Assembly (NCBI GenBank): GCA_036498905.1
Contig: DASYER010000075.1
Span: forward strand, 7,968 to 71,967
Reading direction: 5' to 3'
DNA length: 64,000 bases
Origin: Steroidobacteraceae bacterium
GTDB lineage: Bacteria > Pseudomonadota > Gammaproteobacteria > Steroidobacterales > Steroidobacteraceae
The notes below the pieces were generated by a model. That model did no database searches. It saw nothing but the letters and a program-made list of their open reading frames with translations, and was not told the origin of the DNA. The translations under genes and the position numbers were made by a program. Shown here one piece after another: positions 1 to 64,000 of this stretch (its first letter is position 1; each line of letters begins with the position of its first letter).

Positions 1-86
1 CGGTGTTCGTAGTCAAGTCCGTAGAGCCGCAGCGCAACAGCCACACGGCGAACGAACGGAGAGTCGAACTGGCCGATCAGGATCAT
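1..86 (-). CDS. glutathione S-transferase, N-terminal fragment (gene runs off the left edge)
   Basis: Minus-strand ATG at 84-86 with GGAG 7 nt upstream. It reads MILIGQFDSPFVRRVAVALRLYGLDYEH, a typical start of a thioredoxin-fold GST. Only 28 codons are visible. Confidence 0.45.
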   Translation of the reverse strand, partial: MILIGQFDSPFVRRVAVALRLYGLDYEH

Positions 87-193
87 GTCTTTGCTCCATC
101 GACTTCCCTTCTTATAGCAAGCGGAGGCTCGCGCTGGGAATCACGCCGCCAATCGCGGCAAACCCGAAATCCAATGCGCAGCCAGGTCTTGCT

Positions 194-844
194 TCAGGCC
201 TGGCGAGAATCGCCACCCCATCTTGCGACGGCTTCAGCGGTGGTTACGACCCGACCGAGGATGCCACCCTCACCCGCGATGCAGCTGAGCATTGCCTCAT
301 GGACCGATCTGTCGGCAGCAGCGCAGGCGTCCCCAACGGTCTGACATTCAAATCCGCGATCAACTGCCTCGCGAAGCGTCGAGTGCACACATATGTCTGT
401 CGTGACGCCCGCCAACGTCAATCCCGTAACTCCCCAGGCGCGCAGGACCAGCTCAAGGTCTGTCGCATAGAAGGCGCCGAATCCAGGCTTGTCGATGACG
501 ACCTCGGAGGGCAGTGGCAGAAGTTCATCGATGATTTCGTGTCCGTGTTCTCCGCGCACCAGCAGGCGACCAAGAGGACCCCGACTACCGATCGCCGCGC
601 CAACCTGAGCGGCGCGTCGGGCCTTGGTCGGATTAAGATCGGCCAGATCCGGGCGATGACCTTCGCGTGTGTGGACAATGCGAATACCGCCGGATCGCGC
701 AGCATCCAGGAGCCGCCGCACGTTGGGGATCGCCGCCCGCAGAATGCCAACATCGACCCCGCTTCGGGCGATGTAGCCCCCGAGGTCCAGGAAATCGCGC
801 TGCATGTCGATCACAATGAGCGCCGTTGTACCCGAGGACTTCAT
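194..844 (-). CDS. isochorismatase-fold cysteine hydrolase (216 aa)
   Basis: Start trimmed to the internal ATG (MKSSGTTALIVIDMQRDF), which overlaps the upstream stop as ATGA at 841-844. The D-K-C triad context is visible: IDMQRDF, VIDKPGFGAF, GVTTDICVHSTLREA. Confidence 0.85.
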   Translation of the reverse strand: MKSSGTTALIVIDMQRDFLDLGGYIARSGVDVGILRAAIPNVRRLLDAARSGGIRIVHTREGHRPDLADLNPTKARRAAQVGAAIGSRGPLGRLLVRGEHGHEIIDELLPLPSEVVIDKPGFGAFYATDLELVLRAWGVTGLTLAGVTTDICVHSTLREAVDRGFECQTVGDACAAADRSVHEAMLSCIAGEGGILGRVVTTAEAVARWGGDSRQA

Positions 845-1842
845 ACGGCCGTCAAAAATGAGACGCCGACCGCCCCGAGGAAGCCGCTCGCGCGCTGGCG
901 CCCGTCGGCCACCGAGCCGTAGTCTTCCGCCAAAATACGCTCGACCCGGTAGCGGTGGTAGTTCGCGATCAGATCGCGACACGGCATGACCTGGCGATTT
1001 TCCTCGCCGTAGAGTTCCCGGTGCAGAGCCGGCAGCCCGTACCAAGGGACGCCAGTCTTGGTGTGATGCGCGTTGTGATACGGGAAATTCAGTACCAGGA
1101 GATTGAGCCAAGTCCAACGGGTCGCCAGCAGATTCGAGTAAGTATTCTCGTATTCGTACAGCCGCGTACGACGCGGATCGGGCGGAGCCGGAGCCAGCGA
1201 CTGCGAGGGAAACACCTCATAAGTGTGCTGGAAGGCATCCATGAAGCGTAGCACCTGGAGGAATATGAGATAGGAGAGCGCATACAGCATGAGTGCCTTC
1301 ACCGATACCAGCGCCAACGCAGCCCACAACGCCATTCGCACCACCAACAGGCTCACAGTGCGAGTCCGGTCGCGCAGCGTCCCATGGCGAACAGGTACCA
1401 CAACGATCATCGCGCGCATCAGGAACTCCACGACCGGGATATAGGCCCATTCGAGCACCAGCACCGCTCGCCGAATCCATAACGGTGCGCGCCTGAGAAC
1501 AGCCCGATAGTCAAAGGTCACGACGTCCAGCCGGTCCGTGTGATGGCGCAGATGCTTAATTTTCAGCCTCTGATAGTCCGCCAGGCATGATCCGTTTATC
1601 CAGCTCATCAGCATGCCGAGCCGATCGTTGGACACGATGCGGGCGAAGACATTCTGATGAACGCATTCATGAATCATGTACGCTGAAGAGATGAGCGCAT
1701 GGGCTGTCAGGAGCACGCCGACGACATTCACGAGGAACTCGGGACGTGTCAGCAACCACACTCCAAGCGCCCAGCCTACAAAGGTGTATGCAATCATGAC
1801 TGCATTGGGCCAAGCACCCGTTCCCCGAAACAGCCGATTCAT
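841..1842 (-). CDS. fatty-acid-desaturase-family membrane di-iron enzyme (333 aa)
   Basis: Three histidine boxes are present: HECVH, HLRHH and HNAHH. Several hydrophobic helices. The start lies 2 nt after the upstream stop. Confidence 0.85.
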   Translation of the reverse strand: MNRLFRGTGAWPNAVMIAYTFVGWALGVWLLTRPEFLVNVVGVLLTAHALISSAYMIHECVHQNVFARIVSNDRLGMLMSWINGSCLADYQRLKIKHLRHHTDRLDVVTFDYRAVLRRAPLWIRRAVLVLEWAYIPVVEFLMRAMIVVVPVRHGTLRDRTRTVSLLVVRMALWAALALVSVKALMLYALSYLIFLQVLRFMDAFQHTYEVFPSQSLAPAPPDPRRTRLYEYENTYSNLLATRWTWLNLLVLNFPYHNAHHTKTGVPWYGLPALHRELYGEENRQVMPCRDLIANYHRYRVERILAEDYGSVADGRQRASGFLGAVGVSFLTAV

Positions 1843-1844
1843 CG

Positions 1845-2846
1845 CTATTCTCCCGGATGGGCCTGTAGAGTGGTGACAAAGGACGCATCGAAGGTTGCTT
1901 CGATCGGGGGTGGAGTTCGAATCTGCCCTTCGCGCTTCAGAATCTCACCGATAATGCTGCCGCTCGCGTAAAACGACGGCAACACGGACGTCTTCTTGAA
2001 CACATCACCGAGTTGAGCCAGGGGTGGGTTTTCGACGTTCTGGAGCTGGGCCTTGACATCAGCAACACTGAGTCCGAGCGCGCGGCCGATGAGGCTGGCA
2101 GCTTTATCCGGCTCGCGGCTCATGAATTCCAGTCCGTCCAAGGTGCCCCGGATCAGTGCCTGAACGAGCTGCGGATTCTTGGCAATGGTCTCCTGCCTGA
2201 AGGCGAGCACGTCAGTGATCAGTCCGCGCGCCTCGCGCGAGGACAGCAGCACGTGGAACTGATTGCCCCCGCCCACTTTTCGAATCATCGACACACTGGG
2301 CTCATAGGTCACGCCGGCATCCACCGCACCGCTCGCCATGATCGCGACGACCCCCTCGGGCGTGGAATTAACCGTGCGGACGTCACTCTGGGAAAGCCCG
2401 GCCTGTGCCAAAGCGTATCCGAGGAGAAAGTCCGATGGCGATGAAGGTTGGAAAGCGACCTTGCGGCCCTTCAGGTCCTTGACGGTGCGGATGGCGGTGC
2501 TTGCAAGGATCGCATCTCCGCCGACAGAATAATCGAGCGGCATCACAACCTTCAGATTCCATCCCTTGGATACCGAGCTGATCACCTGGTCGTAAGTCAG
2601 GGTGGAGGCCCCGAGCTCACCACCCTCAAGTGCGCCCGTCATCAGTGAGTTGTCACTGAAAGTGACGAGCTTCACGTCCCAACCATACTTGCGGTAGTAG
2701 CCATTTGCCGCAGCACAATACAGCGGACCATAGCCAATCCAGTTGACTACGCCAAGACTGACGTGTTCCATGGCGCCGCTGACTCGGGGCGTTGTTATCA
2801 GGGTCAAAGCGGCTGCGACCCAGCCGATAATTGCCAAGCGCATCAT
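1845..2846 (-). CDS. ABC transporter substrate-binding protein, NMT1/NitT-TauT type (second copy)
   Basis: Start trimmed to MMRLAIIGWVAAALTLITTPRVSGA (signal peptide). It is a paralog of the 5956-6957 product, sharing the Y+KYG.DVKLV.F pattern. Confidence 0.8.
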   Translation of the reverse strand: MMRLAIIGWVAAALTLITTPRVSGAMEHVSLGVVNWIGYGPLYCAAANGYYRKYGWDVKLVTFSDNSLMTGALEGGELGASTLTYDQVISSVSKGWNLKVVMPLDYSVGGDAILASTAIRTVKDLKGRKVAFQPSSPSDFLLGYALAQAGLSQSDVRTVNSTPEGVVAIMASGAVDAGVTYEPSVSMIRKVGGGNQFHVLLSSREARGLITDVLAFRQETIAKNPQLVQALIRGTLDGLEFMSREPDKAASLIGRALGLSVADVKAQLQNVENPPLAQLGDVFKKTSVLPSFYASGSIIGEILKREGQIRTPPPIEATFDASFVTTLQAHPGE

Positions 2847-2854
2847 AATAAGTG

Positions 2855-4324
2855 TTACTCCTCGACATTGATGCCCGCCGCCAGCAGCTGCTGCCTCAAT
2901 GGCTCGAGCTGCTGCGCGTAGTGACGCCACTCCCCGACAGCCGTGGCATAGAGTGGTCGGCGCACCTGGACGGCACTCGCGGTCGTGGTGGCCGTGGTAT
3001 TCGAATGAAACTGCATGCAGCCCTGCTCCCACTCGAGGCCGCAGAACTCGAGTAAACGCTGCGTTTGCGTCTGTTGGTCAGCGACTAATGCCTCGTACCT
3101 CAGCTCGTGAATGCATCCCGGTAACGTCGCGCGCCAGTGATCCATCAAGCGACGATATGCGACGTAGTAGCTTCCGATCTCCTCGAGGTCATACGAGAAA
3201 GGATAGCCGTCCTTGAACAAGGTCTTGAACATTGCATAGCAGGCTGCCATTGGGCTACGCCGCACGTGTACGATTCGCGCGTGCGGAAGCGCACGCTGGA
3301 TCAGCCCGCAATACAAATAGTTCAGCGGCATTTTGTCAGTGAAGAGCTGGGCGGTCATGCCGGCGGCGCGAACGCGCGATAGGTAGTTACGCCCGAGGCG
3401 CCCAAAGTCAATGTCCGCAGACTGCCTCACGAGCTCACGGCGTGCCGGCGGACTACGGCCGTTGCCCGCCACGCCCGCAACAGCCGCGACTACACCCAAC
3501 GCGAAATGCGGCAATTCGCCGCCCGCGCGCACGGCCGAATGACTGCCGAGAATCCGCTCCAAAAGAGTGCTGCCGCTGCGTGGCAGGCCCACGATGAATA
3601 TCGGCGTGCCATCAGCGCTTTTGATGGCGGCCGACGCGGCTGCGGCCGCTGCCTTGGCCAACCACACTTTCGGATATGCTTCGATGATCCAGTCTACGGT
3701 TGCGACATCCATTCCAACGTCGTATCGCAGGTGCTCACGCCGCGCCCGCGCCCCGCGCGCCAGGTGCTCGAAGGACCGACTGTACTGCCCGAGATCCTCG
3801 TACTCCTTGGCTAGTGCGTAGCGCAGCGCCACCTCTCCGTGCCAACCCGTCTCACCTAGGGCAAGTCGTGCCTCCAGTTCCACCGTGTGATTGCGCTCTG
3901 AACTCTGCCGCCGCAACTCCGAGCGGTTAAGATAGGCTTCATAATCTTCGGGCTTCTGGCGAATCACGCGATCGTAGTCGCGTTCGGCGCCGTCCAGATC
4001 TCCCAGGAAGCGACGCACTGCCGCGCGGTTGAATGTGAAATGCGGCTCATCGGGCGCCAGCGCAATCGCCTGTTCAAAGGCTGCCAGCGCGCGTGGCTGG
4101 TCACTTGCCCTGGTGAAGAGATTGCCAATGGCATCAAGCACCGCCGCGTCCGTGGAGGCGCGACGTTGCGCGGCAGCGGCCGCCTCACACGCCCTGCTGA
4201 CCTGGCCCAGCGCCAGCAGGCACTGCGCCCGCTGCAGCAGCAGGCGCGGATTGTCCGGGGCGCGCCGCAATGCCGATTCAGTCTGGAGCAACGCCTCCGT
4301 CGCACTGGCCGGAGCGTGCGTCAT
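2855..4324 (-). CDS. TPR-repeat protein fused to a sulfotransferase domain (489 aa)
   Basis: The N-terminal ~200 aa consist of TPR-like helical repeats. The C-terminal domain carries the PAPS 5'-phosphosulfate loop GLPRSGSTLLERILGSH. The ATG overlaps the ATPase stop (ATGA at 4321-4324). Confidence 0.8.
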   Translation of the reverse strand: MTHAPASATEALLQTESALRRAPDNPRLLLQRAQCLLALGQVSRACEAAAAAQRRASTDAAVLDAIGNLFTRASDQPRALAAFEQAIALAPDEPHFTFNRAAVRRFLGDLDGAERDYDRVIRQKPEDYEAYLNRSELRRQSSERNHTVELEARLALGETGWHGEVALRYALAKEYEDLGQYSRSFEHLARGARARREHLRYDVGMDVATVDWIIEAYPKVWLAKAAAAAASAAIKSADGTPIFIVGLPRSGSTLLERILGSHSAVRAGGELPHFALGVVAAVAGVAGNGRSPPARRELVRQSADIDFGRLGRNYLSRVRAAGMTAQLFTDKMPLNYLYCGLIQRALPHARIVHVRRSPMAACYAMFKTLFKDGYPFSYDLEEIGSYYVAYRRLMDHWRATLPGCIHELRYEALVADQQTQTQRLLEFCGLEWEQGCMQFHSNTTATTTASAVQVRRPLYATAVGEWRHYAQQLEPLRQQLLAAGINVEE

Positions 4325-5160
4325 GCCCGTGCAACCACTGAGGGCGAAAGCCGCTGCAAGAGTTCGAAATCTGTGCGCATGCCGGATGTCTGGCGAATCC
4401 GGTCAAGGACCCGCAGGCGCAATGCCAGGAATTCCGCCGAGTATTTCATGGCCAATGAACGGTTCGCCGGAAGCGGCACTTCATAGATCGAGTCTATGCG
4501 ACCCGGCTTTGGCGCCATCAGAACCACACGGTGGCCAAGATAGATCGCCTCCTCCACATCGTGCGTCACAAATACGACGGTGCAGCCCTCGAGCGCCGAC
4601 ACATGGAGGATGAGATCGTGCATGACCTCGCGGGTTTGCGCGTCCAGCGCTCCAAATGGTTCGTCCATGAGCAGAATGCGCGGCCGCGTCATAAGCGCGC
4701 GCGCAATCGCGACTCGCTGCTGCATTCCTCCGGATAGTTCCGAAGGGAAAGCGTCGGCCGCGTGGGTCAATCCCATGACACGAAGCAGTGCGTCGGCCCG
4801 ACCCGAGGCCGCCTCGACATCAGAGCTGGTACGGTCACGCGTATGCGCCGTGAGCTGTCGCGGAAACTTGATATTGTTGATCACCGAGAGCCACGGATAA
4901 AGGCTGTAGTCCTGGAATACCATCGCGCGGTCGGCGCCCGGTGCGACAACGGGCGCTCCCGCTGCCTCCAGATGACCCGCCGTCTGTGTCTCAAGTCCGG
5001 CCAATATCCGCAGCAGGGTCGATTTTCCACAACCCGATGCCCCCACGAGCGTCACGAACTCTCCCTGCGTGACATCCAGACACACGTTATCAAGTGCGGT
5101 CACGCGGGCCCGGCCTTCACCGAACACCTTGCACACCGACCGACAGCTGATGATGGCCAT
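4321..5160 (-). CDS. ABC transporter ATP-binding protein (NitT/TauT family)
   Basis: Walker A GASGCGKST, signature LSGGMQQR, Walker B LLMDEPFGALD. Start trimmed to MAIISCRSV, 1 nt after the permease stop. Confidence 0.9.
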   Translation of the reverse strand: MAIISCRSVCKVFGEGRARVTALDNVCLDVTQGEFVTLVGASGCGKSTLLRILAGLETQTAGHLEAAGAPVVAPGADRAMVFQDYSLYPWLSVINNIKFPRQLTAHTRDRTSSDVEAASGRADALLRVMGLTHAADAFPSELSGGMQQRVAIARALMTRPRILLMDEPFGALDAQTREVMHDLILHVSALEGCTVVFVTHDVEEAIYLGHRVVLMAPKPGRIDSIYEVPLPANRSLAMKYSAEFLALRLRVLDRIRQTSGMRTDFELLQRLSPSVVARA

Positions 5161-5161
5161 G

Positions 5162-5959
5162 TCAGTTCCGGACGTGCAGGTAGGGGAAAGAGAGCCGATG
5201 GATGAGTCGGAACCCCTGATCCATCGCCAGGCCGATCGCACCGATGAGCACGATGCCGGCAAATATCTTGTCGGTCTGCAAGAACCGTTGCGCTTTGATG
5301 ATGGCGTATCCGAGCCCCGAATTTGCAGCGACGAGTTCAGCCACGACCAGGTAAGTCCACGCCCAGCCCATGGTGACGCGCAAGGTGTCGAGAAGGGCCG
5401 GCTTGGCCGACGGGACGATGACCTTTTCGATCACTTCGCAACGCGTCGCGCCCATCGTCTGAGCCGCCTCGATCTGGGCCATCGGCACACGTCGAACATC
5501 TTCCGCCACCATCAGTACCATCTGAAAGAAGGTACCGATGAATATGATCGCCACCTTGGCCGGCTCTTCGATCCCGACCCAAAGCATCACCAGGGGGATG
5601 AAGGCCACCGCCGGCATGTAGCGTACGAAATCGGTAAGCGGCTCCAGCAGTGCCTGCACCACACGGAAGGACCCGATCAGGAGCCCCAGGGGCATGGCGA
5701 TAAGCGCCGACAGGGCCCAGCCGGCGGTCACTCTGAAGGTACTGATGAGAATGTCGTCAACCAGGTGATCGTCGCTGAACCAGGTTGCAGCACGCTGCAG
5801 CACATCGATTGGACCCGGAAGGAAGACTCGATTGACTGATCCGAATAGCGTCAGCACCGTCCAGAGCGCGAGCGGCACGATGAGACCGACGGCCGCCAGC
5901 ATCCAGTAGCTTCGCTGGCTCAGCCGGCCGCGAATCTTCCATGCCGAGCGCCCGTTCAT
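5162..5959 (-). CDS. ABC transporter permease (NitT/TauT family)
   Basis: 265 aa with about 6 TM segments and a BPD-transporter EAA-like loop (IEAAQTMGATRCEVIEKVIVPSAKP). ATGA overlap with the upstream gene. Confidence 0.9.
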   Translation of the reverse strand: MNGRSAWKIRGRLSQRSYWMLAAVGLIVPLALWTVLTLFGSVNRVFLPGPIDVLQRAATWFSDDHLVDDILISTFRVTAGWALSALIAMPLGLLIGSFRVVQALLEPLTDFVRYMPAVAFIPLVMLWVGIEEPAKVAIIFIGTFFQMVLMVAEDVRRVPMAQIEAAQTMGATRCEVIEKVIVPSAKPALLDTLRVTMGWAWTYLVVAELVAANSGLGYAIIKAQRFLQTDKIFAGIVLIGAIGLAMDQGFRLIHRLSFPYLHVRN

Positions 5960-6957
5960 GGCTTCGCGGCCGACGCTGAAGCCGCCCCGGCGGCGATCGC
6001 TGCGTCAATCAGGGAATGATCCACGCCCTTGGCAGCATCGGGCTGTCCATCAATGAGCTTATTTGCCAACAGAAATGCCCCGATGTTGGGAGCCACGCGC
6101 ACCAGACTGCGTGGGCTCTTCGGATCGAATGCCTCCAAATTGGCCGCCGCATCGAAGAAGCGCGTTCCAGGCAGGAAGACACGGTACTGCTCGGGCGACA
6201 TGCTGACGATCCGCGACATGATGGCGACGGCCCGATCCGGTTGCGCGCGGATGAACGCTTCGGTATCAAACCATGCCCGCACCATCCCGATGAAGTCCTT
6301 GCGTTTGCTCTGCAGTGATCGCTCCTGGGCGACCAACAGATCCGGAATCAGCCCCGGCATCTGCGCTGAGCTGAACAGCGGCACCCCCTTGCCGCTCTTT
6401 TGAATCTGGCTGATCCAGGGATTCCACACGACTGCCGCGTCCACTCTGCCACTCATGAACGCCGCGGCGGCGTCACCCGCTGACAGATTCACTACCGTGA
6501 CATCCGTTGGGCTCAACCCATTGCGCGCCAGCGCCGTGTAGAGCACGAAGTGCGAAACACTGTATTGCTCCAGCGCAACGGTGTGATGGCGTAGATCCGC
6601 AAAGGTCTTGATCTTCGGGCCCACCAGTAGTGCGTCGTTGCCTGCGGAATTGTCGTTGACGAGTACCGCCTTCAGCGGCAGCCCCTTGGCAAGGGGCCCC
6701 AGGGTGTCTGACCAGGTCTGGCTGTTGGCATCCAATTGGCCGCTGGAAAGTGCGGAAATGGAATCACTGTAATTGGCAAACCAAACAAGTTTTACGTCCG
6801 CCCCGTATTTGCGGAAGTACCCTTGATCCTGTGCCACATACCAGGCTACCCATCCAGTCCAATCGGAAACACCGACTTTGATCTGTGCGTGGGCCGGCAA
6901 CACTGCAACCGCCGCCATAAGCAGCGGGCCAACGAGAATTCGAGTCAGGCGATTCAT
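5956..6957 (-). CDS. ABC transporter substrate-binding protein, NMT1/NitT-TauT type
   Basis: Signal peptide MNRLTRILVGPLLMAAVAVLPAHAQ and an NMT1-like periplasmic domain. ATGA overlap with the allophanate hydrolase stop. Confidence 0.85.
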   Translation of the reverse strand: MNRLTRILVGPLLMAAVAVLPAHAQIKVGVSDWTGWVAWYVAQDQGYFRKYGADVKLVWFANYSDSISALSSGQLDANSQTWSDTLGPLAKGLPLKAVLVNDNSAGNDALLVGPKIKTFADLRHHTVALEQYSVSHFVLYTALARNGLSPTDVTVVNLSAGDAAAAFMSGRVDAAVVWNPWISQIQKSGKGVPLFSSAQMPGLIPDLLVAQERSLQSKRKDFIGMVRAWFDTEAFIRAQPDRAVAIMSRIVSMSPEQYRVFLPGTRFFDAAANLEAFDPKSPRSLVRVAPNIGAFLLANKLIDGQPDAAKGVDHSLIDAAIAAGAASASAAKP

Positions 6958-8765
6958 GGGGAGGCTCCGGATGTTTGGGCGGTCGCGGCCGATCGGGAGA
7001 TATAGGCGCGCCAGCCGCCGTCGGCCGTGATGTCGAGAGCACCGATGATCGCGCGGGGCTCGGCGACAAATCCCTTGACGCTTGAGCCGTCCGCCAGCAG
7101 GACAGTGCCGATGGCCAGCGGCGCTGGCACTTCGTTCACGAAGCTGCCGAAGCCGGCAAGGTCCAGCTCGTAGATCTCAGTTTCGATGGCAGCGCCGCCG
7201 GCGCCCGCATGCACCAGCGCCGGTTTTGCCGGAGTCTGGGCGGTCATCGCGTAAAGCCGATATACCGGTGCGGTGCGGGTATGTTGGATCAGACGAGCGC
7301 ACCGCGAACTCAACTGCCAATGCAATGGCATGCCGGACAGGTGAGCGCCGACTACCGCCAGCTGGACTCGCGCCGGCCGCGATTGTGTATCGAGCGGCGG
7401 CACCGGGAACTTCAAGCACGGGGTGTAGCGCCCGGCAAGTGCAAGCAGGTTGGCATCAGCCCACGCGGGACCGATGAGGCTCATACCCACACCGGTCGCG
7501 TTGCTGCGGAACCCGGCGGGCAGGGCGATGGCGCTCATGTCCAGCAGGTTCACGAAGTTGGTGTAGACCCCGAGCTGCGCGTTGAGCTCATAGGGTTCCG
7601 CGAGTACCTCACTCAGTCGATAAATCGTCGGAGTCGTCGGCAGTAGGAGCACGTCGATCCGTTCCCACAACTCTTCGGCTATCCGAGCGTAACCCTGCTG
7701 GGCGTACAAGCCGCGGAACGCATCGACGGCGGACAGGCCCTTCGCGGCCTGGAGGATGGAACGGACCACCGGATGGATGGTGTTCGGATGGTTCTGCAGC
7801 ATCTCATCCGCCACGGCAACGCGCTCGGCCACCCAGGGCCCGCCATAGAGCAGACGCGCTGCCTGAATCAGAGTTGCCACATCGACGACCACGGGGCTGC
7901 CGCCGATGGCTTGCAGCCCGGCGCTGGCGGCGGCATAGCATCGCGCATCGTCAGGCGCCAGGTCGGCCAGCTGCCCCTGCTGTGGTATGCCAAAACGAAA
8001 TCGCGCGCCAATCGAAGGTCCACGGGACGGCGCACGCCTCGCAAAGGAGTCCTCCGCGTCGAACCGCGCGAGCACGGCATCAACGAGCGCCGCATCGGCG
8101 GCATTGGTCGTCAGGGTCGAGATACAGTCCAGGCTCCGGCAGGCGGGCACGAGGCCGCGCGTACTCCAGCGGCCGCGCGTGGGTTTGAAGCCAACGAGAT
8201 GATTAAAGGCCGCGGGTACGCGTCCGGACCCAGCGGTATCGGAACCCAGGGCCAACGGTACGATGCCTGCGGCAACGGCCACCGCAGAACCGGAGCTGGA
8301 CCCACCACTTATGAACTCACGATTGAAAACGCAGCCCACTGCACCGTACGGACTGCGCGTCCCGACCAGTCCGGTGGCGAACTGATCAAGGTTGGTCTTG
8401 CCCAGTACGATCGCGCCGGCCGCTGTCAGATGCTCGATGACCGTGGCGGAGCGCTCAGGGCGGTAGGCGAAGCGCGGGCAGCCAGCCGTCGTCGCCAGAC
8501 CCACCACATCGATGTTGTCTTTGACCGCAACGGGCACACCGGCCAGCGCCAGCACCTCCCCGGCCGCAATCCTTCTGTCGATGATCTCTGCCTGCGCCAG
8601 AAGCTCTGACTCGGCCGGACGGTCGATCCATACTTGGGGTTGAATCTTGTCGTAAGCGCGCGCGCGAGCGAGAGACTCGCCCACGACCGCGGTGGCGCTG
8701 CGTGTACCGCTATTCACATCTCGAGCAATCGTGGTCACGCTCCATTCCTGGTCACGTCCGTCCAT
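6954..8765 (-). CDS. allophanate hydrolase (603 aa)
   Basis: Amidase signature GGSSSGSAVAVAAG and a Ser-cisSer-Lys context, plus the extra ~120-aa C-terminal domain typical of allophanate hydrolases. Start trimmed to MDGRDQEW, 1 nt after the carboxylase stop. Confidence 0.9.
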   Translation of the reverse strand: MDGRDQEWSVTTIARDVNSGTRSATAVVGESLARARAYDKIQPQVWIDRPAESELLAQAEIIDRRIAAGEVLALAGVPVAVKDNIDVVGLATTAGCPRFAYRPERSATVIEHLTAAGAIVLGKTNLDQFATGLVGTRSPYGAVGCVFNREFISGGSSSGSAVAVAAGIVPLALGSDTAGSGRVPAAFNHLVGFKPTRGRWSTRGLVPACRSLDCISTLTTNAADAALVDAVLARFDAEDSFARRAPSRGPSIGARFRFGIPQQGQLADLAPDDARCYAAASAGLQAIGGSPVVVDVATLIQAARLLYGGPWVAERVAVADEMLQNHPNTIHPVVRSILQAAKGLSAVDAFRGLYAQQGYARIAEELWERIDVLLLPTTPTIYRLSEVLAEPYELNAQLGVYTNFVNLLDMSAIALPAGFRSNATGVGMSLIGPAWADANLLALAGRYTPCLKFPVPPLDTQSRPARVQLAVVGAHLSGMPLHWQLSSRCARLIQHTRTAPVYRLYAMTAQTPAKPALVHAGAGGAAIETEIYELDLAGFGSFVNEVPAPLAIGTVLLADGSSVKGFVAEPRAIIGALDITADGGWRAYISRSAATAQTSGASP

Positions 8766-8766
8766 T

Positions 8767-11700
8767 TCAAGCTTGCTCCGTAGTCGGTGCAAAAACGTCC
8801 GGTTCCAGTGCAATGAGCGCCGTGCCGGGTGCAATTGCCTGGCGTTCCTGGATATAGACTGCGCGTACAATTCCGGCAACGGGACTCGGCACACTGCACT
8901 CCGTCTTCATCGATTCGATTGCGGCAATCATCACGCCCTTCTCGAGTCGATCTCCCACCCGCACGGCGATGCGCCAGACGTTCCCGCCGAGCGGTGATTC
9001 CACGAGCTCGCAGCCAAGCGGCACGGTTGGGATTCCTGCATCAATGTTCTCGGGCGCGGACCCTTCCGGTGACAGTTCGCTGCGTTTGACCCAGGCTTCC
9101 CGTTCCGCCTCAAAGGCCGCGCCGCGTGTTCGTTGGAAGGACTCGATGCCAAAACGCTCCTCGTGCAGGAAGCGCTGGTAGTCCGCCAGCCGAAAGGTCT
9201 CGGTCTCGATATGCAAAGCGCGCCTGCCGACCGGGAAGTCACGCCGCCAGTCATTGAGCTCGGCGTGAGACACGGGAAAGAAGCGGATTTGATCGAAGAA
9301 GCGCAGCAGCCAGGGATGCTCGAGGAATTCGCCGCTTCGCCGGTAAGAGCTCCACATTTGCACCGTGCGTCCAAAAAGCTGATACCCGCCCGGGCCCTCC
9401 ATGCCGTAGATGCACAGATATGCACCTCCGATGCCAACTACATTCGGGGGAGTCCAGGTTCTTGCCGGGTTGTACTTCGTGGTGACCAGACGGTGACGTG
9501 GGTCGAGGGGCACGGCCACGGGCGCGCCGAGATAAACATCCCCCAGACCGAGAACCATGTAGCGCGCCGCGAATACAATGCGTTGAACGTCCTCCACCGA
9601 GGAGAGCCCATTGATGCGTCGGATGAACTCAATGTTGTCCGGGCACCAGGGCGCATCCGCGCGCACCGTACTCATATAGCGCTCGATCGTCTCGCCAACC
9701 GCCGGATCCGCAAAGGAAAGCGGCAGCCACACGATGCGCGAGGGGATCTCGAAATCCTGCAAACTGCCCAGGCGTGCCTCGCAATCACCCAGGTCGCGCA
9801 GCAATTTATCTAGTGACAGTACGTCCGGGTCATAGTGAATCTGCAGGGAGCGGATGCCCGGTGTCACCTCGAGGATGCCCGCTAGCCTGAGACGCTCCAG
9901 CTCCAGCATCAGGGCATGTACGCGCAAGCGCAGGGTGAGATCGAGGACGATTGGGCCGTATTCGACGAGTAGGTGCCGATCGCCCTGGCGACGATACAGC
10001 GTTCTGGGGCAGGACCCCCGTTCCTCAACAGTCCCCAGGACGGCACCGCTGCTCGAATGCGCCCTCGTGCCGCGTGCCGGCAGCTTCTCAGCGATATCCG
10101 CGTCGCGCATCGGGGCCCCTGCAATCCATGCCTTCTGCGCCTGCTCCGCCGCGCGCGCCGTCGACGCATCGACGCATTCGAATTGCACACTGTCCCCCGG
10201 GGCGAGCTGACCCAGCTTCCACAGATCCGCACTGATCACGACAAAGGGACAGACGAACCCTCCAAGCGAGGGGCCGTCCGGGCCCAGAATGATGGGCATG
10301 TCGCCCGTGAAATCGACGGCCCCCACCACATAGGCATTGTCGTGAATATTCGAAGGGTGAAGACCCGCCTCCCCGCCATCGCGGCGTGCCCACTGAGGTT
10401 TTGGTCCAAGGAGGCGCACGCCGGTGCGATTGGAGTTGTAGTGGACCTTCCATTGCGCACCCAAGATCGCGTCAATGTCCGCATCCGTGAAGAAATCCGG
10501 CGCGGCGTGCGGACCGGACAGCACACGCACACTCCATTTGTGAGTGAGTGCCGGCACCCTCGGAGCCTTTATCGTCAACTCTGGCCGCGCGTTGGAGGTC
10601 TGAGGGCGGTGAGATCCGAGATGCAGGACATCACCTGCCGCGAGATTGCGTCCCGCATGCCCTCCGAAGCGACCGAGCGTAAAGGTCGAGCGGCTGCCGA
10701 GGTACGGCGGCACTTCGATGCCCCCCGCAATGAGCACGTAGGCGCGCAAGCCGGGGCCACGTATACGTCCCAGTTTCAGAGTCTGGCCCACCTCGACAGT
10801 AGTCACGCGGTACGGCTCCAGTAAGGAACCATCCAGCCGCGCTTCGGCGTCCGCGCCTGCCAAGCATACGGCAGCGCGACTGCCGAACTGCAGGGTTGGA
10901 CCGATTGCCGTGACCTCAAGTCCCGGCGCCCCTTCGGAATTGCCGAGGAGACGATTACCGAGACGAAATGCGAGGCTATCCATCGGCCCGGATGGGGGGA
11001 CTCCAACGTTCCAGTATCCCCGCCGCCCCGGGTAGTCCTGAATGCTGGTGTCCAGTCCGCCGCTTAGCACGTGCACTGCCACGGAGGCATAGGGTAGGTC
11101 GGCCAGCGCCCGGGTCGTCACCCTGCCTGAAACGAACATCTCGCTGTGAGCGATCTGCTTCAACCGTTCCAGATTGGTCTCAAGACCCGCCAGGTGCGTC
11201 CTACCCAGGGCAAGCTGTAGGGCTCTCACCGTCGTTGCACGATCGGCCCCCGTGACAATGATTTTCGCGAGCAACGGATCGAAATGTGTGGTGACTTCCG
11301 TGCCCAACGTCACCCACGTCTCCAGGCGAATGTCGCTGGGCCACTCAACCTCGGTCAGCGTACCGCTGCTCGGACGATTCCCCTCGCTTGGATCTTCGGC
11401 GTACAGGCGCGCCTGAATGGCCCAGCCGCGCGCGCGCGGCGCCTTCTGCGGCGTGCTCCAGGTATCTAGAAAGGAGTAGTCCCCGCCGGCGCCTCGAACC
11501 ATCCACTCTATAAGATCGACCCCCGTAATTTCCTCCGTGACCGCGTGCTCGACCTGCAGGCGAGTGTTGACTTCAAGAAAATAGAATTCCTCGCGCGCCG
11601 GATCCAGCAGGAACTCCACCGTACCGGCAGAGCGATACTCGACGGCCGAGGCCAGGCGGATGGCGCACGCGGCCAGCGCAGTGCGTACTTCGGGTGCGAG

Positions 11701-12435
11701 ATGTGGCGCCGGCGCTTCTTCGATGACTTTCTGGTGGCGCCGCTGCAACGAGCAATCACGCTCACCCAATGCCACGACCCGACCGCTGCCGTCACCGAAG
11801 ATCTGAACCTCTACGTGACGCGCTTCGGGCAGCAACCGCTCGAGGTACATGCCCGCGTCGGCAAAATGACCGGCCGCGAGCCGCGAGACGACCGGAAATG
11901 CCTCCTCCAGGGCGCGCATGTCCTCGCAGGCGCGCATGCCGATGCCGCCACCCCCACCAGTCGCCTTGAGCATGACCGGAAAGCCGATGCCGCGCGCCGC
12001 CGCGCACGCAGCTGCCAGGTCCCTGAGCAGCTCCGAGCCCGGCACCAGCGGCACGGACTGTGCCCGCGCTATCGCGCGCGCCCGATGCTTGAGGCCAAAG
12101 GCCCGCATGTTCTTTGGCGTTGGGCCAATGAAGGTCAGTCCGGCCCGCTCGCACTGCTCAGCAAAATCCGCGTTCTCGCTTAAGAAGCCATATCCCGGAT
12201 GAATGGCTTGCGCACCAGTATGTTGAGCCGCGGCAATCATCGCCGCACCGTTGAGGTAACCGGCGCTGCCCTGGGAGCCGCCAAGACATACCGCCTCGCC
12301 GGCCTGCGCGACATGCAACGACCCGGCGTCCGATTCCGTGAAGACGGCCACGGACGCGACGCCCAGGCGGCGCAGAGTACGCAGTATCCGGCAGGCAATT
12401 GCGCCGCGATTGGCAATAAGCACCTTCTCAAGCAC
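8767..12435 (-). CDS. biotin-dependent urea/guanidine carboxylase (1222 aa)
   Basis: N-terminal biotin carboxylase (MLEKVLIANRGAIACRILRT, ATP-grasp), a central KipA/KipI-like carboxyltransferase region, and a C-terminal biotinyl domain with IESMKTE. Confidence 0.95.
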   Translation of the reverse strand: MLEKVLIANRGAIACRILRTLRRLGVASVAVFTESDAGSLHVAQAGEAVCLGGSQGSAGYLNGAAMIAAAQHTGAQAIHPGYGFLSENADFAEQCERAGLTFIGPTPKNMRAFGLKHRARAIARAQSVPLVPGSELLRDLAAACAAARGIGFPVMLKATGGGGGIGMRACEDMRALEEAFPVVSRLAAGHFADAGMYLERLLPEARHVEVQIFGDGSGRVVALGERDCSLQRRHQKVIEEAPAPHLAPEVRTALAACAIRLASAVEYRSAGTVEFLLDPAREEFYFLEVNTRLQVEHAVTEEITGVDLIEWMVRGAGGDYSFLDTWSTPQKAPRARGWAIQARLYAEDPSEGNRPSSGTLTEVEWPSDIRLETWVTLGTEVTTHFDPLLAKIIVTGADRATTVRALQLALGRTHLAGLETNLERLKQIAHSEMFVSGRVTTRALADLPYASVAVHVLSGGLDTSIQDYPGRRGYWNVGVPPSGPMDSLAFRLGNRLLGNSEGAPGLEVTAIGPTLQFGSRAAVCLAGADAEARLDGSLLEPYRVTTVEVGQTLKLGRIRGPGLRAYVLIAGGIEVPPYLGSRSTFTLGRFGGHAGRNLAAGDVLHLGSHRPQTSNARPELTIKAPRVPALTHKWSVRVLSGPHAAPDFFTDADIDAILGAQWKVHYNSNRTGVRLLGPKPQWARRDGGEAGLHPSNIHDNAYVVGAVDFTGDMPIILGPDGPSLGGFVCPFVVISADLWKLGQLAPGDSVQFECVDASTARAAEQAQKAWIAGAPMRDADIAEKLPARGTRAHSSSGAVLGTVEERGSCPRTLYRRQGDRHLLVEYGPIVLDLTLRLRVHALMLELERLRLAGILEVTPGIRSLQIHYDPDVLSLDKLLRDLGDCEARLGSLQDFEIPSRIVWLPLSFADPAVGETIERYMSTVRADAPWCPDNIEFIRRINGLSSVEDVQRIVFAARYMVLGLGDVYLGAPVAVPLDPRHRLVTTKYNPARTWTPPNVVGIGGAYLCIYGMEGPGGYQLFGRTVQMWSSYRRSGEFLEHPWLLRFFDQIRFFPVSHAELNDWRRDFPVGRRALHIETETFRLADYQRFLHEERFGIESFQRTRGAAFEAEREAWVKRSELSPEGSAPENIDAGIPTVPLGCELVESPLGGNVWRIAVRVGDRLEKGVMIAAIESMKTECSVPSPVAGIVRAVYIQERQAIAPGTALIALEPDVFAPTTEQA

Positions 12436-12447
12436 GCCTCACACCCA

Positions 12448-13095
12448 TCAGCGCTGGCCCATGCCGGAGGCGACAAGAATCCGCACGGGCGAGGGATTAA
12501 ATCCGTTGCATGGATTGTTCACTTGCGGGCAGTTGGAAATGACGGCTACGACGTCCATCAACATCTCCAGATCCACATAAAGGCCCGGAGCCGAAATTCC
12601 GTCGACGATTCCCAAAGTGCCATCCGCCTCAACCGGCACGTTCATGAACCAATTGATATTCGACACGATGTCGCGCTTGGTTCGACCGCGGCGCGCATTC
12701 GCCAGCAGAAAATTCTCTACGCAGGCATGCTGCGATTTTGTGTGATAGCCGTACCGCAGCGTATTGCTCTCGCAACTGCACGCTCCGCCGATGGTGTCGT
12801 GGTAGGCGACAGTCGTTGCCGCAATCCGCGCCATGGCGCGACCTTCGTTCGACATCAGAACCGTCCCGGTGCGCAGGAATATGTTCTGTTGTTCGCAAAT
12901 CGTGTCCTGCGCACTGTAGCGTTCCGTATCGTCATGTGCCGCATAGAGCAGGAAGTCGACCGCCTGGTTGCCTTCGATGTCGAGGATGCGCAGTGTCTGG
13001 CCCGCCTGTACGAGGTGATCCCAGGCCCCGCGCGCAGGAATCACCTCGTCGAGCAATATTTCTCGCAATAGCCCCGCACTGGTGGATTTGCTCAT
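12448..13095 (-). CDS. DUF1989 protein, urea-carboxylase-associated type 2 (carboxyguanidine deiminase subunit candidate)
   Basis: 215 aa, directly upstream of the carboxylase with a 12 nt gap. Size and position match the UAAP2 member of the conserved pair. Confidence 0.8.
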   Translation of the reverse strand: MSKSTSAGLLREILLDEVIPARGAWDHLVQAGQTLRILDIEGNQAVDFLLYAAHDDTERYSAQDTICEQQNIFLRTGTVLMSNEGRAMARIAATTVAYHDTIGGACSCESNTLRYGYHTKSQHACVENFLLANARRGRTKRDIVSNINWFMNVPVEADGTLGIVDGISAPGLYVDLEMLMDVVAVISNCPQVNNPCNGFNPSPVRILVASGMGQR

Positions 13096-13143
13096 GGCGC
13101 AGAACCATCCAACTTCTCAGGTCCGTGCAAATTGTGTGCAATC

Positions 13144-13974
13144 TCAGCGACGGAAGTACTCCTCGACATTGAGGAAAGCCCGCATTGCTTCGGGCGTCGC
13201 ATTACGCACTTCATCTTCGCCGTCTGCGATCGGGCCCCGCCAGGCGCAAACCCGGACCGGCGTAACGGCATAGTCCGGGCGTGCATCCAGCACATGCGGA
13301 CAATTGGCCATTACAATGATGACGTCCATTTCGGCACGCAGCGTAAGTGCCCGGCCTGACGCGAACGGGCCGGCTTGCAACATCGTGGTGCCGTCAGGCG
13401 CAATCTGCACCGATTTGAACCAGTTGATGCAGGGATGCACATCCTTCGCACCAAGGCCGAACTTCGCGGCGCCCAGCAATAGCCGATCACGTGCGGCCGG
13501 GGTGTCGCTCCAGTTGGCTCCGCTGCCGTATCTTCTGGCGTTAGTGCGTTCGTTCGAAGGCCCGCAGAACGCGTCATGGGTTCGGGCCTCGTCTTCGAGG
13601 ATGCTGAGAAGAACTCTGCCCATGTCGGAAAGCAGCACCCGACCCGCTTGTAGTTCCGCCGTCCACTGCACTTTGAGCGTATCGGCGACATTCAGTCGCT
13701 CATCCGGCCGCTCGGCATTGAAGATCAGCATCGACACGCACGCATCCCCGTGTAAGTCGATGAGACGCAATCGCGCACCCCGCCCGAGTTCCTTGGCGGC
13801 GTAGCCGCCCGCTCCGAGGGTTTCCTCCCAGAGCATGCTCCCGGCGGCGACCCCATCGGGAAGATCCGTACTGTTGCTCGCCGGTACCGTAGGCATGGCC
13901 TGCACCCGCATGTCTGCCATGGACCGCGCGTGCGCGCGTGCGCTTTTTGGATCGGCGGTGGCGGATTCCTTCAT
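13144..13974 (-). CDS. DUF1989 protein, urea-carboxylase-associated type 1 (carboxyguanidine deiminase subunit candidate)
   Basis: 276 aa paralog of the next gene, in the UAAP1 position. The ATG lies 13 nt after the TonB-receptor stop with AAGGCGGGG upstream. Confidence 0.8.
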   Translation of the reverse strand: MKESATADPKSARAHARSMADMRVQAMPTVPASNSTDLPDGVAAGSMLWEETLGAGGYAAKELGRGARLRLIDLHGDACVSMLIFNAERPDERLNVADTLKVQWTAELQAGRVLLSDMGRVLLSILEDEARTHDAFCGPSNERTNARRYGSGANWSDTPAARDRLLLGAAKFGLGAKDVHPCINWFKSVQIAPDGTTMLQAGPFASGRALTLRAEMDVIIVMANCPHVLDARPDYAVTPVRVCAWRGPIADGEDEVRNATPEAMRAFLNVEEYFRR

Positions 13975-13987
13975 GTGCCCCGCCTTG

Positions 13988-16618
13988 CTACTGGTACGAG
14001 TAGCCGACCGTCAGCCCGACGGTACGAGGTTGCGACACGATAGCTTGGGCGCGGTTGCCGAATATGGCCGGATCCTGATAGGACGTCACGCCCAGATTGT
14101 TCGTGAGATTATTTACGAACAAGGCCATGCTCCAATGCGCCCCCTCGTATCCGGCGCGGGCACTCGCCATCGTATAGCCGCCGACGGTGGGCACGGTTGC
14201 CGATAGCGCCGGTAACACCGCACTTTGATAGTGCCCACTAACAGAGAAATATAGCTCGCCCTGATTGAGCGGAATGTGTCCGTACTTCAAGGTAAGCGCG
14301 ACGCTGTTGCGCGGCGTGCCAGGCAGTGCTGTGCCAATGCCCGGCGGCGGTGCAGAAACGTTTGGCAACACAAACAGTGGATTCAGGGACGTTATTTTCG
14401 TTTGATCGTAGGTATAGTCGAGCTGTCCCTCGAGATGACGCGTGACGAGCGCATCCATTTCAGTCTCAATGCCCTTACTATAGGCATCCCCGATATTCAT
14501 CGATGCCGGAAGTACCAGGGGTGTGAGCTGCAACCCTTCCTGCACGTTTCGCCAGTCGATATAGTATCCGGCGAGGGAGTATTTGAACCTACTTTCGACG
14601 GTTCCCTTGAAGCCGATTTCGTAATTGTTCGCGGTGTCGGGCGAGAGCTGTCTCAGCTTGTCCGGCAGAGTATAGAGACCACCCAGCTCGGAGGAAGGCA
14701 GCGCGTTCACGCTGCCACGCCGAAACCCCTGCGAGAAGGTTGCGTAGACCAGATTGGTCTTGTCCAGCTGATAGGAGGTGTTGAACTTCCACGTCGCGCG
14801 ACGCCAGGTGTCGCTCAGGGAGATGTTCGCAATCGGGATGCCAGGCGCGAAGAACGGCCCCGCATCGAACAGCAAGCCGGTCTGCTGGGACGCAGCGATA
14901 GTCTGTTTGAAGACACGCCCACCCCCGGTCACACTCCAATTGGAGGTGACGTGCCAAGTGATATCACCGAAAAGCGCGAGATCCTTGAACGTGGTTTCGA
15001 AGTCTCCGATATAGGCCTGGTCCTTCACAATTGGAATTCCGGCATACGAGCTGACGAGGCCGGCACCCGTCTCCCCGACTCCGCAGTACGAAGGTGTGGT
15101 GCCATCGCCCGAGCTCTGACCGTAGATTGGCTGGCACGAGTTGTACCAGTCGAGATAACCGGGTTCGAAATCGTGCTCCTGGATATCGGTCTGCTGGTGA
15201 TTAAAGAACAGGCCTGCCACCCACTCCAATGCACCCCCGTCCTTGGAAGCCAGCCGCAGCTCCTGTGTTATCGGCCTGTCGTCGAGCCGCTCATAGCCTT
15301 GAATGAAGGTTCGTGGAAACTGGCCGTAGAGGCTCTGATAGAAGAAGAAGTTGCTGTACTGGGCAGTCTCATCCGCCCGCGTCCGATTTGAGTGATCCGC
15401 CCACGAGGTCGATGAAGAGAGAGTCGCGAACCCCAAGTCGTATTCCAGACTCAGCGCGACCAGGTCGACTTTGTCCGTCGTGGTTGTCGCACTGTTCTCG
15501 GCATCCGATAGGCGGTCAATGCCAGACGGCACAGATTCACTGTACAGCTGCGGCGCAAGCGGCGGATTGGTGAAAGTACCGCCAGGCTGAGTGTTGGGGC
15601 TTATAGGCATATTGAACGCAGCGGTGCTGGTTGCTGCGTACGGATAACCCTGAGCCGTCGAGAGCTGATGATAGTAGGAAAGTTGCGCGCGAAAGGCATC
15701 GCTGGGCTTCCACAGTGCCGAAATGCGCGCCGTTGTGTATCCGTAGTCGTTTACATGATCACGACCGTAGAATTCCGGCGCGCTGAACAGGTTTCCGGGC
15801 TGTGCCGCTATAGGCGCTCCGTTTGAATCAAGCGCGAACAGATTCGGCTGATTGATGAATCCGGCATCATGCGAGAAGCTGGCGTTGCCGCGGACAGCAA
15901 ACGTTTCGCTCAACGGAATGTTGATCATTCCACTCACGTTTTCGTTCGGCGCGCCCGTATGCTGCGTGTCGCTGATCGTCGCGTCTACTTTCGCATCGAA
16001 TCCGGTGGGATCCGGTGCGTGCTGGATGAACTTGATTGTTCCACCCAAGGATCCTGAGCCGTACAGAGTTCCCTGCGGACCCTTCAGAACCTCGACGCGT
16101 TCGAGATCCTGAAAGCGCAGACTCACGAAAATCGGAGTGTCATCGACATAAGTGGACACCGGCGGCACCACAGGTGACGCCGCGGCCGGCAGGCCCGCTG
16201 TCGTCTCACTGTTAAGTCCGCGAATCACCAGATTTGCACCGTTGACGCCGCTGAATGGTCCCTTGTCCGTGTAGTTCACACCCGACAAAATGTGCGACAG
16301 ATCGGAGATGTCCTCGATGCCGCCCTGTTTGAGCTGCTCACCCGTTATCGCGATGATGCTGAGAGGAACATTCTGCGCCGACACCTCGTGACGCGTGGCT
16401 GTCACAACTACTTCAGCCAGACCCGTATCGGCGACACTCGCGCCTGCCTCGGCGACGGTCGCAGCACTCGAAATCTCCGTCGTGGCGTTCGTGCCGTTCT
16501 CTGCGCTTGCCGCGGCGGCATACAGAATGGCAATAACAGTCGCAGCCACCGTACTGACTTCACGGCGATGCGGTTGAAGATGGGACTCTTTAGCGACCCG
16601 AATTCGTGGGACTACCAT
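13988..16618 (-). CDS. TonB-dependent outer-membrane receptor
   Basis: Signal peptide (VSTVAATVIAILYAAAASA) and a plug region (AEVVVTATRHEVSAQNVPLSIIAITGEQLKQGGIEDISDL, VEVLKGPQGTLYGSGSLGGTI). A long beta-barrel ends in TVGLTVGYSYQ. The start is uncertain: ATG 16618 (AGGAGG 10 nt upstream) or ATG 16720 (GAGGAG 6 nt upstream). Confidence 0.9.
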   Translation of the reverse strand: MVVPRIRVAKESHLQPHRREVSTVAATVIAILYAAAASAENGTNATTEISSAATVAEAGASVADTGLAEVVVTATRHEVSAQNVPLSIIAITGEQLKQGGIEDISDLSHILSGVNYTDKGPFSGVNGANLVIRGLNSETTAGLPAAASPVVPPVSTYVDDTPIFVSLRFQDLERVEVLKGPQGTLYGSGSLGGTIKFIQHAPDPTGFDAKVDATISDTQHTGAPNENVSGMINIPLSETFAVRGNASFSHDAGFINQPNLFALDSNGAPIAAQPGNLFSAPEFYGRDHVNDYGYTTARISALWKPSDAFRAQLSYYHQLSTAQGYPYAATSTAAFNMPISPNTQPGGTFTNPPLAPQLYSESVPSGIDRLSDAENSATTTTDKVDLVALSLEYDLGFATLSSSTSWADHSNRTRADETAQYSNFFFYQSLYGQFPRTFIQGYERLDDRPITQELRLASKDGGALEWVAGLFFNHQQTDIQEHDFEPGYLDWYNSCQPIYGQSSGDGTTPSYCGVGETGAGLVSSYAGIPIVKDQAYIGDFETTFKDLALFGDITWHVTSNWSVTGGGRVFKQTIAASQQTGLLFDAGPFFAPGIPIANISLSDTWRRATWKFNTSYQLDKTNLVYATFSQGFRRGSVNALPSSELGGLYTLPDKLRQLSPDTANNYEIGFKGTVESRFKYSLAGYYIDWRNVQEGLQLTPLVLPASMNIGDAYSKGIETEMDALVTRHLEGQLDYTYDQTKITSLNPLFVLPNVSAPPPGIGTALPGTPRNSVALTLKYGHIPLNQGELYFSVSGHYQSAVLPALSATVPTVGGYTMASARAGYEGAHWSMALFVNNLTNNLGVTSYQDPAIFGNRAQAIVSQPRTVGLTVGYSYQ

Positions 16619-16740
16619 TGCCGATGGACCTCCTAGCACAAGCCGTTGCCCGACATGCGAGGAGCGTCGTGAATTCGGTATCGGGGCAACCACCGCGACG
16701 GAGATCGTCCCGAAGGCCATCACTGGCTCCTCGCAACCCA

Positions 16741-16850
16741 ATCTCCCGGGCTTTTATCCCGCCGTGTATCCAAGTCGCTTTACTGCGCTCCTGGACTGCC
16801 TCTCTCGGACCAGACACCCGTTTCAGCAACAGGCCGGAACCCTAGACGCA
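16741..16850 (-). promoter_or_regulatory. ykkC: guanidine-I riboswitch aptamer (ykkC-yxkD class, subtype 1)
   Basis: The minus strand reads CUAGGGUUCCGGC..UGGUCCGAGAG..ACACGGCGGGAUAAAAGCCCGGGAGA, i.e. all three near-invariant blocks in the right order and spacing over about 105 nt. The gene context (carboxylase, allophanate hydrolase, NitT/TauT ABC) is the classic one. Confidence 0.9.
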
Positions 16851-16851
16851 C

Positions 16852-16881
16852 ATTTCAACTATTCCATGCACTCCGTTGCAA
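16852..16881 (-). promoter_or_regulatory. candidate sigma-70 promoter for the riboswitch transcript
   Basis: Minus strand: TTGCAA (16876-16881), an 18-nt spacer, then TGAAAT (16852-16857). This would place the transcription start at the first aptamer nucleotides. Called by eye only. Confidence 0.25.
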
Positions 16882-17084
16882 GGGTTGTGCCGATATCCAT
16901 CGTTGCAGAGCGGCTGCATTGTTCAGCTCACGAAAACAACGTGTTACGCGGGCAAATGCAGTTGCGCGGCACCTGGGGATCGGGCCTGCGTGTGCCCCAG
17001 CACAGGGCCTTTCGGACTTTCTGCCCCAGGATTGACCAGCCCGCCAGAGTCACGGACACCTTCAGATGCGTCCACAATGTGGGG

Positions 17085-17855
17085 ATGGGACTTCAGATTG
17101 CGAACCGATGGTTCGAGTTCGAGCGCGTTAGTGATGGCATCACGCGCATTTGGGAGCCTCACGTCATCAGGGTCATGCAATGCAATGTCTGGCACGTGCG
17201 GGGGCGAGACCGCGACCTCATTATCGATACCGGAATGGGGCTCAGCAGTCTCACGTGTGCGGCCGCGGATGTGTTTTCCAAGCCGCTCACCGCCGTCGCG
17301 ACACACACTCATCTGGATCATGTGGGCTCATTGCATGAGTTTTCGGAGCGTGTCGTGCACATCTCCGAGGCTGAGCGCCTGACGCGGCCGTCCGATAACT
17401 TCAGCATGCTGCGCGAGGATCACACGGTGGAGTTCATCGCTGCATTGGAGCATGCCGGGTACGAAGTCGGTGACACTTTCATTACCGCCCTTCCGTGCGC
17501 GGATTTCAATCTACGGAAGTTCGCGTGTCCGGCGGCACCGGCGACGCGCGTAGTACGGGAGGGCGACGTGCTCGACTTGGGAGACCGGGTGTTTGAAATA
17601 CTGCACTTGCCAGGACATTCGCCCGGAAGCATCGGCTTGTGGGAGGCAGCGACGCGGATCTTCTTCTCCGGTGATGCCATTTATGATGGACCACTACTCG
17701 ATGAATTGCCCGGCAGCGACATCGCCGTTTACACGGCAACCATGCGACGAATTGAAACACTGCCCGCGCGCGTGGTGCACGCGGGCCATGATCCCAGCTT
17801 TGGCGGCGCACGGTTGCGAGAGCTCGCCAGAGCGTATCTCCAGCGACGCTCCTAA
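17085..17855 (+). CDS. MBL-fold metallo-hydrolase (256 aa)
   Basis: HxHxDH motif THTHLDHVGS and a later HLPGHSPGS. Start trimmed to ATG 17085 (MGLQIANRWFEF), because the longer ORF would run across the riboswitch region. Confidence 0.85.
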   Translation: MGLQIANRWFEFERVSDGITRIWEPHVIRVMQCNVWHVRGRDRDLIIDTGMGLSSLTCAAADVFSKPLTAVATHTHLDHVGSLHEFSERVVHISEAERLTRPSDNFSMLREDHTVEFIAALEHAGYEVGDTFITALPCADFNLRKFACPAAPATRVVREGDVLDLGDRVFEILHLPGHSPGSIGLWEAATRIFFSGDAIYDGPLLDELPGSDIAVYTATMRRIETLPARVVHAGHDPSFGGARLRELARAYLQRRS

Positions 17856-17997
17856 GCGCAACTGATCGAGCTCGCCAAATCCCGCACGCCGCCGGGATGC
17901 TCAGCCTGTAGCCGCTGACCATCCGCTTCTTCATCACACCGCCAGGGGCAGCGCATGCGCGCGAATTTCCTGCGCCAAGATCGGCAGCTGATGAATC

Positions 17998-20685
17998 TTG
18001 AGAGGCACGGCGGGACAAATCGCGGTCTCTAGTACGGAAAGAGCTTATGATTCTGTGAAGCTCGCGGTTGGGGGGGGGGCCACCATCAAACTACTGGAAC
18101 GCGAAGTTCAACTGCGGCGCCTCGAGCAGGCGTTTGAACAGACCAAGCAGGGCCACGGTCGGCTTCTGGCGATTTCCGGGGAAGCCGGCACCGGCAAGAC
18201 GACATTGGTGGAACGCTTTGTCTTTGCACATGGCAAGCAAGCGCGCGTGCATCGTGGGGCCTGCGAGAATCTGTCTACGCCGGAGGCCCTGCTACCCTTA
18301 CGAGACATCATGCGAGCAAGTGGCGAGTCATTCGACCCCGCTCTCGATCCCATTCAGTCGTTTGAGCGACTACTGCGCCTGCTGGCCGCCTCCCCCACCC
18401 CGTGTGTGCTGGTCATTGAGGATCTGCACTGGGCTGACACCGTCACGCTTGATCTCATCCGCTTTCTCGCACGGCGCATCGGACCGCTGCGGGTCTTGAT
18501 TCTACTGACCTATCGCGACGAAGAGGTCGATGCGCGCTCCCCGGTACGCCTTGTTCTCGGCGAGGCGGCGGCCGGAAGTCTGGAGCGCATGAGCCTGGAG
18601 GCATTGTCGATGGATGCCGTTGCGCAACTTGCCGCGGATCATGGCCGCAGCGGCGCGGAGATCTTTGCTCTCACCGCCGGCAATCCCTTCATGGTCAGCG
18701 AAGCACTGGCCGTGGAGGGCGATCTGCCGACGGATGCAGTGCGTGATGCGACTCTGGCGCGCGCGTCCCGCCTGGCACCGGATGCCCGCGCGGTTCTGGA
18801 GGCCGTGTCGATATTTCCGCGGCGCGCCGATACGGCAATCATCGCCGAGATGGTCGGACATGGTCTTTCCGGTCTCGATGCCTGTGTCGAGAAGGGTATG
18901 CTGACACTCGACGGCGCCGTGCTGCGATTTCGGCACGAGCTGGCTCGTCGCGCCGTCGAGGCCGCCGTTGCGCCCTCGCGCAGGCGCGGCCTGCATCAGG
19001 CGGTGGTAAACGAGCTGGCTCGACGTCCAAATGCGCGCGCCAGCGAAATCGCTCATCACGCCCAGCGAGCGGGCGATGTCGAGAAGCAATTGAAATTCGC
19101 AGCAATTGCGGGACGCGAATCGGCCGGTGCCGGAGCGCCGCGTGAAGCGGTGGCGCACTACGAGGCCATTTTGCGGCATCGCGACATTCTTGATGCCACG
19201 ACTCTGACCGATGCTCTGGAGCGGTTCGCCGAGCAATCGTACCTCATGGGCGCCGTCGACAATGCCGTGACCGCAATGCAGGAGGCTGCCGAGCTGCGAA
19301 GATCTACCGGCGAAACGCTGCGATTAGGACAAGACCTCACCCGCTTGACCCGCTTTGCGTGGATGTGCGGTCGACGACACGAGGCCGAAGGATTCGTCGA
19401 CGAAGCGATTGGTGTGTTGGAGCAGGCCCCGCCGGGGCGTGAACTCGCGTGGGCCTACTCCCACAAGTCACAGCTGGAAATGCTGGCTTCACTGATACCT
19501 CAGGCCGTTCAGTGGGGAGAGCGCGCCCTGAGTCTGGCAAGAAGTCTGGGCGAAGATGAGATCGCGGTTCATGCGCTGGGCAACATCGGCACCTCGAGGG
19601 CTGATAGCGCACGCTCAGGAAACCTGACCGAGCTGGAGCAAAGTCTCGAGCTCGCGCTCAAGGGCAATTTTCAGGACCACGTCGAGCGCGCGTCCTGCAA
19701 TCTCACCTGCACCCACTACACGCGCCGCGAGTATGAGGCCGCACTGGCTCGCATCGAGCGCGGCGTCGCATATGCCGCCGAGCGGCAGCTGAATCACTGG
19801 GAAGGCTACCTCAGGGGCTGGCGCGCGATGATTCTGCTGGATCAGGGCAAGTGGGCGGCGGCCGAGGATGAGATCGGATTGATCCTGAGTCGCACGTACA
19901 GTTCAGGTGTCTATCGCTTCCCGGCACTTGTTGCGCTGGCGAGGCTGCGCATCCGGCGCGGGGATCCGGACAGCGAGACACCCTTCGAGGCGGCTCGCGG
20001 CCTGTCGGCGACGCTCGCGGAGCTGCAACGAAGCGTCTATGTCGCCGCCCTGAAGGCCGAACTGGCCTGGCTCGGCGCGCCCGATGATGCCGCTGCAAGC
20101 CGGGAGGCCATTGCGCTGCTGCAAGAGGTCTATGCGCTCGCAAGGGAGCGGGACGCGAGCTGGGTGGCTGAGGATATGGCCTTGTGGCTTCATTTATTGG
20201 GCGACGGGGTGGCAGGCACTGCGGAGCTTTTGACCCCATATCGTGACCATTGCGAAGGACGCTGGAAAGAGGCCGCCATCGGCTGGAAGAGAGTTGGCCG
20301 CCCCTACGAGGAAGCCCTCGCGCTCAGTGAAGGAGATGATGCCGCACAGCGCGCAGCAATAGCAGCACTCGATCGTCTCGGGGCGGCTCCGGCGGCGGCG
20401 CGCGTTCGGCGTCAACTGCGCTCCAGCGGGGCTGTGGCAATTCCGCGCGGCCCGATCGCTCGCACGCGCGCCAATGCTGCAGGCCTTACTCGCCGCCAGA
20501 TTGAAGTATTGGTCCTGGTGGACCAAGGTCTAAGCAACGTGGAAATAGCCGATCGATTGTGCATTTCGGCCAAAACCGCGGAACACCACGTATCCGCGAT
20601 TATCGCGCGTCTCGAGGTCGGGACGCGGCGCAACGCCGCGCAGGCCGCCCGCTCTCTCGGGCTCCTGGCCGAGCACAAGAAATAG
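17998..20685 (+). CDS. large ATPase-LuxR (LAL/MalT-like) transcriptional regulator
   Basis: N-terminal P-loop GEAGTGKTTL, a long helical/TPR-like middle, and a C-terminal LuxR HTH (LTRRQIEVLVLVDQGLSNVEIADRLCISAKTAEHHVSAI). The start is uncertain: TTG 17998 or GTG 18055. Confidence 0.85.
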   Translation: MRGTAGQIAVSSTERAYDSVKLAVGGGATIKLLEREVQLRRLEQAFEQTKQGHGRLLAISGEAGTGKTTLVERFVFAHGKQARVHRGACENLSTPEALLPLRDIMRASGESFDPALDPIQSFERLLRLLAASPTPCVLVIEDLHWADTVTLDLIRFLARRIGPLRVLILLTYRDEEVDARSPVRLVLGEAAAGSLERMSLEALSMDAVAQLAADHGRSGAEIFALTAGNPFMVSEALAVEGDLPTDAVRDATLARASRLAPDARAVLEAVSIFPRRADTAIIAEMVGHGLSGLDACVEKGMLTLDGAVLRFRHELARRAVEAAVAPSRRRGLHQAVVNELARRPNARASEIAHHAQRAGDVEKQLKFAAIAGRESAGAGAPREAVAHYEAILRHRDILDATTLTDALERFAEQSYLMGAVDNAVTAMQEAAELRRSTGETLRLGQDLTRLTRFAWMCGRRHEAEGFVDEAIGVLEQAPPGRELAWAYSHKSQLEMLASLIPQAVQWGERALSLARSLGEDEIAVHALGNIGTSRADSARSGNLTELEQSLELALKGNFQDHVERASCNLTCTHYTRREYEAALARIERGVAYAAERQLNHWEGYLRGWRAMILLDQGKWAAAEDEIGLILSRTYSSGVYRFPALVALARLRIRRGDPDSETPFEAARGLSATLAELQRSVYVAALKAELAWLGAPDDAAASREAIALLQEVYALARERDASWVAEDMALWLHLLGDGVAGTAELLTPYRDHCEGRWKEAAIGWKRVGRPYEEALALSEGDDAAQRAAIAALDRLGAAPAAARVRRQLRSSGAVAIPRGPIARTRANAAGLTRRQIEVLVLVDQGLSNVEIADRLCISAKTAEHHVSAIIARLEVGTRRNAAQAARSLGLLAEHKK
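18070..18079 (+). repeat. G10 homopolymer inside the 5' end of the LAL regulator ORF
   Basis: The sequence GTT GGG GGG GGG GCC encodes VGGGA. It lies 15 nt after the GTG 18055 candidate start. Confidence 0.95.
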
Positions 20686-20782
20686 GGGTCGCGGTCGACA
20701 AAGATGGGGGCAGTTGCCCCATGCGCGCGGGAACCCTTCCTCGCACCATGCCTCCCGGTCAACCTGGCCGGGGAGCAAACAA

Positions 20783-21556
20783 ATGTCTCGCATCGCAATC
20801 TTTGTCTATGGAATTGCCAGCTATCTGGTCTTCTTCGCGGTGTTTCTCTATGGCATCGGCTTCATCGGCGGATTCGCCACGCCGACTACATTGGATGCCA
20901 CACCGCAGGCGCCGCTTTGGCAGGCCCTCGTGGTCGATGTCGGTCTGTTGGCTGCATTTGCGCTTCAACACAGCGGAATGGCGCGCCCGGCCTTCAAGCG
21001 CTGGTGGACACGCCTCGTTCCGGAGGCTGCTGAGCGCAGCACCTACGTCCTCTTGAGCTCCGTGGCATTGGCCGCACTTTTCGCCTTCTGGGAGCCGATC
21101 GGCGGTGTTGTCTGGCGGGCACCGGACGGTGTCATCCGAACATCGGTTATCACTGTCTACCTGCTCGGCTGGGCACTGCTTCTGTATACGACCTTTCTGA
21201 TCGACCATTTCGATCTGTTCGGCCTGAAGCAGGTTTGGCGGCGACTGGGAAGCAAGGTCTATCGTGCGCCCGTGTTTCGCACCCCCAGCCTATACAAGTT
21301 CGTGCGCCATCCCCTGTACATCGGCTGGCTTACGATTTTCTGGGCGGCACCCAAAATGAGCGCGGCTCATCTGCTGTTTGCAGCAACCTGCACTGCGTAC
21401 ATCCTGATTGCCATCCGCTGGGAAGAGCGCGACTTGGAATCCGCGTTTGGAGATGTGTACGCCGACTACAGGAGCCGAACCCCTATGCTGGTACCGCGGC
21501 CCTGGTCGCACCGGACTTCGGATGCACCTGTCAGAATGCGCCGCGCGGTTGAATGA
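20783..21556 (+). CDS. ICMT/PEMT-family integral-membrane methyltransferase (MddA-like)
   Basis: 257 aa and multi-TM. C-terminal block FRTPSLYKFVRHPLYIGWLTIFWAAPKMSAAHLLFA is typical of this family. ATG with GGGGAG upstream. Confidence 0.7.
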   Translation: MSRIAIFVYGIASYLVFFAVFLYGIGFIGGFATPTTLDATPQAPLWQALVVDVGLLAAFALQHSGMARPAFKRWWTRLVPEAAERSTYVLLSSVALAALFAFWEPIGGVVWRAPDGVIRTSVITVYLLGWALLLYTTFLIDHFDLFGLKQVWRRLGSKVYRAPVFRTPSLYKFVRHPLYIGWLTIFWAAPKMSAAHLLFAATCTAYILIAIRWEERDLESAFGDVYADYRSRTPMLVPRPWSHRTSDAPVRMRRAVE

Positions 21557-21919
21557 CGGCACGACGCACCGGTCGGCCGGTCATGTCCGCCGCCCACGCG
21601 CCATATCGACCCTCGGGTCCGTGTGGCGCGTGGGCGCCGCCGTCAGCGCAGCTGAGTCAGGGTATCTCGCGAGTATCTCGAGTCCCATCTGGAGCGGGCT
21701 CGCTGCGCCTGTTTTGCCCGCAGCGACTCATGCCAGCGATCCAGCTCCTTTGGGGTCAACGGGCGCGGGCCGCTCTCCGGCCGCAATGGATCTTTCGGTC
21801 GCATAGGCATACCTTAATAGCCGGTACGCCAGGATCCTGTGAACCGCGACACATCGGCGTGAACAACTCCCCTCTGCATCAGCCCGCAAGACATAACCGG
21901 GCATCGTCGGCCTTCCCTG

Positions 21920-23899
21920 TCAGGGCCGCAGCCGGGAGGCCCAGCGGTACAGCATTGCTATCGTCAACACGAACATGATGGTGCCGAGAATTTCGGCAGT
22001 GTGGGCGGCGAATCCATCGCTCACCAGTGACAGCGGAAAATCCTTTCCCGAAAACGCCACCAGGGCCGCGATGAACACCCCGATGATGCCCTCACCCACG
22101 AGCATCCCGGAAGCCAGCAGCACCCCCAGTCGCTTGATGCCCTCGGGATTGGCACGGCGTTCAGCTCGCTTGTCGTAGAACCACCCCGCAATCGCCCCGA
22201 CACAGACCATCAGGGTGCTGGCCGTCGGCAGATAGATGCCCAGACCCACCGCGAGCGGCGACAGGTGGACGGACTTCGTGGTTTTACGCAGCAGCTCGTC
22301 GATCAGGATCATCACGGCGCCGATCCCGACGCCCACCCCAATCAGGCTCCAGTCCACGTTGTTCTGCAGGACGCCCTGCGCCAGCGCCGAGATCAGTCCT
22401 GCCTGGGGTGCGGGCAAGGGATGATCGCGATGCGGGCCGACTGCGCCGACGAAACCGTAGGCATGATTCAGCAGATCGAGGATCGGCGGAATGATTGCGG
22501 CCCCGGCCAGCACGCCGATGACCAGCGCCACCTGCTGTTTCCAGGGCGTGGCATTCACCAGCTGGCCGGTTTTGAGGTCCTGGAGATTATTGTTCGCGAT
22601 CGTGGCGACCGAGAACACCACCGCCGTGACGAACAGCGCGAAGGCCACCATCGCCTGCTGTGCGCTGACGGGCAGGCTGGACTTGATCGAGAACACCAGC
22701 AGCAACGCGGCACCGATGACCGCCAGGATACCGATGCCGGACAGTGGGCTGTTGGAGGAGCCGATGAGGCCAGCCATATAGCCGCACACGGAAGAGACGA
22801 AGAAGCTCATCAGCGCGATATAGGCGACGCCGCCGACAACGAGCACGGTCATATGCTGATCGAGCGCGCCATGTGAGTCGAAACGCGCGAGCAGTAATGC
22901 GATTGGGACCAGGCAGATGAGCGTGATCAGCCCGACCAGGCCGATCGGAATGTCGCGTTCGCTTTGCGGCAGGCTTGCCGCATTTCCTGCGCGACGGGCC
23001 CGCGAGGCCGCCATTGCCGAACGCAGGCCTGAGTACACCGGTCTGACCAGCTTTGCGAGGGTCCAGATCGCCGCGGCGAGAATGCATCCGGCACCGACGA
23101 AGCGCACCTGGTGGCTCCACGTGTCCAGCGCCACCCGCGCGACATCGCCCGCACCGCCATGAAGCGCCGAATAGTGAGGCACGCCCCAGCCCCAACCGAT
23201 CAGGGCGCCGACCAGCATCGCCACGCCGACCCATAGTCCGACGAGGTGACCGACAGCGAACAGCGCGAATGAAAGCAGGAAGTCAAACCCGGTCACGCCG
23301 CCACGGTTGCCGACCTTGAAGAAGCGCGCGAGGTCGCTGGCAAAGATGCGGGTGGCGACGATAAGCGCGAACAGCGCGGACCAGATCGAACCCCACAGTA
23401 CCGCGCGCAAACCCGCACGGGCATCCTCGACCGCGCCCGCCTGCGCTTCATCGCCCCCGCCAACCTTCAGGACTTCGGCACAGGCGAGGCCCTCGGGATA
23501 CGGCAGATCCGATTGCGTCACCAGAGCACGCCGCAGCGGGATCGAATACATCACACCCAGGATGCCTCCAAGTCCACAGATGAGCATGGAGGTCAGGTAG
23601 GGAAAGCCGCTCCACCAGCCGATGATCACCAGGCCCGGCAGTACGAAAATGATTGCGGACAACGTACCGGCCGCCGAGGCGACCGTCTGGACGATGTTGT
23701 TCTCCTGGATGGTCATGCCCCGGAAGCTGCGCAGCACGGCCATCGAAATGACCGCTGCGGGTATCGAGGTGGCGAAAGTCAGTCCCGCCTTCAGTCCGAA
23801 GAAGACATTGGCGGCCGTGAATACGAGAGTGATCAGAACCCCGAGGATCACACCGCGGACGGTGAGTTCCCTGGGTGCCGGGACGGGTACGGACGCCAT
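21920..23899 (-). CDS. OPT-family oligopeptide transporter
   Basis: 659 aa polytopic protein. The N-terminus RELTVRGVILGVLITLVFTAANVFFGLKAGLTFATSIPAAVISMAVLR is characteristic of bacterial OPT proteins. Confidence 0.9.
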   Translation of the reverse strand: MASVPVPAPRELTVRGVILGVLITLVFTAANVFFGLKAGLTFATSIPAAVISMAVLRSFRGMTIQENNIVQTVASAAGTLSAIIFVLPGLVIIGWWSGFPYLTSMLICGLGGILGVMYSIPLRRALVTQSDLPYPEGLACAEVLKVGGGDEAQAGAVEDARAGLRAVLWGSIWSALFALIVATRIFASDLARFFKVGNRGGVTGFDFLLSFALFAVGHLVGLWVGVAMLVGALIGWGWGVPHYSALHGGAGDVARVALDTWSHQVRFVGAGCILAAAIWTLAKLVRPVYSGLRSAMAASRARRAGNAASLPQSERDIPIGLVGLITLICLVPIALLLARFDSHGALDQHMTVLVVGGVAYIALMSFFVSSVCGYMAGLIGSSNSPLSGIGILAVIGAALLLVFSIKSSLPVSAQQAMVAFALFVTAVVFSVATIANNNLQDLKTGQLVNATPWKQQVALVIGVLAGAAIIPPILDLLNHAYGFVGAVGPHRDHPLPAPQAGLISALAQGVLQNNVDWSLIGVGVGIGAVMILIDELLRKTTKSVHLSPLAVGLGIYLPTASTLMVCVGAIAGWFYDKRAERRANPEGIKRLGVLLASGMLVGEGIIGVFIAALVAFSGKDFPLSLVSDGFAAHTAEILGTIMFVLTIAMLYRWASRLRP

Positions 23900-23926
23900 G
23901 AATAATGTCTCCCTGATGGCGGCAGG

Positions 23927-25450
23927 TTAACCCATCGGTCCGTGCGACCCAACAACGCCGGTAGGCGGCCCGAACCAGGCCGTCAGCGCCTCAGCGAGCC
24001 CCCCGAGGGTGCCCTCTCCCACCCAGGCCACATAGCCGTCGGGCCGTATCAACACGGCCGTGGGAGCCGTCACAGCGCCGAGCACCGGAAGCTCCCACTT
24101 GCCGGCATATCTGGCATCGATCAAATGAACCCGATCTGCCCATGCAGCGATGTCGAGGTCTCCGTCCTTTGCCAAATTGAGCAATAGGGGCCGGGCATCG
24201 TGCAGCAGGGTGAAGACCCGCACCGGTCCCTTGGCCGTGAGGAGGTCGAGATCGGGCATGCGGCGCCCGAGCAGCGGGTGACCCGCGCCGAGGTCGTATT
24301 GTATGTCCAGGCCCGCCATCATCGCGGCGAAACGTCTGCGGGGCTCCTCCAGGCTCAGGAGCTCGGCGACGGTGCCGCGCAGGGCCTTCGAGTGCTCGTC
24401 CGGACGACGCAGCGCGACGGATGCCATGGTGTTGCGCAGCACCCGGGCGGCTACCGGATGACGCTCAGTCTGATAGCTATCGAGCAGGCTTTCCGGCGAA
24501 GTCCCTTTGAGGACCTGTGCGAGCTTCCATCCCAGATTCACGGCATCCTGCACACCCAGCTGCAGGCCCTGGCCACCATCCGGGGAATGTACGTGGGCGG
24601 CATCGCCGGCCAGCAGAATCCGTCTGTCGCGGTAGGCCGCGGCCTGCCGCGTCATATCGGTGAATCTTGAAATCCAGGTCGGATTGTGGACACCGTAGTC
24701 GGTTCCGCATGCGGCGATGAGCGCCTCGCTCAGATCGCGCAGCGTGGGTTCGTTCGCCGGTCCGACATGCTGTTCGGTCACCATGACCCGCACGGGTCCC
24801 CCACCCATGTATATCACCTGGCCATCGCGTATCTCGTACCGCTCTTTGCCGAAGGCGTGGGTACCCAAGGCCGTGCGATGGACGCCCATTTCAGGCTGCT
24901 GGGTCATGTCGACCTCGGCGATCAGGCTGCTGGTCGTCGGATCCCACCCAGGGAACTGAATGCCGGCTGCCTTGCGCACGAGACTGCGCCCACCGTCGCA
25001 CCCGATGAGATACTTCCCCCGCAGCGACACGCCGGCGGACAGCCCGACATCCACCCCCTCCTCGTCCTGCCCAATCCCAACCACCTCGCATCCGCGGCAG
25101 ATCCTCACCCCAAGCTCACCGACCCAGCCGGCCAGAATGCGCTCGATGTGTTTCTGCCATAGCCCCAGCCCGTAGTTGTGCCGAGTAGGAAAGTCGCTGA
25201 TGTCCAGGCGGGCTCCGGCGAACATCCCGACCTGCGCCACCTGCCCCTCCGACAAGAACCGCGCGACGATGCCACGCTGATCGAGAACCTCGAGGGTGCG
25301 AGAGTGCAGACCGCCGGCACGGGAACCTGCGAGTTCCTGGCTGACACGGCGCTCGACCACGGTCACAGCGACGCCGGCCAAGGCCAACTCGCCCGCCAAC
25401 ATCAGCCCCGTCGGACCTGCTCCAGCGATCAGCACCGCAGCCTCAGTCAT
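23927..25450 (-). CDS. FAD-dependent aromatic-ring monooxygenase (PheA/TfdB-like, 507 aa)
   Basis: GxGxxG (VLIAGAGPTGLMLAGELA), DG motif (GCDGGRSLVRK) and GD motif (LLAGDAAHVHSPDGGQGLQLGVQDAVNLGWKL). Start trimmed to MTEAAV. Confidence 0.9.
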   Translation of the reverse strand: MTEAAVLIAGAGPTGLMLAGELALAGVAVTVVERRVSQELAGSRAGGLHSRTLEVLDQRGIVARFLSEGQVAQVGMFAGARLDISDFPTRHNYGLGLWQKHIERILAGWVGELGVRICRGCEVVGIGQDEEGVDVGLSAGVSLRGKYLIGCDGGRSLVRKAAGIQFPGWDPTTSSLIAEVDMTQQPEMGVHRTALGTHAFGKERYEIRDGQVIYMGGGPVRVMVTEQHVGPANEPTLRDLSEALIAACGTDYGVHNPTWISRFTDMTRQAAAYRDRRILLAGDAAHVHSPDGGQGLQLGVQDAVNLGWKLAQVLKGTSPESLLDSYQTERHPVAARVLRNTMASVALRRPDEHSKALRGTVAELLSLEEPRRRFAAMMAGLDIQYDLGAGHPLLGRRMPDLDLLTAKGPVRVFTLLHDARPLLLNLAKDGDLDIAAWADRVHLIDARYAGKWELPVLGAVTAPTAVLIRPDGYVAWVGEGTLGGLAEALTAWFGPPTGVVGSHGPMG

Positions 25451-25589
25451 CGCCACACCGCGCTCATTGATAACGAAGGCGGGTGATGCTGCGCCACGCC
25501 CCGGACCTTGCTGCAAGCCCCCGCGTACGGGATAATCTGAAAGTGCCAGCAGCCGGCACTCTCCTCGCGAAACTTCGAGGACCTGCCGA

Positions 25590-26918
25590 GTGGCCTCAAT
25601 GAGCGGCTATTACTTTCACCTGGCCATCCGCTGCCTGCGCGGGAACGTGGCGCTGACGGTATTGATCATTGCCGCGGTGGGTGTCGGCATCGGCGCCACC
25701 ATGACGGTATTCACCGTGCTGCTGGCACTGTCCGGCGATCCCATCCCCGCCAAGTCCTCGCAGTTGTTCACACCGCAGATTGACGTTTGGGGCCCATCCG
25801 TGCGGCGTGTGGGTGCGAAGGCCGATCCGCGATTGCCGGACATGCTCACCTATCAGGATGCCAACGCGCTCATGCAAGCTCATGCCGCGGGTCGTCAGGC
25901 CGCCATGTACGCCATCTCGCAGGTTATATTGCCGCCCGGCGGGGAGCCCATTGCGCGTGGCGGGCGGGCGACTTACCGGGACTTCTTTGCGATGTTCCAG
26001 GTGCCTTTTCATGCCGGGATGCCCTGGAGCGTGCAGGACGAAGCCGCGCATAGGAACGTCATCGTGCTGGGGGCGAAGCTCGCCGCAAAACTCTTTCCCG
26101 CCGGAGGTGCGGTGGGTCGGGAGGTCACGATGGAGGCAGGAGCATTCCGCGTCGTCGGAGTGCTCGAGAACTGGAATCCACAGCCGCTTTTCTATGATCC
26201 TGGCGGCAACGCCTTTTTTCGCGACGAAGAGTTTTTCATACCCTTCACTGTGGCGATCGAACACCAGCTCCCCGGCAACAGCCTAAGCTGCCATACCCGG
26301 CTGGCCGCGGATTGGAACTCGCGCCTGCAGTCCAGCTGCGTGTGGATACAGTTCTGGGCTGAACTGCCGAATGCGAGCGCGGCGCGCGCCTACCGCCAGT
26401 TCCTCACCAATTACGCGGCCGAGCAGCGACGATCCGGACGCTTTGATTGGCCGGTCTCGGTGCAGTTGAGCAACGTGCGGCAATGGCTGCAAATCGAACA
26501 CATCGTCCCGGATGAGATGCGGATCAATGCGCTGCTGGCCTTGGGATTTCTGCTGGTGTGCCTGGTGAACGCCGTTGGCCTGATGCTGGCGAGATTCGCC
26601 GGCCGATCGGCGGCCTATGCGATTCGCCGTGCGCTGGGCGCTTCGCGAAGCGACATCTTTCTGCAGTGCATGGCCGAAACGGCTCTGGTCGGGGTGCTCG
26701 GCGGCGGCCTGGGCTTGATGTTGACCGCATTGGGACTGATCGGCCAGCGCACGACACTGGTGCACACTGCCGCGGATACTGCCCGGTTGACTCATCTGGA
26801 CAGCAGCCTGATGGCGCTGACGCTGATTGCGGCCATCGGCGCGACGTTCCTGGCAGGACTGTACCCGGCATGGCGAGCGGCGCGCAGTGCCATTGGCTGG
26901 CAGCTCAAGGAGCAATAG
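25590..26918 (+). CDS. FtsX/MacB-type ABC permease
   Basis: An N-terminal TM (LRGNVALTVLIIAAVGVGIGA), a large periplasmic domain and a C-terminal FtsX 3-TM bundle. Start is GTG 25590 or ATG 25599. Confidence 0.8.
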   Translation: MASMSGYYFHLAIRCLRGNVALTVLIIAAVGVGIGATMTVFTVLLALSGDPIPAKSSQLFTPQIDVWGPSVRRVGAKADPRLPDMLTYQDANALMQAHAAGRQAAMYAISQVILPPGGEPIARGGRATYRDFFAMFQVPFHAGMPWSVQDEAAHRNVIVLGAKLAAKLFPAGGAVGREVTMEAGAFRVVGVLENWNPQPLFYDPGGNAFFRDEEFFIPFTVAIEHQLPGNSLSCHTRLAADWNSRLQSSCVWIQFWAELPNASAARAYRQFLTNYAAEQRRSGRFDWPVSVQLSNVRQWLQIEHIVPDEMRINALLALGFLLVCLVNAVGLMLARFAGRSAAYAIRRALGASRSDIFLQCMAETALVGVLGGGLGLMLTALGLIGQRTTLVHTAADTARLTHLDSSLMALTLIAAIGATFLAGLYPAWRAARSAIGWQLKEQ

Positions 26919-26926
26919 GCGCCATC

Positions 26927-28135
26927 ATGGATGTGAGGCCAATTTTCTCCGCGCTCAGGCGCAACAAAGTGGGCGCGATACTGGTGGCGCTGCAGATCGC
27001 CCTGACGCTTGCGGTCATCGCCAATGCCGGCTCCATCATCCGACATCACTGGACCGATATGAGCCGGCCCAGCGGCCTGGATGAGGCCAACGTCTTCTCG
27101 ATGTCGAATCAGTGGGTCGGTCAGCCCGCTGACTTGAAATCACGTATTGAGGCGGATGTAGCCGCGTTGCGCGCCCTACCCGGAGTAGTCGACGCGGACG
27201 CGACCAACAGCTTCCCGCTCAGCGGCAGAAGCTGGGTCTGGGGGGCCCGCGTCAAAAGCCAGCAAACTGATGCATCGGCCCAAACGACTGTGTACATCGA
27301 CACGGTTCACGGCCTCGCAGCACAGGGGCTGAGGCTCGTGGCCGGACGTTGGTTCACTCCCGATGAGGTGACTGAGATCAACGCCAGCGAAGTCAGGTCA
27401 AGCGCCTCAGTGGTACTCACCGCGGCGCTTGCCAAGCGGTTATTTCCGAAAGGTCAGGCATTGGGTCAGACCGTCTATATCACCGGCGATGATCCCGAGC
27501 GGGTCGTGGGCATCGTCGAGCGGGCTTCGTCGGCCTCCGGCGCCAGTATGGAATACGTGGATTTCTCCACTTTTGCGCCGGGGCAGATAGTGAGCAGCCA
27601 GCTGCTCTACGTGATACGCACGCGACCTGGCGAGCAAGCCAGCGTCATGCGGGTGGCCCGGCAACGACTCCTGTCACTGTCACGCATGCGAATCCTGGGT
27701 GTGGCCGAGCCATTTGCGGCGTCACGGACCCGGCAGTTCGAAGCAGCGGCCGCGACCAGCTGGCTGCTCGCAACCGTGTGCGTGCTGATGCTGGTCATTA
27801 CCGCCTGCGGGACGGTCGGATTGACCATGCTGTGGGTGGCGCAGCGCCGCCGGCAAATCGGCACGCGTCGGGCGTTGGGCGCGAGGCGCATCGATATCCT
27901 GCGCTACTTCCATACCGAGAATCTGCTGATCTCTGCGATGGGGGCCGCATTGGGCATTGTGATCGGATTGGCTGCCAATCTGTGGTTGGCAAATCACCTG
28001 GCGATGGCCCGCATGAGTCCGCTGCACATCATCCTCGGCGCGCTCGTGGTGCTGGTACTGAGTCAGCTCGCAGTTCTGTGGCCGGCCATACGCGCAACGG
28101 CCGTACCGCCCTCGCTGGCTGCCCGCGGTCTATAA
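26927..28135 (+). CDS. FtsX/MacB-type ABC permease
   Basis: Start trimmed to MDVRPIFSALRRNKVGAILVALQIALTLAV. The C-terminal FtsX domain contains RRRQIGTRRALGARRIDILRYF. Confidence 0.8.
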   Translation: MDVRPIFSALRRNKVGAILVALQIALTLAVIANAGSIIRHHWTDMSRPSGLDEANVFSMSNQWVGQPADLKSRIEADVAALRALPGVVDADATNSFPLSGRSWVWGARVKSQQTDASAQTTVYIDTVHGLAAQGLRLVAGRWFTPDEVTEINASEVRSSASVVLTAALAKRLFPKGQALGQTVYITGDDPERVVGIVERASSASGASMEYVDFSTFAPGQIVSSQLLYVIRTRPGEQASVMRVARQRLLSLSRMRILGVAEPFAASRTRQFEAAAATSWLLATVCVLMLVITACGTVGLTMLWVAQRRRQIGTRRALGARRIDILRYFHTENLLISAMGAALGIVIGLAANLWLANHLAMARMSPLHIILGALVVLVLSQLAVLWPAIRATAVPPSLAARGL

Positions 28136-28161
28136 GCAGGACGCGAACCTCGCTTTATCCT

Positions 28162-29178
28162 TTAGAACGCGGCGAGCCGCTGAATGAACCAGAACGCGGC
28201 GGGAACCCCCAACACATAGCCGCTGATCAACCGTTGCCGCTGCGCCAGTCGGGCCACCAGGCCTCTTGCACCATTCAGATCGGTGGCCCAGCGTGCCATA
28301 TAGGCGATGGCCAGCACGCCGGTGATGAAAGCAATCTGCCCGATCTCGACGCCGCAATTGAAGCAAAACAGACCCACCGCCAGCTCCTTGGCCGGCAATC
28401 CGACATCCCGCAAGGCGGCGGCAAAGCCAAATCCGTGCAGTAGCCCGAAGGATGAGGCGACGAGGATCGGATAGCGGGCGGCAAAGCCCTGCGGAAAAGG
28501 GCGCGCGATCTCATAGGCAAGAAACAATATCGAAAGCGCAATGGCGGCCTCGACCGGCGGCTCTGGGAGCACCACGAGGTTCAAGGCGGAAAGCGCCAGG
28601 GTGATCGAGTGCGCGATCGTGAAACCGGTGATCGCAAGCAGAACCCGGCGCGTCGTCCCGGCCAGAATCAGCAGGCCGGTAACGAACAGCAGATGATCGA
28701 TGCCCGTCCAGATATGCCACATGCCGAGCTTGAGATAGCTGCCAGCGACCTGCCATGCCCCGGGCGATTTCGGTACGCTCCACACCGCCTGATCAGGCGG
28801 CAGCACCCGAGTGATGACCCTGCCGTCCAATTCGCTCAAGCGGAACAGGGTCGGCAGGGCCGGGTTGTAGACCTGATAGGACACTTTGATGCTCTGCCCT
28901 TCGAGGCTGTCCCGGCAGCGCACCGCCTCAATCTCCCAACCATAGCTGCCAAGATCCTGGGTGTCGTCGTTGATCACGGCGCACCCGGCAGGCCAGGTCA
29001 CTCTCAGCCGGTCCTCGACCGGCAAAGTGGGCGGTACGCGAATGCGCGCCGCATACAGATTCGGGCCTTGCTGGATGATGTTGATCGACAACGGGCGTGC
29101 GTCGTGCGCCAAGGCAGCGGCCGACACGGCGAGCGCGGCGATGAGCCAAAACCCGCGCACACCTCTTAAAGGCCTCAT
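28162..29178 (-). CDS. HupE/UreJ-family membrane protein (long form with periplasmic N-domain)
   Basis: Signal peptide, then an ~140-aa soluble domain, then TM helices with GIDHLLFVTGLLIL and FTIAHSITLALS motifs. ATGA overlap with the upstream gene. Confidence 0.8.
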   Translation of the reverse strand: MRPLRGVRGFWLIAALAVSAAALAHDARPLSINIIQQGPNLYAARIRVPPTLPVEDRLRVTWPAGCAVINDDTQDLGSYGWEIEAVRCRDSLEGQSIKVSYQVYNPALPTLFRLSELDGRVITRVLPPDQAVWSVPKSPGAWQVAGSYLKLGMWHIWTGIDHLLFVTGLLILAGTTRRVLLAITGFTIAHSITLALSALNLVVLPEPPVEAAIALSILFLAYEIARPFPQGFAARYPILVASSFGLLHGFGFAAALRDVGLPAKELAVGLFCFNCGVEIGQIAFITGVLAIAYMARWATDLNGARGLVARLAQRQRLISGYVLGVPAAFWFIQRLAAF

Positions 29179-30086
29179 GGGCTTCGGCCATCCGTAGACG
29201 GCAGATCCTTCACCCGAACCTTGAATCGCCCGACCAGATCCGCCACGGCCTTGTCGCGATAGCTCACGATCGAATCGCGCAGAAGATCATCCTTGACCTC
29301 TTCGCGCACCTCCGCCAGCGCCGGGAGATACGGTGGCGCATGTCCCGTCACCAGTACCAGGTGATAGCCGAATTGTGATTTTATCGGACCGTACCAGGTG
29401 TGCTGCGAGGGTGGCAGCTTCAGCACCGCCTCCTCGAACTGCGAACCAAACTGACCCTTGATGAACTCCGCGTCTCGTCCGACGTAATTTTGCTGATAGG
29501 GGAAACGGTCGCCATAGGCCGGGGCATCATTGAAGCCCGCCCGCTTTGCGGCCAACTCCAGTTTCAGGTTTTCGGCAACCATCTCGGCGCTTTGCGAGCG
29601 CTTGATCGAGTCGTCCACGAAAACATGCGTGAAGGTGAGCGCGGGAATGACCTGATAGCGCCCCTTATGGGCAGCGTAGTAGGCCTGAAGCTGCGCATCG
29701 GTTGGGGAAAAGGATTCAGTGGTGGTGTCATCGAGCAGGTACAGGATCTTCTGCACGACCCTGCGACGGATGACATAGTCCCCCTCCGAGAGTCCCATGG
29801 CCTGCGCTTCGCGGTACAGCGCCTCCTCCTGCACGTATTTGCCGATGAGCTCCTGGCGGGCCTGCGCCGGCATGGCATCAAGCTGTGCGTTGAAGTATTT
29901 CGGCTCAAACGCCATCGACTGGTACTGAAGGAAGGTCAGGAGCTTGGACCGATCGACTTCGATGGTCCTGTCGTCAACGCCGGTAACCGCGGCCCCCGCG
30001 ACGAAGCGGTAGATGCCGAACAGCATCCCGCCCACCACCAGGAAATGCAGCAGCGGATCGGCAATCAGGCGTCCCAGCCGAGTCAT
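29175..30086 (-). CDS. parvulin-type peptidyl-prolyl cis-trans isomerase, membrane-anchored
   Basis: N-terminal TM, SurA/PrsA-like helical region and a C-terminal rotamase block WYGPIKSQFGYHLVLVTG. ATGA overlaps at both ends. Confidence 0.8.
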   Translation of the reverse strand: MTRLGRLIADPLLHFLVVGGMLFGIYRFVAGAAVTGVDDRTIEVDRSKLLTFLQYQSMAFEPKYFNAQLDAMPAQARQELIGKYVQEEALYREAQAMGLSEGDYVIRRRVVQKILYLLDDTTTESFSPTDAQLQAYYAAHKGRYQVIPALTFTHVFVDDSIKRSQSAEMVAENLKLELAAKRAGFNDAPAYGDRFPYQQNYVGRDAEFIKGQFGSQFEEAVLKLPPSQHTWYGPIKSQFGYHLVLVTGHAPPYLPALAEVREEVKDDLLRDSIVSYRDKAVADLVGRFKVRVKDLPSTDGRSP

Positions 30087-31975
30087 GATCCATGCGCCGG
30101 CGTGTACCAGATGGGCGAGGAATACGCCCGCTCCTGAATGGATGCCGGCTCGTGCGTGTCAGAGACCGGAACACCCAGTGCCACCGCCTCGTACAATGAA
30201 TGGCGCGGAGTCGGAATCTCCAGCACCCGCACATAGTAGAACGCGAGCTGAGCTGCGGCGAAATCAGGATCCGTCCATACCACTGACAACTGGGCGGCCC
30301 CGATGGTGTTGGTGTACGAGGCCGTATTCACATCCACGGTATTGCCGACCGGCGGCAGATCACCTTTGGCGTCGGGAATGCGCTTTCCGGCCCAAGCCAC
30401 GTTGTAAATCTTCTGCTGCGCCTTGCCATCGGCCCCAACCCAGCCCTTGACGACCTGAATGCGGTCGAGGTTTCCGCTCATCGGATCCCGGGCGGCAAAT
30501 ATAAGCAACTGCGGCGCCCTGTCCTTGGGCGCATCGGTCAGCTCCCCGCCCATGGGAACGCCCTTGGCGTAGCCGATCTTGGCGATGTCCTTCGCGGCGG
30601 CATCAGCGCGGCTGAAGTGGAAACCGCCGAACATCCGCAGGGCGATGCGCGTGCCGCTGGTGCCGTACACTTCCTTGCGCTTCAGGGCATCGAAGATGGC
30701 ATGGCGCGAGTTCTCGGTTGCCCATACAGCCGTCATGCCCGAAGCGGACAACTCCCAGGCGGGAAAAATAAAACGCCGCGTTGCGCCCGGCTTCAGTTCC
30801 GCATCCCGCTCGGCCGGGGTGGGATCGTCGCCGAAATCACCCAGGAAGTTGCTCTCCTGTACCGTCACCAGCCCGGTGTGCGAATCCGTGCCCCCGACAA
30901 AGCCGAATTTGTAGGGATTCACGCCGATCGTCTTCTGGAAAGACAATCCTTGGAGCAACGCCGGACGGACATAGTCATGCGCGCTCGGGGGTTGCGGCAC
31001 GGGCGTCAGCAGCCGCTGCCAGATCTCGAAATTGGCGAATTCGTCCGTGGGCGCAAGCTGCGGCAGAATCTCGGAAGTTCCCTTCGACTGGGTGATTTCG
31101 ACATCCGCTTCCCAGCGCATGCGCATGCGCGCGTACTCCGCGCTGATCGGGCGTCCGTCGCTGTCGACCACATCGAACATCAGGCCTCCGGACAGATTTG
31201 AGTTGTGGGGAATGGCGATGAAGTCGACGCCGGTCTCCTTCTTGGTCTTCGCAAGCCACGCCCACAGGTCTTCCGGCCGCAGGCTCTCATTGACACTGTA
31301 GGGAATGAATTTGTGCGCCTGTTCGGCGCTGGCGTCCGAAATGACGCAGCGGTGCAGGTTCTTGCCCCCGGGAGTCGCTGTCCACTCCCAACCGATCAGG
31401 GTGGTGAACTTGCCCGGAATGTTGTTCTTCTCAGCCGCCGCGATTTCATCATCCCAGGTCGCTTCGCGAATCTGCGGCGCGAAAATCTGATCCATGAACT
31501 CCCGGCGACCCTGAACTTTGGAGTCTGGTCCGTCCATCACGCCCAGCTGTCCGCCCTGACGCATTGCCCCGGCGATGGGCTCCTTCTGATGTATCGCCAG
31601 AAGCTTCTTGCCCCAGTCAGTCGACAAGAGCTTCGGATCGCGCCGGTCCAGCAGCGGCTGAGTTCCCATCAGAATGGCGTGATCTGTCACCACGAGAAAA
31701 TCCAGCGGCCGATCGATCCGGATGGTGTTATGCAGTGAGGGGTTGAGAATCGGTATGCCGCGCGCAAAGCGATATGCAAGATCCGGCGTGACGCTGGTAT
31801 TGCCGGTGCCGTAGGCATCCCAGGAGTAATTCGTGTGCAGATGCGTATTACCCCAATACAGATGCGTCTGCGATTCTGAGTCCGCGGCCCGGACTTGGAA
31901 CGCTACGGCCATGACCAGCAAGAATGCGAAGCCGACGACGCGCGATGGCAAGCGGTGGTTCATCATGACGCTCAA
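30083..31975 (-). CDS. DUF3604-family secreted metal-dependent (PHP-like) protein
   Basis: Signal peptide, then YWGNTHLHTNYSWDAYG and later VVTDHA and GGTDSHTG, which are the His/Asp metal clusters typical of DUF3604. Confidence 0.8.
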   Translation of the reverse strand: MSVMMNHRLPSRVVGFAFLLVMAVAFQVRAADSESQTHLYWGNTHLHTNYSWDAYGTGNTSVTPDLAYRFARGIPILNPSLHNTIRIDRPLDFLVVTDHAILMGTQPLLDRRDPKLLSTDWGKKLLAIHQKEPIAGAMRQGGQLGVMDGPDSKVQGRREFMDQIFAPQIREATWDDEIAAAEKNNIPGKFTTLIGWEWTATPGGKNLHRCVISDASAEQAHKFIPYSVNESLRPEDLWAWLAKTKKETGVDFIAIPHNSNLSGGLMFDVVDSDGRPISAEYARMRMRWEADVEITQSKGTSEILPQLAPTDEFANFEIWQRLLTPVPQPPSAHDYVRPALLQGLSFQKTIGVNPYKFGFVGGTDSHTGLVTVQESNFLGDFGDDPTPAERDAELKPGATRRFIFPAWELSASGMTAVWATENSRHAIFDALKRKEVYGTSGTRIALRMFGGFHFSRADAAAKDIAKIGYAKGVPMGGELTDAPKDRAPQLLIFAARDPMSGNLDRIQVVKGWVGADGKAQQKIYNVAWAGKRIPDAKGDLPPVGNTVDVNTASYTNTIGAAQLSVVWTDPDFAAAQLAFYYVRVLEIPTPRHSLYEAVALGVPVSDTHEPASIQERAYSSPIWYTPAHGS

Positions 31976-32172
31976 CTCGCCCCCTTAGAATGTGAGCCCG
32001 TGCTCGCGGATGACTCGACGCAATTGCGTCGGCGCACGATCCAAATTCCGAATCTCAATTCTAGTTAAGCTATCAGCTTGCCGCACCCAGAGGAAGGACT
32101 GCGCACTGAGCGTCGCCAATTCTTATATTTAACACGTACAATCAATATCTTAAGAAATATTCCTAACAATAT

Positions 32173-33345
32173 TCATTGCTCACTGAGGGCCTGACTCACG
32201 CGCATCCGCCCGGCGCGCATCGCGGGCAACAAGCCACCGAGCAGACCGATCAGCAGTGCGCCCAGCATCGCCTCCAGCACCAGTGCGACCGGCACCACGA
32301 ACTGGAATGCAAACTGCGCGTTGCCCAGGAAGTTGGTATTGGCGGGCAGATCGTTCAATGCCAGATAGATGATCCCGGCACCTAGTACGCTGCCGAGCAG
32401 GGCCAGCAGCACCGATTCGGTGACGACGGCGGCACCCACGGCGAAGGCTCCGAAGCCGATGGCTCTGGCGGTGCCGATTTCGCGCACACGCGCAGCGACC
32501 GCACCGTACATGGTATTGAGAGCCCCAAATATGGCGCCGATCCCCATGATGATGAGCAGCGGCAGACCGAAGAATTTCACGGTACCGAGCAGGTCGCTTG
32601 CCTTGCGCTGGTAGTACTGCGACTCCGGTAACGCGTACACGCCCAGATTGGGTGCCGCCTTCAGGGCGGCCTGAAAGCGGGTCGCGGCGACTCCACTCGA
32701 TAACTTGACACGAACACTGTGCACGCTCGGACCGAGACGAAACGCGGATTGGAGAATCGGCAGATCCGCCCACAGCTCCGACTCGATGGCACCCCCACCG
32801 TCTTCAAAGGCCCCGACGATGCTCCAGTCCGCATCCGCGAGGCGCAGATGGTTGCCAACCTCCAGTCCCGCAAACTGCCGTTGGCTGCTGCGGCCCACCA
32901 GTAGCTCGTAACGCCCCGGTGCATTCGCGCGGCCGGCGACCACCTTCAGCGCGCTGCGGATTTTCAACGCCGCAGGGGTCACGCCCCGAACCGATAGATC
33001 GACGTAGTCGCCCTGACTGATGCGCTTGACGCTGATGGACCGAGCGCTCTCCGGGGACACGATCGCCGTCGGATCCACGGTGGTTGCAATACCCGCAACG
33101 GTCGCAGCCGTGGTCGTATCCAAAGAGCTCTGGTCTTCGGAGTCCTGACCGGTCTTCAGAACCATGAGAACCCCATCATCCGCGCTCGCCATCAGCAATG
33201 AGCGGAAGCTTGCGGCGATGGAGAATAGGCCAATGAAGACCGCCACGATGCACGCGACACCGAATACGTCGATGGCGGTGCTCGCCCAACGTTGTGGCAA
33301 CGACAGCAGGTTCAGCTTCAGCAGTGTCCACATCTGGCCAATCAT
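32173..33345 (-). CDS. FtsX-type ABC permease (LolC/E-like size)
   Basis: Start trimmed to MIGQMWTLLKLNLLSLPQRW, with an ATGA overlap at 33342-33345. Periplasmic domain plus FtsX C-terminal TM bundle. Confidence 0.8.
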   Translation of the reverse strand: MIGQMWTLLKLNLLSLPQRWASTAIDVFGVACIVAVFIGLFSIAASFRSLLMASADDGVLMVLKTGQDSEDQSSLDTTTAATVAGIATTVDPTAIVSPESARSISVKRISQGDYVDLSVRGVTPAALKIRSALKVVAGRANAPGRYELLVGRSSQRQFAGLEVGNHLRLADADWSIVGAFEDGGGAIESELWADLPILQSAFRLGPSVHSVRVKLSSGVAATRFQAALKAAPNLGVYALPESQYYQRKASDLLGTVKFFGLPLLIIMGIGAIFGALNTMYGAVAARVREIGTARAIGFGAFAVGAAVVTESVLLALLGSVLGAGIIYLALNDLPANTNFLGNAQFAFQFVVPVALVLEAMLGALLIGLLGGLLPAMRAGRMRVSQALSEQ

Positions 33346-34502
33346 CGCCGCTCCGTCCTGATCGCATCCACGACCGACAGCCGCGCGGCGCGGCGCGCCG
33401 GAAACCACCCCACCAGGTAGCCGGTGGCCAGCATCAGCACCACCCCGGTGATCAGTTGTGCCTTCGACAGCTCGAGATTGCCGATCCGCTTTTGCCCGGC
33501 CCGGATGAGCCACGAGGCCGCGAGCAGCCCCAGCCCCCCTCCCGCCAGCAACAGCAGGTTGGCCTCCGCCATCACCAGCCACCAGATCCGCCTCGGACCG
33601 AAGCCGATGGCCCGCAAGGTGCCGATTTCACGCGTGCGCTCGCGGAAGCTCTGCGTCAAGCTGTTGCCGGTGGCCAGCAACATGGTCAGGAAAACCACCC
33701 CGAGGATCAGATAGGCGATGAGAGTGACATTGCCGACGCGGCGGAAGTAATCGCGCTGCGTACCGTCCTGAGTGCCCGACAAAGTCTCGGCACCGGAATT
33801 CATGAAGAGCTGATCCACCGCGTGCGCGAACTTGGACGGGTCGACACCGTCGCTCAGGATTGCGACCAGAAAATCGATGGTGCCGCGATCAGTGGCCCGG
33901 CTCTCATCCACGTACGTATAGTGGTAATAGAACTGGTCGTGACCTTCGGCGGGGTCACGAAAATGCCAGATGCCGCGGATCGTAAAATAAAAGACATGCG
34001 TGCCGTCGAGCTTGGTGATATTGGGCATCGTGATCGGGACGGTGTCGCCGAGCTTCCAGCCGTACTTGTGCGCCATGAACTCATTGACGAGCGCACCGCG
34101 GCGGTCCGTGAAATAGTCACGCACCTGCTGCACATTCCAGATGAACCTGCCGGTCGGATCCGGAGCCTGAGGAAAGTCCTCGTTCATCGCCAGAGGATTC
34201 AGCCAGTTCTTCGGGTCCTGGTAGTAGCCACCTCGGGCAACCGCAAAATCCACCTGACCCTGCCGCAGTCCGGGGATCTTACGGATCTGGTCCAGATAGT
34301 GCGCCGGCAGCGTGTTGGTGTACTTCGGATAGATGAAGATGCGCACATTGTCGGAGAACTTGTAGCCGCCCCGAAAAAAGGCGCCCACTGCCGACAGCGA
34401 CCCGAACAACATGAACGCGCTGACGATGGTCACCGCCAGGAACACCAGCCGCGTCTTATCGCGGACGAGGTTCGCCAGGACGAATGCGAGGTATTTCGCC
34501 AG
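33342..34502 (-). CDS. FtsX-type ABC permease, probable non-canonical CTG start
   Basis: The conserved N-terminal motif (LANLVRDKTRLVFLAVTIV) lies upstream of the first GTG (34445). Between the in-frame TAA and that GTG only CTG codons occur. CTG 34500-34502 follows AAGGAAGGGGG. Confidence 0.7.
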   Translation of the reverse strand: MAKYLAFVLANLVRDKTRLVFLAVTIVSAFMLFGSLSAVGAFFRGGYKFSDNVRIFIYPKYTNTLPAHYLDQIRKIPGLRQGQVDFAVARGGYYQDPKNWLNPLAMNEDFPQAPDPTGRFIWNVQQVRDYFTDRRGALVNEFMAHKYGWKLGDTVPITMPNITKLDGTHVFYFTIRGIWHFRDPAEGHDQFYYHYTYVDESRATDRGTIDFLVAILSDGVDPSKFAHAVDQLFMNSGAETLSGTQDGTQRDYFRRVGNVTLIAYLILGVVFLTMLLATGNSLTQSFRERTREIGTLRAIGFGPRRIWWLVMAEANLLLLAGGGLGLLAASWLIRAGQKRIGNLELSKAQLITGVVLMLATGYLVGWFPARRAARLSVVDAIRTERR

Positions 34503-34666
34503 CCCCCTTCCTTAGCGTCCGCGTAAACGCGCCGCTACTGTTCTTGATCTTGAGGTTAGGATACCTCCTGACCAAATGCAGCGGTACTGAGCTGGGGCCT
34601 GGTATTCGATCGCGCCGTCAAGTCATTGATTTGCCACGGACCGATCGCGCAGCGTAAACGCTCACC

Positions 34667-35230
34667 TCACAGCATCGGGCGACCTTCGTGCGCAACGAGC
34701 AGGTCATGCATGTCGTTGGCGTGCTCCTCTTCCACGGCCAGGATGTCGATGAGCATCTTGCGGGTGGTCGGATCGCGATCGCCAAAATATCGAATCAGTT
34801 CCCGATAGTGATCCACCGCAATGCGCTCTGCGATCAGGTTCTCGCGAATCATGTCGACGAGGGTCTCCGCCGATCCGTACTCGGAGACGGAGCGTGTCTC
34901 GAGACCCTTCGGATCGAAGTTCGGGCTGCCGCCCAATTGATTGATGCGTTCGGCGACGCTGTGCGCGTGCGCGCGCTCCTCATCCGCGTGCTGTTGGAAC
35001 TCAGCCTTGACCGAATCGCTGGAGATACCCGCGGCCGAGACGGCGTGCATCGTGTACCGCAGCACACACACCAGTTCGGTAGCCAGCACGCTTTGCAGGA
35101 TCTCGATGGTCTTCTTCACGTCCCCTTCATAGGTGAAGGTGACATTCCCGGTCCCGATATTTTCACGGGCACGGGAGCGCAGCGTCTTTACGTCGGTGAG
35201 AAATGGCGTGGGCTTTGCTGGGTCGGTCAT
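34667..35230 (-). CDS. ferritin-like / bacterioferritin-family protein
   Basis: Four-helix di-iron pattern: ATELVCVLRY, DEERAHAHSVAERI, ERIAVDHYRELI, VEEEHANDMHDLL. Start trimmed to MTDPAKPTPF. Confidence 0.8.
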   Translation of the reverse strand: MTDPAKPTPFLTDVKTLRSRARENIGTGNVTFTYEGDVKKTIEILQSVLATELVCVLRYTMHAVSAAGISSDSVKAEFQQHADEERAHAHSVAERINQLGGSPNFDPKGLETRSVSEYGSAETLVDMIRENLIAERIAVDHYRELIRYFGDRDPTTRKMLIDILAVEEEHANDMHDLLVAHEGRPML

Positions 35231-35373
35231 GCGAGGCTCCGGTGCGACGGATCTTGCCGCGAACACTACCGGTATCGGTACGGAATCCGTGTCAGCAATT
35301 GCTGCTAGTTCTTGTCAGCCGTCAGCCCGCCAAGGTCGCAGCCGTTATACTGGGAACGGGCCGAGCTGCCAGG

Positions 35374-37221
35374 GTGCGCGCATTGAATATTCCCGCGAAC
35401 ATCGATCCGGATAGTCCGTTGACCATTGAAGATTACGCGCTCATCGGCGACTGCACGACTGCGGCGCTCGTTGGCGCCAACGGCTCGATCGATTGGTTGT
35501 GCTGGCCGCGATTCGACAGCGGCGCCTGCTTTGCGGCGTTGTTGGGACACTCCAAACATGGGCGCTGGTCGATCAATCCCGCCGGCGAGATCTCCGCGAT
35601 CACCCGCATGTACCTCAAGGATACGGTCATCCTGGAGACATTGTTTGAGACCGCCGAGGGCACTGTAGCGCTGATTGACTTCATGCCCGTGAACCAGGGC
35701 GCCTCCTCCGTGATTCGCATTGTCGAGGGCCGGCGCGGTCGGGTGGCCATGCGCATGAATCTCACCCTTCGTTTCGACTATGGATCATCGGTTCCATGGG
35801 TCTCTCGCCTGGAGGAAGGCGACGGCAATGTCGCAATTGCCGGTGCGAATCTTGCCGTGATTCGAACCTCGGTCGCGCTGCGTGGCGAAGGCCTCTCCAC
35901 CGCCGCGGATTTCGACGTCGCACCGGGCCAGCGGATTGCATTCGTGCTCAGTTATGGACTGTCGCACCGGGCGCCGCCCCCCGCCGTGGACTGCGAGGCG
36001 GCCCTGCGCGAGACACTGGAATTTTGGACCCGTTGGTCGGCGCGCTGCACCTACAGCGGCAATCGACGCGATATCGTGGTTCGCTCCCTCCTCACCCTCA
36101 AAGCCATGACCTTTGCCGAAACCGGGGCCATCGTCGCTGCGCCCACGACTTCCCTTCCGGAACAGCTCGGGGGACCGCGCAATTGGGACTACCGCTACTG
36201 CTGGGTTCGCGATGCGACACTGACCCTGACGGCGCTCATGGGCGGCGGGTACTTCGAAGAGGCCGGCGCCTGGCGTGACTGGCTGCACCGAGCGGTCGCG
36301 GGTACGCCTGAGGATCTGCAAATCATGTACGGCATCTTCGGCGAGCGCCGCCTGGCCGAATGGGAGGTTCCGTGGCTTCCCGGCTATCACGACGCCGCCC
36401 CCGTGCGTATCGGCAATGCCGCCTCCGGGCAGCTGCAGCTGGACGTATGGGGCGAAATGATGGATGCGCTGCACCTGGCACGCGAAGGCGGCCTGGCGAG
36501 CTCTGAATCCGCGTGGAATGTGCAGTGCCGGGCACTTGAGCACCTAGCCGGCATCTGGAAGGAGCCGGATGATGGCATCTGGGAGGTCAGAGGCCCGCGC
36601 CTGCATTTCACGCATTCGAAAATCATGGCCTGGGTCGCCTTCGACCGATGCATCAAGGATGCCGAAAAATATTCTCTGGACGCCCCGCTTGCGCAGTGGC
36701 GCCGAATCCGCGATGAGATCCACCGAACGGTGTTGGACCGAGGCTTCCACCCCGGGCTTCAGTCCTTTACCCAAAGCTTCGGCTCACAGGAGCTGGATGC
36801 GAGTCTGTTGCTGATTGCGCATGTGGGATTCCTACCCATTGATGATCCACGCGTGACCGGCACGATCGCCGCCATCGAGCGTGACCTGATGATTGACGGA
36901 CTGGTCATGCGTTATCGAAGCGAGAGTGGCGCGGACGGCCTGCCGGCTGGCGAAGGCGTCTTCATCCCCTGCAGTTTCTGGCTCGTCGACGCCTATCAAA
37001 GACAGGGCCGCCAGGGGGACGCGGACCGGCTGCTTACGAAGCTGCTGAGCCTGCGCAATGACGTTGGCCTGTTGAGTGAGGAGTACGACACCCACGCGAA
37101 GCGCCAGGTCGGCAACTTCCCGCAGGCCTTCTCGCATCTCGCATTGGTGCAGAGCGTGCTCGGCGCCCATGAAGGAATGCCGCTGCGCGACTCAATTGCA
37201 TCGAACCAGACATCTATGTAG
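35374..37221 (+). CDS. glycoside hydrolase family 15 (glucoamylase/trehalase-like)
   Basis: The N-terminus IEDYALIGDCTTAALVGANGSIDWLCWPRFDSGACFAALLG is the classic bacterial GH15 opening. Further motifs are NWDYRYCWVRDA and FPQAFSHLALV. The start is GTG 35374 or TTG 35383. Confidence 0.9.
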   Translation: MRALNIPANIDPDSPLTIEDYALIGDCTTAALVGANGSIDWLCWPRFDSGACFAALLGHSKHGRWSINPAGEISAITRMYLKDTVILETLFETAEGTVALIDFMPVNQGASSVIRIVEGRRGRVAMRMNLTLRFDYGSSVPWVSRLEEGDGNVAIAGANLAVIRTSVALRGEGLSTAADFDVAPGQRIAFVLSYGLSHRAPPPAVDCEAALRETLEFWTRWSARCTYSGNRRDIVVRSLLTLKAMTFAETGAIVAAPTTSLPEQLGGPRNWDYRYCWVRDATLTLTALMGGGYFEEAGAWRDWLHRAVAGTPEDLQIMYGIFGERRLAEWEVPWLPGYHDAAPVRIGNAASGQLQLDVWGEMMDALHLAREGGLASSESAWNVQCRALEHLAGIWKEPDDGIWEVRGPRLHFTHSKIMAWVAFDRCIKDAEKYSLDAPLAQWRRIRDEIHRTVLDRGFHPGLQSFTQSFGSQELDASLLLIAHVGFLPIDDPRVTGTIAAIERDLMIDGLVMRYRSESGADGLPAGEGVFIPCSFWLVDAYQRQGRQGDADRLLTKLLSLRNDVGLLSEEYDTHAKRQVGNFPQAFSHLALVQSVLGAHEGMPLRDSIASNQTSM

Positions 37222-37231
37222 ACTAGCGACT

Positions 37232-37543
37232 ATGGGTACGCAAGAACGGCCCGTCCGGATGTCCTTGCAGACGCTTCGCGTCTTGGAAGCGTTTCTGGAG
37301 AATCCAAACGGCGAGCTATCCGGAGCGGATGTCCAAAAACGCGGTGGCCTGGCATCAGGCACGTTGTATCCCATATTGCTGCGACTGGAGGCTGCCGGAT
37401 GGTTCGTCAGTCGCTGGGAGTCCATTGACCCGGCTGCCGAAGGTCGCCCGCGGCGCCGCCTCTATCGCCTGACACCTACCGGGCTTGCGCGCGCCAGTGA
37501 GGTCTTCTCGGCTTTCAGCTTTCGACGAGGATCTCCGGCATGA
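37232..37543 (+). CDS. PadR-family transcriptional regulator (short, 103 aa)
   Basis: Winged-helix block SGTLYPILLRLEAAGWFVSRWE...GRPRRRLYRLTPTG. Confidence 0.85.
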   Translation: MGTQERPVRMSLQTLRVLEAFLENPNGELSGADVQKRGGLASGTLYPILLRLEAAGWFVSRWESIDPAAEGRPRRRLYRLTPTGLARASEVFSAFSFRRGSPA

Positions 37544-38244
37544 ACAATCTTCGCTGGATCAACGGCATCGCCTCGCGACTGATCGCAAGCGCCGCCGATC
37601 GTGCACCTGAATCATGCTCCGAGCGGCTGCACGAGGAATGGCTCGCCCACTCGTTGGAACTGTCTGCGGCCACGTCGCGCCTGAAGTTCGCCCTCGGCTG
37701 TTATTGGGCCGTAATGGTGATCAGCAGGCAGGGCCTCGGCATCAGCGTCACGAATGCGATCAGCACGGCACCGACAGGAGCAGCGATCATGACAGCCCAT
37801 GCCCGACCCGCTATCCCATTGTTTGCGCACGAAGCCCACTCCACCGCCGCGGCAAACATCCTGTGCGAGATCAATACGACACCGCTGATCGACGTCATGC
37901 TCGTGCTGCTGATCACGCTGATCCTCACACTTCCGATCCTGACGCATGGCGTGAGGATCGAGCTGCCGCACGGGACACCGCCTCCGGTGAGGGTGCAACC
38001 GGAGGCCATCGATCTGGACATCGAATTCGACGGCACCGTGCTGTGGAATGGTAATAGCGTTCAGAGCATGCCGCAGCTTGAGAGCTACTTTCGCGCCGAA
38101 GCTGTCAAGGATCCGCAGCCCGAGATTCACCTGCGGCCGAATTCTCACGTCCGCTACGATGTCGTGGCGAAGGTACTCGCACTGGCCCAGCGAAACCAAC
38201 TGAAGAAGGTCGGATTCATCAATACGGGTACGTTCCAGAACTGA
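37540..38244 (+). CDS. membrane protein: PadR-associated N-terminal module fused to an ExbD/TolR domain
   Basis: ATGA overlap with the PadR gene. Residues ~110-234 form a complete ExbD/TolR unit (EINTTPLIDVMLVLLITLILTLP plus periplasmic domain). Residues 1-~70 carry another TM segment and an ERLHEEWLAH helix. Confidence 0.75.
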   Translation: MNNLRWINGIASRLIASAADRAPESCSERLHEEWLAHSLELSAATSRLKFALGCYWAVMVISRQGLGISVTNAISTAPTGAAIMTAHARPAIPLFAHEAHSTAAANILCEINTTPLIDVMLVLLITLILTLPILTHGVRIELPHGTPPPVRVQPEAIDLDIEFDGTVLWNGNSVQSMPQLESYFRAEAVKDPQPEIHLRPNSHVRYDVVAKVLALAQRNQLKKVGFINTGTFQN

Positions 38245-38294
38245 TCTTTCGGGCCACAAATTGCTCATGAGAGCATCCTTCAGTAGGATGAATC

Positions 38295-40052
38295 ATGGGG
38301 AAGTGGAACGAGAGCAATCGCGTCTGGGAGCCCGATGAGACGTTGCTGAGCCTCGAGGAACTCGCGCTGTGCACGCGCGCCTGCGACGACGATCGCTACC
38401 GCACGCCGATACCGACCCAGATGGTGTCAAACGGCGAGTATCTGCCGGCACCGCAGACCGAGGCACAGAAGAGAGTCGAAGCCGGGGTCCATGAGCTCGC
38501 GGATGCGACCAGCCGACGCTTGGGAGTCAGCCGTCGCCGCTTTCTGGCCGGCACGGGCGGCATGGCGGCCTCCTTTCTCGCCATCAACGAGGTCTTCGGA
38601 CCGTTCTTCAAAGTCGACCCGCTGGAAATGCTGGTGCCGGAAGCCTACGCACAAGGCGGAGCACCGCGGGATCTGTTCGTTTTCGATGATCAGCTTCACT
38701 TAGTCAGAGGCAGCCGCGGCAAAAGCCTCGGTTCGTTGCGCGCCCTGGCAGAGGGACCCTCAATCGGCCCCTCGCTGGGTATGCAGGCCAACCCTTTCAA
38801 TCGCGCCGGACACCTGGACGAACACGGCCAACCCTGGGGTGTCTGGAACCCGGCGCTCGTGGGCCTGCCGTTCAATCCGGAGAATTTCCTGCTCACGGAC
38901 TTCGTCCGGCAGGTGTATCTGGAGAGCCAGGTCACGGTGGGCATGCTCACCAATGTACCCGCCAGTGTGATCGATACCGGCGATCGGGCACCACGCAATG
39001 TGGTCGAGGCGCGCGGGGGAGAGATCCTCACCGCTGCGCAGACGGCGGCCGCACGTGACTTCATCAACGAGGTCGCAGGATCGCGCCGCGCGCTGGCGCA
39101 CGGGATGCTGTACGTCGGCAAGGGCAATCTGGACTACATCCATGAGCAGATCGAGCAGAACAGTCCGGACTCCTGGAAAGGGTACAACATCGCGAACGCC
39201 GCGAAAGTGGACGAGAATCCGTTGAGCCTGATGAAGCAGTGGCGGCATGACGACGAGCAGGTCGCCTATCCCACCTTCGCGGCCATCGACAAGGCGTACG
39301 CCCAACGCAAGGCGGCTCATCCGGGCTTCAACAATATCTGTGTGCACAAGGGTCTGGTGAACACCAAGGAGCAGCGCCCCGAGATCGGCCATCCCGCGGA
39401 CCTGCCGAAGGCTGCGCGGGACTGGCCAAATCTGAATTTCATCACCTATCACGCCTGCATCCAGCCGTCGTTCTTCATGTACGACGCGCTGGCGGAGATC
39501 CATGCGGGCAGGCTACGCGAAGGCGTACCCGACATCAGCTGGACCACCGAGTACGCCCTGCTGTGCCGGGATCTGAAGAATACCTACGCTGAGCTTGGCA
39601 CCACCTGGGCCTCATCCATCATCACTTTCCCGACCGTCGCGGCACACATCATGGGCCAGCTACTGAAATTCATGGGGCCCGATCGGATAGTCTTTGGCTC
39701 GGACTCCGTGTGGTACGGCTCGCCACAGTGGCAGATCGAGGCGATGTGGCGCTTCCAGATCCCGGAGGAAATGCGCCGCCGCTATGGGTATCCGCAGTTC
39801 ACGAACGAGGACAAGCGCAAAATCCTGGGCCTGAATTCCGCGCGTCTGTATGGCATCGACGTACCACGCAATTTCGCGCCGCATTTCAAGCCGGTGCCTG
39901 CCGACTATGCGAGCAAAATGACGGACAGTCTGAAGCACTTCATGGAGATGCCCGGCTATACGGCAGATAACCTGGCGCGGGCCAGGCAGCGATACGTGGA
40001 GACCGGGCTGACGCCCGACCACACGCGCTACGGTTGGGTGCGCAATTCATGA
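38295..40052 (+). CDS. Tat-exported amidohydrolase-superfamily protein (585 aa)
   Basis: Twin-arginine motif SRRRFLAGTGGMAASFLA. Late His/Asp pattern (ICVHKGL, ITYHAC, IVFGSDSVWYG) resembles TIM-barrel metal-dependent hydrolases. Confidence 0.65.
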   Translation: MGKWNESNRVWEPDETLLSLEELALCTRACDDDRYRTPIPTQMVSNGEYLPAPQTEAQKRVEAGVHELADATSRRLGVSRRRFLAGTGGMAASFLAINEVFGPFFKVDPLEMLVPEAYAQGGAPRDLFVFDDQLHLVRGSRGKSLGSLRALAEGPSIGPSLGMQANPFNRAGHLDEHGQPWGVWNPALVGLPFNPENFLLTDFVRQVYLESQVTVGMLTNVPASVIDTGDRAPRNVVEARGGEILTAAQTAAARDFINEVAGSRRALAHGMLYVGKGNLDYIHEQIEQNSPDSWKGYNIANAAKVDENPLSLMKQWRHDDEQVAYPTFAAIDKAYAQRKAAHPGFNNICVHKGLVNTKEQRPEIGHPADLPKAARDWPNLNFITYHACIQPSFFMYDALAEIHAGRLREGVPDISWTTEYALLCRDLKNTYAELGTTWASSIITFPTVAAHIMGQLLKFMGPDRIVFGSDSVWYGSPQWQIEAMWRFQIPEEMRRRYGYPQFTNEDKRKILGLNSARLYGIDVPRNFAPHFKPVPADYASKMTDSLKHFMEMPGYTADNLARARQRYVETGLTPDHTRYGWVRNS

Positions 40053-41698
40053 GAGTGCCGCCGCAGGTCAGCGCCGCTGACTATGCCAAGGCGCTCGGCG
40101 AATTCGCGCAGGTGGTCGGAGCCGACTGGGTATTCACGAGCGACGAGGACCTCGATCTCTACCGTGACGCCTTCTCGCCATTCCTGAACGAGCCCGAGGA
40201 GAAAACCGCCTCTGGCGCGCTGGCACCGGTGTCCACCGAACAGGTGCAGCAGATCGTGCGCATCGCGAACAAGTACCGCATCCCGCTCTACCCGATCTCG
40301 ACGGGCCGGAACCTCGGTTACGGTGGCTCGGCGCCGGTGTACTCGGGCAGTGTAGTGCTGGACCTCAAACGCATGAACCGGATCATCGAGGTCAACGAGG
40401 AGCACGCGTTCGCACTGGTTGAACCCGGCGTCAGTTACTTCGATCTGTACCGCTATATTCAGGATCACAAGCTCAAAGTGTGGATCGACTGCCCGGACCC
40501 GGGTTGGGGCAGTCTCGTGGGCAATGCTCTGGATCGTGGCGGTGGCTATACCACCGCCAACTATCGCAATCACTTCGATTCCCACTGCGGTATGGAGATA
40601 GTTCTCCCGGACGGGGAGCTGCTGCGCACCGGCATGGGTGCGATTCCGAACGCCCAGACCTGGCAGCAGTACAAGTCCGGCTGCGGACCTTGGATCGATG
40701 GCATCTTTTCGCAATCGAACTACGGTGTCGTCACCAAGATGGGGTTCTGGCTGATGCCCGAGCCGGAGGCCTATCTGCGCTGCACCGTGAGCGTGCCGCG
40801 CTATCAGGACCTGACGCCGCTGGTCGAGACCCTCAACTTTGTCGAGAACAGCCGCATCACCAGCGGCTTCCCGGACATCGAGTCTCCGCTGCTCGGCTAC
40901 CCTCCGGTCGGCCAGATCCAGCAGTTGAATGAGACCGGCCCACCGCAGATGAGCCCGGAGCATCTGAAGCTCATGGCGGGCACGAAGCTGGGGTTCTCAC
41001 CTGAGATCGAGGCCTATGGTGTGCGCGCCGGCATCCCCTACTGGCGGCTGTGGCTGAGTTTCTATGGTCCCGAAGAAGTCATTCAGGCGCAGTGGCGCGC
41101 CACCCAGCGGCATTTTTCACGCATCGCCGGGGCAAAATTCGCGGTGGTCGACCAGCTGAAGCTGCCCGTGAATGCCGAGCAGGCCACCCAGTATCACGAG
41201 CCCGAGCTCGGGGTTCCTTCCCTGCGCGCCTTCTCCATCGGCGCACGCACGCCGTGGAATCCGACGCCCTCGAAGGGCCATATGTGGTTCTCGCCCATCA
41301 TTCCGCGCACCGGCGCGGCGATCATCGAGGCGAACCGTGTATTCAGCGAGGCCGCGAAGTCCTTAGGGATGCCCCTGTTCACGACCTTCACCCTGCCGGC
41401 CTGTTTCTGGGAGCGCTCCTTCATCTTCATTCTCGCAACGCCGGTGACCGAGGATCCGAAAACGAACAAGCGTTATCGCGAAGGGTTCAAGAAACTGATC
41501 GAGGTCGGCGGCCAGCATGGCTGGGGCGAGTACCGCACCGCTCCGGTGTTCCAGAAATCCGTCATGGACGTGTATTCCTTCAACCACCATGCCCTGCAGC
41601 GTTTCCACGCCACGCTGAAGGATGCAATCGATCCCAACGGCATTCTCTCGGCCGGACGTTACGACATCTGGCCGAAGCATCTGCGAGGCAAGAGCTGA
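40049..41698 (+). CDS. FAD-linked oxidase, vanillyl-alcohol oxidase / p-cresol methylhydroxylase (PchF)-like
   Basis: ATGA overlap with the upstream stop. FAD_binding_4-like N-terminal part (IPLYPISTGRNLGYGGSAP, VVLDLKRMNRIIEVNEE) in a 549-aa protein of VAO/PCMH size. Confidence 0.85.
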   Translation: MRVPPQVSAADYAKALGEFAQVVGADWVFTSDEDLDLYRDAFSPFLNEPEEKTASGALAPVSTEQVQQIVRIANKYRIPLYPISTGRNLGYGGSAPVYSGSVVLDLKRMNRIIEVNEEHAFALVEPGVSYFDLYRYIQDHKLKVWIDCPDPGWGSLVGNALDRGGGYTTANYRNHFDSHCGMEIVLPDGELLRTGMGAIPNAQTWQQYKSGCGPWIDGIFSQSNYGVVTKMGFWLMPEPEAYLRCTVSVPRYQDLTPLVETLNFVENSRITSGFPDIESPLLGYPPVGQIQQLNETGPPQMSPEHLKLMAGTKLGFSPEIEAYGVRAGIPYWRLWLSFYGPEEVIQAQWRATQRHFSRIAGAKFAVVDQLKLPVNAEQATQYHEPELGVPSLRAFSIGARTPWNPTPSKGHMWFSPIIPRTGAAIIEANRVFSEAAKSLGMPLFTTFTLPACFWERSFIFILATPVTEDPKTNKRYREGFKKLIEVGGQHGWGEYRTAPVFQKSVMDVYSFNHHALQRFHATLKDAIDPNGILSAGRYDIWPKHLRGKS

Positions 41699-42069
41699 TG
41701 AGCATGCGCGCGCTCGCCGTCAGTGTGGCCGCGGGCTTCCTCTTTCCCATGGGCGCATCCGGGATCACGCGAGCCGACAGCCTCGCTCCACGCTATGCGG
41801 CCGGACGGGCCGTCTATGAAAAATGGTGTGCGGCCTGCCACGATCCGGGAATCATCCATCCCGGCACCCACGCACTGATGACGAAATACCCGAACGGCAG
41901 CCGCGCCTCCGGCTTGATCACTGCATGGACCGATCTGCCGGCCACCTACGTCGCGTTCATGGTCAGGCATGGCATGTCTGTCATGCCGCCGTTTCGCAAG
42001 ACCGAAATCAGCAATGGCGAACTCGCGGCCCTGAGCGCTTACCTGTCCCGCAATACACCCGCCCAATAA
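41698..42069 (+). CDS. small c-type cytochrome (PchC-like partner)
   Basis: TGATG junction with the flavoprotein gene. Signal peptide, CAACH heme motif and a distal Met region (HGMSVMPPF). Confidence 0.8.
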   Translation: MSMRALAVSVAAGFLFPMGASGITRADSLAPRYAAGRAVYEKWCAACHDPGIIHPGTHALMTKYPNGSRASGLITAWTDLPATYVAFMVRHGMSVMPPFRKTEISNGELAALSAYLSRNTPAQ

Positions 42070-42149
42070 CCGCTTCGGGCAGGAGTACACTGGGTAAAAA
42101 CCGGTCGGGCCTGGCGGCAGGACCCAAACCGGGGCATTAAAAAGGTCAG

Positions 42150-43289
42150 GTGATGGCGGGGTCCAAGCGACGTTCATGGGTACTGGTGGGGGTATGCGCC
42201 GCGGCGGTCGCATTGTTTGGCTGGGTTCTTTTTCACAAGACGCCTCAGCCGAAATCTCCGCCACCGGTGACGGCCATCGCTGTAGCGACGGTTCAGAAGC
42301 GCAACGTACTGGTCTCGATCAATGCCTTAGGACAGGCCCAGGGCTGGCAGGCGGTCACCGTGCGGCCCCAGGTCAACGGCAGGTTGTTGCGGGTACCCGT
42401 GCGCGAGGGCTCGGAGGTGGCCGCGGGCGCCCTACTCGCCGAAATCGATCCCGCCCCGTTCCGCGCGGCGTTGATGCAATCTCAGGGCGCCCTGGCGCGT
42501 GACCAGGCCCAGCTGAAACTGGCCAAGCTGAAATTGAGCCTCTACCAGCAGCTGTCCACCCAGGATTCCATCGCGACACTGGATGTGGAGACACAGGCCG
42601 CCCTGGTGAGCCAGCTGGAGGGGGATGTGATGCTCGATCAGGGCGCGCTCGCCGCCGCCCAGGTCAATCTGGACTACACCCGCATTCTCGCGCCGGTCGC
42701 GGGCCGAGTTGGTGTTCGCCTGGTGGACGCCGGTAACCTCGTCTCCACCACCGATACCGGCGGCATCCTCACCATCAACCAGATTTCGCCCATCGCGGTG
42801 ACCTTCACTCTGCCGCAGGGTGATTTCCTGCGGCTGGAACAATTCTCGAACGGCTTCCAGAAGCCCCTCGTCACGCAGGCCTATAGCCAGGAGAGTGGCG
42901 AACTGCTGGATACCGGCGAACTGGTCGTGATCGACAATCGGGTCGATCCGGCCACCGCCAGCGTGCAACTGAAGGCGCGTTTCGCCAATGCCCAGCGCCA
43001 TCTTTGGCCGGGACAGCTGCTGAACGTGAAATTGGCCTTGGAAACTCTTCAAGGCGTCGTGGTACTGCCGAGCATCGCCGTCAACCAAGGACCCAATGGG
43101 CCATTCGCTTACGTGGTCGAAAATAATCTGGCGATGCTGCGTCCGGTCGAGTCCGAACTTCAGCAGGACGAGATGACGGTCATCAAGTCCGGAGTGAAGC
43201 CCGGCGATGTCGTGGTCGTCGAAGGCCAGGGGTCGCTGCGCCCGGGCGCCAAGGTCGCCGTGCGTTCCGAAGGCCGTCCCCACGCATGA
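42150..43289 (+). CDS. RND efflux periplasmic adaptor (MFP) subunit
   Basis: N-terminal TM, coiled-coil hairpin and beta-barrel pattern. ATGA overlap with the RND pump gene. Confidence 0.9.
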   Translation: MMAGSKRRSWVLVGVCAAAVALFGWVLFHKTPQPKSPPPVTAIAVATVQKRNVLVSINALGQAQGWQAVTVRPQVNGRLLRVPVREGSEVAAGALLAEIDPAPFRAALMQSQGALARDQAQLKLAKLKLSLYQQLSTQDSIATLDVETQAALVSQLEGDVMLDQGALAAAQVNLDYTRILAPVAGRVGVRLVDAGNLVSTTDTGGILTINQISPIAVTFTLPQGDFLRLEQFSNGFQKPLVTQAYSQESGELLDTGELVVIDNRVDPATASVQLKARFANAQRHLWPGQLLNVKLALETLQGVVVLPSIAVNQGPNGPFAYVVENNLAMLRPVESELQQDEMTVIKSGVKPGDVVVVEGQGSLRPGAKVAVRSEGRPHA

Positions 43290-46200
43290 ATCTCTCGGCC
43301 ACCTTCATCCGCCGACCGGTTGCCACCTCGCTGATCGCGGCGGCGCTGCTGGGGATGGGGCTCATCGCCTATTTCAAGCTGCCCGTGGCCGCGCTGCCCC
43401 TGGTGGATGCGCCCACCATTCAGATCAACGCCAACCTGCCGGGGGCCAGCCCCGAAACCATGGCCTCGAATGTGGCCACGCCCTTGGAACGACAACTGTC
43501 GCTGATCACGGGCATCACGCAGATGACCTCGAACAGCAATCTTGGATCCACTTCGATCACGCTGCAGTTCGATCTGGATCGCAATATCGACGCCGCCGCC
43601 CAGGACGTGCAGGCCGCGATCAGCGCCGCCGGGGGCCAGCTGCCCGCCAACCTGCCCAGTCCACCGGTCATGCGCAAGGTCAATCCAGCCGACAACTCGG
43701 TGCTGATAATCGCGATGACCTCCGACACGGTGCCGATCAACATCGTCAGTGACTATGCCGACAATATTGTGGCCCAGCAGATTTCGCGCATGGATGGTGT
43801 CGGCCAGGTCAACCTCGGCGGTCCGCGCAAACCGGCCATCCGCATCCAGATCGATCCGCGCAAGGCCGCGGCGCTGGGACTGCAGCTGGACCAGATCCGC
43901 AATACCATTGCGCAAGGCACGGTAAATGCACCGAAGGGGCAGCTGCTCGGCCGGCAGCAGACACTCACCGTCTACACCAATGACCAGGCCCTGGACGCCA
44001 AGACCTGGAATGACCTCATCGTCGGTTATAAGAATGGTGCGCCGATCCGGGTGAGCGACCTGGGTGGAGCCATCCTCAGCGTGGAGAACACGCAAAGCGG
44101 CGCGTACAGCGAAGTCGGCAAGGCGGGCAAGTTCACAACCCTCAAGTCTGGCCCGGCGGTTCACGTCGTCGTTTTCAAGCAGCCCGGAGCCAACGTCATT
44201 CAGACGGTTGACGCCGTCAAGGCCGCGATTCCTCAGCTGCGCGCCGCCGTGCCACCCAGCATCAACATGAACGTGATCGCCGACCGCACGGTCACCATCC
44301 GCGCTTCAGTCGCGGAAGTGAAATGGACTTTGCTGATCACCATCGTACTGGTCGTGGTGGTGATCTTCCTGTTCCTGCGCAATGTGATGGCCACCGCCAT
44401 CCCCTCGGCGGTCATACCGGTATCCCTGCTTGCGACGGCAGCGGTGATGCTGCCTGCCAAATTCAGCCTCGACAATCTGAGTCTGATGGCCCTGACCATC
44501 GGCGTCGGCTTCGTCGTCGATGATGCCATAGTCATGGTGGAGGCCATCTGGCGCCGCATCGAACACGGCCAGCGGCCATTCGAGGCCGCCCTGGCCGGAT
44601 CGCGGGAAATCGGCTTTACGATTCTGACGATTTCGACCTCGCTGATCGCGGTATTCACGCCACTGATGTTCATGGGCGGCGTGGTCGGGATCATGATGCG
44701 CGAATTCGCACTGACCTTGAGTGCAGCGGTGACGGTGTCGGTACTGCTGTCCCTGACATTGACCCCGATGTTGTGCGCGCGTTTTCTGAAGGCTCCCAAG
44801 CCGCTGACCTCACCGTTCATGAAAGCCCTGGAGGCAGGCTTCCTGTCACTCGAGCGACGCTACGCGCGCGGGCTTGAGGTGGTGCTGCGCCACCAGTTCA
44901 TCACACTGATGTTCTTCGGCTTCACTCTCATTCTGACCGGCGTGCTCTATGCCACGGCCCAGACGGGCTTCTTTCCGCAGCAGGACACCGGCTTTCTGCA
45001 AGGTACCGTGGTGACTCCGCAGGGCTCGCCATACGCCTATACCGACGAGAAGGCCGTCGCGGCTGCGAGAATTGTCGCGCAGGATCCGGATGTCGAGGAG
45101 GCCCACTACAATGCCGGCGGGTCGGCCCAGGCCTCCCTCAATATCGGTCTGCGTTCCCGGGCCGACGGCCGCAGGGCCAGCGCCACCGACATCATCAACC
45201 GCCTGCGGCCGAAGGTGGCACAGATTGTCGGCACGCAGGTGATCCTGCAGGCCATGCAGGACATCACGATCGGCGGACGCGTCGCACGCGCGCAATACCA
45301 GTACACCCTCTCTGACGGTGACCTGGATGAACTCAATGACTGGACCCCGCGATTGGTCGCCGCGCTGCAAAGCGCACGCGAGCTGACGGATGTCTCCTCT
45401 GACCAGCAATCGCAGGCCCCGGCCGCCAACCTGACCATCGACCGCGATGCGGCCGGGCGTTTCGGGATTTCACCGGCCGACATCGACACGGCAATCTACA
45501 ACCAGGTGGGCCAGCGGCAGGTTGCGCAATACTTCACTCAGCTGAATTCCTACCGCGTCATCATGGAGGCACCGCCGGATCTGCAGCTCGGTCCGGAGCT
45601 GTTCAATGCGGTGCGACTGATCTCACCGGTCACGGGCAAGGCCGTGCCGCTGTCCAGTCTGGTCAAAGTCGACACCGCCAAGACGCGCAGCCTCACGATC
45701 TCGCACCAGGGACAATTTCCCGCGCTGACGATTTCGTTCAACCTCGCCCCGGGAGTCTCACTCGGTGCGGCAACGGCGGCAGTGGAGCGCGCGCGCGAAG
45801 CGCTCGGCGCGCCGGCGACCCTGCAAGGCTCCTTCCAGGGGACCGCGCAGGCCTTCCAGGCCTCGCTCAGGGACGAACCGGTGCTGATCCTGGCGGCGCT
45901 GCTGTCGGTGTACGTGATCCTGGGCGTGCTCTACGAAAGTTATATCCACCCGCTGACCATACTGTCCACGCTCCCCTCGGCCGGCCTGGGCGCCCTTCTG
46001 GCCCTGCGGCTGGCGGGTCACGACCTGGATGTCATCGGCATCATCGCCATCATCCTGCTGATCGGCATCGTCAAGAAGAACGGCATCATGATCGTTGATG
46101 TTGCCCTGAAGCTCGAACGGGAGGAACGCCTGGATCCTGAAGAGGCCGTCAGGCGCGCATCACACCAGCGGCTGCGTCCGATCCTGATGACCACCGTTTG

Positions 46201-46474
46201 CGCCTTCCTCGGTGGCCTGCCGATGATTCTCGGCACCGGTACCGGGTCGGAATTCCGTCAGCCGCTGGGCTGGGCCATTGTCGGCGGCCTGATCGTCTCC
46301 CAGGCGCTCACCCTGTTCAGTACGCCCGTCATCTACCTTTATCTCGACCGCATTCGGCGCCGGTTCGAACAGGGCGAGGAGGTTCCCCCGCCTGGCGCGG
46401 CGATCCAGCCCGTCCACTACCCGCTCTCCGTGGCCGCCCCGTCGGAAGTGCGAAAGGTGCGCGGCAGCCGTTAG
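43286..46474 (+). CDS. RND efflux permease (AcrB/MdtB/MdtC-like, 1062 aa)
   Basis: MNLSATFIRRPVATSLIAAALLGMGLIAYFKLPVAALP opening and a 12-TM duplicated architecture. Confidence 0.95.
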   Translation: MNLSATFIRRPVATSLIAAALLGMGLIAYFKLPVAALPLVDAPTIQINANLPGASPETMASNVATPLERQLSLITGITQMTSNSNLGSTSITLQFDLDRNIDAAAQDVQAAISAAGGQLPANLPSPPVMRKVNPADNSVLIIAMTSDTVPINIVSDYADNIVAQQISRMDGVGQVNLGGPRKPAIRIQIDPRKAAALGLQLDQIRNTIAQGTVNAPKGQLLGRQQTLTVYTNDQALDAKTWNDLIVGYKNGAPIRVSDLGGAILSVENTQSGAYSEVGKAGKFTTLKSGPAVHVVVFKQPGANVIQTVDAVKAAIPQLRAAVPPSINMNVIADRTVTIRASVAEVKWTLLITIVLVVVVIFLFLRNVMATAIPSAVIPVSLLATAAVMLPAKFSLDNLSLMALTIGVGFVVDDAIVMVEAIWRRIEHGQRPFEAALAGSREIGFTILTISTSLIAVFTPLMFMGGVVGIMMREFALTLSAAVTVSVLLSLTLTPMLCARFLKAPKPLTSPFMKALEAGFLSLERRYARGLEVVLRHQFITLMFFGFTLILTGVLYATAQTGFFPQQDTGFLQGTVVTPQGSPYAYTDEKAVAAARIVAQDPDVEEAHYNAGGSAQASLNIGLRSRADGRRASATDIINRLRPKVAQIVGTQVILQAMQDITIGGRVARAQYQYTLSDGDLDELNDWTPRLVAALQSARELTDVSSDQQSQAPAANLTIDRDAAGRFGISPADIDTAIYNQVGQRQVAQYFTQLNSYRVIMEAPPDLQLGPELFNAVRLISPVTGKAVPLSSLVKVDTAKTRSLTISHQGQFPALTISFNLAPGVSLGAATAAVERAREALGAPATLQGSFQGTAQAFQASLRDEPVLILAALLSVYVILGVLYESYIHPLTILSTLPSAGLGALLALRLAGHDLDVIGIIAIILLIGIVKKNGIMIVDVALKLEREERLDPEEAVRRASHQRLRPILMTTVCAFLGGLPMILGTGTGSEFRQPLGWAIVGGLIVSQALTLFSTPVIYLYLDRIRRRFEQGEEVPPPGAAIQPVHYPLSVAAPSEVRKVRGSR

Positions 46475-47268
46475 AGCGGATGGTCCGGCATCGACAGTGA
46501 GCGCCACATATGCGCCGACGGACTATCGTCGAAGCCCAGTCCCGCGGCGGGCTGCCTGAAATGCCGGCCGATGATATCCGTGAACTGTTCCAACACGGGA
46601 TTGACGTTTGGCTCGAAGGCATACAAATCGTTGACTGTCACCATGCGGGGTTCCAGATACCATTTGTGCTTGCGCACCATCTGATAGGTGCGTTCGATAT
46701 AGGGCTCGGGTCGATAGTCAGATCCGTAGATGCGGCGGTAGAGATCCGGATATTCGTAACCGGCCGACTTGTCTTCATAGAAGCGCAGCGCCTGGTGGTA
46801 GCGGATCGCGAATGCCACTTTCGCGGAGACGTATGGCTCATACATCTGCGCGCTCCACCAGCCGTGGTCGACTTTGATGAGCTCCTGAACGGTGTCATGC
46901 AGCAGGCAGGCGAGGACGATCTCCTCCGACATGCCATTCTTCATGGCGCGATTGGCGCTTTGCAGGCAGTGATTCGCCGTGGCCGTGAAACGCAGTTTGA
47001 AATAGTCGGCGAGCGTTGGCTGCGGCGGCAACGGCGTGAGCCGGGCGACGTTTCCCTGACGCGCCACGAACAGGTTCCCCACTCCCTTGCGGGTCGGTTT
47101 GGTGTCTATCTGCGCCTCAACCTGCGCAGCGGTCGGAAACTTCGCCACGGCAGCCGGCTGCGACAGCAGATGATGCTCCAGGGCATCGGCCTTGGCTTCG
47201 TCACTCATCAGCGCGATCGCGGCCGAACCCCCGAGTCCCTCAATAAAGGCGCGACGATCGATATTCAT
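46471..47268 (-). CDS. hypothetical Tat-signal protein with HD-like metal motif
   Basis: MNIDRRAFIEGLGGSAAIALM twin-arginine leader. H...HD pattern (ANHCLQSA ... LACLLHDTVQE). Start trimmed to ATG 47268. Confidence 0.5.
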   Translation of the reverse strand: MNIDRRAFIEGLGGSAAIALMSDEAKADALEHHLLSQPAAVAKFPTAAQVEAQIDTKPTRKGVGNLFVARQGNVARLTPLPPQPTLADYFKLRFTATANHCLQSANRAMKNGMSEEIVLACLLHDTVQELIKVDHGWWSAQMYEPYVSAKVAFAIRYHQALRFYEDKSAGYEYPDLYRRIYGSDYRPEPYIERTYQMVRKHKWYLEPRMVTVNDLYAFEPNVNPVLEQFTDIIGRHFRQPAAGLGFDDSPSAHMWRSLSMPDHPL

Positions 47269-47330
47269 GGCGTTCCCTTTGGATATCCATCCGACAGGCA
47301 CACACTTTACCGCTGCGCCAGCGCCAGGCC

Positions 47331-48625
47331 CTAATTTTCACCGCGTACCCGCAGGATTTTTCGGATGACGCGGCGTTTCAGCGGCGGCAGTGCATTGATG
47401 CAACGCATGATGGCGCGGATTGCCGCCAGCTGTAAGCGGCCGATGATCGGTTTGTGAATCCCATCGTTGGCATTCATCTGCGCTCTTGAGGCAATGACGG
47501 CTTCAGAACTATAGCGCAGTATTTCAGCTTCATATCGCCGGATGGCCGGGATGATCGGCATCCGGCCCTGCTGGACTTCCACCAGGTTTTTGCACAGCCA
47601 CGCGGCGTCCCGCAGGGCCGTATTGGCGCCTGCGCCGCGGCCCGGCGTCATGGTGTGCACGGCATCCCCGAGTAACGTAACTTCTGAACTGGGCCAGGGT
47701 TGCAGCGGGACTGACGTGCGGATGTTGATGGATTGCACCGTTGCAGGATCCGTCAATTGGATGAGCCGGCGAAAATTCGGATGCCAGGTGTGTGTCAGCC
47801 TCTGTGCCAGACGCAGTAGATCATCCGCTCCCAGGTGAGTGGGGTCTTCGGCAAAATTCTGGCGCGCGGCCCACAATCCCCAGCCGATGCTGTCGTCCGC
47901 GATGCTGTCCGCGAACGCCGGCCAGCGCGCCATGAACTCGACGTTGGAACGATTGGGGGCGAACTCGAGGGAATGGATGATCGCGCCGAAACCCTTCGGC
48001 GCCATGATCATCGACATGCCCTTGAACATTTTTTCGGACAGCAGCGCCCTGCTCTGCGCAGTCATCGCAAGCTTGCCGCCGACCGAGACAATGCCGGTAT
48101 CCTCGTGGCGCGCCTGAGGCAGGCGTTGCCCGCGAACCCGCGAACCGGCTCCGTCGGCGCCCACCAGCACCTCTCCAGTGGCCGTCGTGCCGTCTTCGAA
48201 GTGCACGGTGATGCAGCCATTCGGATCCTGCTCGTAGCGGACGAACTTCTTACCGAAGAAGACCTGCTCTTCGAGCCCGGTGAGAAGTACCTGCCGCAAT
48301 GTCTTGCGGATCACATTCTTCTCCCCGTCGGCGCCTGCGGCCTCCCCCTCGACCTCCAGGCACAGCAGCTCCGAGAGATGTTCGGTGAGGAGGTTGAAGT
48401 AGCGCGGGGTGCGGGCGCTGGTGGCGACGAACAGGTCGTACACCGAGGAGGGCACGCAGGCTTTCAGCGCCCGGCTGCCGGCCGGACTGATGCCGACCCG
48501 GTAGCCTCCCCGGCCTTCCCGCGCGGTCCGGTCGCGCTCATAGACCGCGACGGGAATACCCGTTTGCTTGAGCCCGTGCGCGAGGGCGAGACCGCGGTAC
48601 CCGCGCCAATGACGATGACGCGCAT
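47331..48625 (-). pseudogene. FAD-dependent monooxygenase interrupted by a 1-nt frameshift in the GxGxxG motif
   Basis: ATG 48625 gives MRVIVIGAGTA, then runs out of frame to a stop at 48464. The other reading frame continues GLALAHGLKQTGIPVAVYERDR... into the 47331-48455 ORF, which carries GDAVHTMTPGRGAGANTALRDA. The break is at about 48593-48596. Confidence 0.75.
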
Positions 48626-48641
48626 CACAGCAGGAGTTGCA

Positions 48642-49274
48642 CTACTCATCGCCGACGATCCCCGGCGCACCCACCGCAGCCAGCTCGGCGGCAACCCGGC
48701 GGATCCACTCCTCACTCCAGTTGAGCCCACCGGAGCGCAGATCCGTGACGACTGATCTAACCCAGGACAGTTCCGTGTCCAATGCCGCACGGATGAATTC
48801 CATCTCCAGCAGGAAGAGTCTGGGAATCATGGCCGCCTGCTTGAGCCCCGTATCGATGCGTTGGATTTCCGCTTCGATCGTCGATATCCGCACCTGCAGC
48901 TGCTGCAGGACATCTTCCGGCGTCAGCAGCGGCAGGAACGAAATCGCGGCAGGGAATTGCGGAAACTCGCGCGCGGGTTTCGCCAGGATTTGACGCATCC
49001 ACTCCACTGCAGTGGCGCGCCCTGCGGCGGTGATCTCATAGACGGTCCGCTCGGGTCTGTTTTCCTCGCGCGATACCGGCTGACGGCAGATCAGCCCTTC
49101 ACGCTCCAGACGCTCGATCGTCTGGTACAGCCCGGCACGCTGGGTGACGTTTATGACCTCATCCTTGCCGCGTTCCTTGATCAGGCGTTGCATGCGATAG
49201 GGGTGCATTGGTGCCTCGCACAGCATCGCGAGCGCCGCCAGCGCCATGGGAGAGCGTTTGGGTGAATTCTTCAT
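48642..49274 (-). CDS. PadR-family transcriptional regulator (long form, 210 aa)
   Basis: MALAALAMLCEAPMHPYRMQRLIKERGKDEVINVTQRAGLYQTIERLEREGLI plus a C-terminal dimerisation domain. ATG 49274 is preferred over TTG 49310, which lies in an AT-rich non-coding-looking stretch. Confidence 0.85.
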   Translation of the reverse strand: MKNSPKRSPMALAALAMLCEAPMHPYRMQRLIKERGKDEVINVTQRAGLYQTIERLEREGLICRQPVSREENRPERTVYEITAAGRATAVEWMRQILAKPAREFPQFPAAISFLPLLTPEDVLQQLQVRISTIEAEIQRIDTGLKQAAMIPRLFLLEMEFIRAALDTELSWVRSVVTDLRSGGLNWSEEWIRRVAAELAAVGAPGIVGDE

Positions 49275-49345
49275 AGTCGTATTATTACTAGTTGTAGTAT
49301 AACTAGTCAACTGTCAGCAGGCCTCCGCGGGCCGCTAGAGCCTGT

Positions 49346-52234
49346 TCAGGGAGAGGTGCGGACGTTCCTCTGCGCAAACAGGCGTACGAAGGCCTCCGGA
49401 TCACAGGGCATGCTGTGGAGGAAGCCTTGAATCTCATCGCAGCCCCGCTCGCGCAGGAATGCCTCCTGCGCGGCGCTTTCCACCCCTTCCGCGACGATGT
49501 TGACGCCGAGCGCCTTGCCCAGGGAAATGATGGCGTCGGTGATCGCCTGATCATCCTGGTTGCCGGGAAGCTCCCGAATGAAGGAGCGATCGATCTTCAG
49601 AGTATCGATGGGAAACTGCTTCAGCTGCGAGAGCGAAGAATAGCCCGTGCCGAAGTCGTCGATGGCCAAACGCACGCCGAGCGACTTGATGACTGCCGCG
49701 GTCTGCGCGGCCTGGTCCACACTGTTCATGATCATGCTTTCGGTGATTTCAAGTTCGAGGCAATGCGCCGGCAGTCCGCTGTGCTGGAGCGCCGCGGTGA
49801 TGACTTCCACGAGCGCCGGATCCTTGAACTGGCGCGGCGACAGATTGACCGCCATGACGAGCGGCGGGATGCCCAGATGCTGCCAGGCGACGCTCTGGGC
49901 GCAGGCGGTGTGTAACACCCACTTGCCGATGGGCACGATCAGACCGGTATCCTCGGCCAGCGGGATGAAAGCGTTTGGAGACAGCACTCCCAGTTGCGGA
50001 CTGTTCCAGCGCAATAGTGCTTCGACGCCGCAGATGCGGCCCGTGCACAATTCGATCTTCGGCTGATACTCGAGAAAAAGCTCGTTGCGCTCGAGCGCGT
50101 GCACCAGATGCGTCTCCAGCACGATGCGTTCCACGGACATCGGCGCCACCACTCCCGAGTAGAACTGGAAGTTGTTCTTGCCTTCATCCTTGGCGAGGTA
50201 CATGCCCATGTCGGCCTGTTTCATCAGGGTCGGCGCGTCCGTGGCGTCCTCGGGATACCGGGCGATGCCGATACTGGCCGTTACACGGCATTCGTAGCTC
50301 ATGATCCGCACCGGTTTGAGCATGGCCGCCAGGATAGTGGCCGCGACGGCTGCCGTGGCGGCCTCGTCGGTCACCGGATCGAGCAGTACGATGAACTCAT
50401 CGCCGCCAAAGCGGGCGACGACATCGGAACTGCGAACGCAGGCGCGCAGGCGCTGCGCGACCTGTTTCAGGACCTGGTCGCCGGCTTCGTGTCCGAGTGA
50501 GTCGTTGACTATCTTGAATCGATCCAGATCGACGAACAAGACCGCGCATTTGTGATTGCGCCGCTGCGCACCCTCCAGCGCATGCGTCAGAAGCTCCACG
50601 AAGATCACCCGGTTGGGTAGCCCGGTCAGTTCATCGTGCGTCGCGAGGTACTGAATGCGCGCCTCCGCAAGCTTGCGGGGCGTGATGTCCTCGACGATCG
50701 CGACGTCATACAACAGCCGGCCCTTGCCATCGTAGCGGGGAGCGGTGGCAATCTTGACCCAGATGGTCGATCCGTCCTTGCAGATGTAGCGCTTCTCGAT
50801 GCGCAGCGATTCGAGCTCACCGGCATGCAGCCGCTTGCGATCCAGGTCCGTGGCATGTACATCGTCCGGGTGGGAGATCTGCCACACGGTGAGCTGGCTC
50901 AGTTCCTGCTGGGCATAGCCGAGCATCTTGCGCAGCCAGCTGTTGCTCCAGATCAGATGGCCGTCCGGATCAACATGCGCGATGCCGACGGCCGCCAGCT
51001 CGACGGTACTCGCATAGCGCGCCTCACTGTCGCGCAGCTGCGTCTCGAGCGCACGGCGCTCGGTGATGTCGTGGATGGTGCCGACGACTGCCACCGGATT
51101 GCCCTGCTCATCTTCACGGACTTCAACCGAGAGCTGCACGATTTTGGCAACGCCGCTGCGCGGCAGGAGCAGTCGTACTTCGGAGATATTGTAGGTGTTC
51201 GGACCGACCGGAATCGTCTTGCTCCTTTGCTGCAGGGTCCAGCGATCATCCGGATGCACGTGCGCCATGAAACTCTCGAAGCTCGACTGGTAGGTTGCCG
51301 GATCCTCCTCGAGCATGTGGTAGAGCTCTTCCGACCACCAGCTTCCGCCGGTAGCGATATCGGCTTCCCAATTGCCGATCCGTGCGAGCCGCTGCGTGTC
51401 CCGGTAGCGCCTCTGCGTCCTGCGCAGGGCGGTCTGGGTGACTTTCTTTTCGGTGATGTCCTGCAGCGTTCCATGGACGATCAGGGACCGAGCATGCTCA
51501 TCGAGCGTGGCTTCGCCACGTGTTTCGATGATGCGCTCGGTGCCGTCCGGAAAGGTAATGCGTACTTCAACTGGGTCGACTCTTTCTCCAGCGAAAATCT
51601 GTTCACGCGCCCGATCCAGGCGCGAGTGATCTTGGGGATTCACCAGTGCACGGAACCGCTCGTACGGTCGTGCTTCGACTTCCCGGTTGAGTCGCAGCAT
51701 GCGGTACAACTCGTCCGACCACCAGTGGGTATCGTTGACGATGTCCCAGGTCCAGCTGCCGATTTTCGCAATGCGCTGTGCCTCATTGAGGCGGTTTTCG
51801 GTCAAAGCCAAATCGCGCATGGCGGGAAGATCGCGATCCTCTTCGATGATCCACAGCGTCAGTGGCAGCGGGCCTGCGGGGAACTCGCCCTGCCTCAGAT
51901 GCAGCCGCAGTCGCGTCCCGTTCTTGTGCGCGCCCACAGCCGCAAAACCCGCTGCCGAGGCCGGCACTGTGGCAGCGTTGAGCCACTGGCTGGCGGTGGC
52001 GGGAAAGAGCAACTCTGCGGACTGGTCAACGCATTCCGCCTGCGCGTAGCCGAACAGATGCACAACGTGGGCGTTCGCAAACCGAATGCGTGCGTTTTGA
52101 TCGACGACGAGCACCGCCAGCGGCAGGCGCTCCAGCAAGGCTGTCGCGGCGGCAAACTCCATGGCGAGCGGCGGGAGGCAATCCTGCTCGGACCGGACTG
52201 GTTGCATGTTCTTCTGCGCATCAGTGGCGGGCAC
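49346..52234 (-). CDS. multi-PAS GGDEF-EAL c-di-GMP signalling protein (962 aa)
   Basis: Several PAS/PAC units, GGDEF (ARFGGDEFIVLL) and EAL (GVEALLRWNSPQLG, DDFGTGYSSL). Confidence 0.9.
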   Translation of the reverse strand: MPATDAQKNMQPVRSEQDCLPPLAMEFAAATALLERLPLAVLVVDQNARIRFANAHVVHLFGYAQAECVDQSAELLFPATASQWLNAATVPASAAGFAAVGAHKNGTRLRLHLRQGEFPAGPLPLTLWIIEEDRDLPAMRDLALTENRLNEAQRIAKIGSWTWDIVNDTHWWSDELYRMLRLNREVEARPYERFRALVNPQDHSRLDRAREQIFAGERVDPVEVRITFPDGTERIIETRGEATLDEHARSLIVHGTLQDITEKKVTQTALRRTQRRYRDTQRLARIGNWEADIATGGSWWSEELYHMLEEDPATYQSSFESFMAHVHPDDRWTLQQRSKTIPVGPNTYNISEVRLLLPRSGVAKIVQLSVEVREDEQGNPVAVVGTIHDITERRALETQLRDSEARYASTVELAAVGIAHVDPDGHLIWSNSWLRKMLGYAQQELSQLTVWQISHPDDVHATDLDRKRLHAGELESLRIEKRYICKDGSTIWVKIATAPRYDGKGRLLYDVAIVEDITPRKLAEARIQYLATHDELTGLPNRVIFVELLTHALEGAQRRNHKCAVLFVDLDRFKIVNDSLGHEAGDQVLKQVAQRLRACVRSSDVVARFGGDEFIVLLDPVTDEAATAAVAATILAAMLKPVRIMSYECRVTASIGIARYPEDATDAPTLMKQADMGMYLAKDEGKNNFQFYSGVVAPMSVERIVLETHLVHALERNELFLEYQPKIELCTGRICGVEALLRWNSPQLGVLSPNAFIPLAEDTGLIVPIGKWVLHTACAQSVAWQHLGIPPLVMAVNLSPRQFKDPALVEVITAALQHSGLPAHCLELEITESMIMNSVDQAAQTAAVIKSLGVRLAIDDFGTGYSSLSQLKQFPIDTLKIDRSFIRELPGNQDDQAITDAIISLGKALGVNIVAEGVESAAQEAFLRERGCDEIQGFLHSMPCDPEAFVRLFAQRNVRTSP

Positions 52235-52405
52235 CTCCCGTTATCGGTCAACCTGCATGTCCTTTGAATGGGGCAGCACCCAGAATGTGACGGGGGTCAC
52301 TCCTGCTGCGTTAATGTTCAATGTTGTGATTGAAACTGTGTGCCTCCGATCGCAATCCGGCCGGGAAAATCACATTTCCCCCACCCCTGGCCGATAATCC
52401 ACTAC

Positions 52406-54706
52406 ATGGTTGCTCTGAGAACGACTGCCCCCGTTGCGATCGCCGCCGCGGCGGATGAAGAGCCGGCAACGGCGCTGCAGGATGACCCCGCGTTTGCAGC
52501 CGTTTCGGATGCCGAACTGGAACGTTGGATCGGAATCTTGCGACGCCAGGCCAGCGTTGCCTGTGCGGCGCTGTCCTTGTCCGACGGAACTCGCCAGATC
52601 ATCAGGGTTGTCGGTCCCACCACCGGATTGCCCGTGCGCGTGAGCGAGATGGCTGCAGAGGTCTCTCTCGAGGACTTCCTGCTCGGACCGACGAGCGCGG
52701 GACGCAGCGATGCCACCGGAGCGTTCGCCGAAGCAAGCATCGTCCTGGCAGGCAAGATCATGGGCCGCCTGGCGCTTGCCGACCCGAATCCGCGGACCTG
52801 GTCCGTTGAGGATCTCGCAGCGCTGGGTGATACGGCCGCGGGAGTTGTCACCGAGTTGGAGCGGCGCCTGGCGAAGGCGCAGGTCGCACGAATCCACGAT
52901 CTGGTGGCATCCCATAATCGCGTTCACGACATGATCGGAACCGGCGCTCCGCTGCATGACGTGCTGGTCGAGGTGTGCACGATCATCGAGCGGTACGACG
53001 CATCTCTCATGCCATCGGTCCTGCTGCGCGACCCGGTGTCGAACACGCTGCATTCCGGAGTCGGACCCTCCTTGCCGAAGGAATATCTGGCTTCCGTGGA
53101 TGGGGCACCGATCGGTCCGAGTATCGGCACCTGTGGTCCGGCGGCCTGGTTCGGTGAATTCGCGATCTCCGAGGATCTGGGTCAGGACCCGAAGTGGGCA
53201 CCCATACGTGCGATGGCGGAACTGGCCGGCGTTGCACACTGTTGGTCGATGCCGATCAAGGACACTACCGGGGAAGTCCTCGGCACGCTCGCCCTGTACG
53301 GGCGTCGACCCCGGCGTCCGCAGCCTGAGCATGTCGCCCTGCTGCGGGACTGGGCGCGCGTGGTCGGTACGGCGCTTGAGAGAACCCGCTCGCTGGATCG
53401 TCTGAAGCACGATGCCCGACATGACAGTCTGACTGGACTGCCCAACCGGGCGGCCATTTTCGAGAAACTGGATGGCGCCATCCAGCAGGTGCGCGCCGAG
53501 GCGCCACTGGGTGTGTTCTTCGTGGATCTGGATGGCCTCAAGGCCATGAACGACACCCTCGGACATGACGTCGCCGATGAAATGATCCGGGAAGTTGCGC
53601 GACGCCTATCGCATAGCGTCAAGGCCACTGACTTCGTCGGCCGCTTCGGCGGTGATGAGTTCATCGTCGTCGCGGAAAGCCTCGGTGACCCGGATGCGGC
53701 CGGTCAGCTCGGTGCGCGACTGCTCGATGCGGTCGCCCAGCCGCTGCCGGGGCTTGGGTCACGGGTGGTCACTGCGAGTATCGGCATCGCCCTGATCCGA
53801 ACCAGCGCCATCGATGCTCGGGAAGCAATCCGCAGATCGGATGCCGCCATGTACGAGGCCAAGCGTACCGGGCGTGATCGCTGCGTTTTTGCAGAGGTCG
53901 GCGCGACTGTCCGGGCCGGTCGCCGACTGGAGCTGGTGCGGGCGCTGCGCGGGGCGGAAACGCGCGGCGAAATGCATCTGGTGTATCAGCCGGTCATTAC
54001 CCTGCCCACCCGTCGCATCATCGGCGTCGAAGCCCTGCTGCGCTGGAATAGCCCGACACTGGGAGAAGTAGCGCCGAGCGAGTTCATACCGATCGCGGAG
54101 GACTCCGGGAGCATCCTGCAGATCGGCGCCTGGGTGCTGTGGGAGAGCTGCCTGGCGCTCGCCGATCTGACATCGGCCGGTCACCGACTCAGGCTCGGTG
54201 TCAACGTCTCGGCCCGACAGCTGTCGCAACCGGACTTCCCGCTATGGGTGCGACAGACGCTCGCGCACGCGCAGTTCAGTGCCGATATGCTGAGTCTGGA
54301 ACTGACCGAGACCTCGCTGCTGCGTCCGGACAGCGTCACAGTCGGCAATGTGCGCGCATTGGAAGGCATGGGAGTGCGCGTGGCGCTCGATGATTTCGGT
54401 ACCGGGTACTCCTCCTTGACCTGGCTGCGTGATCACCCCTTCGGCGCGATCAAGATCGATCGTAGTTTCATCGCCGGTATTCACGAGCAGGAAAGCAGCC
54501 GTGCGATCGTCGCAGCCGTCATCCGCATGTCCAAGGATCTGGGCTGCACCGTCACGGCGGAGGGTGTGGAGACCGAGGAGCAGCTGCGCATCCTGGAGGA
54601 ATTGGGTTGCCATCAGGCGCAGGGATTTCTGATCGCCCGGCCCGGCAGCATCACCGCGCTGCGCGAGCGTTTCGACGGAACCGGCCTCGCGTTTGCCGGC
54701 AGCTGA
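52406..54706 (+). CDS. GAF-GGDEF-EAL c-di-GMP signalling protein
   Basis: Two GAF-like regions, GGDEF (GRFGGDEFIVVA) and EAL (GVEALLRWNSPTLG, DDFGTGYSSL). Start trimmed to ATG 52406. Confidence 0.9.
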   Translation: MVALRTTAPVAIAAAADEEPATALQDDPAFAAVSDAELERWIGILRRQASVACAALSLSDGTRQIIRVVGPTTGLPVRVSEMAAEVSLEDFLLGPTSAGRSDATGAFAEASIVLAGKIMGRLALADPNPRTWSVEDLAALGDTAAGVVTELERRLAKAQVARIHDLVASHNRVHDMIGTGAPLHDVLVEVCTIIERYDASLMPSVLLRDPVSNTLHSGVGPSLPKEYLASVDGAPIGPSIGTCGPAAWFGEFAISEDLGQDPKWAPIRAMAELAGVAHCWSMPIKDTTGEVLGTLALYGRRPRRPQPEHVALLRDWARVVGTALERTRSLDRLKHDARHDSLTGLPNRAAIFEKLDGAIQQVRAEAPLGVFFVDLDGLKAMNDTLGHDVADEMIREVARRLSHSVKATDFVGRFGGDEFIVVAESLGDPDAAGQLGARLLDAVAQPLPGLGSRVVTASIGIALIRTSAIDAREAIRRSDAAMYEAKRTGRDRCVFAEVGATVRAGRRLELVRALRGAETRGEMHLVYQPVITLPTRRIIGVEALLRWNSPTLGEVAPSEFIPIAEDSGSILQIGAWVLWESCLALADLTSAGHRLRLGVNVSARQLSQPDFPLWVRQTLAHAQFSADMLSLELTETSLLRPDSVTVGNVRALEGMGVRVALDDFGTGYSSLTWLRDHPFGAIKIDRSFIAGIHEQESSRAIVAAVIRMSKDLGCTVTAEGVETEEQLRILEELGCHQAQGFLIARPGSITALRERFDGTGLAFAGS

Positions 54707-54779
54707 GCTCGATTGCCTCGGCCGCGCCATCGGCCTACAGTTGCAAGATAAAGAAGGCAGGCCGGGGCGGGGAAAAATA

Positions 54780-56507
54780 ATGAACTGTACGGGGGTCATT
54801 CGGGCAGCCGCAATGGTGCTGGGACTGGCTGGCACGGCCGGTGCAGCCGCCGCAACCCACGGACGGGTGACCGACCTGAACGGCGCACCGTTGGCCCAGG
54901 CGATGGTGACACTCACCAAGTCCGCGCAAGCCGCCGGCGCCACCGCGACCACTGTATTCACGAACGCCACCGGGGAATTCAGCTTCGCGGCAAATGCACC
55001 GCAAGGCACACTGCGGGTGCGGCTGCTGAATTACCGACAGATCGGCAACTCGATACGCGTCGGCGCGCAGGCACTGACCATCCTGATGAGCCCCGAGGCG
55101 AACCAGGCCGGAACGGCCCCCGCTTCGGCCTATCTGAAGGACATCAAGAATCCGGCCCATCGGGAGGCGTTGGTGATGACCTGCGTCGCCTGCCACCAGC
55201 TGCCGGCGCCCGAGGTGCGGGCCTACGCCAAACTGCTCGACGACACCCCTTCGACTCAATCAGCTGCCGGCCGCGAGCTTGCCTGGGCGGCGGTCGTGAA
55301 GCAGATGAACTACATCTCCAACGTGGAGTTCGGCCGGGCGGGCAACCTGGTCCCTTCCGGCGACAATGTGTATTCGGGCGGCGATCCGGCACCCACGGCC
55401 AAACTGCTCAATGAAGCGCTGCGCGGTCCGCTGCTCGAGGTCCGCGGATACAGTTACGGCGCGCCGCTGATCGTGACGGCGCGCACCATCATTCGGGAGT
55501 TCGAAGTCCCCCCACCGAATGCGGTCCGCGAAGCTGTTCCATTCGAGGGCACGAACTACCTGTATGCGGCGGATGTCAGCTCAAACCGGCTGATCCGTAT
55601 CGACACCCGCTCTGGAGCCGTGAAGGACTACCCGATTCCCGGAAAGGAACTGTGGGGACCGCACACGCTCGTGCCCGGTGCCGACGGGATCTGGGCGAGC
55701 CCATTTTTTCCAGGTGCGCTGATGCGCTTCGATCCGCATGCGGAGCAATGGAAGCTGTGGCGCCTGAATCCACCGGGAGGACTTCCGGTCGGGCTGCACG
55801 ACATCTCCTTCGACGCCAACCATGATCTGGTCACCGATCAGCATGGTCGCATCTGGTTTTCAGACATCGTCAACAATGCCGTGGGCTGGCTGGATCCGAA
55901 GTCCGGCAGGACCGGCGAGTTCAAAATCCCGCCGGTGCGCGCTCGTACGGGCGGTGAACAGGTCTACGGCCTGGCCATGAGCCCCGATCGTACGCACGTG
56001 TGGTACTGCCAGCTCGGGATCGGCAGCTTCGGCAGTTTCAATACCGAGACCCTCAAGTTCGAGACCCACGTGGAATTCGCCAGTGCCACCGCGGGGCCGC
56101 GTCGGATGTCGATGTCCGATGACGGGGTTTTGTATCTGGCCCTGTATGGGGCTGGGCAACTCGCCGTGTACGACACGAAGGCCGGGCGCATGGTGGGCAT
56201 TTATGATCTGCCCGATCGCGCCAGCGCGCCGTATGCGACGACCTGGGACCCGATCCGCAAGGTGGTGTGGGTTTCGACCTCCAATGCGGATGCCATCTAT
56301 CGCTTTGACCCGCGCACGCGGGCCATGGGCGTACTGCCCTTACCACGCGAGCGCGGCTTTCTGCGCATGTTGTATGTCGATCGCCACAGCGGCTCATTGG
56401 TGAGCTCCTACGCCAACATCGTGGAGCACGTCCGCGGCCCGCGCATGGCGCTGCTCATTGACCTCGGCGACGGTGCAACCACGACGGTTGCGGAGGCAGC
56501 CCGATGA
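54780..56507 (+). CDS. secreted CarboxypepD_reg-like + heme-c (CxxCH) + beta-propeller protein
   Basis: Signal peptide, then an N-terminal Ig-like block (HGRVTDLNGAPLAQAMVTL). One CVACH motif follows, then about 350 aa of repeated propeller blades resembling the Vgb-lyase/SMP-30 type. Confidence 0.65.
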   Translation: MNCTGVIRAAAMVLGLAGTAGAAAATHGRVTDLNGAPLAQAMVTLTKSAQAAGATATTVFTNATGEFSFAANAPQGTLRVRLLNYRQIGNSIRVGAQALTILMSPEANQAGTAPASAYLKDIKNPAHREALVMTCVACHQLPAPEVRAYAKLLDDTPSTQSAAGRELAWAAVVKQMNYISNVEFGRAGNLVPSGDNVYSGGDPAPTAKLLNEALRGPLLEVRGYSYGAPLIVTARTIIREFEVPPPNAVREAVPFEGTNYLYAADVSSNRLIRIDTRSGAVKDYPIPGKELWGPHTLVPGADGIWASPFFPGALMRFDPHAEQWKLWRLNPPGGLPVGLHDISFDANHDLVTDQHGRIWFSDIVNNAVGWLDPKSGRTGEFKIPPVRARTGGEQVYGLAMSPDRTHVWYCQLGIGSFGSFNTETLKFETHVEFASATAGPRRMSMSDDGVLYLALYGAGQLAVYDTKAGRMVGIYDLPDRASAPYATTWDPIRKVVWVSTSNADAIYRFDPRTRAMGVLPLPRERGFLRMLYVDRHSGSLVSSYANIVEHVRGPRMALLIDLGDGATTTVAEAAR

Positions 56508-56854
56508 AAATCTCCTGCGGCGCACCGCTCGTCATGACACTGCTCTTGGTGCTGCCGACGGCCGGATTCGCGGCCGATGCTGGCCTGCGACAGGGCCTGT
56601 CCCCGCTGGCCGCTCACCAGCATTGCGATGAGTGCCATGCGATGCAGGAGGCACGCATCGGGCCGCCATTTGTAGCGGTGGCTGCCCGCTATGCCGCCGA
56701 GAAGGATGCGGCCGTCAATCGCCTGGCACTGAAGATCATCAATGGCGGCGCTGGCAACTGGGGCACCATTCCGATGGTCCCCAATGAACGGATCAGCCTT
56801 GATGATGCGCGGGCTATCGCGCGCTGGATCCTCGCGCTAGGCCATACAGGCTAG
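56504..56854 (+). CDS. class I cytochrome c (c551/c8-like)
   Basis: ATGA overlap with the upstream gene. Signal peptide, CDECH motif and GGAGNWGTIPMVPN. Confidence 0.85.
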   Translation: MKISCGAPLVMTLLLVLPTAGFAADAGLRQGLSPLAAHQHCDECHAMQEARIGPPFVAVAARYAAEKDAAVNRLALKIINGGAGNWGTIPMVPNERISLDDARAIARWILALGHTG

Positions 56855-56864
56855 CGCCGCCGGA

Positions 56865-57218
56865 TCAGGCTCCCGCCGACTCACGGACAAGATCCTGAGT
56901 TGCCTTTCGGAGTGCGTCCTCAAACATCGGCGCCAGATCTCGCAGCACGAACTGGACCCGCTGCTGTGGCTCAAGCGTCGCGTTGGTTCGCAAAGTGGCC
57001 AGATAGAAATCGAGAAATCGCTCCTCATTCTCGAATGACAGCCGCGACGGGTTGCCGTGCGGAGCTGCGATTACCAACACCACGAAGGGATGGTTCATCG
57101 CCTCGAACTGCGGCACGTTTTCAATGCCCACGACCTTGCGCAGGGTTTCACGGGAGGCGGGTTGCCGCAGATCAAACACGGCCGCTATCGTGCGCTGGCT
57201 CGTAGCATCGACGCTCAT
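56865..57218 (-). CDS. hypothetical protein (117 aa)
   Basis: ORF with genome-typical codon bias that fills an otherwise empty gap. No motif recognised. Confidence 0.4.
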   Translation of the reverse strand: MSVDATSQRTIAAVFDLRQPASRETLRKVVGIENVPQFEAMNHPFVVLVIAAPHGNPSRLSFENEERFLDFYLATLRTNATLEPQQRVQFVLRDLAPMFEDALRKATQDLVRESAGA

Positions 57219-57287
57219 TGGATGTCCTTTCGGTAGCTGCGCCAGAATACTAGCAGTAGCCGTGGCGTTTCCGGGTTCCCGTGCCGT

Positions 57288-58406
57288 TTACGGGGCAGGT
57301 CCCTCCAGAACACCGCCGATTTTGAGGCGGATCTTATAGACGGCATCGCAGGCGGCGACGTATAGCGTCTTCCCGTCCGCACCGCCAAAGGCGACATTGG
57401 TGGCGCAAATCTGCTTCTTCGGTTCTGCGCCAAGTATCGGCAGGTTGATGGTGCCCAACAGCTTCCCCGTGGGCGCCGTCACCCGCACCAGACCCGGTCC
57501 CGCGCCGCCTGTAGAATAGATATCTCCTTGCGAGTCGGAGCGCATGCCATCGCCGATGCCCACCCCCTGTGCGAATAGCGTCCCGTCGGCCAGGGTGTCG
57601 TCCGGTTTGACGCTATAGCGCATCATCTTGTTGAATGCGCTCAGGTAGAGGTATTTCTCATCGGCCGAGAGGGTGACTCCGTTGGGAATGCCACCCAGCT
57701 GCTTATCAGTGAGCAACTGAGTCGTCTTGCCGTTCTTAATCAGCCAGACGGCATCCTGCAATTCCTTTTGCGGGCTTTTCATCGCACCGCGCAGGCCGAA
57801 GTCATTGTCGGTCAGATACACGGCACCATCGGATTTAATCGAAATGTCGTTGGGGCCGTTGAAATGCAGGCGCCCTGCTCCATCCGACAGCACGACATGC
57901 CGACCATCTTTCTCCAGGCGCATCACTTTGCGGTCATCATCGGCACACCACAGAATCCGACCCTGCGGATCGACCCCCGAGCAGGAGGGCCCGATCAGCA
58001 GCACGTGTGAGCGGCCGGCCCGTGTCTGGGCGCCAACATTCTCGACATCCTCGCCCGAATAGCCGGCCTTCTCCATGAAGACCGAGACGACATTGTCGGG
58101 AGTGATCTTGTAGAGCACGTTGTCCAGCAACCCGCCGAGCAGCAGAAAGCCGCTGCCGTGACCGTCCCGCACCCAGGTCGTCCCCTCGTTGAGTCCGAAA
58201 CCCGAGGCCACAAGTTCGACCTTCGCATCCGGTGCGATCAATGCATCCAGTCCCGGATCGGCCCGAGTGATGCTGGAAGGCATTGGAGCCGGCGCCGGTC
58301 CGTCCCCGCGCATCTGCGCCGCGGCCGCCGCGCACGGAGCCCAGTACAGCGAGCCTGCCAAGGCTACGACCGCCGATGCGGCGACCATCAATCCATTCGA
58401 TTTCAT
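57288..58406 (-). CDS. SMP-30/gluconolactonase/LRE-family beta-propeller protein, secreted
   Basis: Signal peptide. Blocks GPNDISIKSDGAVYLTDNDFGLRG and PNGVTLSADEKYLYLS. Confidence 0.8.
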   Translation of the reverse strand: MKSNGLMVAASAVVALAGSLYWAPCAAAAAQMRGDGPAPAPMPSSITRADPGLDALIAPDAKVELVASGFGLNEGTTWVRDGHGSGFLLLGGLLDNVLYKITPDNVVSVFMEKAGYSGEDVENVGAQTRAGRSHVLLIGPSCSGVDPQGRILWCADDDRKVMRLEKDGRHVVLSDGAGRLHFNGPNDISIKSDGAVYLTDNDFGLRGAMKSPQKELQDAVWLIKNGKTTQLLTDKQLGGIPNGVTLSADEKYLYLSAFNKMMRYSVKPDDTLADGTLFAQGVGIGDGMRSDSQGDIYSTGGAGPGLVRVTAPTGKLLGTINLPILGAEPKKQICATNVAFGGADGKTLYVAACDAVYKIRLKIGGVLEGPAP

Positions 58407-58501
58407 GGGAACTCCCTGCAGTTCGCGCGAAGGGGCCGCAGCGCGCCGGCCGGCTTAGGATACTGCAGGGAGATCAGGACGGCAGCGAAACAGACTATCG
58501 G

Positions 58502-59389
58502 CTAGTTCGGTACCTGTGCGAATTGCCCGGAAGGATCGCTGAAGATGATTTCCACGCGACGATTCTGCTGGCGGCCCTCCGGCGTGTCGTTTGATGCCAC
58601 CGGAAAGGCTTTGCCCCGACCCCGTGTCCGCACGCTGTCCTGCGCAACACCGCGCTCGCTCAACGCATCGGCCACAGCGCGCGCACGCCGCTCGGACAGC
58701 GCGTCGTTGTACTCATCGGTGCCGCGACTGTCCGTGTGCCCTTCGATGAGGATCTTGGTCTGCGGATTGGCATTCAAAAACGCCGCCAGGCGCCCGATTA
58801 CCAGGTTGGCTCCGGGCTTCAGGGTTGCCTGCGCCGTGTCGAACAGCACATCCCCGAGGGTGACGACCATGCCCCGATCGGTTTTCTTGGCCTGCAGATC
58901 CGCCAGCTGTTGCTGGGTACTGGCCAATTGGGCCTGCGCTGCCACGGCCGCATTCTTCGCCAGATCGGCCTGCACCTGGGCATTCTGGGCCTGCGCCTGG
59001 GCGCTCTGAGCCTGCGCCTGCGCGTTCTGGGCTTCGCGAGTGCGCGCGGCCAGCAGGATCTTGTTGCGGTCCTCCTGCGCCCGTGCGATTTCCTGACGCG
59101 CGCGCGCTTCGGACACCCGGGCCTCACCGGCCTGTGCATGGCGCAGTGCCAGATAGGCCAGATGATCCACTATCGCCGGCGGTTGATCGTGCTGCTGGGC
59201 GACCTCGGCCTGCTGCAACGAATCACGCGCGGCCTCAAGGTCACGACCGGCCGCCTGCTGCGCCAAGGGCTCCTGGGCGAGCGTGTCGATTTCGGCACGT
59301 GCCTGCTCAACCTGCTCACTTCGCTGCGGGACCGACGCACAAGCCGCGAGCAAAGACGCCACGGCCCCCACTAATATGATTTGTTTCAT
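58502..59389 (-). CDS. OmpA-family lipoprotein with DUF4398-like N-domain
   Basis: Lipobox LLAACAS, an AQ-rich coiled-coil, and a C-terminal OmpA domain (ILIEGHTDSRGTDEYNDALSERRARAVADAL). Confidence 0.9.
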   Translation of the reverse strand: MKQIILVGAVASLLAACASVPQRSEQVEQARAEIDTLAQEPLAQQAAGRDLEAARDSLQQAEVAQQHDQPPAIVDHLAYLALRHAQAGEARVSEARARQEIARAQEDRNKILLAARTREAQNAQAQAQSAQAQAQNAQVQADLAKNAAVAAQAQLASTQQQLADLQAKKTDRGMVVTLGDVLFDTAQATLKPGANLVIGRLAAFLNANPQTKILIEGHTDSRGTDEYNDALSERRARAVADALSERGVAQDSVRTRGRGKAFPVASNDTPEGRQQNRRVEIIFSDPSGQFAQVPN

Positions 59390-59410
59390 CGCAAACTCCT
59401 CAGAAGCGCC

Positions 59411-59800
59411 TTATTGGGCGTTCGAATTGGCGTCCGCCGCACGAGCCGACTCCCGGCGCAAGGTTTCATTCCCCTGCACGACCTCGTGAGCCGCTCGCTG
59501 CGCTTCGGCATCGGCGGCACGGGCCGTAGCCACATCGGCGTCCGCTTCGGCTGACTGCGCGTAGCGCCGCGCCTCATCGTATTTACCCTCGCCGTTCGCC
59601 TTTTCGGCGTTGCTGAGTTCGTCATGCGCACGTTGCAGGTCTGCCGCCGCAGAACGCTGCGCGCCGCCCTTGTCTGCCTGCTCGATTACGGTCCGCGCAC
59701 GCGTCACCTCTTCCGAGGGTGGAGGCCCCTCGGTGGCACAGCCGGCGGCCAGGCCGCACGCGAGCAGTGCGGCCGATAACAATTGAGTTCGAAGCGACAT
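59411..59800 (-). CDS. DUF4398-like helical lipoprotein (129 aa)
   Basis: Start trimmed to MSLRTQLLSAALLACGLAAGCA (lipobox). Helical and Ala/Glu-rich. Commonly paired with the OmpA gene downstream. Confidence 0.7.
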   Translation of the reverse strand: MSLRTQLLSAALLACGLAAGCATEGPPPSEEVTRARTVIEQADKGGAQRSAAADLQRAHDELSNAEKANGEGKYDEARRYAQSAEADADVATARAADAEAQRAAHEVVQGNETLRRESARAADANSNAQ

Positions 59801-59939
59801 GAGTTTTCCCTCAAGGTTCGATGCAAGTACAGGTTGCATCGTAGGATGAGGGCGCGGCCTTGGCCGTCGGCGATGAGCGCTCTTGTGGGGGCGCCTAATC
59901 CGCAATCCCGCGTAGGACTGCGCCGCGCACAGCTTCAAG

Positions 59940-59962
59940 GCCCGCTCTGCCGTAGAGCGGGT
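59940..59962 (-). terminator. possible intrinsic terminator hairpin after 59979-62042
   Basis: CCCGCTCT-GCCGT-AGAGCGGG 8-bp GC-rich stem located 17 nt after the stop. The U-tract is weak (CCUUGAAG). Confidence 0.3.
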
Positions 59963-59978
59963 CTTAAGCCCCTGGCGT

Positions 59979-62042
59979 CTAGTTCGACAGCACGACCGCG
60001 ATTCTGGTGGCAGTCAGGGTATTGCTCGCCGCATCGTACCGGCCGGTGGCACTCACGCCCTGCACACCCCTCGCACCCGGCAGTTCGCCGGCCAGAACCG
60101 CCACGAAACTTGCGAAATCCATGAACATTTCACTGTGCATGGGACCGGACTGCCCGATCGTGAAAACATCACTGCTGCCGCTCAGATCCGGAACGATGGA
60201 CAGTGGGGAGGACACGTTCCGCAGGTCGAGGTCCTGGGGCCCGATGCGAATGGAGTCGTCGCCGTCACCATTTGAATCGTTGCTGCCGCTGTTGCCGCTG
60301 CCATTGCTGTTGCCACTGCCACTACCACTGCCATTGCCGCTGTTGCCATTGCCGCTATTGCCATTGCCATTGCCATTGCTTCCACCATTTGCGGTGGGCA
60401 GCTGCAGTAGCAGGCTGGTGCTGGCACTGGTGAGCTGGGCAAACGCCGTCGTTGAACCGCCGTGATCGAAATGCACGTTCAGCTGCGCCGGCAAGGTCGG
60501 CAACCCGATCAGTGTTTCGGCTGTGAAATCCGGAGGTGCAGAGCCGAAGGGCGTTGCGAAGCCGCGCACCCCGGTAAAACCAGTGACGGCGAACGCGCTC
60601 AGATCCAGTGTGCCGGTATTCACCACATAGGCATTGGCACTGGCGTCGGTGGCCGTGCTGCTGCCGGTACCTGAGAAGTCGAATGCCATTGGGGGTAGAC
60701 CGTCAAGCGATTGCAGTGCCAGGCTCACCGAACCGGTCTGGAGGCTGGTCATCACGCCCCAAGCCGGGGTCACATCCAGGCGGACCTGGCCGTTGCTGGT
60801 ATCAAGAGTCAGGGTGTGATCACTGCCACGCGTCGCCGCGCCGAAGGCCTCGATATGCTGTCCAACTGAAACGTCCGCGGTCGTGAATGTACCGGTCTGG
60901 CCCTGTTTTACGACCACCGTGCCGGCGCCGATGGTGATCTTGGCGTCACGCTGTTCGAAATCGAAATCGCCGTTACCCTCGTTCCAGGTGGCCGCTCGAA
61001 CCGTCAATGTGGTCTGGTTACGCGCAATCACTGTACCGGACAGCTGGTCCTGACCCGCGCGCTCGAGGCTGCTCCCAGCCAACACGTTCGTTGCCGCGAT
61101 CACCGGCGCGGTGCCGCTTTGGGTTGTTCCGAATGCCGCAACTTTGGCATTCATCGGCAGTGCGGCCAACGCCGTCAGGCCGGCATCCCCGAGATAGGCC
61201 TTGCCATCAATCTGGTACGTCGTGGCCGGGTTCACCTGCACCGTCACCTCGCCCACGGAGGCGCCTTCGTCCTGGAACGGCTGCACCGCCACCAGGAACT
61301 GATCCTGCGCCGCCGTCGTACTCGTCAGTAGTCCGCGTACGCGAACTGGCCGGGTATCGGATGCGGCCAAACTGGCCACCAGCGTTGGAGTGACCGTGAC
61401 GGTGTCAGCGGTAAGGTCCACCGCATTCGAGACGGCCAGATTGAAGTCCAGTGCCAGCCTGGCGAGGTCATTCGGGTTGATTTTCAGATGATGGGTTGCA
61501 TCGAGCTGCACCGTGACACTGAGCGGCCCCGTAAGAGGCTGGCCGGTGCTGTCCACGGGCGTTAGCGCCACCGGATTGCCCGTGCCATCGTCGGCGCTGA
61601 TCTGCGAGTTGCTGTAGTCAATCGTGAGTTTCGCGGCGACGTACTCGGCCTGCGGGATTTGGCCCGCGCTTAGCACTTCGGAAAGATCGACGAGCTTGGT
61701 GAAATCGACCTTGGTCGTCGTCGGGATGGTTTCCACCGTGGCGCCTGCGGCGGTTTGAAGCTGCAAAGACGTCAATGAAACGATGTAGCTGAGAAAATCG
61801 CCCTTCGCATCGGTCATCGTGATCAGCGCAGTACCGCAAGTCTGCGCCGAGCAGCTCTGAGTAGTGGTGGCAGGTGCCATCGGGGTGGATGGCATCGTGG
61901 CGGGTGCCGCGGCGACTGACGCCATGGCTGCCGGTGCCGCTCCCATCGTCGTGCCACCGCATGCATCGAGCAGCGAGGCCAAACCGATGACGGCCATTGT
62001 GACCCGCAAAATTCGACCAGCGCGCAGTTGCCAGGCATGCAT
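59979..62042 (-). CDS. secreted/lipoprotein, DUF4382-like, with Asn/Gly/Ser low-complexity linker
   Basis: Signal/lipobox LASLLDACGG. ALITMTDAKGDFLSYIVSLTSLQL resembles the DUF4382 opening. A 45-aa NG/SG run lies near the C-terminus. Start uncertain (62042 or 61997). Confidence 0.6.
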   Translation of the reverse strand: MHAWQLRAGRILRVTMAVIGLASLLDACGGTTMGAAPAAMASVAAAPATMPSTPMAPATTTQSCSAQTCGTALITMTDAKGDFLSYIVSLTSLQLQTAAGATVETIPTTTKVDFTKLVDLSEVLSAGQIPQAEYVAAKLTIDYSNSQISADDGTGNPVALTPVDSTGQPLTGPLSVTVQLDATHHLKINPNDLARLALDFNLAVSNAVDLTADTVTVTPTLVASLAASDTRPVRVRGLLTSTTAAQDQFLVAVQPFQDEGASVGEVTVQVNPATTYQIDGKAYLGDAGLTALAALPMNAKVAAFGTTQSGTAPVIAATNVLAGSSLERAGQDQLSGTVIARNQTTLTVRAATWNEGNGDFDFEQRDAKITIGAGTVVVKQGQTGTFTTADVSVGQHIEAFGAATRGSDHTLTLDTSNGQVRLDVTPAWGVMTSLQTGSVSLALQSLDGLPPMAFDFSGTGSSTATDASANAYVVNTGTLDLSAFAVTGFTGVRGFATPFGSAPPDFTAETLIGLPTLPAQLNVHFDHGGSTTAFAQLTSASTSLLLQLPTANGGSNGNGNGNSGNGNSGNGSGSGSGNSNGSGNSGSNDSNGDGDDSIRIGPQDLDLRNVSSPLSIVPDLSGSSDVFTIGQSGPMHSEMFMDFASFVAVLAGELPGARGVQGVSATGRYDAASNTLTATRIAVVLSN
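60280..60386 (-). repeat. degenerate hexanucleotide tandem repeat (GCCATT/GCCGCT/GCCACT)n, coding
   Basis: About 17 consecutive 6-nt units on the plus strand. They encode NGGSNGNGNGNSGNGNSGNGSGSGSGNSNGSGNSGS on the minus strand. Confidence 0.85.
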
Positions 62043-62421
62043 TGCGAAATTCCCTTGAAGTCATTACGGATCGTAAGTACCCCAATGTGCAATCTGCGTT
62101 TCATGGATATGCGACGCCGGATGGCGACAGCAATGCGCGGCTCGATCCGCCGCAGCAGTTGTCGAAACAACAAAGGGTGTCAGATCACCGCCCCTCGGCC
62201 CGACGAGCCGCTGTGCCGCTGGCAGGCGCGCATGAATCGCACTTTTACTCTATTTATCAGGAACCTAGGTCATATCGTCGACGACCGTTGCGGCAGCAGT
62301 GGGGTCCCATCCCCTCGCGCCGACCATGGCAGTTATAACGGGCCGTCGCACGGGCTGCGCCACTTCGGGATAAAATCCCGCCATTGCTTCAGATAACAAG
62401 TAAGACCGTTAGGGGGTTTCC

Positions 62422-64000
62422 ATGATGATCCGCCGTAGCCGCATTCTGGGCACAAGCTGGCTGCTGTCCGCCGTAATCGTCGCGGGCGGGGCCATGAGTC
62501 ACATTGCGGTCGCCGCTACATCCGCCGCCAATGTGGATGCTAAACGACTCGATAAAGCCGCCAGCGAACCCGGTCAGTGGATGACTTACGGGGGCACCTA
62601 TTCCGAGCAGCGCTTCAGCGCCCTCAAGCAGATCGACTCGAGCAATGTGACAACGCTGGGCCTGAAATGGTACGGCGACTACGAGACTAATCAGAATCAG
62701 CATGGCTCACCGCTGTACATCGATGGCGTCATTTACGTCTCCACCTCGCGCGATGTCGTGCAGGCCTTCGATGCGAAGAGCGGCAAGCCGCTGTGGACCT
62801 ACAACCCGGGCATCCGCGGCGATCGGCTACGCTACAACGTCGGACTGGTGAACCGCGGACTCGCGGCGTGGAACGGCAAGATCATCATCGGCACGCTCGA
62901 TGCGCGGCTGATCGCCATCGACGCGAAGACCGGCAAGGCAGTCTGGGATGTCGACACGGTCCCGGACAGCCTGAACCTGGGCGAGATGGGCAAGCACTAC
63001 TCGATCACCATGGCCCCGCGCGCCGCGAAGGGCAAAGTGTTCATCGGCGCCTCCGGTGGCGAATACGGCGTGCGCGGCTTTATTGCGGCTTACGATGCCG
63101 AGACCGGCAAGCAGGCATGGCGGTTCTGGACCGTTCCGGGCGATCCGGCCAAAGGTTACGAGAACGCGCTGCTGGCCAAGGCCGCAAAGACCTGGACCGG
63201 CGAGTGGTGGAAGTCCTCGGGTGGCGGCGGCACCGTGTGGGATGCAGCCGTCTATGACCCGGTCACCGATCTGCTGTATTTCGGTACCGGCAACGCCTCG
63301 CCGTGGAATGAGCACACCCGCGAGCCGACTCTCGGCGACGACCTGTTCGCAGCCTCGGTCATCGCCGTCAAGCCGGACACCGGCGAATACGTGTGGCACT
63401 ACCAGGAAACCCCGGGCGATGCCTGGGACTATGATGCCGTCAGCCCCATGTTGACTGCTGATCTGAACATCCAGGGCAAGAAGACCCACGTCATCATCCA
63501 GCCCTCGAAGAACGGATTCCTCTACGTTCTGGAAGCGAAGACCGGCAAGCTGCTCAGCGCCGATCCCTTCACGGAGGAGAACTGGGCCACCGGGGTCGAC
63601 ATGAAGACCGGTCGTCCGAACGTCGTGCCGGCGGCGCGTTACCAGAAGGACCCGTGGGACCTCGCACCCGGCGTGCAGGGCGGCCACAGCTGGCATCCGA
63701 ATGCATTCAGTCCGCTCACCGGCCTGATCTATATTCCGGCCTGGGAAGCGTACTTCACCATGGCAGGCATGCCTCCCGGGAGCGGGCCGCCCGGCGGCGG
63801 CTTCAGTCTGGGCATTGCCATGGGTGCCAAGGTCGATCCGACCAAGTTGCAGCCCTATGCACGCAGCGGTGTCAAAGGCAGATTGGAGGCCTGGGATCCG
63901 ATCACCCGCAAGATCGTGTGGCAGACCGAGCCCTCCCCCAATGGCGCGACCACCAGCGGCGTGCTGGCGACGGCCGGCAATCTGGTGTTCATGGGTGATG
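62422..64000 (+). CDS. PQQ-dependent dehydrogenase, methanol/ethanol family (3'-truncated by the window edge)
   Basis: This ORF is absent from the supplied track because it has no stop in the window. My own translation from ATG 62422 (GGGGG upstream) gives a signal peptide, then GQWMTYGGTYSEQRFSALKQIDSSNVTTLGLKWY and propeller W-motifs. GDAWDYDAV follows further on. Confidence 0.9.
   Translation, partial: MMIRRSRILGTSWLLSAVIVAGGAMSHIAVAATSAANVDAKRLDKAASEPGQWMTYGGTYSEQRFSALKQIDSSNVTTLGLKWYGDYETNQNQHGSPLYIDGVIYVSTSRDVVQAFDAKSGKPLWTYNPGIRGDRLRYNVGLVNRGLAAWNGKIIIGTLDARLIAIDAKTGKAVWDVDTVPDSLNLGEMGKHYSITMAPRAAKGKVFIGASGGEYGVRGFIAAYDAETGKQAWRFWTVPGDPAKGYENALLAKAAKTWTGEWWKSSGGGGTVWDAAVYDPVTDLLYFGTGNASPWNEHTREPTLGDDLFAASVIAVKPDTGEYVWHYQETPGDAWDYDAVSPMLTADLNIQGKKTHVIIQPSKNGFLYVLEAKTGKLLSADPFTEENWATGVDMKTGRPNVVPAARYQKDPWDLAPGVQGGHSWHPNAFSPLTGLIYIPAWEAYFTMAGMPPGSGPPGGGFSLGIAMGAKVDPTKLQPYARSGVKGRLEAWDPITRKIVWQTEPSPNGATTSGVLATAGNLVFMGD

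Follow-up and report, generated by a model that had tools for sequence, protein, structure and literature searches.

Introduction

One of the closest described counterparts of the locus studied here is found in Vreelandella, where the guanidine carboxylase operon is extended by MgdH, a 2-oxoglutarate dioxygenase, and MgdL, an N-(hydroxymethyl)guanidine lyase (PMC12508155). In Vreelandella, methylguanidine is not a ligand of the guanidine-I riboswitch (PMC12508155). Induction would hinge on the product. The MgdL homologues listed by the same authors include proteins of Acidithiobacillus, Thiomonas, Gallionella, Halopseudomonas, and Acidocella. A second counterpart is the plasmid-borne, insertion-sequence-flanked cassette of pMET-2 in Pseudomonas mendocina MET, in which the genes are ordered binding protein, BguH, GuuH, permease, and ATPase (PMC9800807, PMC11647477). 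The purified guanylurea hydrolase of this strain, BB_00025, has an activity of 11 μmol/min/mg on guanylurea and of about 0.4 nmol/min/mg on biuret (PMC9800807). Hydrolysis of biuret by the biuret hydrolase BiuH requires K145 and Q215 (PMC7948467). Membrane di-iron enzymes with histidine boxes are also known that act on non-lipid or non-acyl substrates, namely GntB, the L-arginine gamma-hydroxylase of guanitoxin synthesis (whose substrate is, by its family description, a guanidino compound), and the beta-carotene ketolase CrtW.

The locus described here lies in a 64,000-nucleotide stretch of Steroidobacteraceae DNA (hereafter the window). Like the Vreelandella system, it has accessory genes within a guanidine-I-riboswitch-controlled carboxylase operon, and we propose that here too a substituted guanidine would be converted to guanidine via hydroxylation and hemiaminal cleavage. 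The two differ in that MgdH is a soluble 2-oxoglutarate/Fe(II) dioxygenase whereas the predicted hydroxylase of our locus, DES, is a membrane di-iron protein of the FA_desaturase fold, and in that the DES system brings its own binding protein, SBP2. With the pMET-2 cassette the window shares a hydrolase, ICH (63.5% identity), a permease (59%), and an ATPase (57%), whereas the binding proteins of the two are only about 30% identical and the window cassette is chromosomal and riboswitch-controlled. The gene order of pMET-2 is also that of the stand-alone modules L004, L012, and L014, with DES instead of the deaminase BguH, and BguH-like deaminases (53-54% identity) occur inside the DES modules L042 and L074.

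Organization of the Operon

The operon comprises 12 genes on the minus strand with a guanidine-I (ykkC) riboswitch at its head (16741-16856, minus strand; Rfam RF00442, 87.6 bits versus a gathering score of 63), which was also matched by our own covariance model R1 at 92.4 bits. The first gene encodes a TonB-dependent outer-membrane receptor (13988-16741) that matches the NCBIfam TonB-siderophore subfamily under its cut-off (E 1.5e-29) and whose one tabulated orthologue, in L089, has Plug and TonB_dep_Rec_b-barrel domains; the order of riboswitch and receptor was seen again in L012, L013, L018, L020, L024-L026, L028, and L029. There follow the two carboxyguanidine deiminase subunits (both DUF1989), UAAP1 (13144-13974; TIGR03425, 287.4 bits versus a cut-off of 206) and UAAP2 (12448-13095; TIGR03424, 319.3 versus 285), the guanidine (urea) carboxylase (8767-12435; TIGR02712, 1724 versus 1304), the allophanate hydrolase (6954-8765; NF006043, 768 versus 487), SBP1, the NMT1/SsuA-type binding protein of the core ABC importer (5956-6957; Pfam NMT1; TIGR01728, 182.9 versus 163.5), an ABC permease (5162-5959; Pfam BPD_transp_1), and an ABC ATPase (4321-5160; Pfam ABC_tran).

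Four genes form the tail, and their Pfam scores all exceed the gathering scores. These encode ST, a TPR protein with a TPST-like sulfotransferase domain (2855-4324; Sulfotransfer_3, 157.9 bits, and TPR families); SBP2, a second secreted NMT1-type binding protein (1845-2846; NMT1, 91.1 bits) that is 36% identical to SBP1 and whose N-terminus is, by eye, a signal peptide; DES, a His-box di-iron membrane protein of the FA_desaturase superfamily (841-1842; PF00487, 113.5 bits); and ICH, an isochorismatase-fold cysteine amidohydrolase assigned to the guanylurea-hydrolase type (194-844; PF00857, 148.5 bits). The stop codon TGA of the ATPase gene (4323-4321) lies inside the ATG of ST (4324-4322), giving an ATGA overlap of -4 nt; 8 nt separate the TAA end of ST (2855) from the ATG start of SBP2 (2846) and 2 nt the TAG end of SBP2 (1845) from the ATG start of DES (1842), while the TGA of DES (843-841) and the ATG of ICH (844-842) share 4 nt. 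In a sequence scan of the operon no promoter-like sites were found, and terminator-like matches were no more frequent than expected by chance.

An earlier note on this DNA had reported the four reading frames, their junctions and families, the PAPS loop GLPRSGSTLLERILGSH of ST, the histidine boxes HECVH, HLRHH, and HNAHH of DES, and the embedding of the genes in a guanidine operon, and all of these were found again in the sequence, the translations, and the profile matches. The arrangement is not explained by chance: other Steroidobacteraceae-type contigs have the tail too, with protein identities of 66-86%.

Conservation of the SBP2-DES Pair and Its Association with MgdL

When 185,579 species genomes were scanned with DES as the anchor, 357 relatives were found, the best 80 loci of which were analysed. 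Among these best 80 of 357, SBP2 is immediately upstream of DES in 64 of the 76 evaluable species-level loci, with carriers of the pair spanning Alpha-, Beta-, and Gammaproteobacteria. In the same set, 27 loci have their own guanidine-I riboswitch directly 5' of the pair, 7 further loci have a riboswitch and then a TonB receptor ahead of it, and guanidine-carboxylase pathway genes adjoin it in 33; at least one of these links to guanidine is present in 56 of the 80. Rfam confirmed the riboswitches in 9/9 cases tested, the remainder being taken from the covariance model. We found no description of the SBP2-DES module in the literature searched.

A cluster of MgdL homologues (with no Pfam match) occurs in 24 DES loci, with tblastn E-values down to 1e-30 and the catalytic residues D49 and R51 invariant. 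In L132 and L142 SBP2, DES, and MgdL form a minimal unit joined to permease, ATPase, and Cgd genes, and parts of this arrangement are present in L133 (SBP2 not detected) and L143 (sequence ends after MgdL). In the cultured Acidithiobacillus sulfuriphilus (L051) the carboxylase operon adjoins SBP2-DES-MBL-MgdL, and no 2-oxoglutarate dioxygenase is encoded within 10 kb upstream. In an independent, MgdL-anchored metagenome sample of 45 evaluable loci, MgdH alone was present in 14, DES alone in 26 (bringing MgdL homologues with D49 and R51 to 24 genome and 26 metagenome DES loci), neither in 5, and both in 0, a partition that tracks MgdL subclades and taxonomy, so that the counts are inflated by shared descent. 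Unlike the Vreelandella operon, the 64 kb window has no MgdL homologue, nor was a creatininase, an SDR, or a c3-type lactonase found in it; the window DES is assigned here on the basis of its 47-52% identity to the DES proteins of MgdL-containing clusters.

Proposed Conversion of Substituted Guanidines

We consider it reasonably probable that the four tail genes broaden the substrate range of guanidine-riboswitch-controlled nitrogen scavenging, with DES as a replacement of MgdH and ICH as a second feeder. Most likely the tail serves to take up modified guanidines and to turn these into plain guanidine as a nitrogen source. The ligands of SBP2 would most likely be one or more N-substituted guanidines, which it would deliver to the permease and ATPase that it would have in common with SBP1. 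Judging from the gene neighbourhoods, DES would then most likely hydroxylate a carbon on a guanidino nitrogen, methylguanidine being the simplest case, and the resulting hemiaminal would decay to free guanidine and an aldehyde. As MgdH performs this reaction in Vreelandella, DES would be its non-homologous replacement in the O2-dependent dealkylation of N-substituted guanidines. ICH, based on its identity to and common active-site signature with an assayed enzyme, would most likely act on guanylurea, or on a closely similar guanidine with a carbamoyl or acyl group, to give ammonia and carboxyguanidine or guanidine, and the products of both enzymes would enter the carboxylase, the carboxyguanidine deiminase, and the allophanate hydrolase encoded upstream. 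Gene order, protein families, riboswitch control, and synteny statistics are observations; all of these substrates and reactions we infer.

It is feasible, albeit rather unlikely, that DES and ICH act in sequence, DES taking an imported guanidino compound through one or two oxidation steps (CH2 to C=O, a chemistry likened to that of CrtW) to a carbamoyl- or acyl-guanidine from which ICH would release guanidine or carboxyguanidine. Such a linear route would be consistent with the ATGA overlap of DES and ICH in the window, L001, L002, and L005, with the presence of ICH in 42/60 loci having at least 6 kb of sequence downstream of DES, and with DES taking the slot that the guanylurea-producing BguH has on pMET-2; in addition, many clusters of Beta- and Gammaproteobacteria have two SDR genes separating DES from ICH, whose products could oxidise a hemiaminal to an amide. 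However, DES occurs without ICH in L015, L016, L023, L040, L051, L080, L088, L089, L132, and L142, pMET-2 has ICH but no DES, as do L104 and L105, where ICH is beside MgdH-MgdL, and oxidation is not known to yield guanylurea from any natural precursor. Because each of the two occurs without the other, we lean towards DES and ICH as parallel feeders, although the ATGA coupling kept in Steroidobacteraceae could reflect a sequential route.

The suggestion in the earlier note that a substituted guanidino compound is turned into a substrate of the core pathway is most likely correct, in view of the conservation of the SBP2-DES pair in three classes, its riboswitches, and its co-occurrence with MgdL, and the same evidence agrees with the N-alkyl guanidine named there as an example. 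As a fixed unit, however, the four genes are contradicted by the restriction of ST to Steroidobacteraceae-type operons and by ICH and DES each occurring without the other, and no support was obtained for a single linear route from sulfo-transfer through oxidation to hydrolysis. The view that known pathway-related functions are absent from all four does not hold for ICH, given its identity to a proven, guanidine-releasing guanylurea hydrolase.

ICH and the Guanylurea Hydrolases

Among 72,556 plasmids the best match to ICH was a gene of pMET-2 (CP098607.1, 20653-21288), which we equate with BB_00025 because its plasmid location, neighbouring deaminase gene, and flanking insertion elements agree. 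The catalytic Asp, Lys, and Cys are kept in 48/48 module-linked ICH proteins and in the MET enzyme, and in all of these K145 of BiuH is replaced by Phe or Tyr and Q215 by Glu (Phe and Glu in the window ICH). We regard it as improbable that ICH is instead an ordinary biuret (or triuret) hydrolase giving allophanate, the tail then serving urea condensates and not guanidine derivatives. The operon does encode an allophanate hydrolase, BiuH is the top NCBIfam match of ICH (259.5 bits, E 2e-77), and the closest solved structures, with the same fold and Asp-Lys-Cys triad, are the biuret hydrolases 6xjm and 6azo and the triuret hydrolase 6xix (BiuH/TrtA; E 5e-65 to 2e-55). The BiuH score is nevertheless under the 370-bit equivalog cut-off, two substrate-binding residues differ (the essential K145 and Q215), the MET enzyme with the same signature hardly acts on biuret, and none of the BiuH-type plasmid genes is as close to ICH in identity as that enzyme. 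By its sequence, ICH is a member of the biuret/triuret/guanylurea hydrolase clade, nearest to the proven guanylurea hydrolase.

The DES Family

DES is most likely a four-helix membrane di-iron oxygenase, and its gene neighbourhoods point to an N-alkylguanidine hydroxylase; participation in the conversion of substituted guanidines would be a role without earlier description for a membrane iron oxygenase. In 22 diverse members of the family, the eight histidines of the His boxes and H206 never vary. The clade is small and stands apart: 1.84 billion proteins yielded 131 clusters at E ≤ 1e-30. We found neither a characterised close relative nor a solved structural relative, and the AlphaFold model, at a mean pLDDT of 55, was not usable. 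Weak matches to GntB were obtained for 18/22 members and to CrtW for 22/22, with the window DES far under the cut-off (18 versus 380 bits), and DES belongs to neither family.

A true lipid desaturase or hydroxylase that remodels the membrane against chaotropic guanidinium, with SBP2 as a mere second guanidine-binding protein, is in our view very improbable. The Pfam family and the HX3H, HX2HH, and HX2HH boxes are like those of acyl-lipid desaturases, stress and export genes are known under guanidine riboswitches (PMC12186494), and no electron-donor gene (ferredoxin, rubredoxin, or cytochrome b5) was seen in any DES cluster, as is usual for lipid desaturases; this absence also counts against the reading of DES as a guanidine hydroxylase. 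Yet the lipid desaturase DesA is as remote from DES as are CrtW, GntB, and CrtR, the clade is set apart as described above, DES goes strictly with a secreted binding protein and lies amid hydrolases, SDRs, and MgdL homologues, and beside MgdL it and MgdH are mutually exclusive.

The Sulfotransferase and a Divergent Neighbor

ST was found only in Steroidobacteraceae-type operons, where its orthologues (57-83% identity) always adjoin SBP2-DES or a riboswitch-controlled receptor, and we regard it as a conserved, lineage-specific, cytoplasmic accessory. Its nearest solved domains are the protein-tyrosine sulfotransferases TPST2 (E about 1e-5) and TPST1, and its PAPS-binding loop, GLPRSGST, resembles the GVPRSGTT loop of TPST2. 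It differs from TPST/RaxST-type enzymes (Sulfotransfer_3) in its N-terminal TPR domain, its cytoplasmic location, and its place in a catabolic, riboswitch-controlled operon. That the tail genes are chance passengers at the operon end, functionally unrelated to guanidine, is scarcely credible: the tail does vary by lineage, as with ST, and the stand-alone Steroidobacteraceae modules L014-L016, L021, and L023 have no riboswitch or carboxylase genes within the 21 kb examined, but the ties of DES to guanidine riboswitches and carboxylase genes in most of the best 80 loci across three classes, the riboswitches directly 5' of SBP2-DES, and the tight, overlapping junctions all argue against it.

Divergent from the riboswitch lies MBL2 (17085-17855, plus strand), which matches generic metallo-beta-lactamase-fold models only, is 68% identical to the gene immediately after DES in L089, and is a possible associate of the operon.

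A guanidine riboswitch operon with a four-gene tail

A single tightly packed gene array occupies the minus strand of the window at 194-16856, headed by a Guanidine-I riboswitch (16741-16856, minus strand) that scored 87.6 bits against Rfam RF00442, for which the gathering score is 63. After the riboswitch the genes run in the order TonB-dependent receptor, UAAP1, UAAP2, urea/guanidine carboxylase and allophanate hydrolase, followed by SBP1 (the binding protein of the core importer, 5956-6957), a permease and an ATPase, and then by ST (a TPR-sulfotransferase, 2855-4324), SBP2 (a second NMT1-type binding protein, 1845-2846), DES (a His-box di-iron protein of the FA_desaturase superfamily, 841-1842) and ICH (an isochorismatase-fold hydrolase, 194-844). 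Both DUF1989 subunits were above cut-off (UAAP1, 287 bits; UAAP2, 319 bits), and the carboxylase and allophanate hydrolase scored 1724 and 768 bits, respectively. The description of the four tail genes in the earlier note was borne out: ATGA overlaps join ATPase to ST and DES to ICH, gaps of 8 and 2 nt precede SBP2 and DES, respectively, the quoted motifs were found in the translations, and the families (Sulfotransfer_3 with TPR, NMT1, FA_desaturase and Isochorismatase) were all above their Pfam thresholds. The tail and many of its orthologous loci lie downstream of a guanidine-I aptamer, in its regulon, and the tail is predicted to be co-transcribed, its junctions being tight. A consensus scan of the operon, which was uninformative, returned no promoter-like sites, and terminator-like matches were not above chance level.

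The first gene after the riboswitch encodes the TonB-dependent outer-membrane receptor (13988-16741, minus strand). Guanidine should need no such receptor, and a scarcer or larger guanidino substrate therefore seems likely. The riboswitch-then-receptor order also occurs in loci L012, L013, L018, L020, L024-L026, L028 and L029 of our comparison set. Several Steroidobacteraceae variants have extra genes between receptor and SBP2 (L013 and L018, about 3400-8900; L026, 4300-6650), which encode an HpaB-like flavin monooxygenase, a DUF1028 protein and an NCS1 permease, with an ArgE-like M20 deacylase in L026.

Divergent from the riboswitch is MBL2, a metallo-beta-lactamase-fold gene (17085-17855, plus strand), which is 68% identical to the gene directly after DES in L089 (12499-13272) and unrelated to the lactonase-like protein of this fold in other modules. 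At the other end, 108 nt downstream of ICH, a glutathione S-transferase-like gene (MILIGQFDSPFVRRVAVALRLYGLDYEH..., 1-85, minus strand) starts and runs off the window; it does not recur downstream of ICH in related loci. The genes at 17998-33582 have no evident tie to the guanidine operon and include a large AAA+/LuxR-type regulator (17998-20685), an OPT oligopeptide transporter, an FAD aromatic-ring hydroxylase, two MacB-like permeases, a HupE/UreJ protein and a DUF3604 protein. Elsewhere in the window we found neither a ferredoxin gene nor genes for PAPS synthesis, nor any other with an obvious relation to the operon.

SBP2 and DES form a conserved pair in the guanidine regulon

Close homologues of DES were found in Steroidobacteraceae metagenome-assembled genomes, where the whole tail on a guanidine operon recurs in contexts with 81% and 72% DES identity, and a 68% relative belongs to a free-standing module made up of SBP2, DES, ICH, permease and ATPase. 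Scanning one genome per species with a DES alignment (185,579 species) gave 357 relatives, whose best 80 loci were analyzed. These belong to Steroidobacteraceae, Acidocella, Acidithiobacillus, Thiomonas, Gallionellaceae, Sideroxydans, Thiobacillus, Rhodocyclaceae, other Burkholderiales, Pseudomonas, Halopseudomonas and Gloeobacterales. SBP2 is directly upstream of DES in 64 of the 76 evaluable loci among these 80; guanidine-carboxylase pathway genes are present in 33 of the 80, and ICH in 46. All nine loci tested with Rfam had a Guanidine-I aptamer above the gathering score, directly ahead of SBP2 in eight and, in the ninth, ahead of a TonB receptor that is followed by SBP2-DES. A covariance model built from the Rfam-found aptamers placed an aptamer directly upstream of SBP2-DES in 27 of the best 80 loci and ahead of a receptor preceding the pair in seven more; any guanidine-I aptamer was found in 41, and DES is tied to an aptamer or to carboxylase genes in 56. 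We conclude that SBP2-DES is a conserved pair belonging to the guanidine regulon.

SBP2 is predicted to have an NMT1/SsuA-type fold, with a ligand class that its scores do not set: it matches Pfam NMT1 at 91.1 bits and falls under the subfamily cut-offs of TIGR01728 (120.7 against 163.5) and TIGR03427 (84.8 against 333.9). The closest solved proteins (E about 1e-11) bind sulfonate, taurine or nitrate and are uninformative on ligand. SBP2 is 36% identical to SBP1 and, as read from its N-terminus, has its own signal peptide.

DES is a member of the FA_desaturase superfamily (PF00487, 113.5 bits, threshold 29.7) with the His boxes HECVH, HLRHH and HNAHH, and the eight histidines of these boxes together with H206 are invariant in 22 diverse members. 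Its clade is small, comprising 131 clusters when 1.84 billion proteins are searched at E <= 1e-30. Placement of DES in a characterized family was rejected, as the only matches, to CrtW, DesA, GntB and CrtR, were remote and roughly equal; the model for the GntB L-arginine gamma-hydroxylase (NF041365) gave 18.4 bits, far under its cut-off of 380. A sequence search of the PDB found no solved relative. An AlphaFold2 model from an 11-sequence alignment has long helices at 11-31, 36-61, 121-153 and 156-208, with a mean pLDDT of only 55, for which reason a fold search from it was dropped. The only plasmid-borne relative (37% identity; L090, Gloeothece verrucosa PCC 7822, NC_014533.1, 634945-636048) is neighbored by genes for an ectoine-synthase-like cupin, a GNAT protein, a tryptophan halogenase and an HpaB-type monooxygenase, a setting that resembles a natural-product cluster and gives a weak hint of small-molecule chemistry.

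DES and MgdH are not found together at MgdL loci

The operon under riboswitch control is longer in Beta- and Gammaproteobacteria. That of L065 (1616-10922) encodes SBP2, DES, two SDRs, an EamA transporter, a creatininase (TIGR04448, 379 bits, cut-off 235) and ICH, followed by a lactonase-like metallo-beta-lactamase-fold protein, a protein without a Pfam match, a permease and an ATPase, and may encode the bacterial route from creatinine to methylguanidine for which genes are missing. Similar operons are present in L084, L060, L063, L081 and the metagenome loci L153-L170, with permease and ATPase in L065 and L084, and such extended operons often contain a second DES paralog. In L060 (Thiomonas delicata) an ALIL pseudoknot, an IS frameshift element (6244-6360, minus strand; Rfam, 113 bits), lies about 2.4 kb upstream of the riboswitch-controlled module.

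The L065 protein without a Pfam match is a homolog of MgdL, the N-(hydroxymethyl)guanidine lyase that, with the 2-oxoglutarate methylguanidine hydroxylase MgdH, demethylates methylguanidine in Vreelandella boliviensis, where both genes are inside a guanidine carboxylase operon (PMC12508155). With the V. boliviensis sequence (Supplementary Data 1 of PMC12508155) as query, MgdL matched 24 DES loci with E-values down to 1e-30, and its catalytic D49 and R51 were invariant in a 13-sequence alignment. The homolog list of the MgdL authors includes proteins from genera that also carry DES loci (PMC12508155). A 2-oxoglutarate dioxygenase was found neither among the assigned genes of the L065 cluster nor in the 10 kb upstream in L051 (Acidithiobacillus sulfuriphilus CJ-2).

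As an independent test, metagenomes were scanned with MgdL in place of DES as the anchor. The 45 evaluable loci comprised 14 with an MgdH-type dioxygenase, 26 with DES, none with both and five with neither; as this division runs along MgdL subclades, the counts are not independent events. Such a distribution would be expected if the hemiaminal were made by DES, in place of MgdH, as the hydroxylase. In L096 the MgdH-type gene encodes DIOX_N and 2OG-FeII_Oxy domains; DES has no 2OG-FeII_Oxy domain by Pfam, so that any functional equivalence to MgdH would be one of analogy and not of membership. In L132 and L142 SBP2, DES and MgdL form a unit fused to permease, ATPase and carboxyguanidine deiminase genes, and parts of this arrangement were seen in L133 and L143.

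ICH is of the guanylurea hydrolase type

ICH (PF00857, 148.5 bits, gathering score 27) has the triad D13, the K of DKPG and the C of TTDICV, which align with D36, K142 and C175 of the biuret hydrolase BiuH. Its top NCBIfam model was biuret amidohydrolase BiuH (NF050097, E 2e-77), and its nearest solved structures were biuret hydrolases (6xjm, 6azo) and a triuret hydrolase (6xix). Biuret hydrolysis by BiuH depends on two substrate-binding residues, as K145A is inactive and Q215A lost >90% of activity (PMC7948467): the corresponding residues are Phe and Glu in ICH, and Tyr and Glu in the guanylurea hydrolase of Pseudomonas mendocina MET. In all 48 DES-linked ICH proteins the two positions are occupied by an aromatic residue and Glu, respectively, and the catalytic Asp, Lys and Cys are retained. 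A change of Lys to an aromatic and of Gln to an acidic residue would suit a substrate with a guanidinium cation where a neutral urea group would otherwise sit. We rejected ICH as a biuret hydrolase, for its 259.5 bits are under the NF050097 equivalog cut-off of 370 and two binding residues are replaced.

A tblastn search of 72,556 plasmids with ICH gave three top matches (62.5% identity), all on plasmids of metformin-degrading Pseudomonas from wastewater plants, one of them pMET-2 of P. mendocina MET. The pMET-2 gene adjoins a nucleoside deaminase gene, with a binding-protein gene on one side and permease and ATPase genes on the other, a setting that matches the published description of BB_00025. 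Purified BB_00025 hydrolyses guanylurea at 11 umol/min/mg and is almost inactive on biuret (PMC9800807), and the adjacent deaminase is the biguanide hydrolase BguH (PMC11647477). Pairwise, ICH and the MET guanylurea hydrolase are 63.5% identical over 203 residues. We accordingly class ICH, by sequence, as a guanylurea-hydrolase-type enzyme, predicted to release ammonia together with guanidine and to have little activity on biuret. Its predicted products (ammonia with carboxyguanidine or guanidine) would be intermediates of the pathway encoded upstream. The view in the earlier note that no tail gene has a known role in the pathway does not hold for ICH, which is close to a tested guanylurea hydrolase and has an active-site signature in common with it.

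In the metagenome loci L104 and L105 an NMT1-type binding protein and an ICH relative (54% identity) come after an MgdH-MgdL pair of the 2-oxoglutarate type; a guanylurea-type hydrolase therefore accompanies both kinds of hydroxylase.

The sulfotransferase is an accessory of one lineage

ST (Sulfotransfer_3, PF13469, 157.9 bits, threshold 27) is a cytoplasmic protein with TPR repeats, a TPST-like catalytic domain and the 5'-phosphosulfate-binding loop PRSGST. A protein 100% identical to it is on record from a Steroidobacteraceae metagenome-assembled genome. Among the best 80 genome loci ST is present in only 15, all Steroidobacteraceae-type; three further orthologs on long contigs (61-64% identity) lie between ATPase or receptor and SBP2 and overlap the SBP2 start, and elsewhere ST comes after the riboswitch-controlled receptor. 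Because it is confined to Steroidobacteraceae-type loci, ST is a conserved accessory of one lineage and stands outside the core of the module. ST never occurs together with an MgdL homolog (18 ST loci against 24 MgdL loci), a split that follows taxonomy.

A proposed route for substituted guanidines

We propose that the receptor and SBP2 would import one or more substituted guanidines, SBP2 using the permease and ATPase in common with SBP1. DES would hydroxylate the N-attached carbon, giving a hemiaminal that decays to guanidine and an aldehyde, ICH would convert guanylurea-type compounds to carboxyguanidine or guanidine, and the core enzymes would free the nitrogen as ammonia. Since each of DES and ICH is also found without the other, we lean towards two feeders working in parallel. 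The same occurrences speak against a two-step route, in which DES acts and then ICH; we rate this route as the less likely one, although the conserved ATGA coupling of the two genes speaks for it. Weak points of the proposal are the absence from the window of genes for MgdL, an SDR, a creatininase or a lactonase-like protein, the absence of an electron-donor gene from every cluster, and the poor structure model of DES. The search of the 64-kb window covered SDR, EamA, creatininase, c3-type lactonase and MgdL homologs and found none; with V. boliviensis MgdL or its L065 homolog as the tblastn query, no match was below E 0.1.

A far broader joint reading, which we think improbable as a whole, would make DES the founder of a new oxygenase class, membrane di-iron enzymes with N-substituted guanidines as dealkylation substrates, and would add parts for ST, creatinine and the origin of the metformin cassette. 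Within it ST, described as fused to SBP2-DES, would do the job of the lyase in MgdL-less Steroidobacteraceae by sulfating an unusually stable N-(hydroxyalkyl)guanidine hemiaminal, from which sulfate would leave and guanidine be freed. DES, creatininase, two SDRs, the lactonase-like hydrolase, MgdL and the guanylurea-type hydrolase of Beta- and Gammaproteobacteria would cooperate, and this enzyme set would be the bacterial route from creatinine via methylguanidine to guanidine, a route long known whose genes are missing. The natural modules would also be the source of the metformin cassette (BguH, GuuH and ABC importer).

Novelty of the module and its metformin cassette counterparts

Guanidine riboswitches are widespread, yet where guanidine comes from in nature, and how many guanidino compounds bacteria can assimilate, are still open questions. 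Already known are MgdH and MgdL as accessory genes feeding the carboxylase pathway, guanylurea hydrolases, and the pMET-2 cassette. Among 7.7 million papers in PMC and 0.34 million preprints, we found none that mentions a gene of the desaturase family as part of a guanidine operon or riboswitch regulon, and none that mentions the SBP2-DES pair; literature searches also found nothing on creatininase with desaturase and isochorismatase or on TPR sulfotransferases with TonB receptors. What is new in the module is the type of enzyme and its dedicated binding protein; the logic is familiar. SBP2-DES is a widespread riboswitch-controlled pair in at least three proteobacterial classes, and among its carriers are acidophiles, oxidisers of iron and sulfur, and Steroidobacteraceae that are abundant in soil. 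As cultured carriers exist, among them Acidithiobacillus sulfuriphilus CJ-2, Thiomonas delicata DSM 16361 and Acidocella aromatica DSM 27026, the proposed O2-dependent release of guanidine by DES is directly testable. If true, DES would be a non-homologous counterpart, more frequent in these data, of the methylguanidine hydroxylase described in 2025, and the FA_desaturase fold would gain a small-molecule role in nitrogen scavenging. The modules also offer a natural home for guanylurea hydrolases, which to our knowledge are otherwise known only from metformin degraders.

The authors who described BguH considered its origin unclear (PMC11647477). In L045 (6806-7681) we found a binding protein (47% identity to that of pMET-2) but no deaminase match. 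Two riboswitch-controlled DES modules (L042, 17169-18513; L074, 7849-9193) have genes for a binding protein and a CDA-fold deaminase directly before ICH, the former 51% identical to that of pMET-2 and the latter 53-54% identical to BguH, and this arrangement is a natural counterpart of the metformin-degradation cassette.
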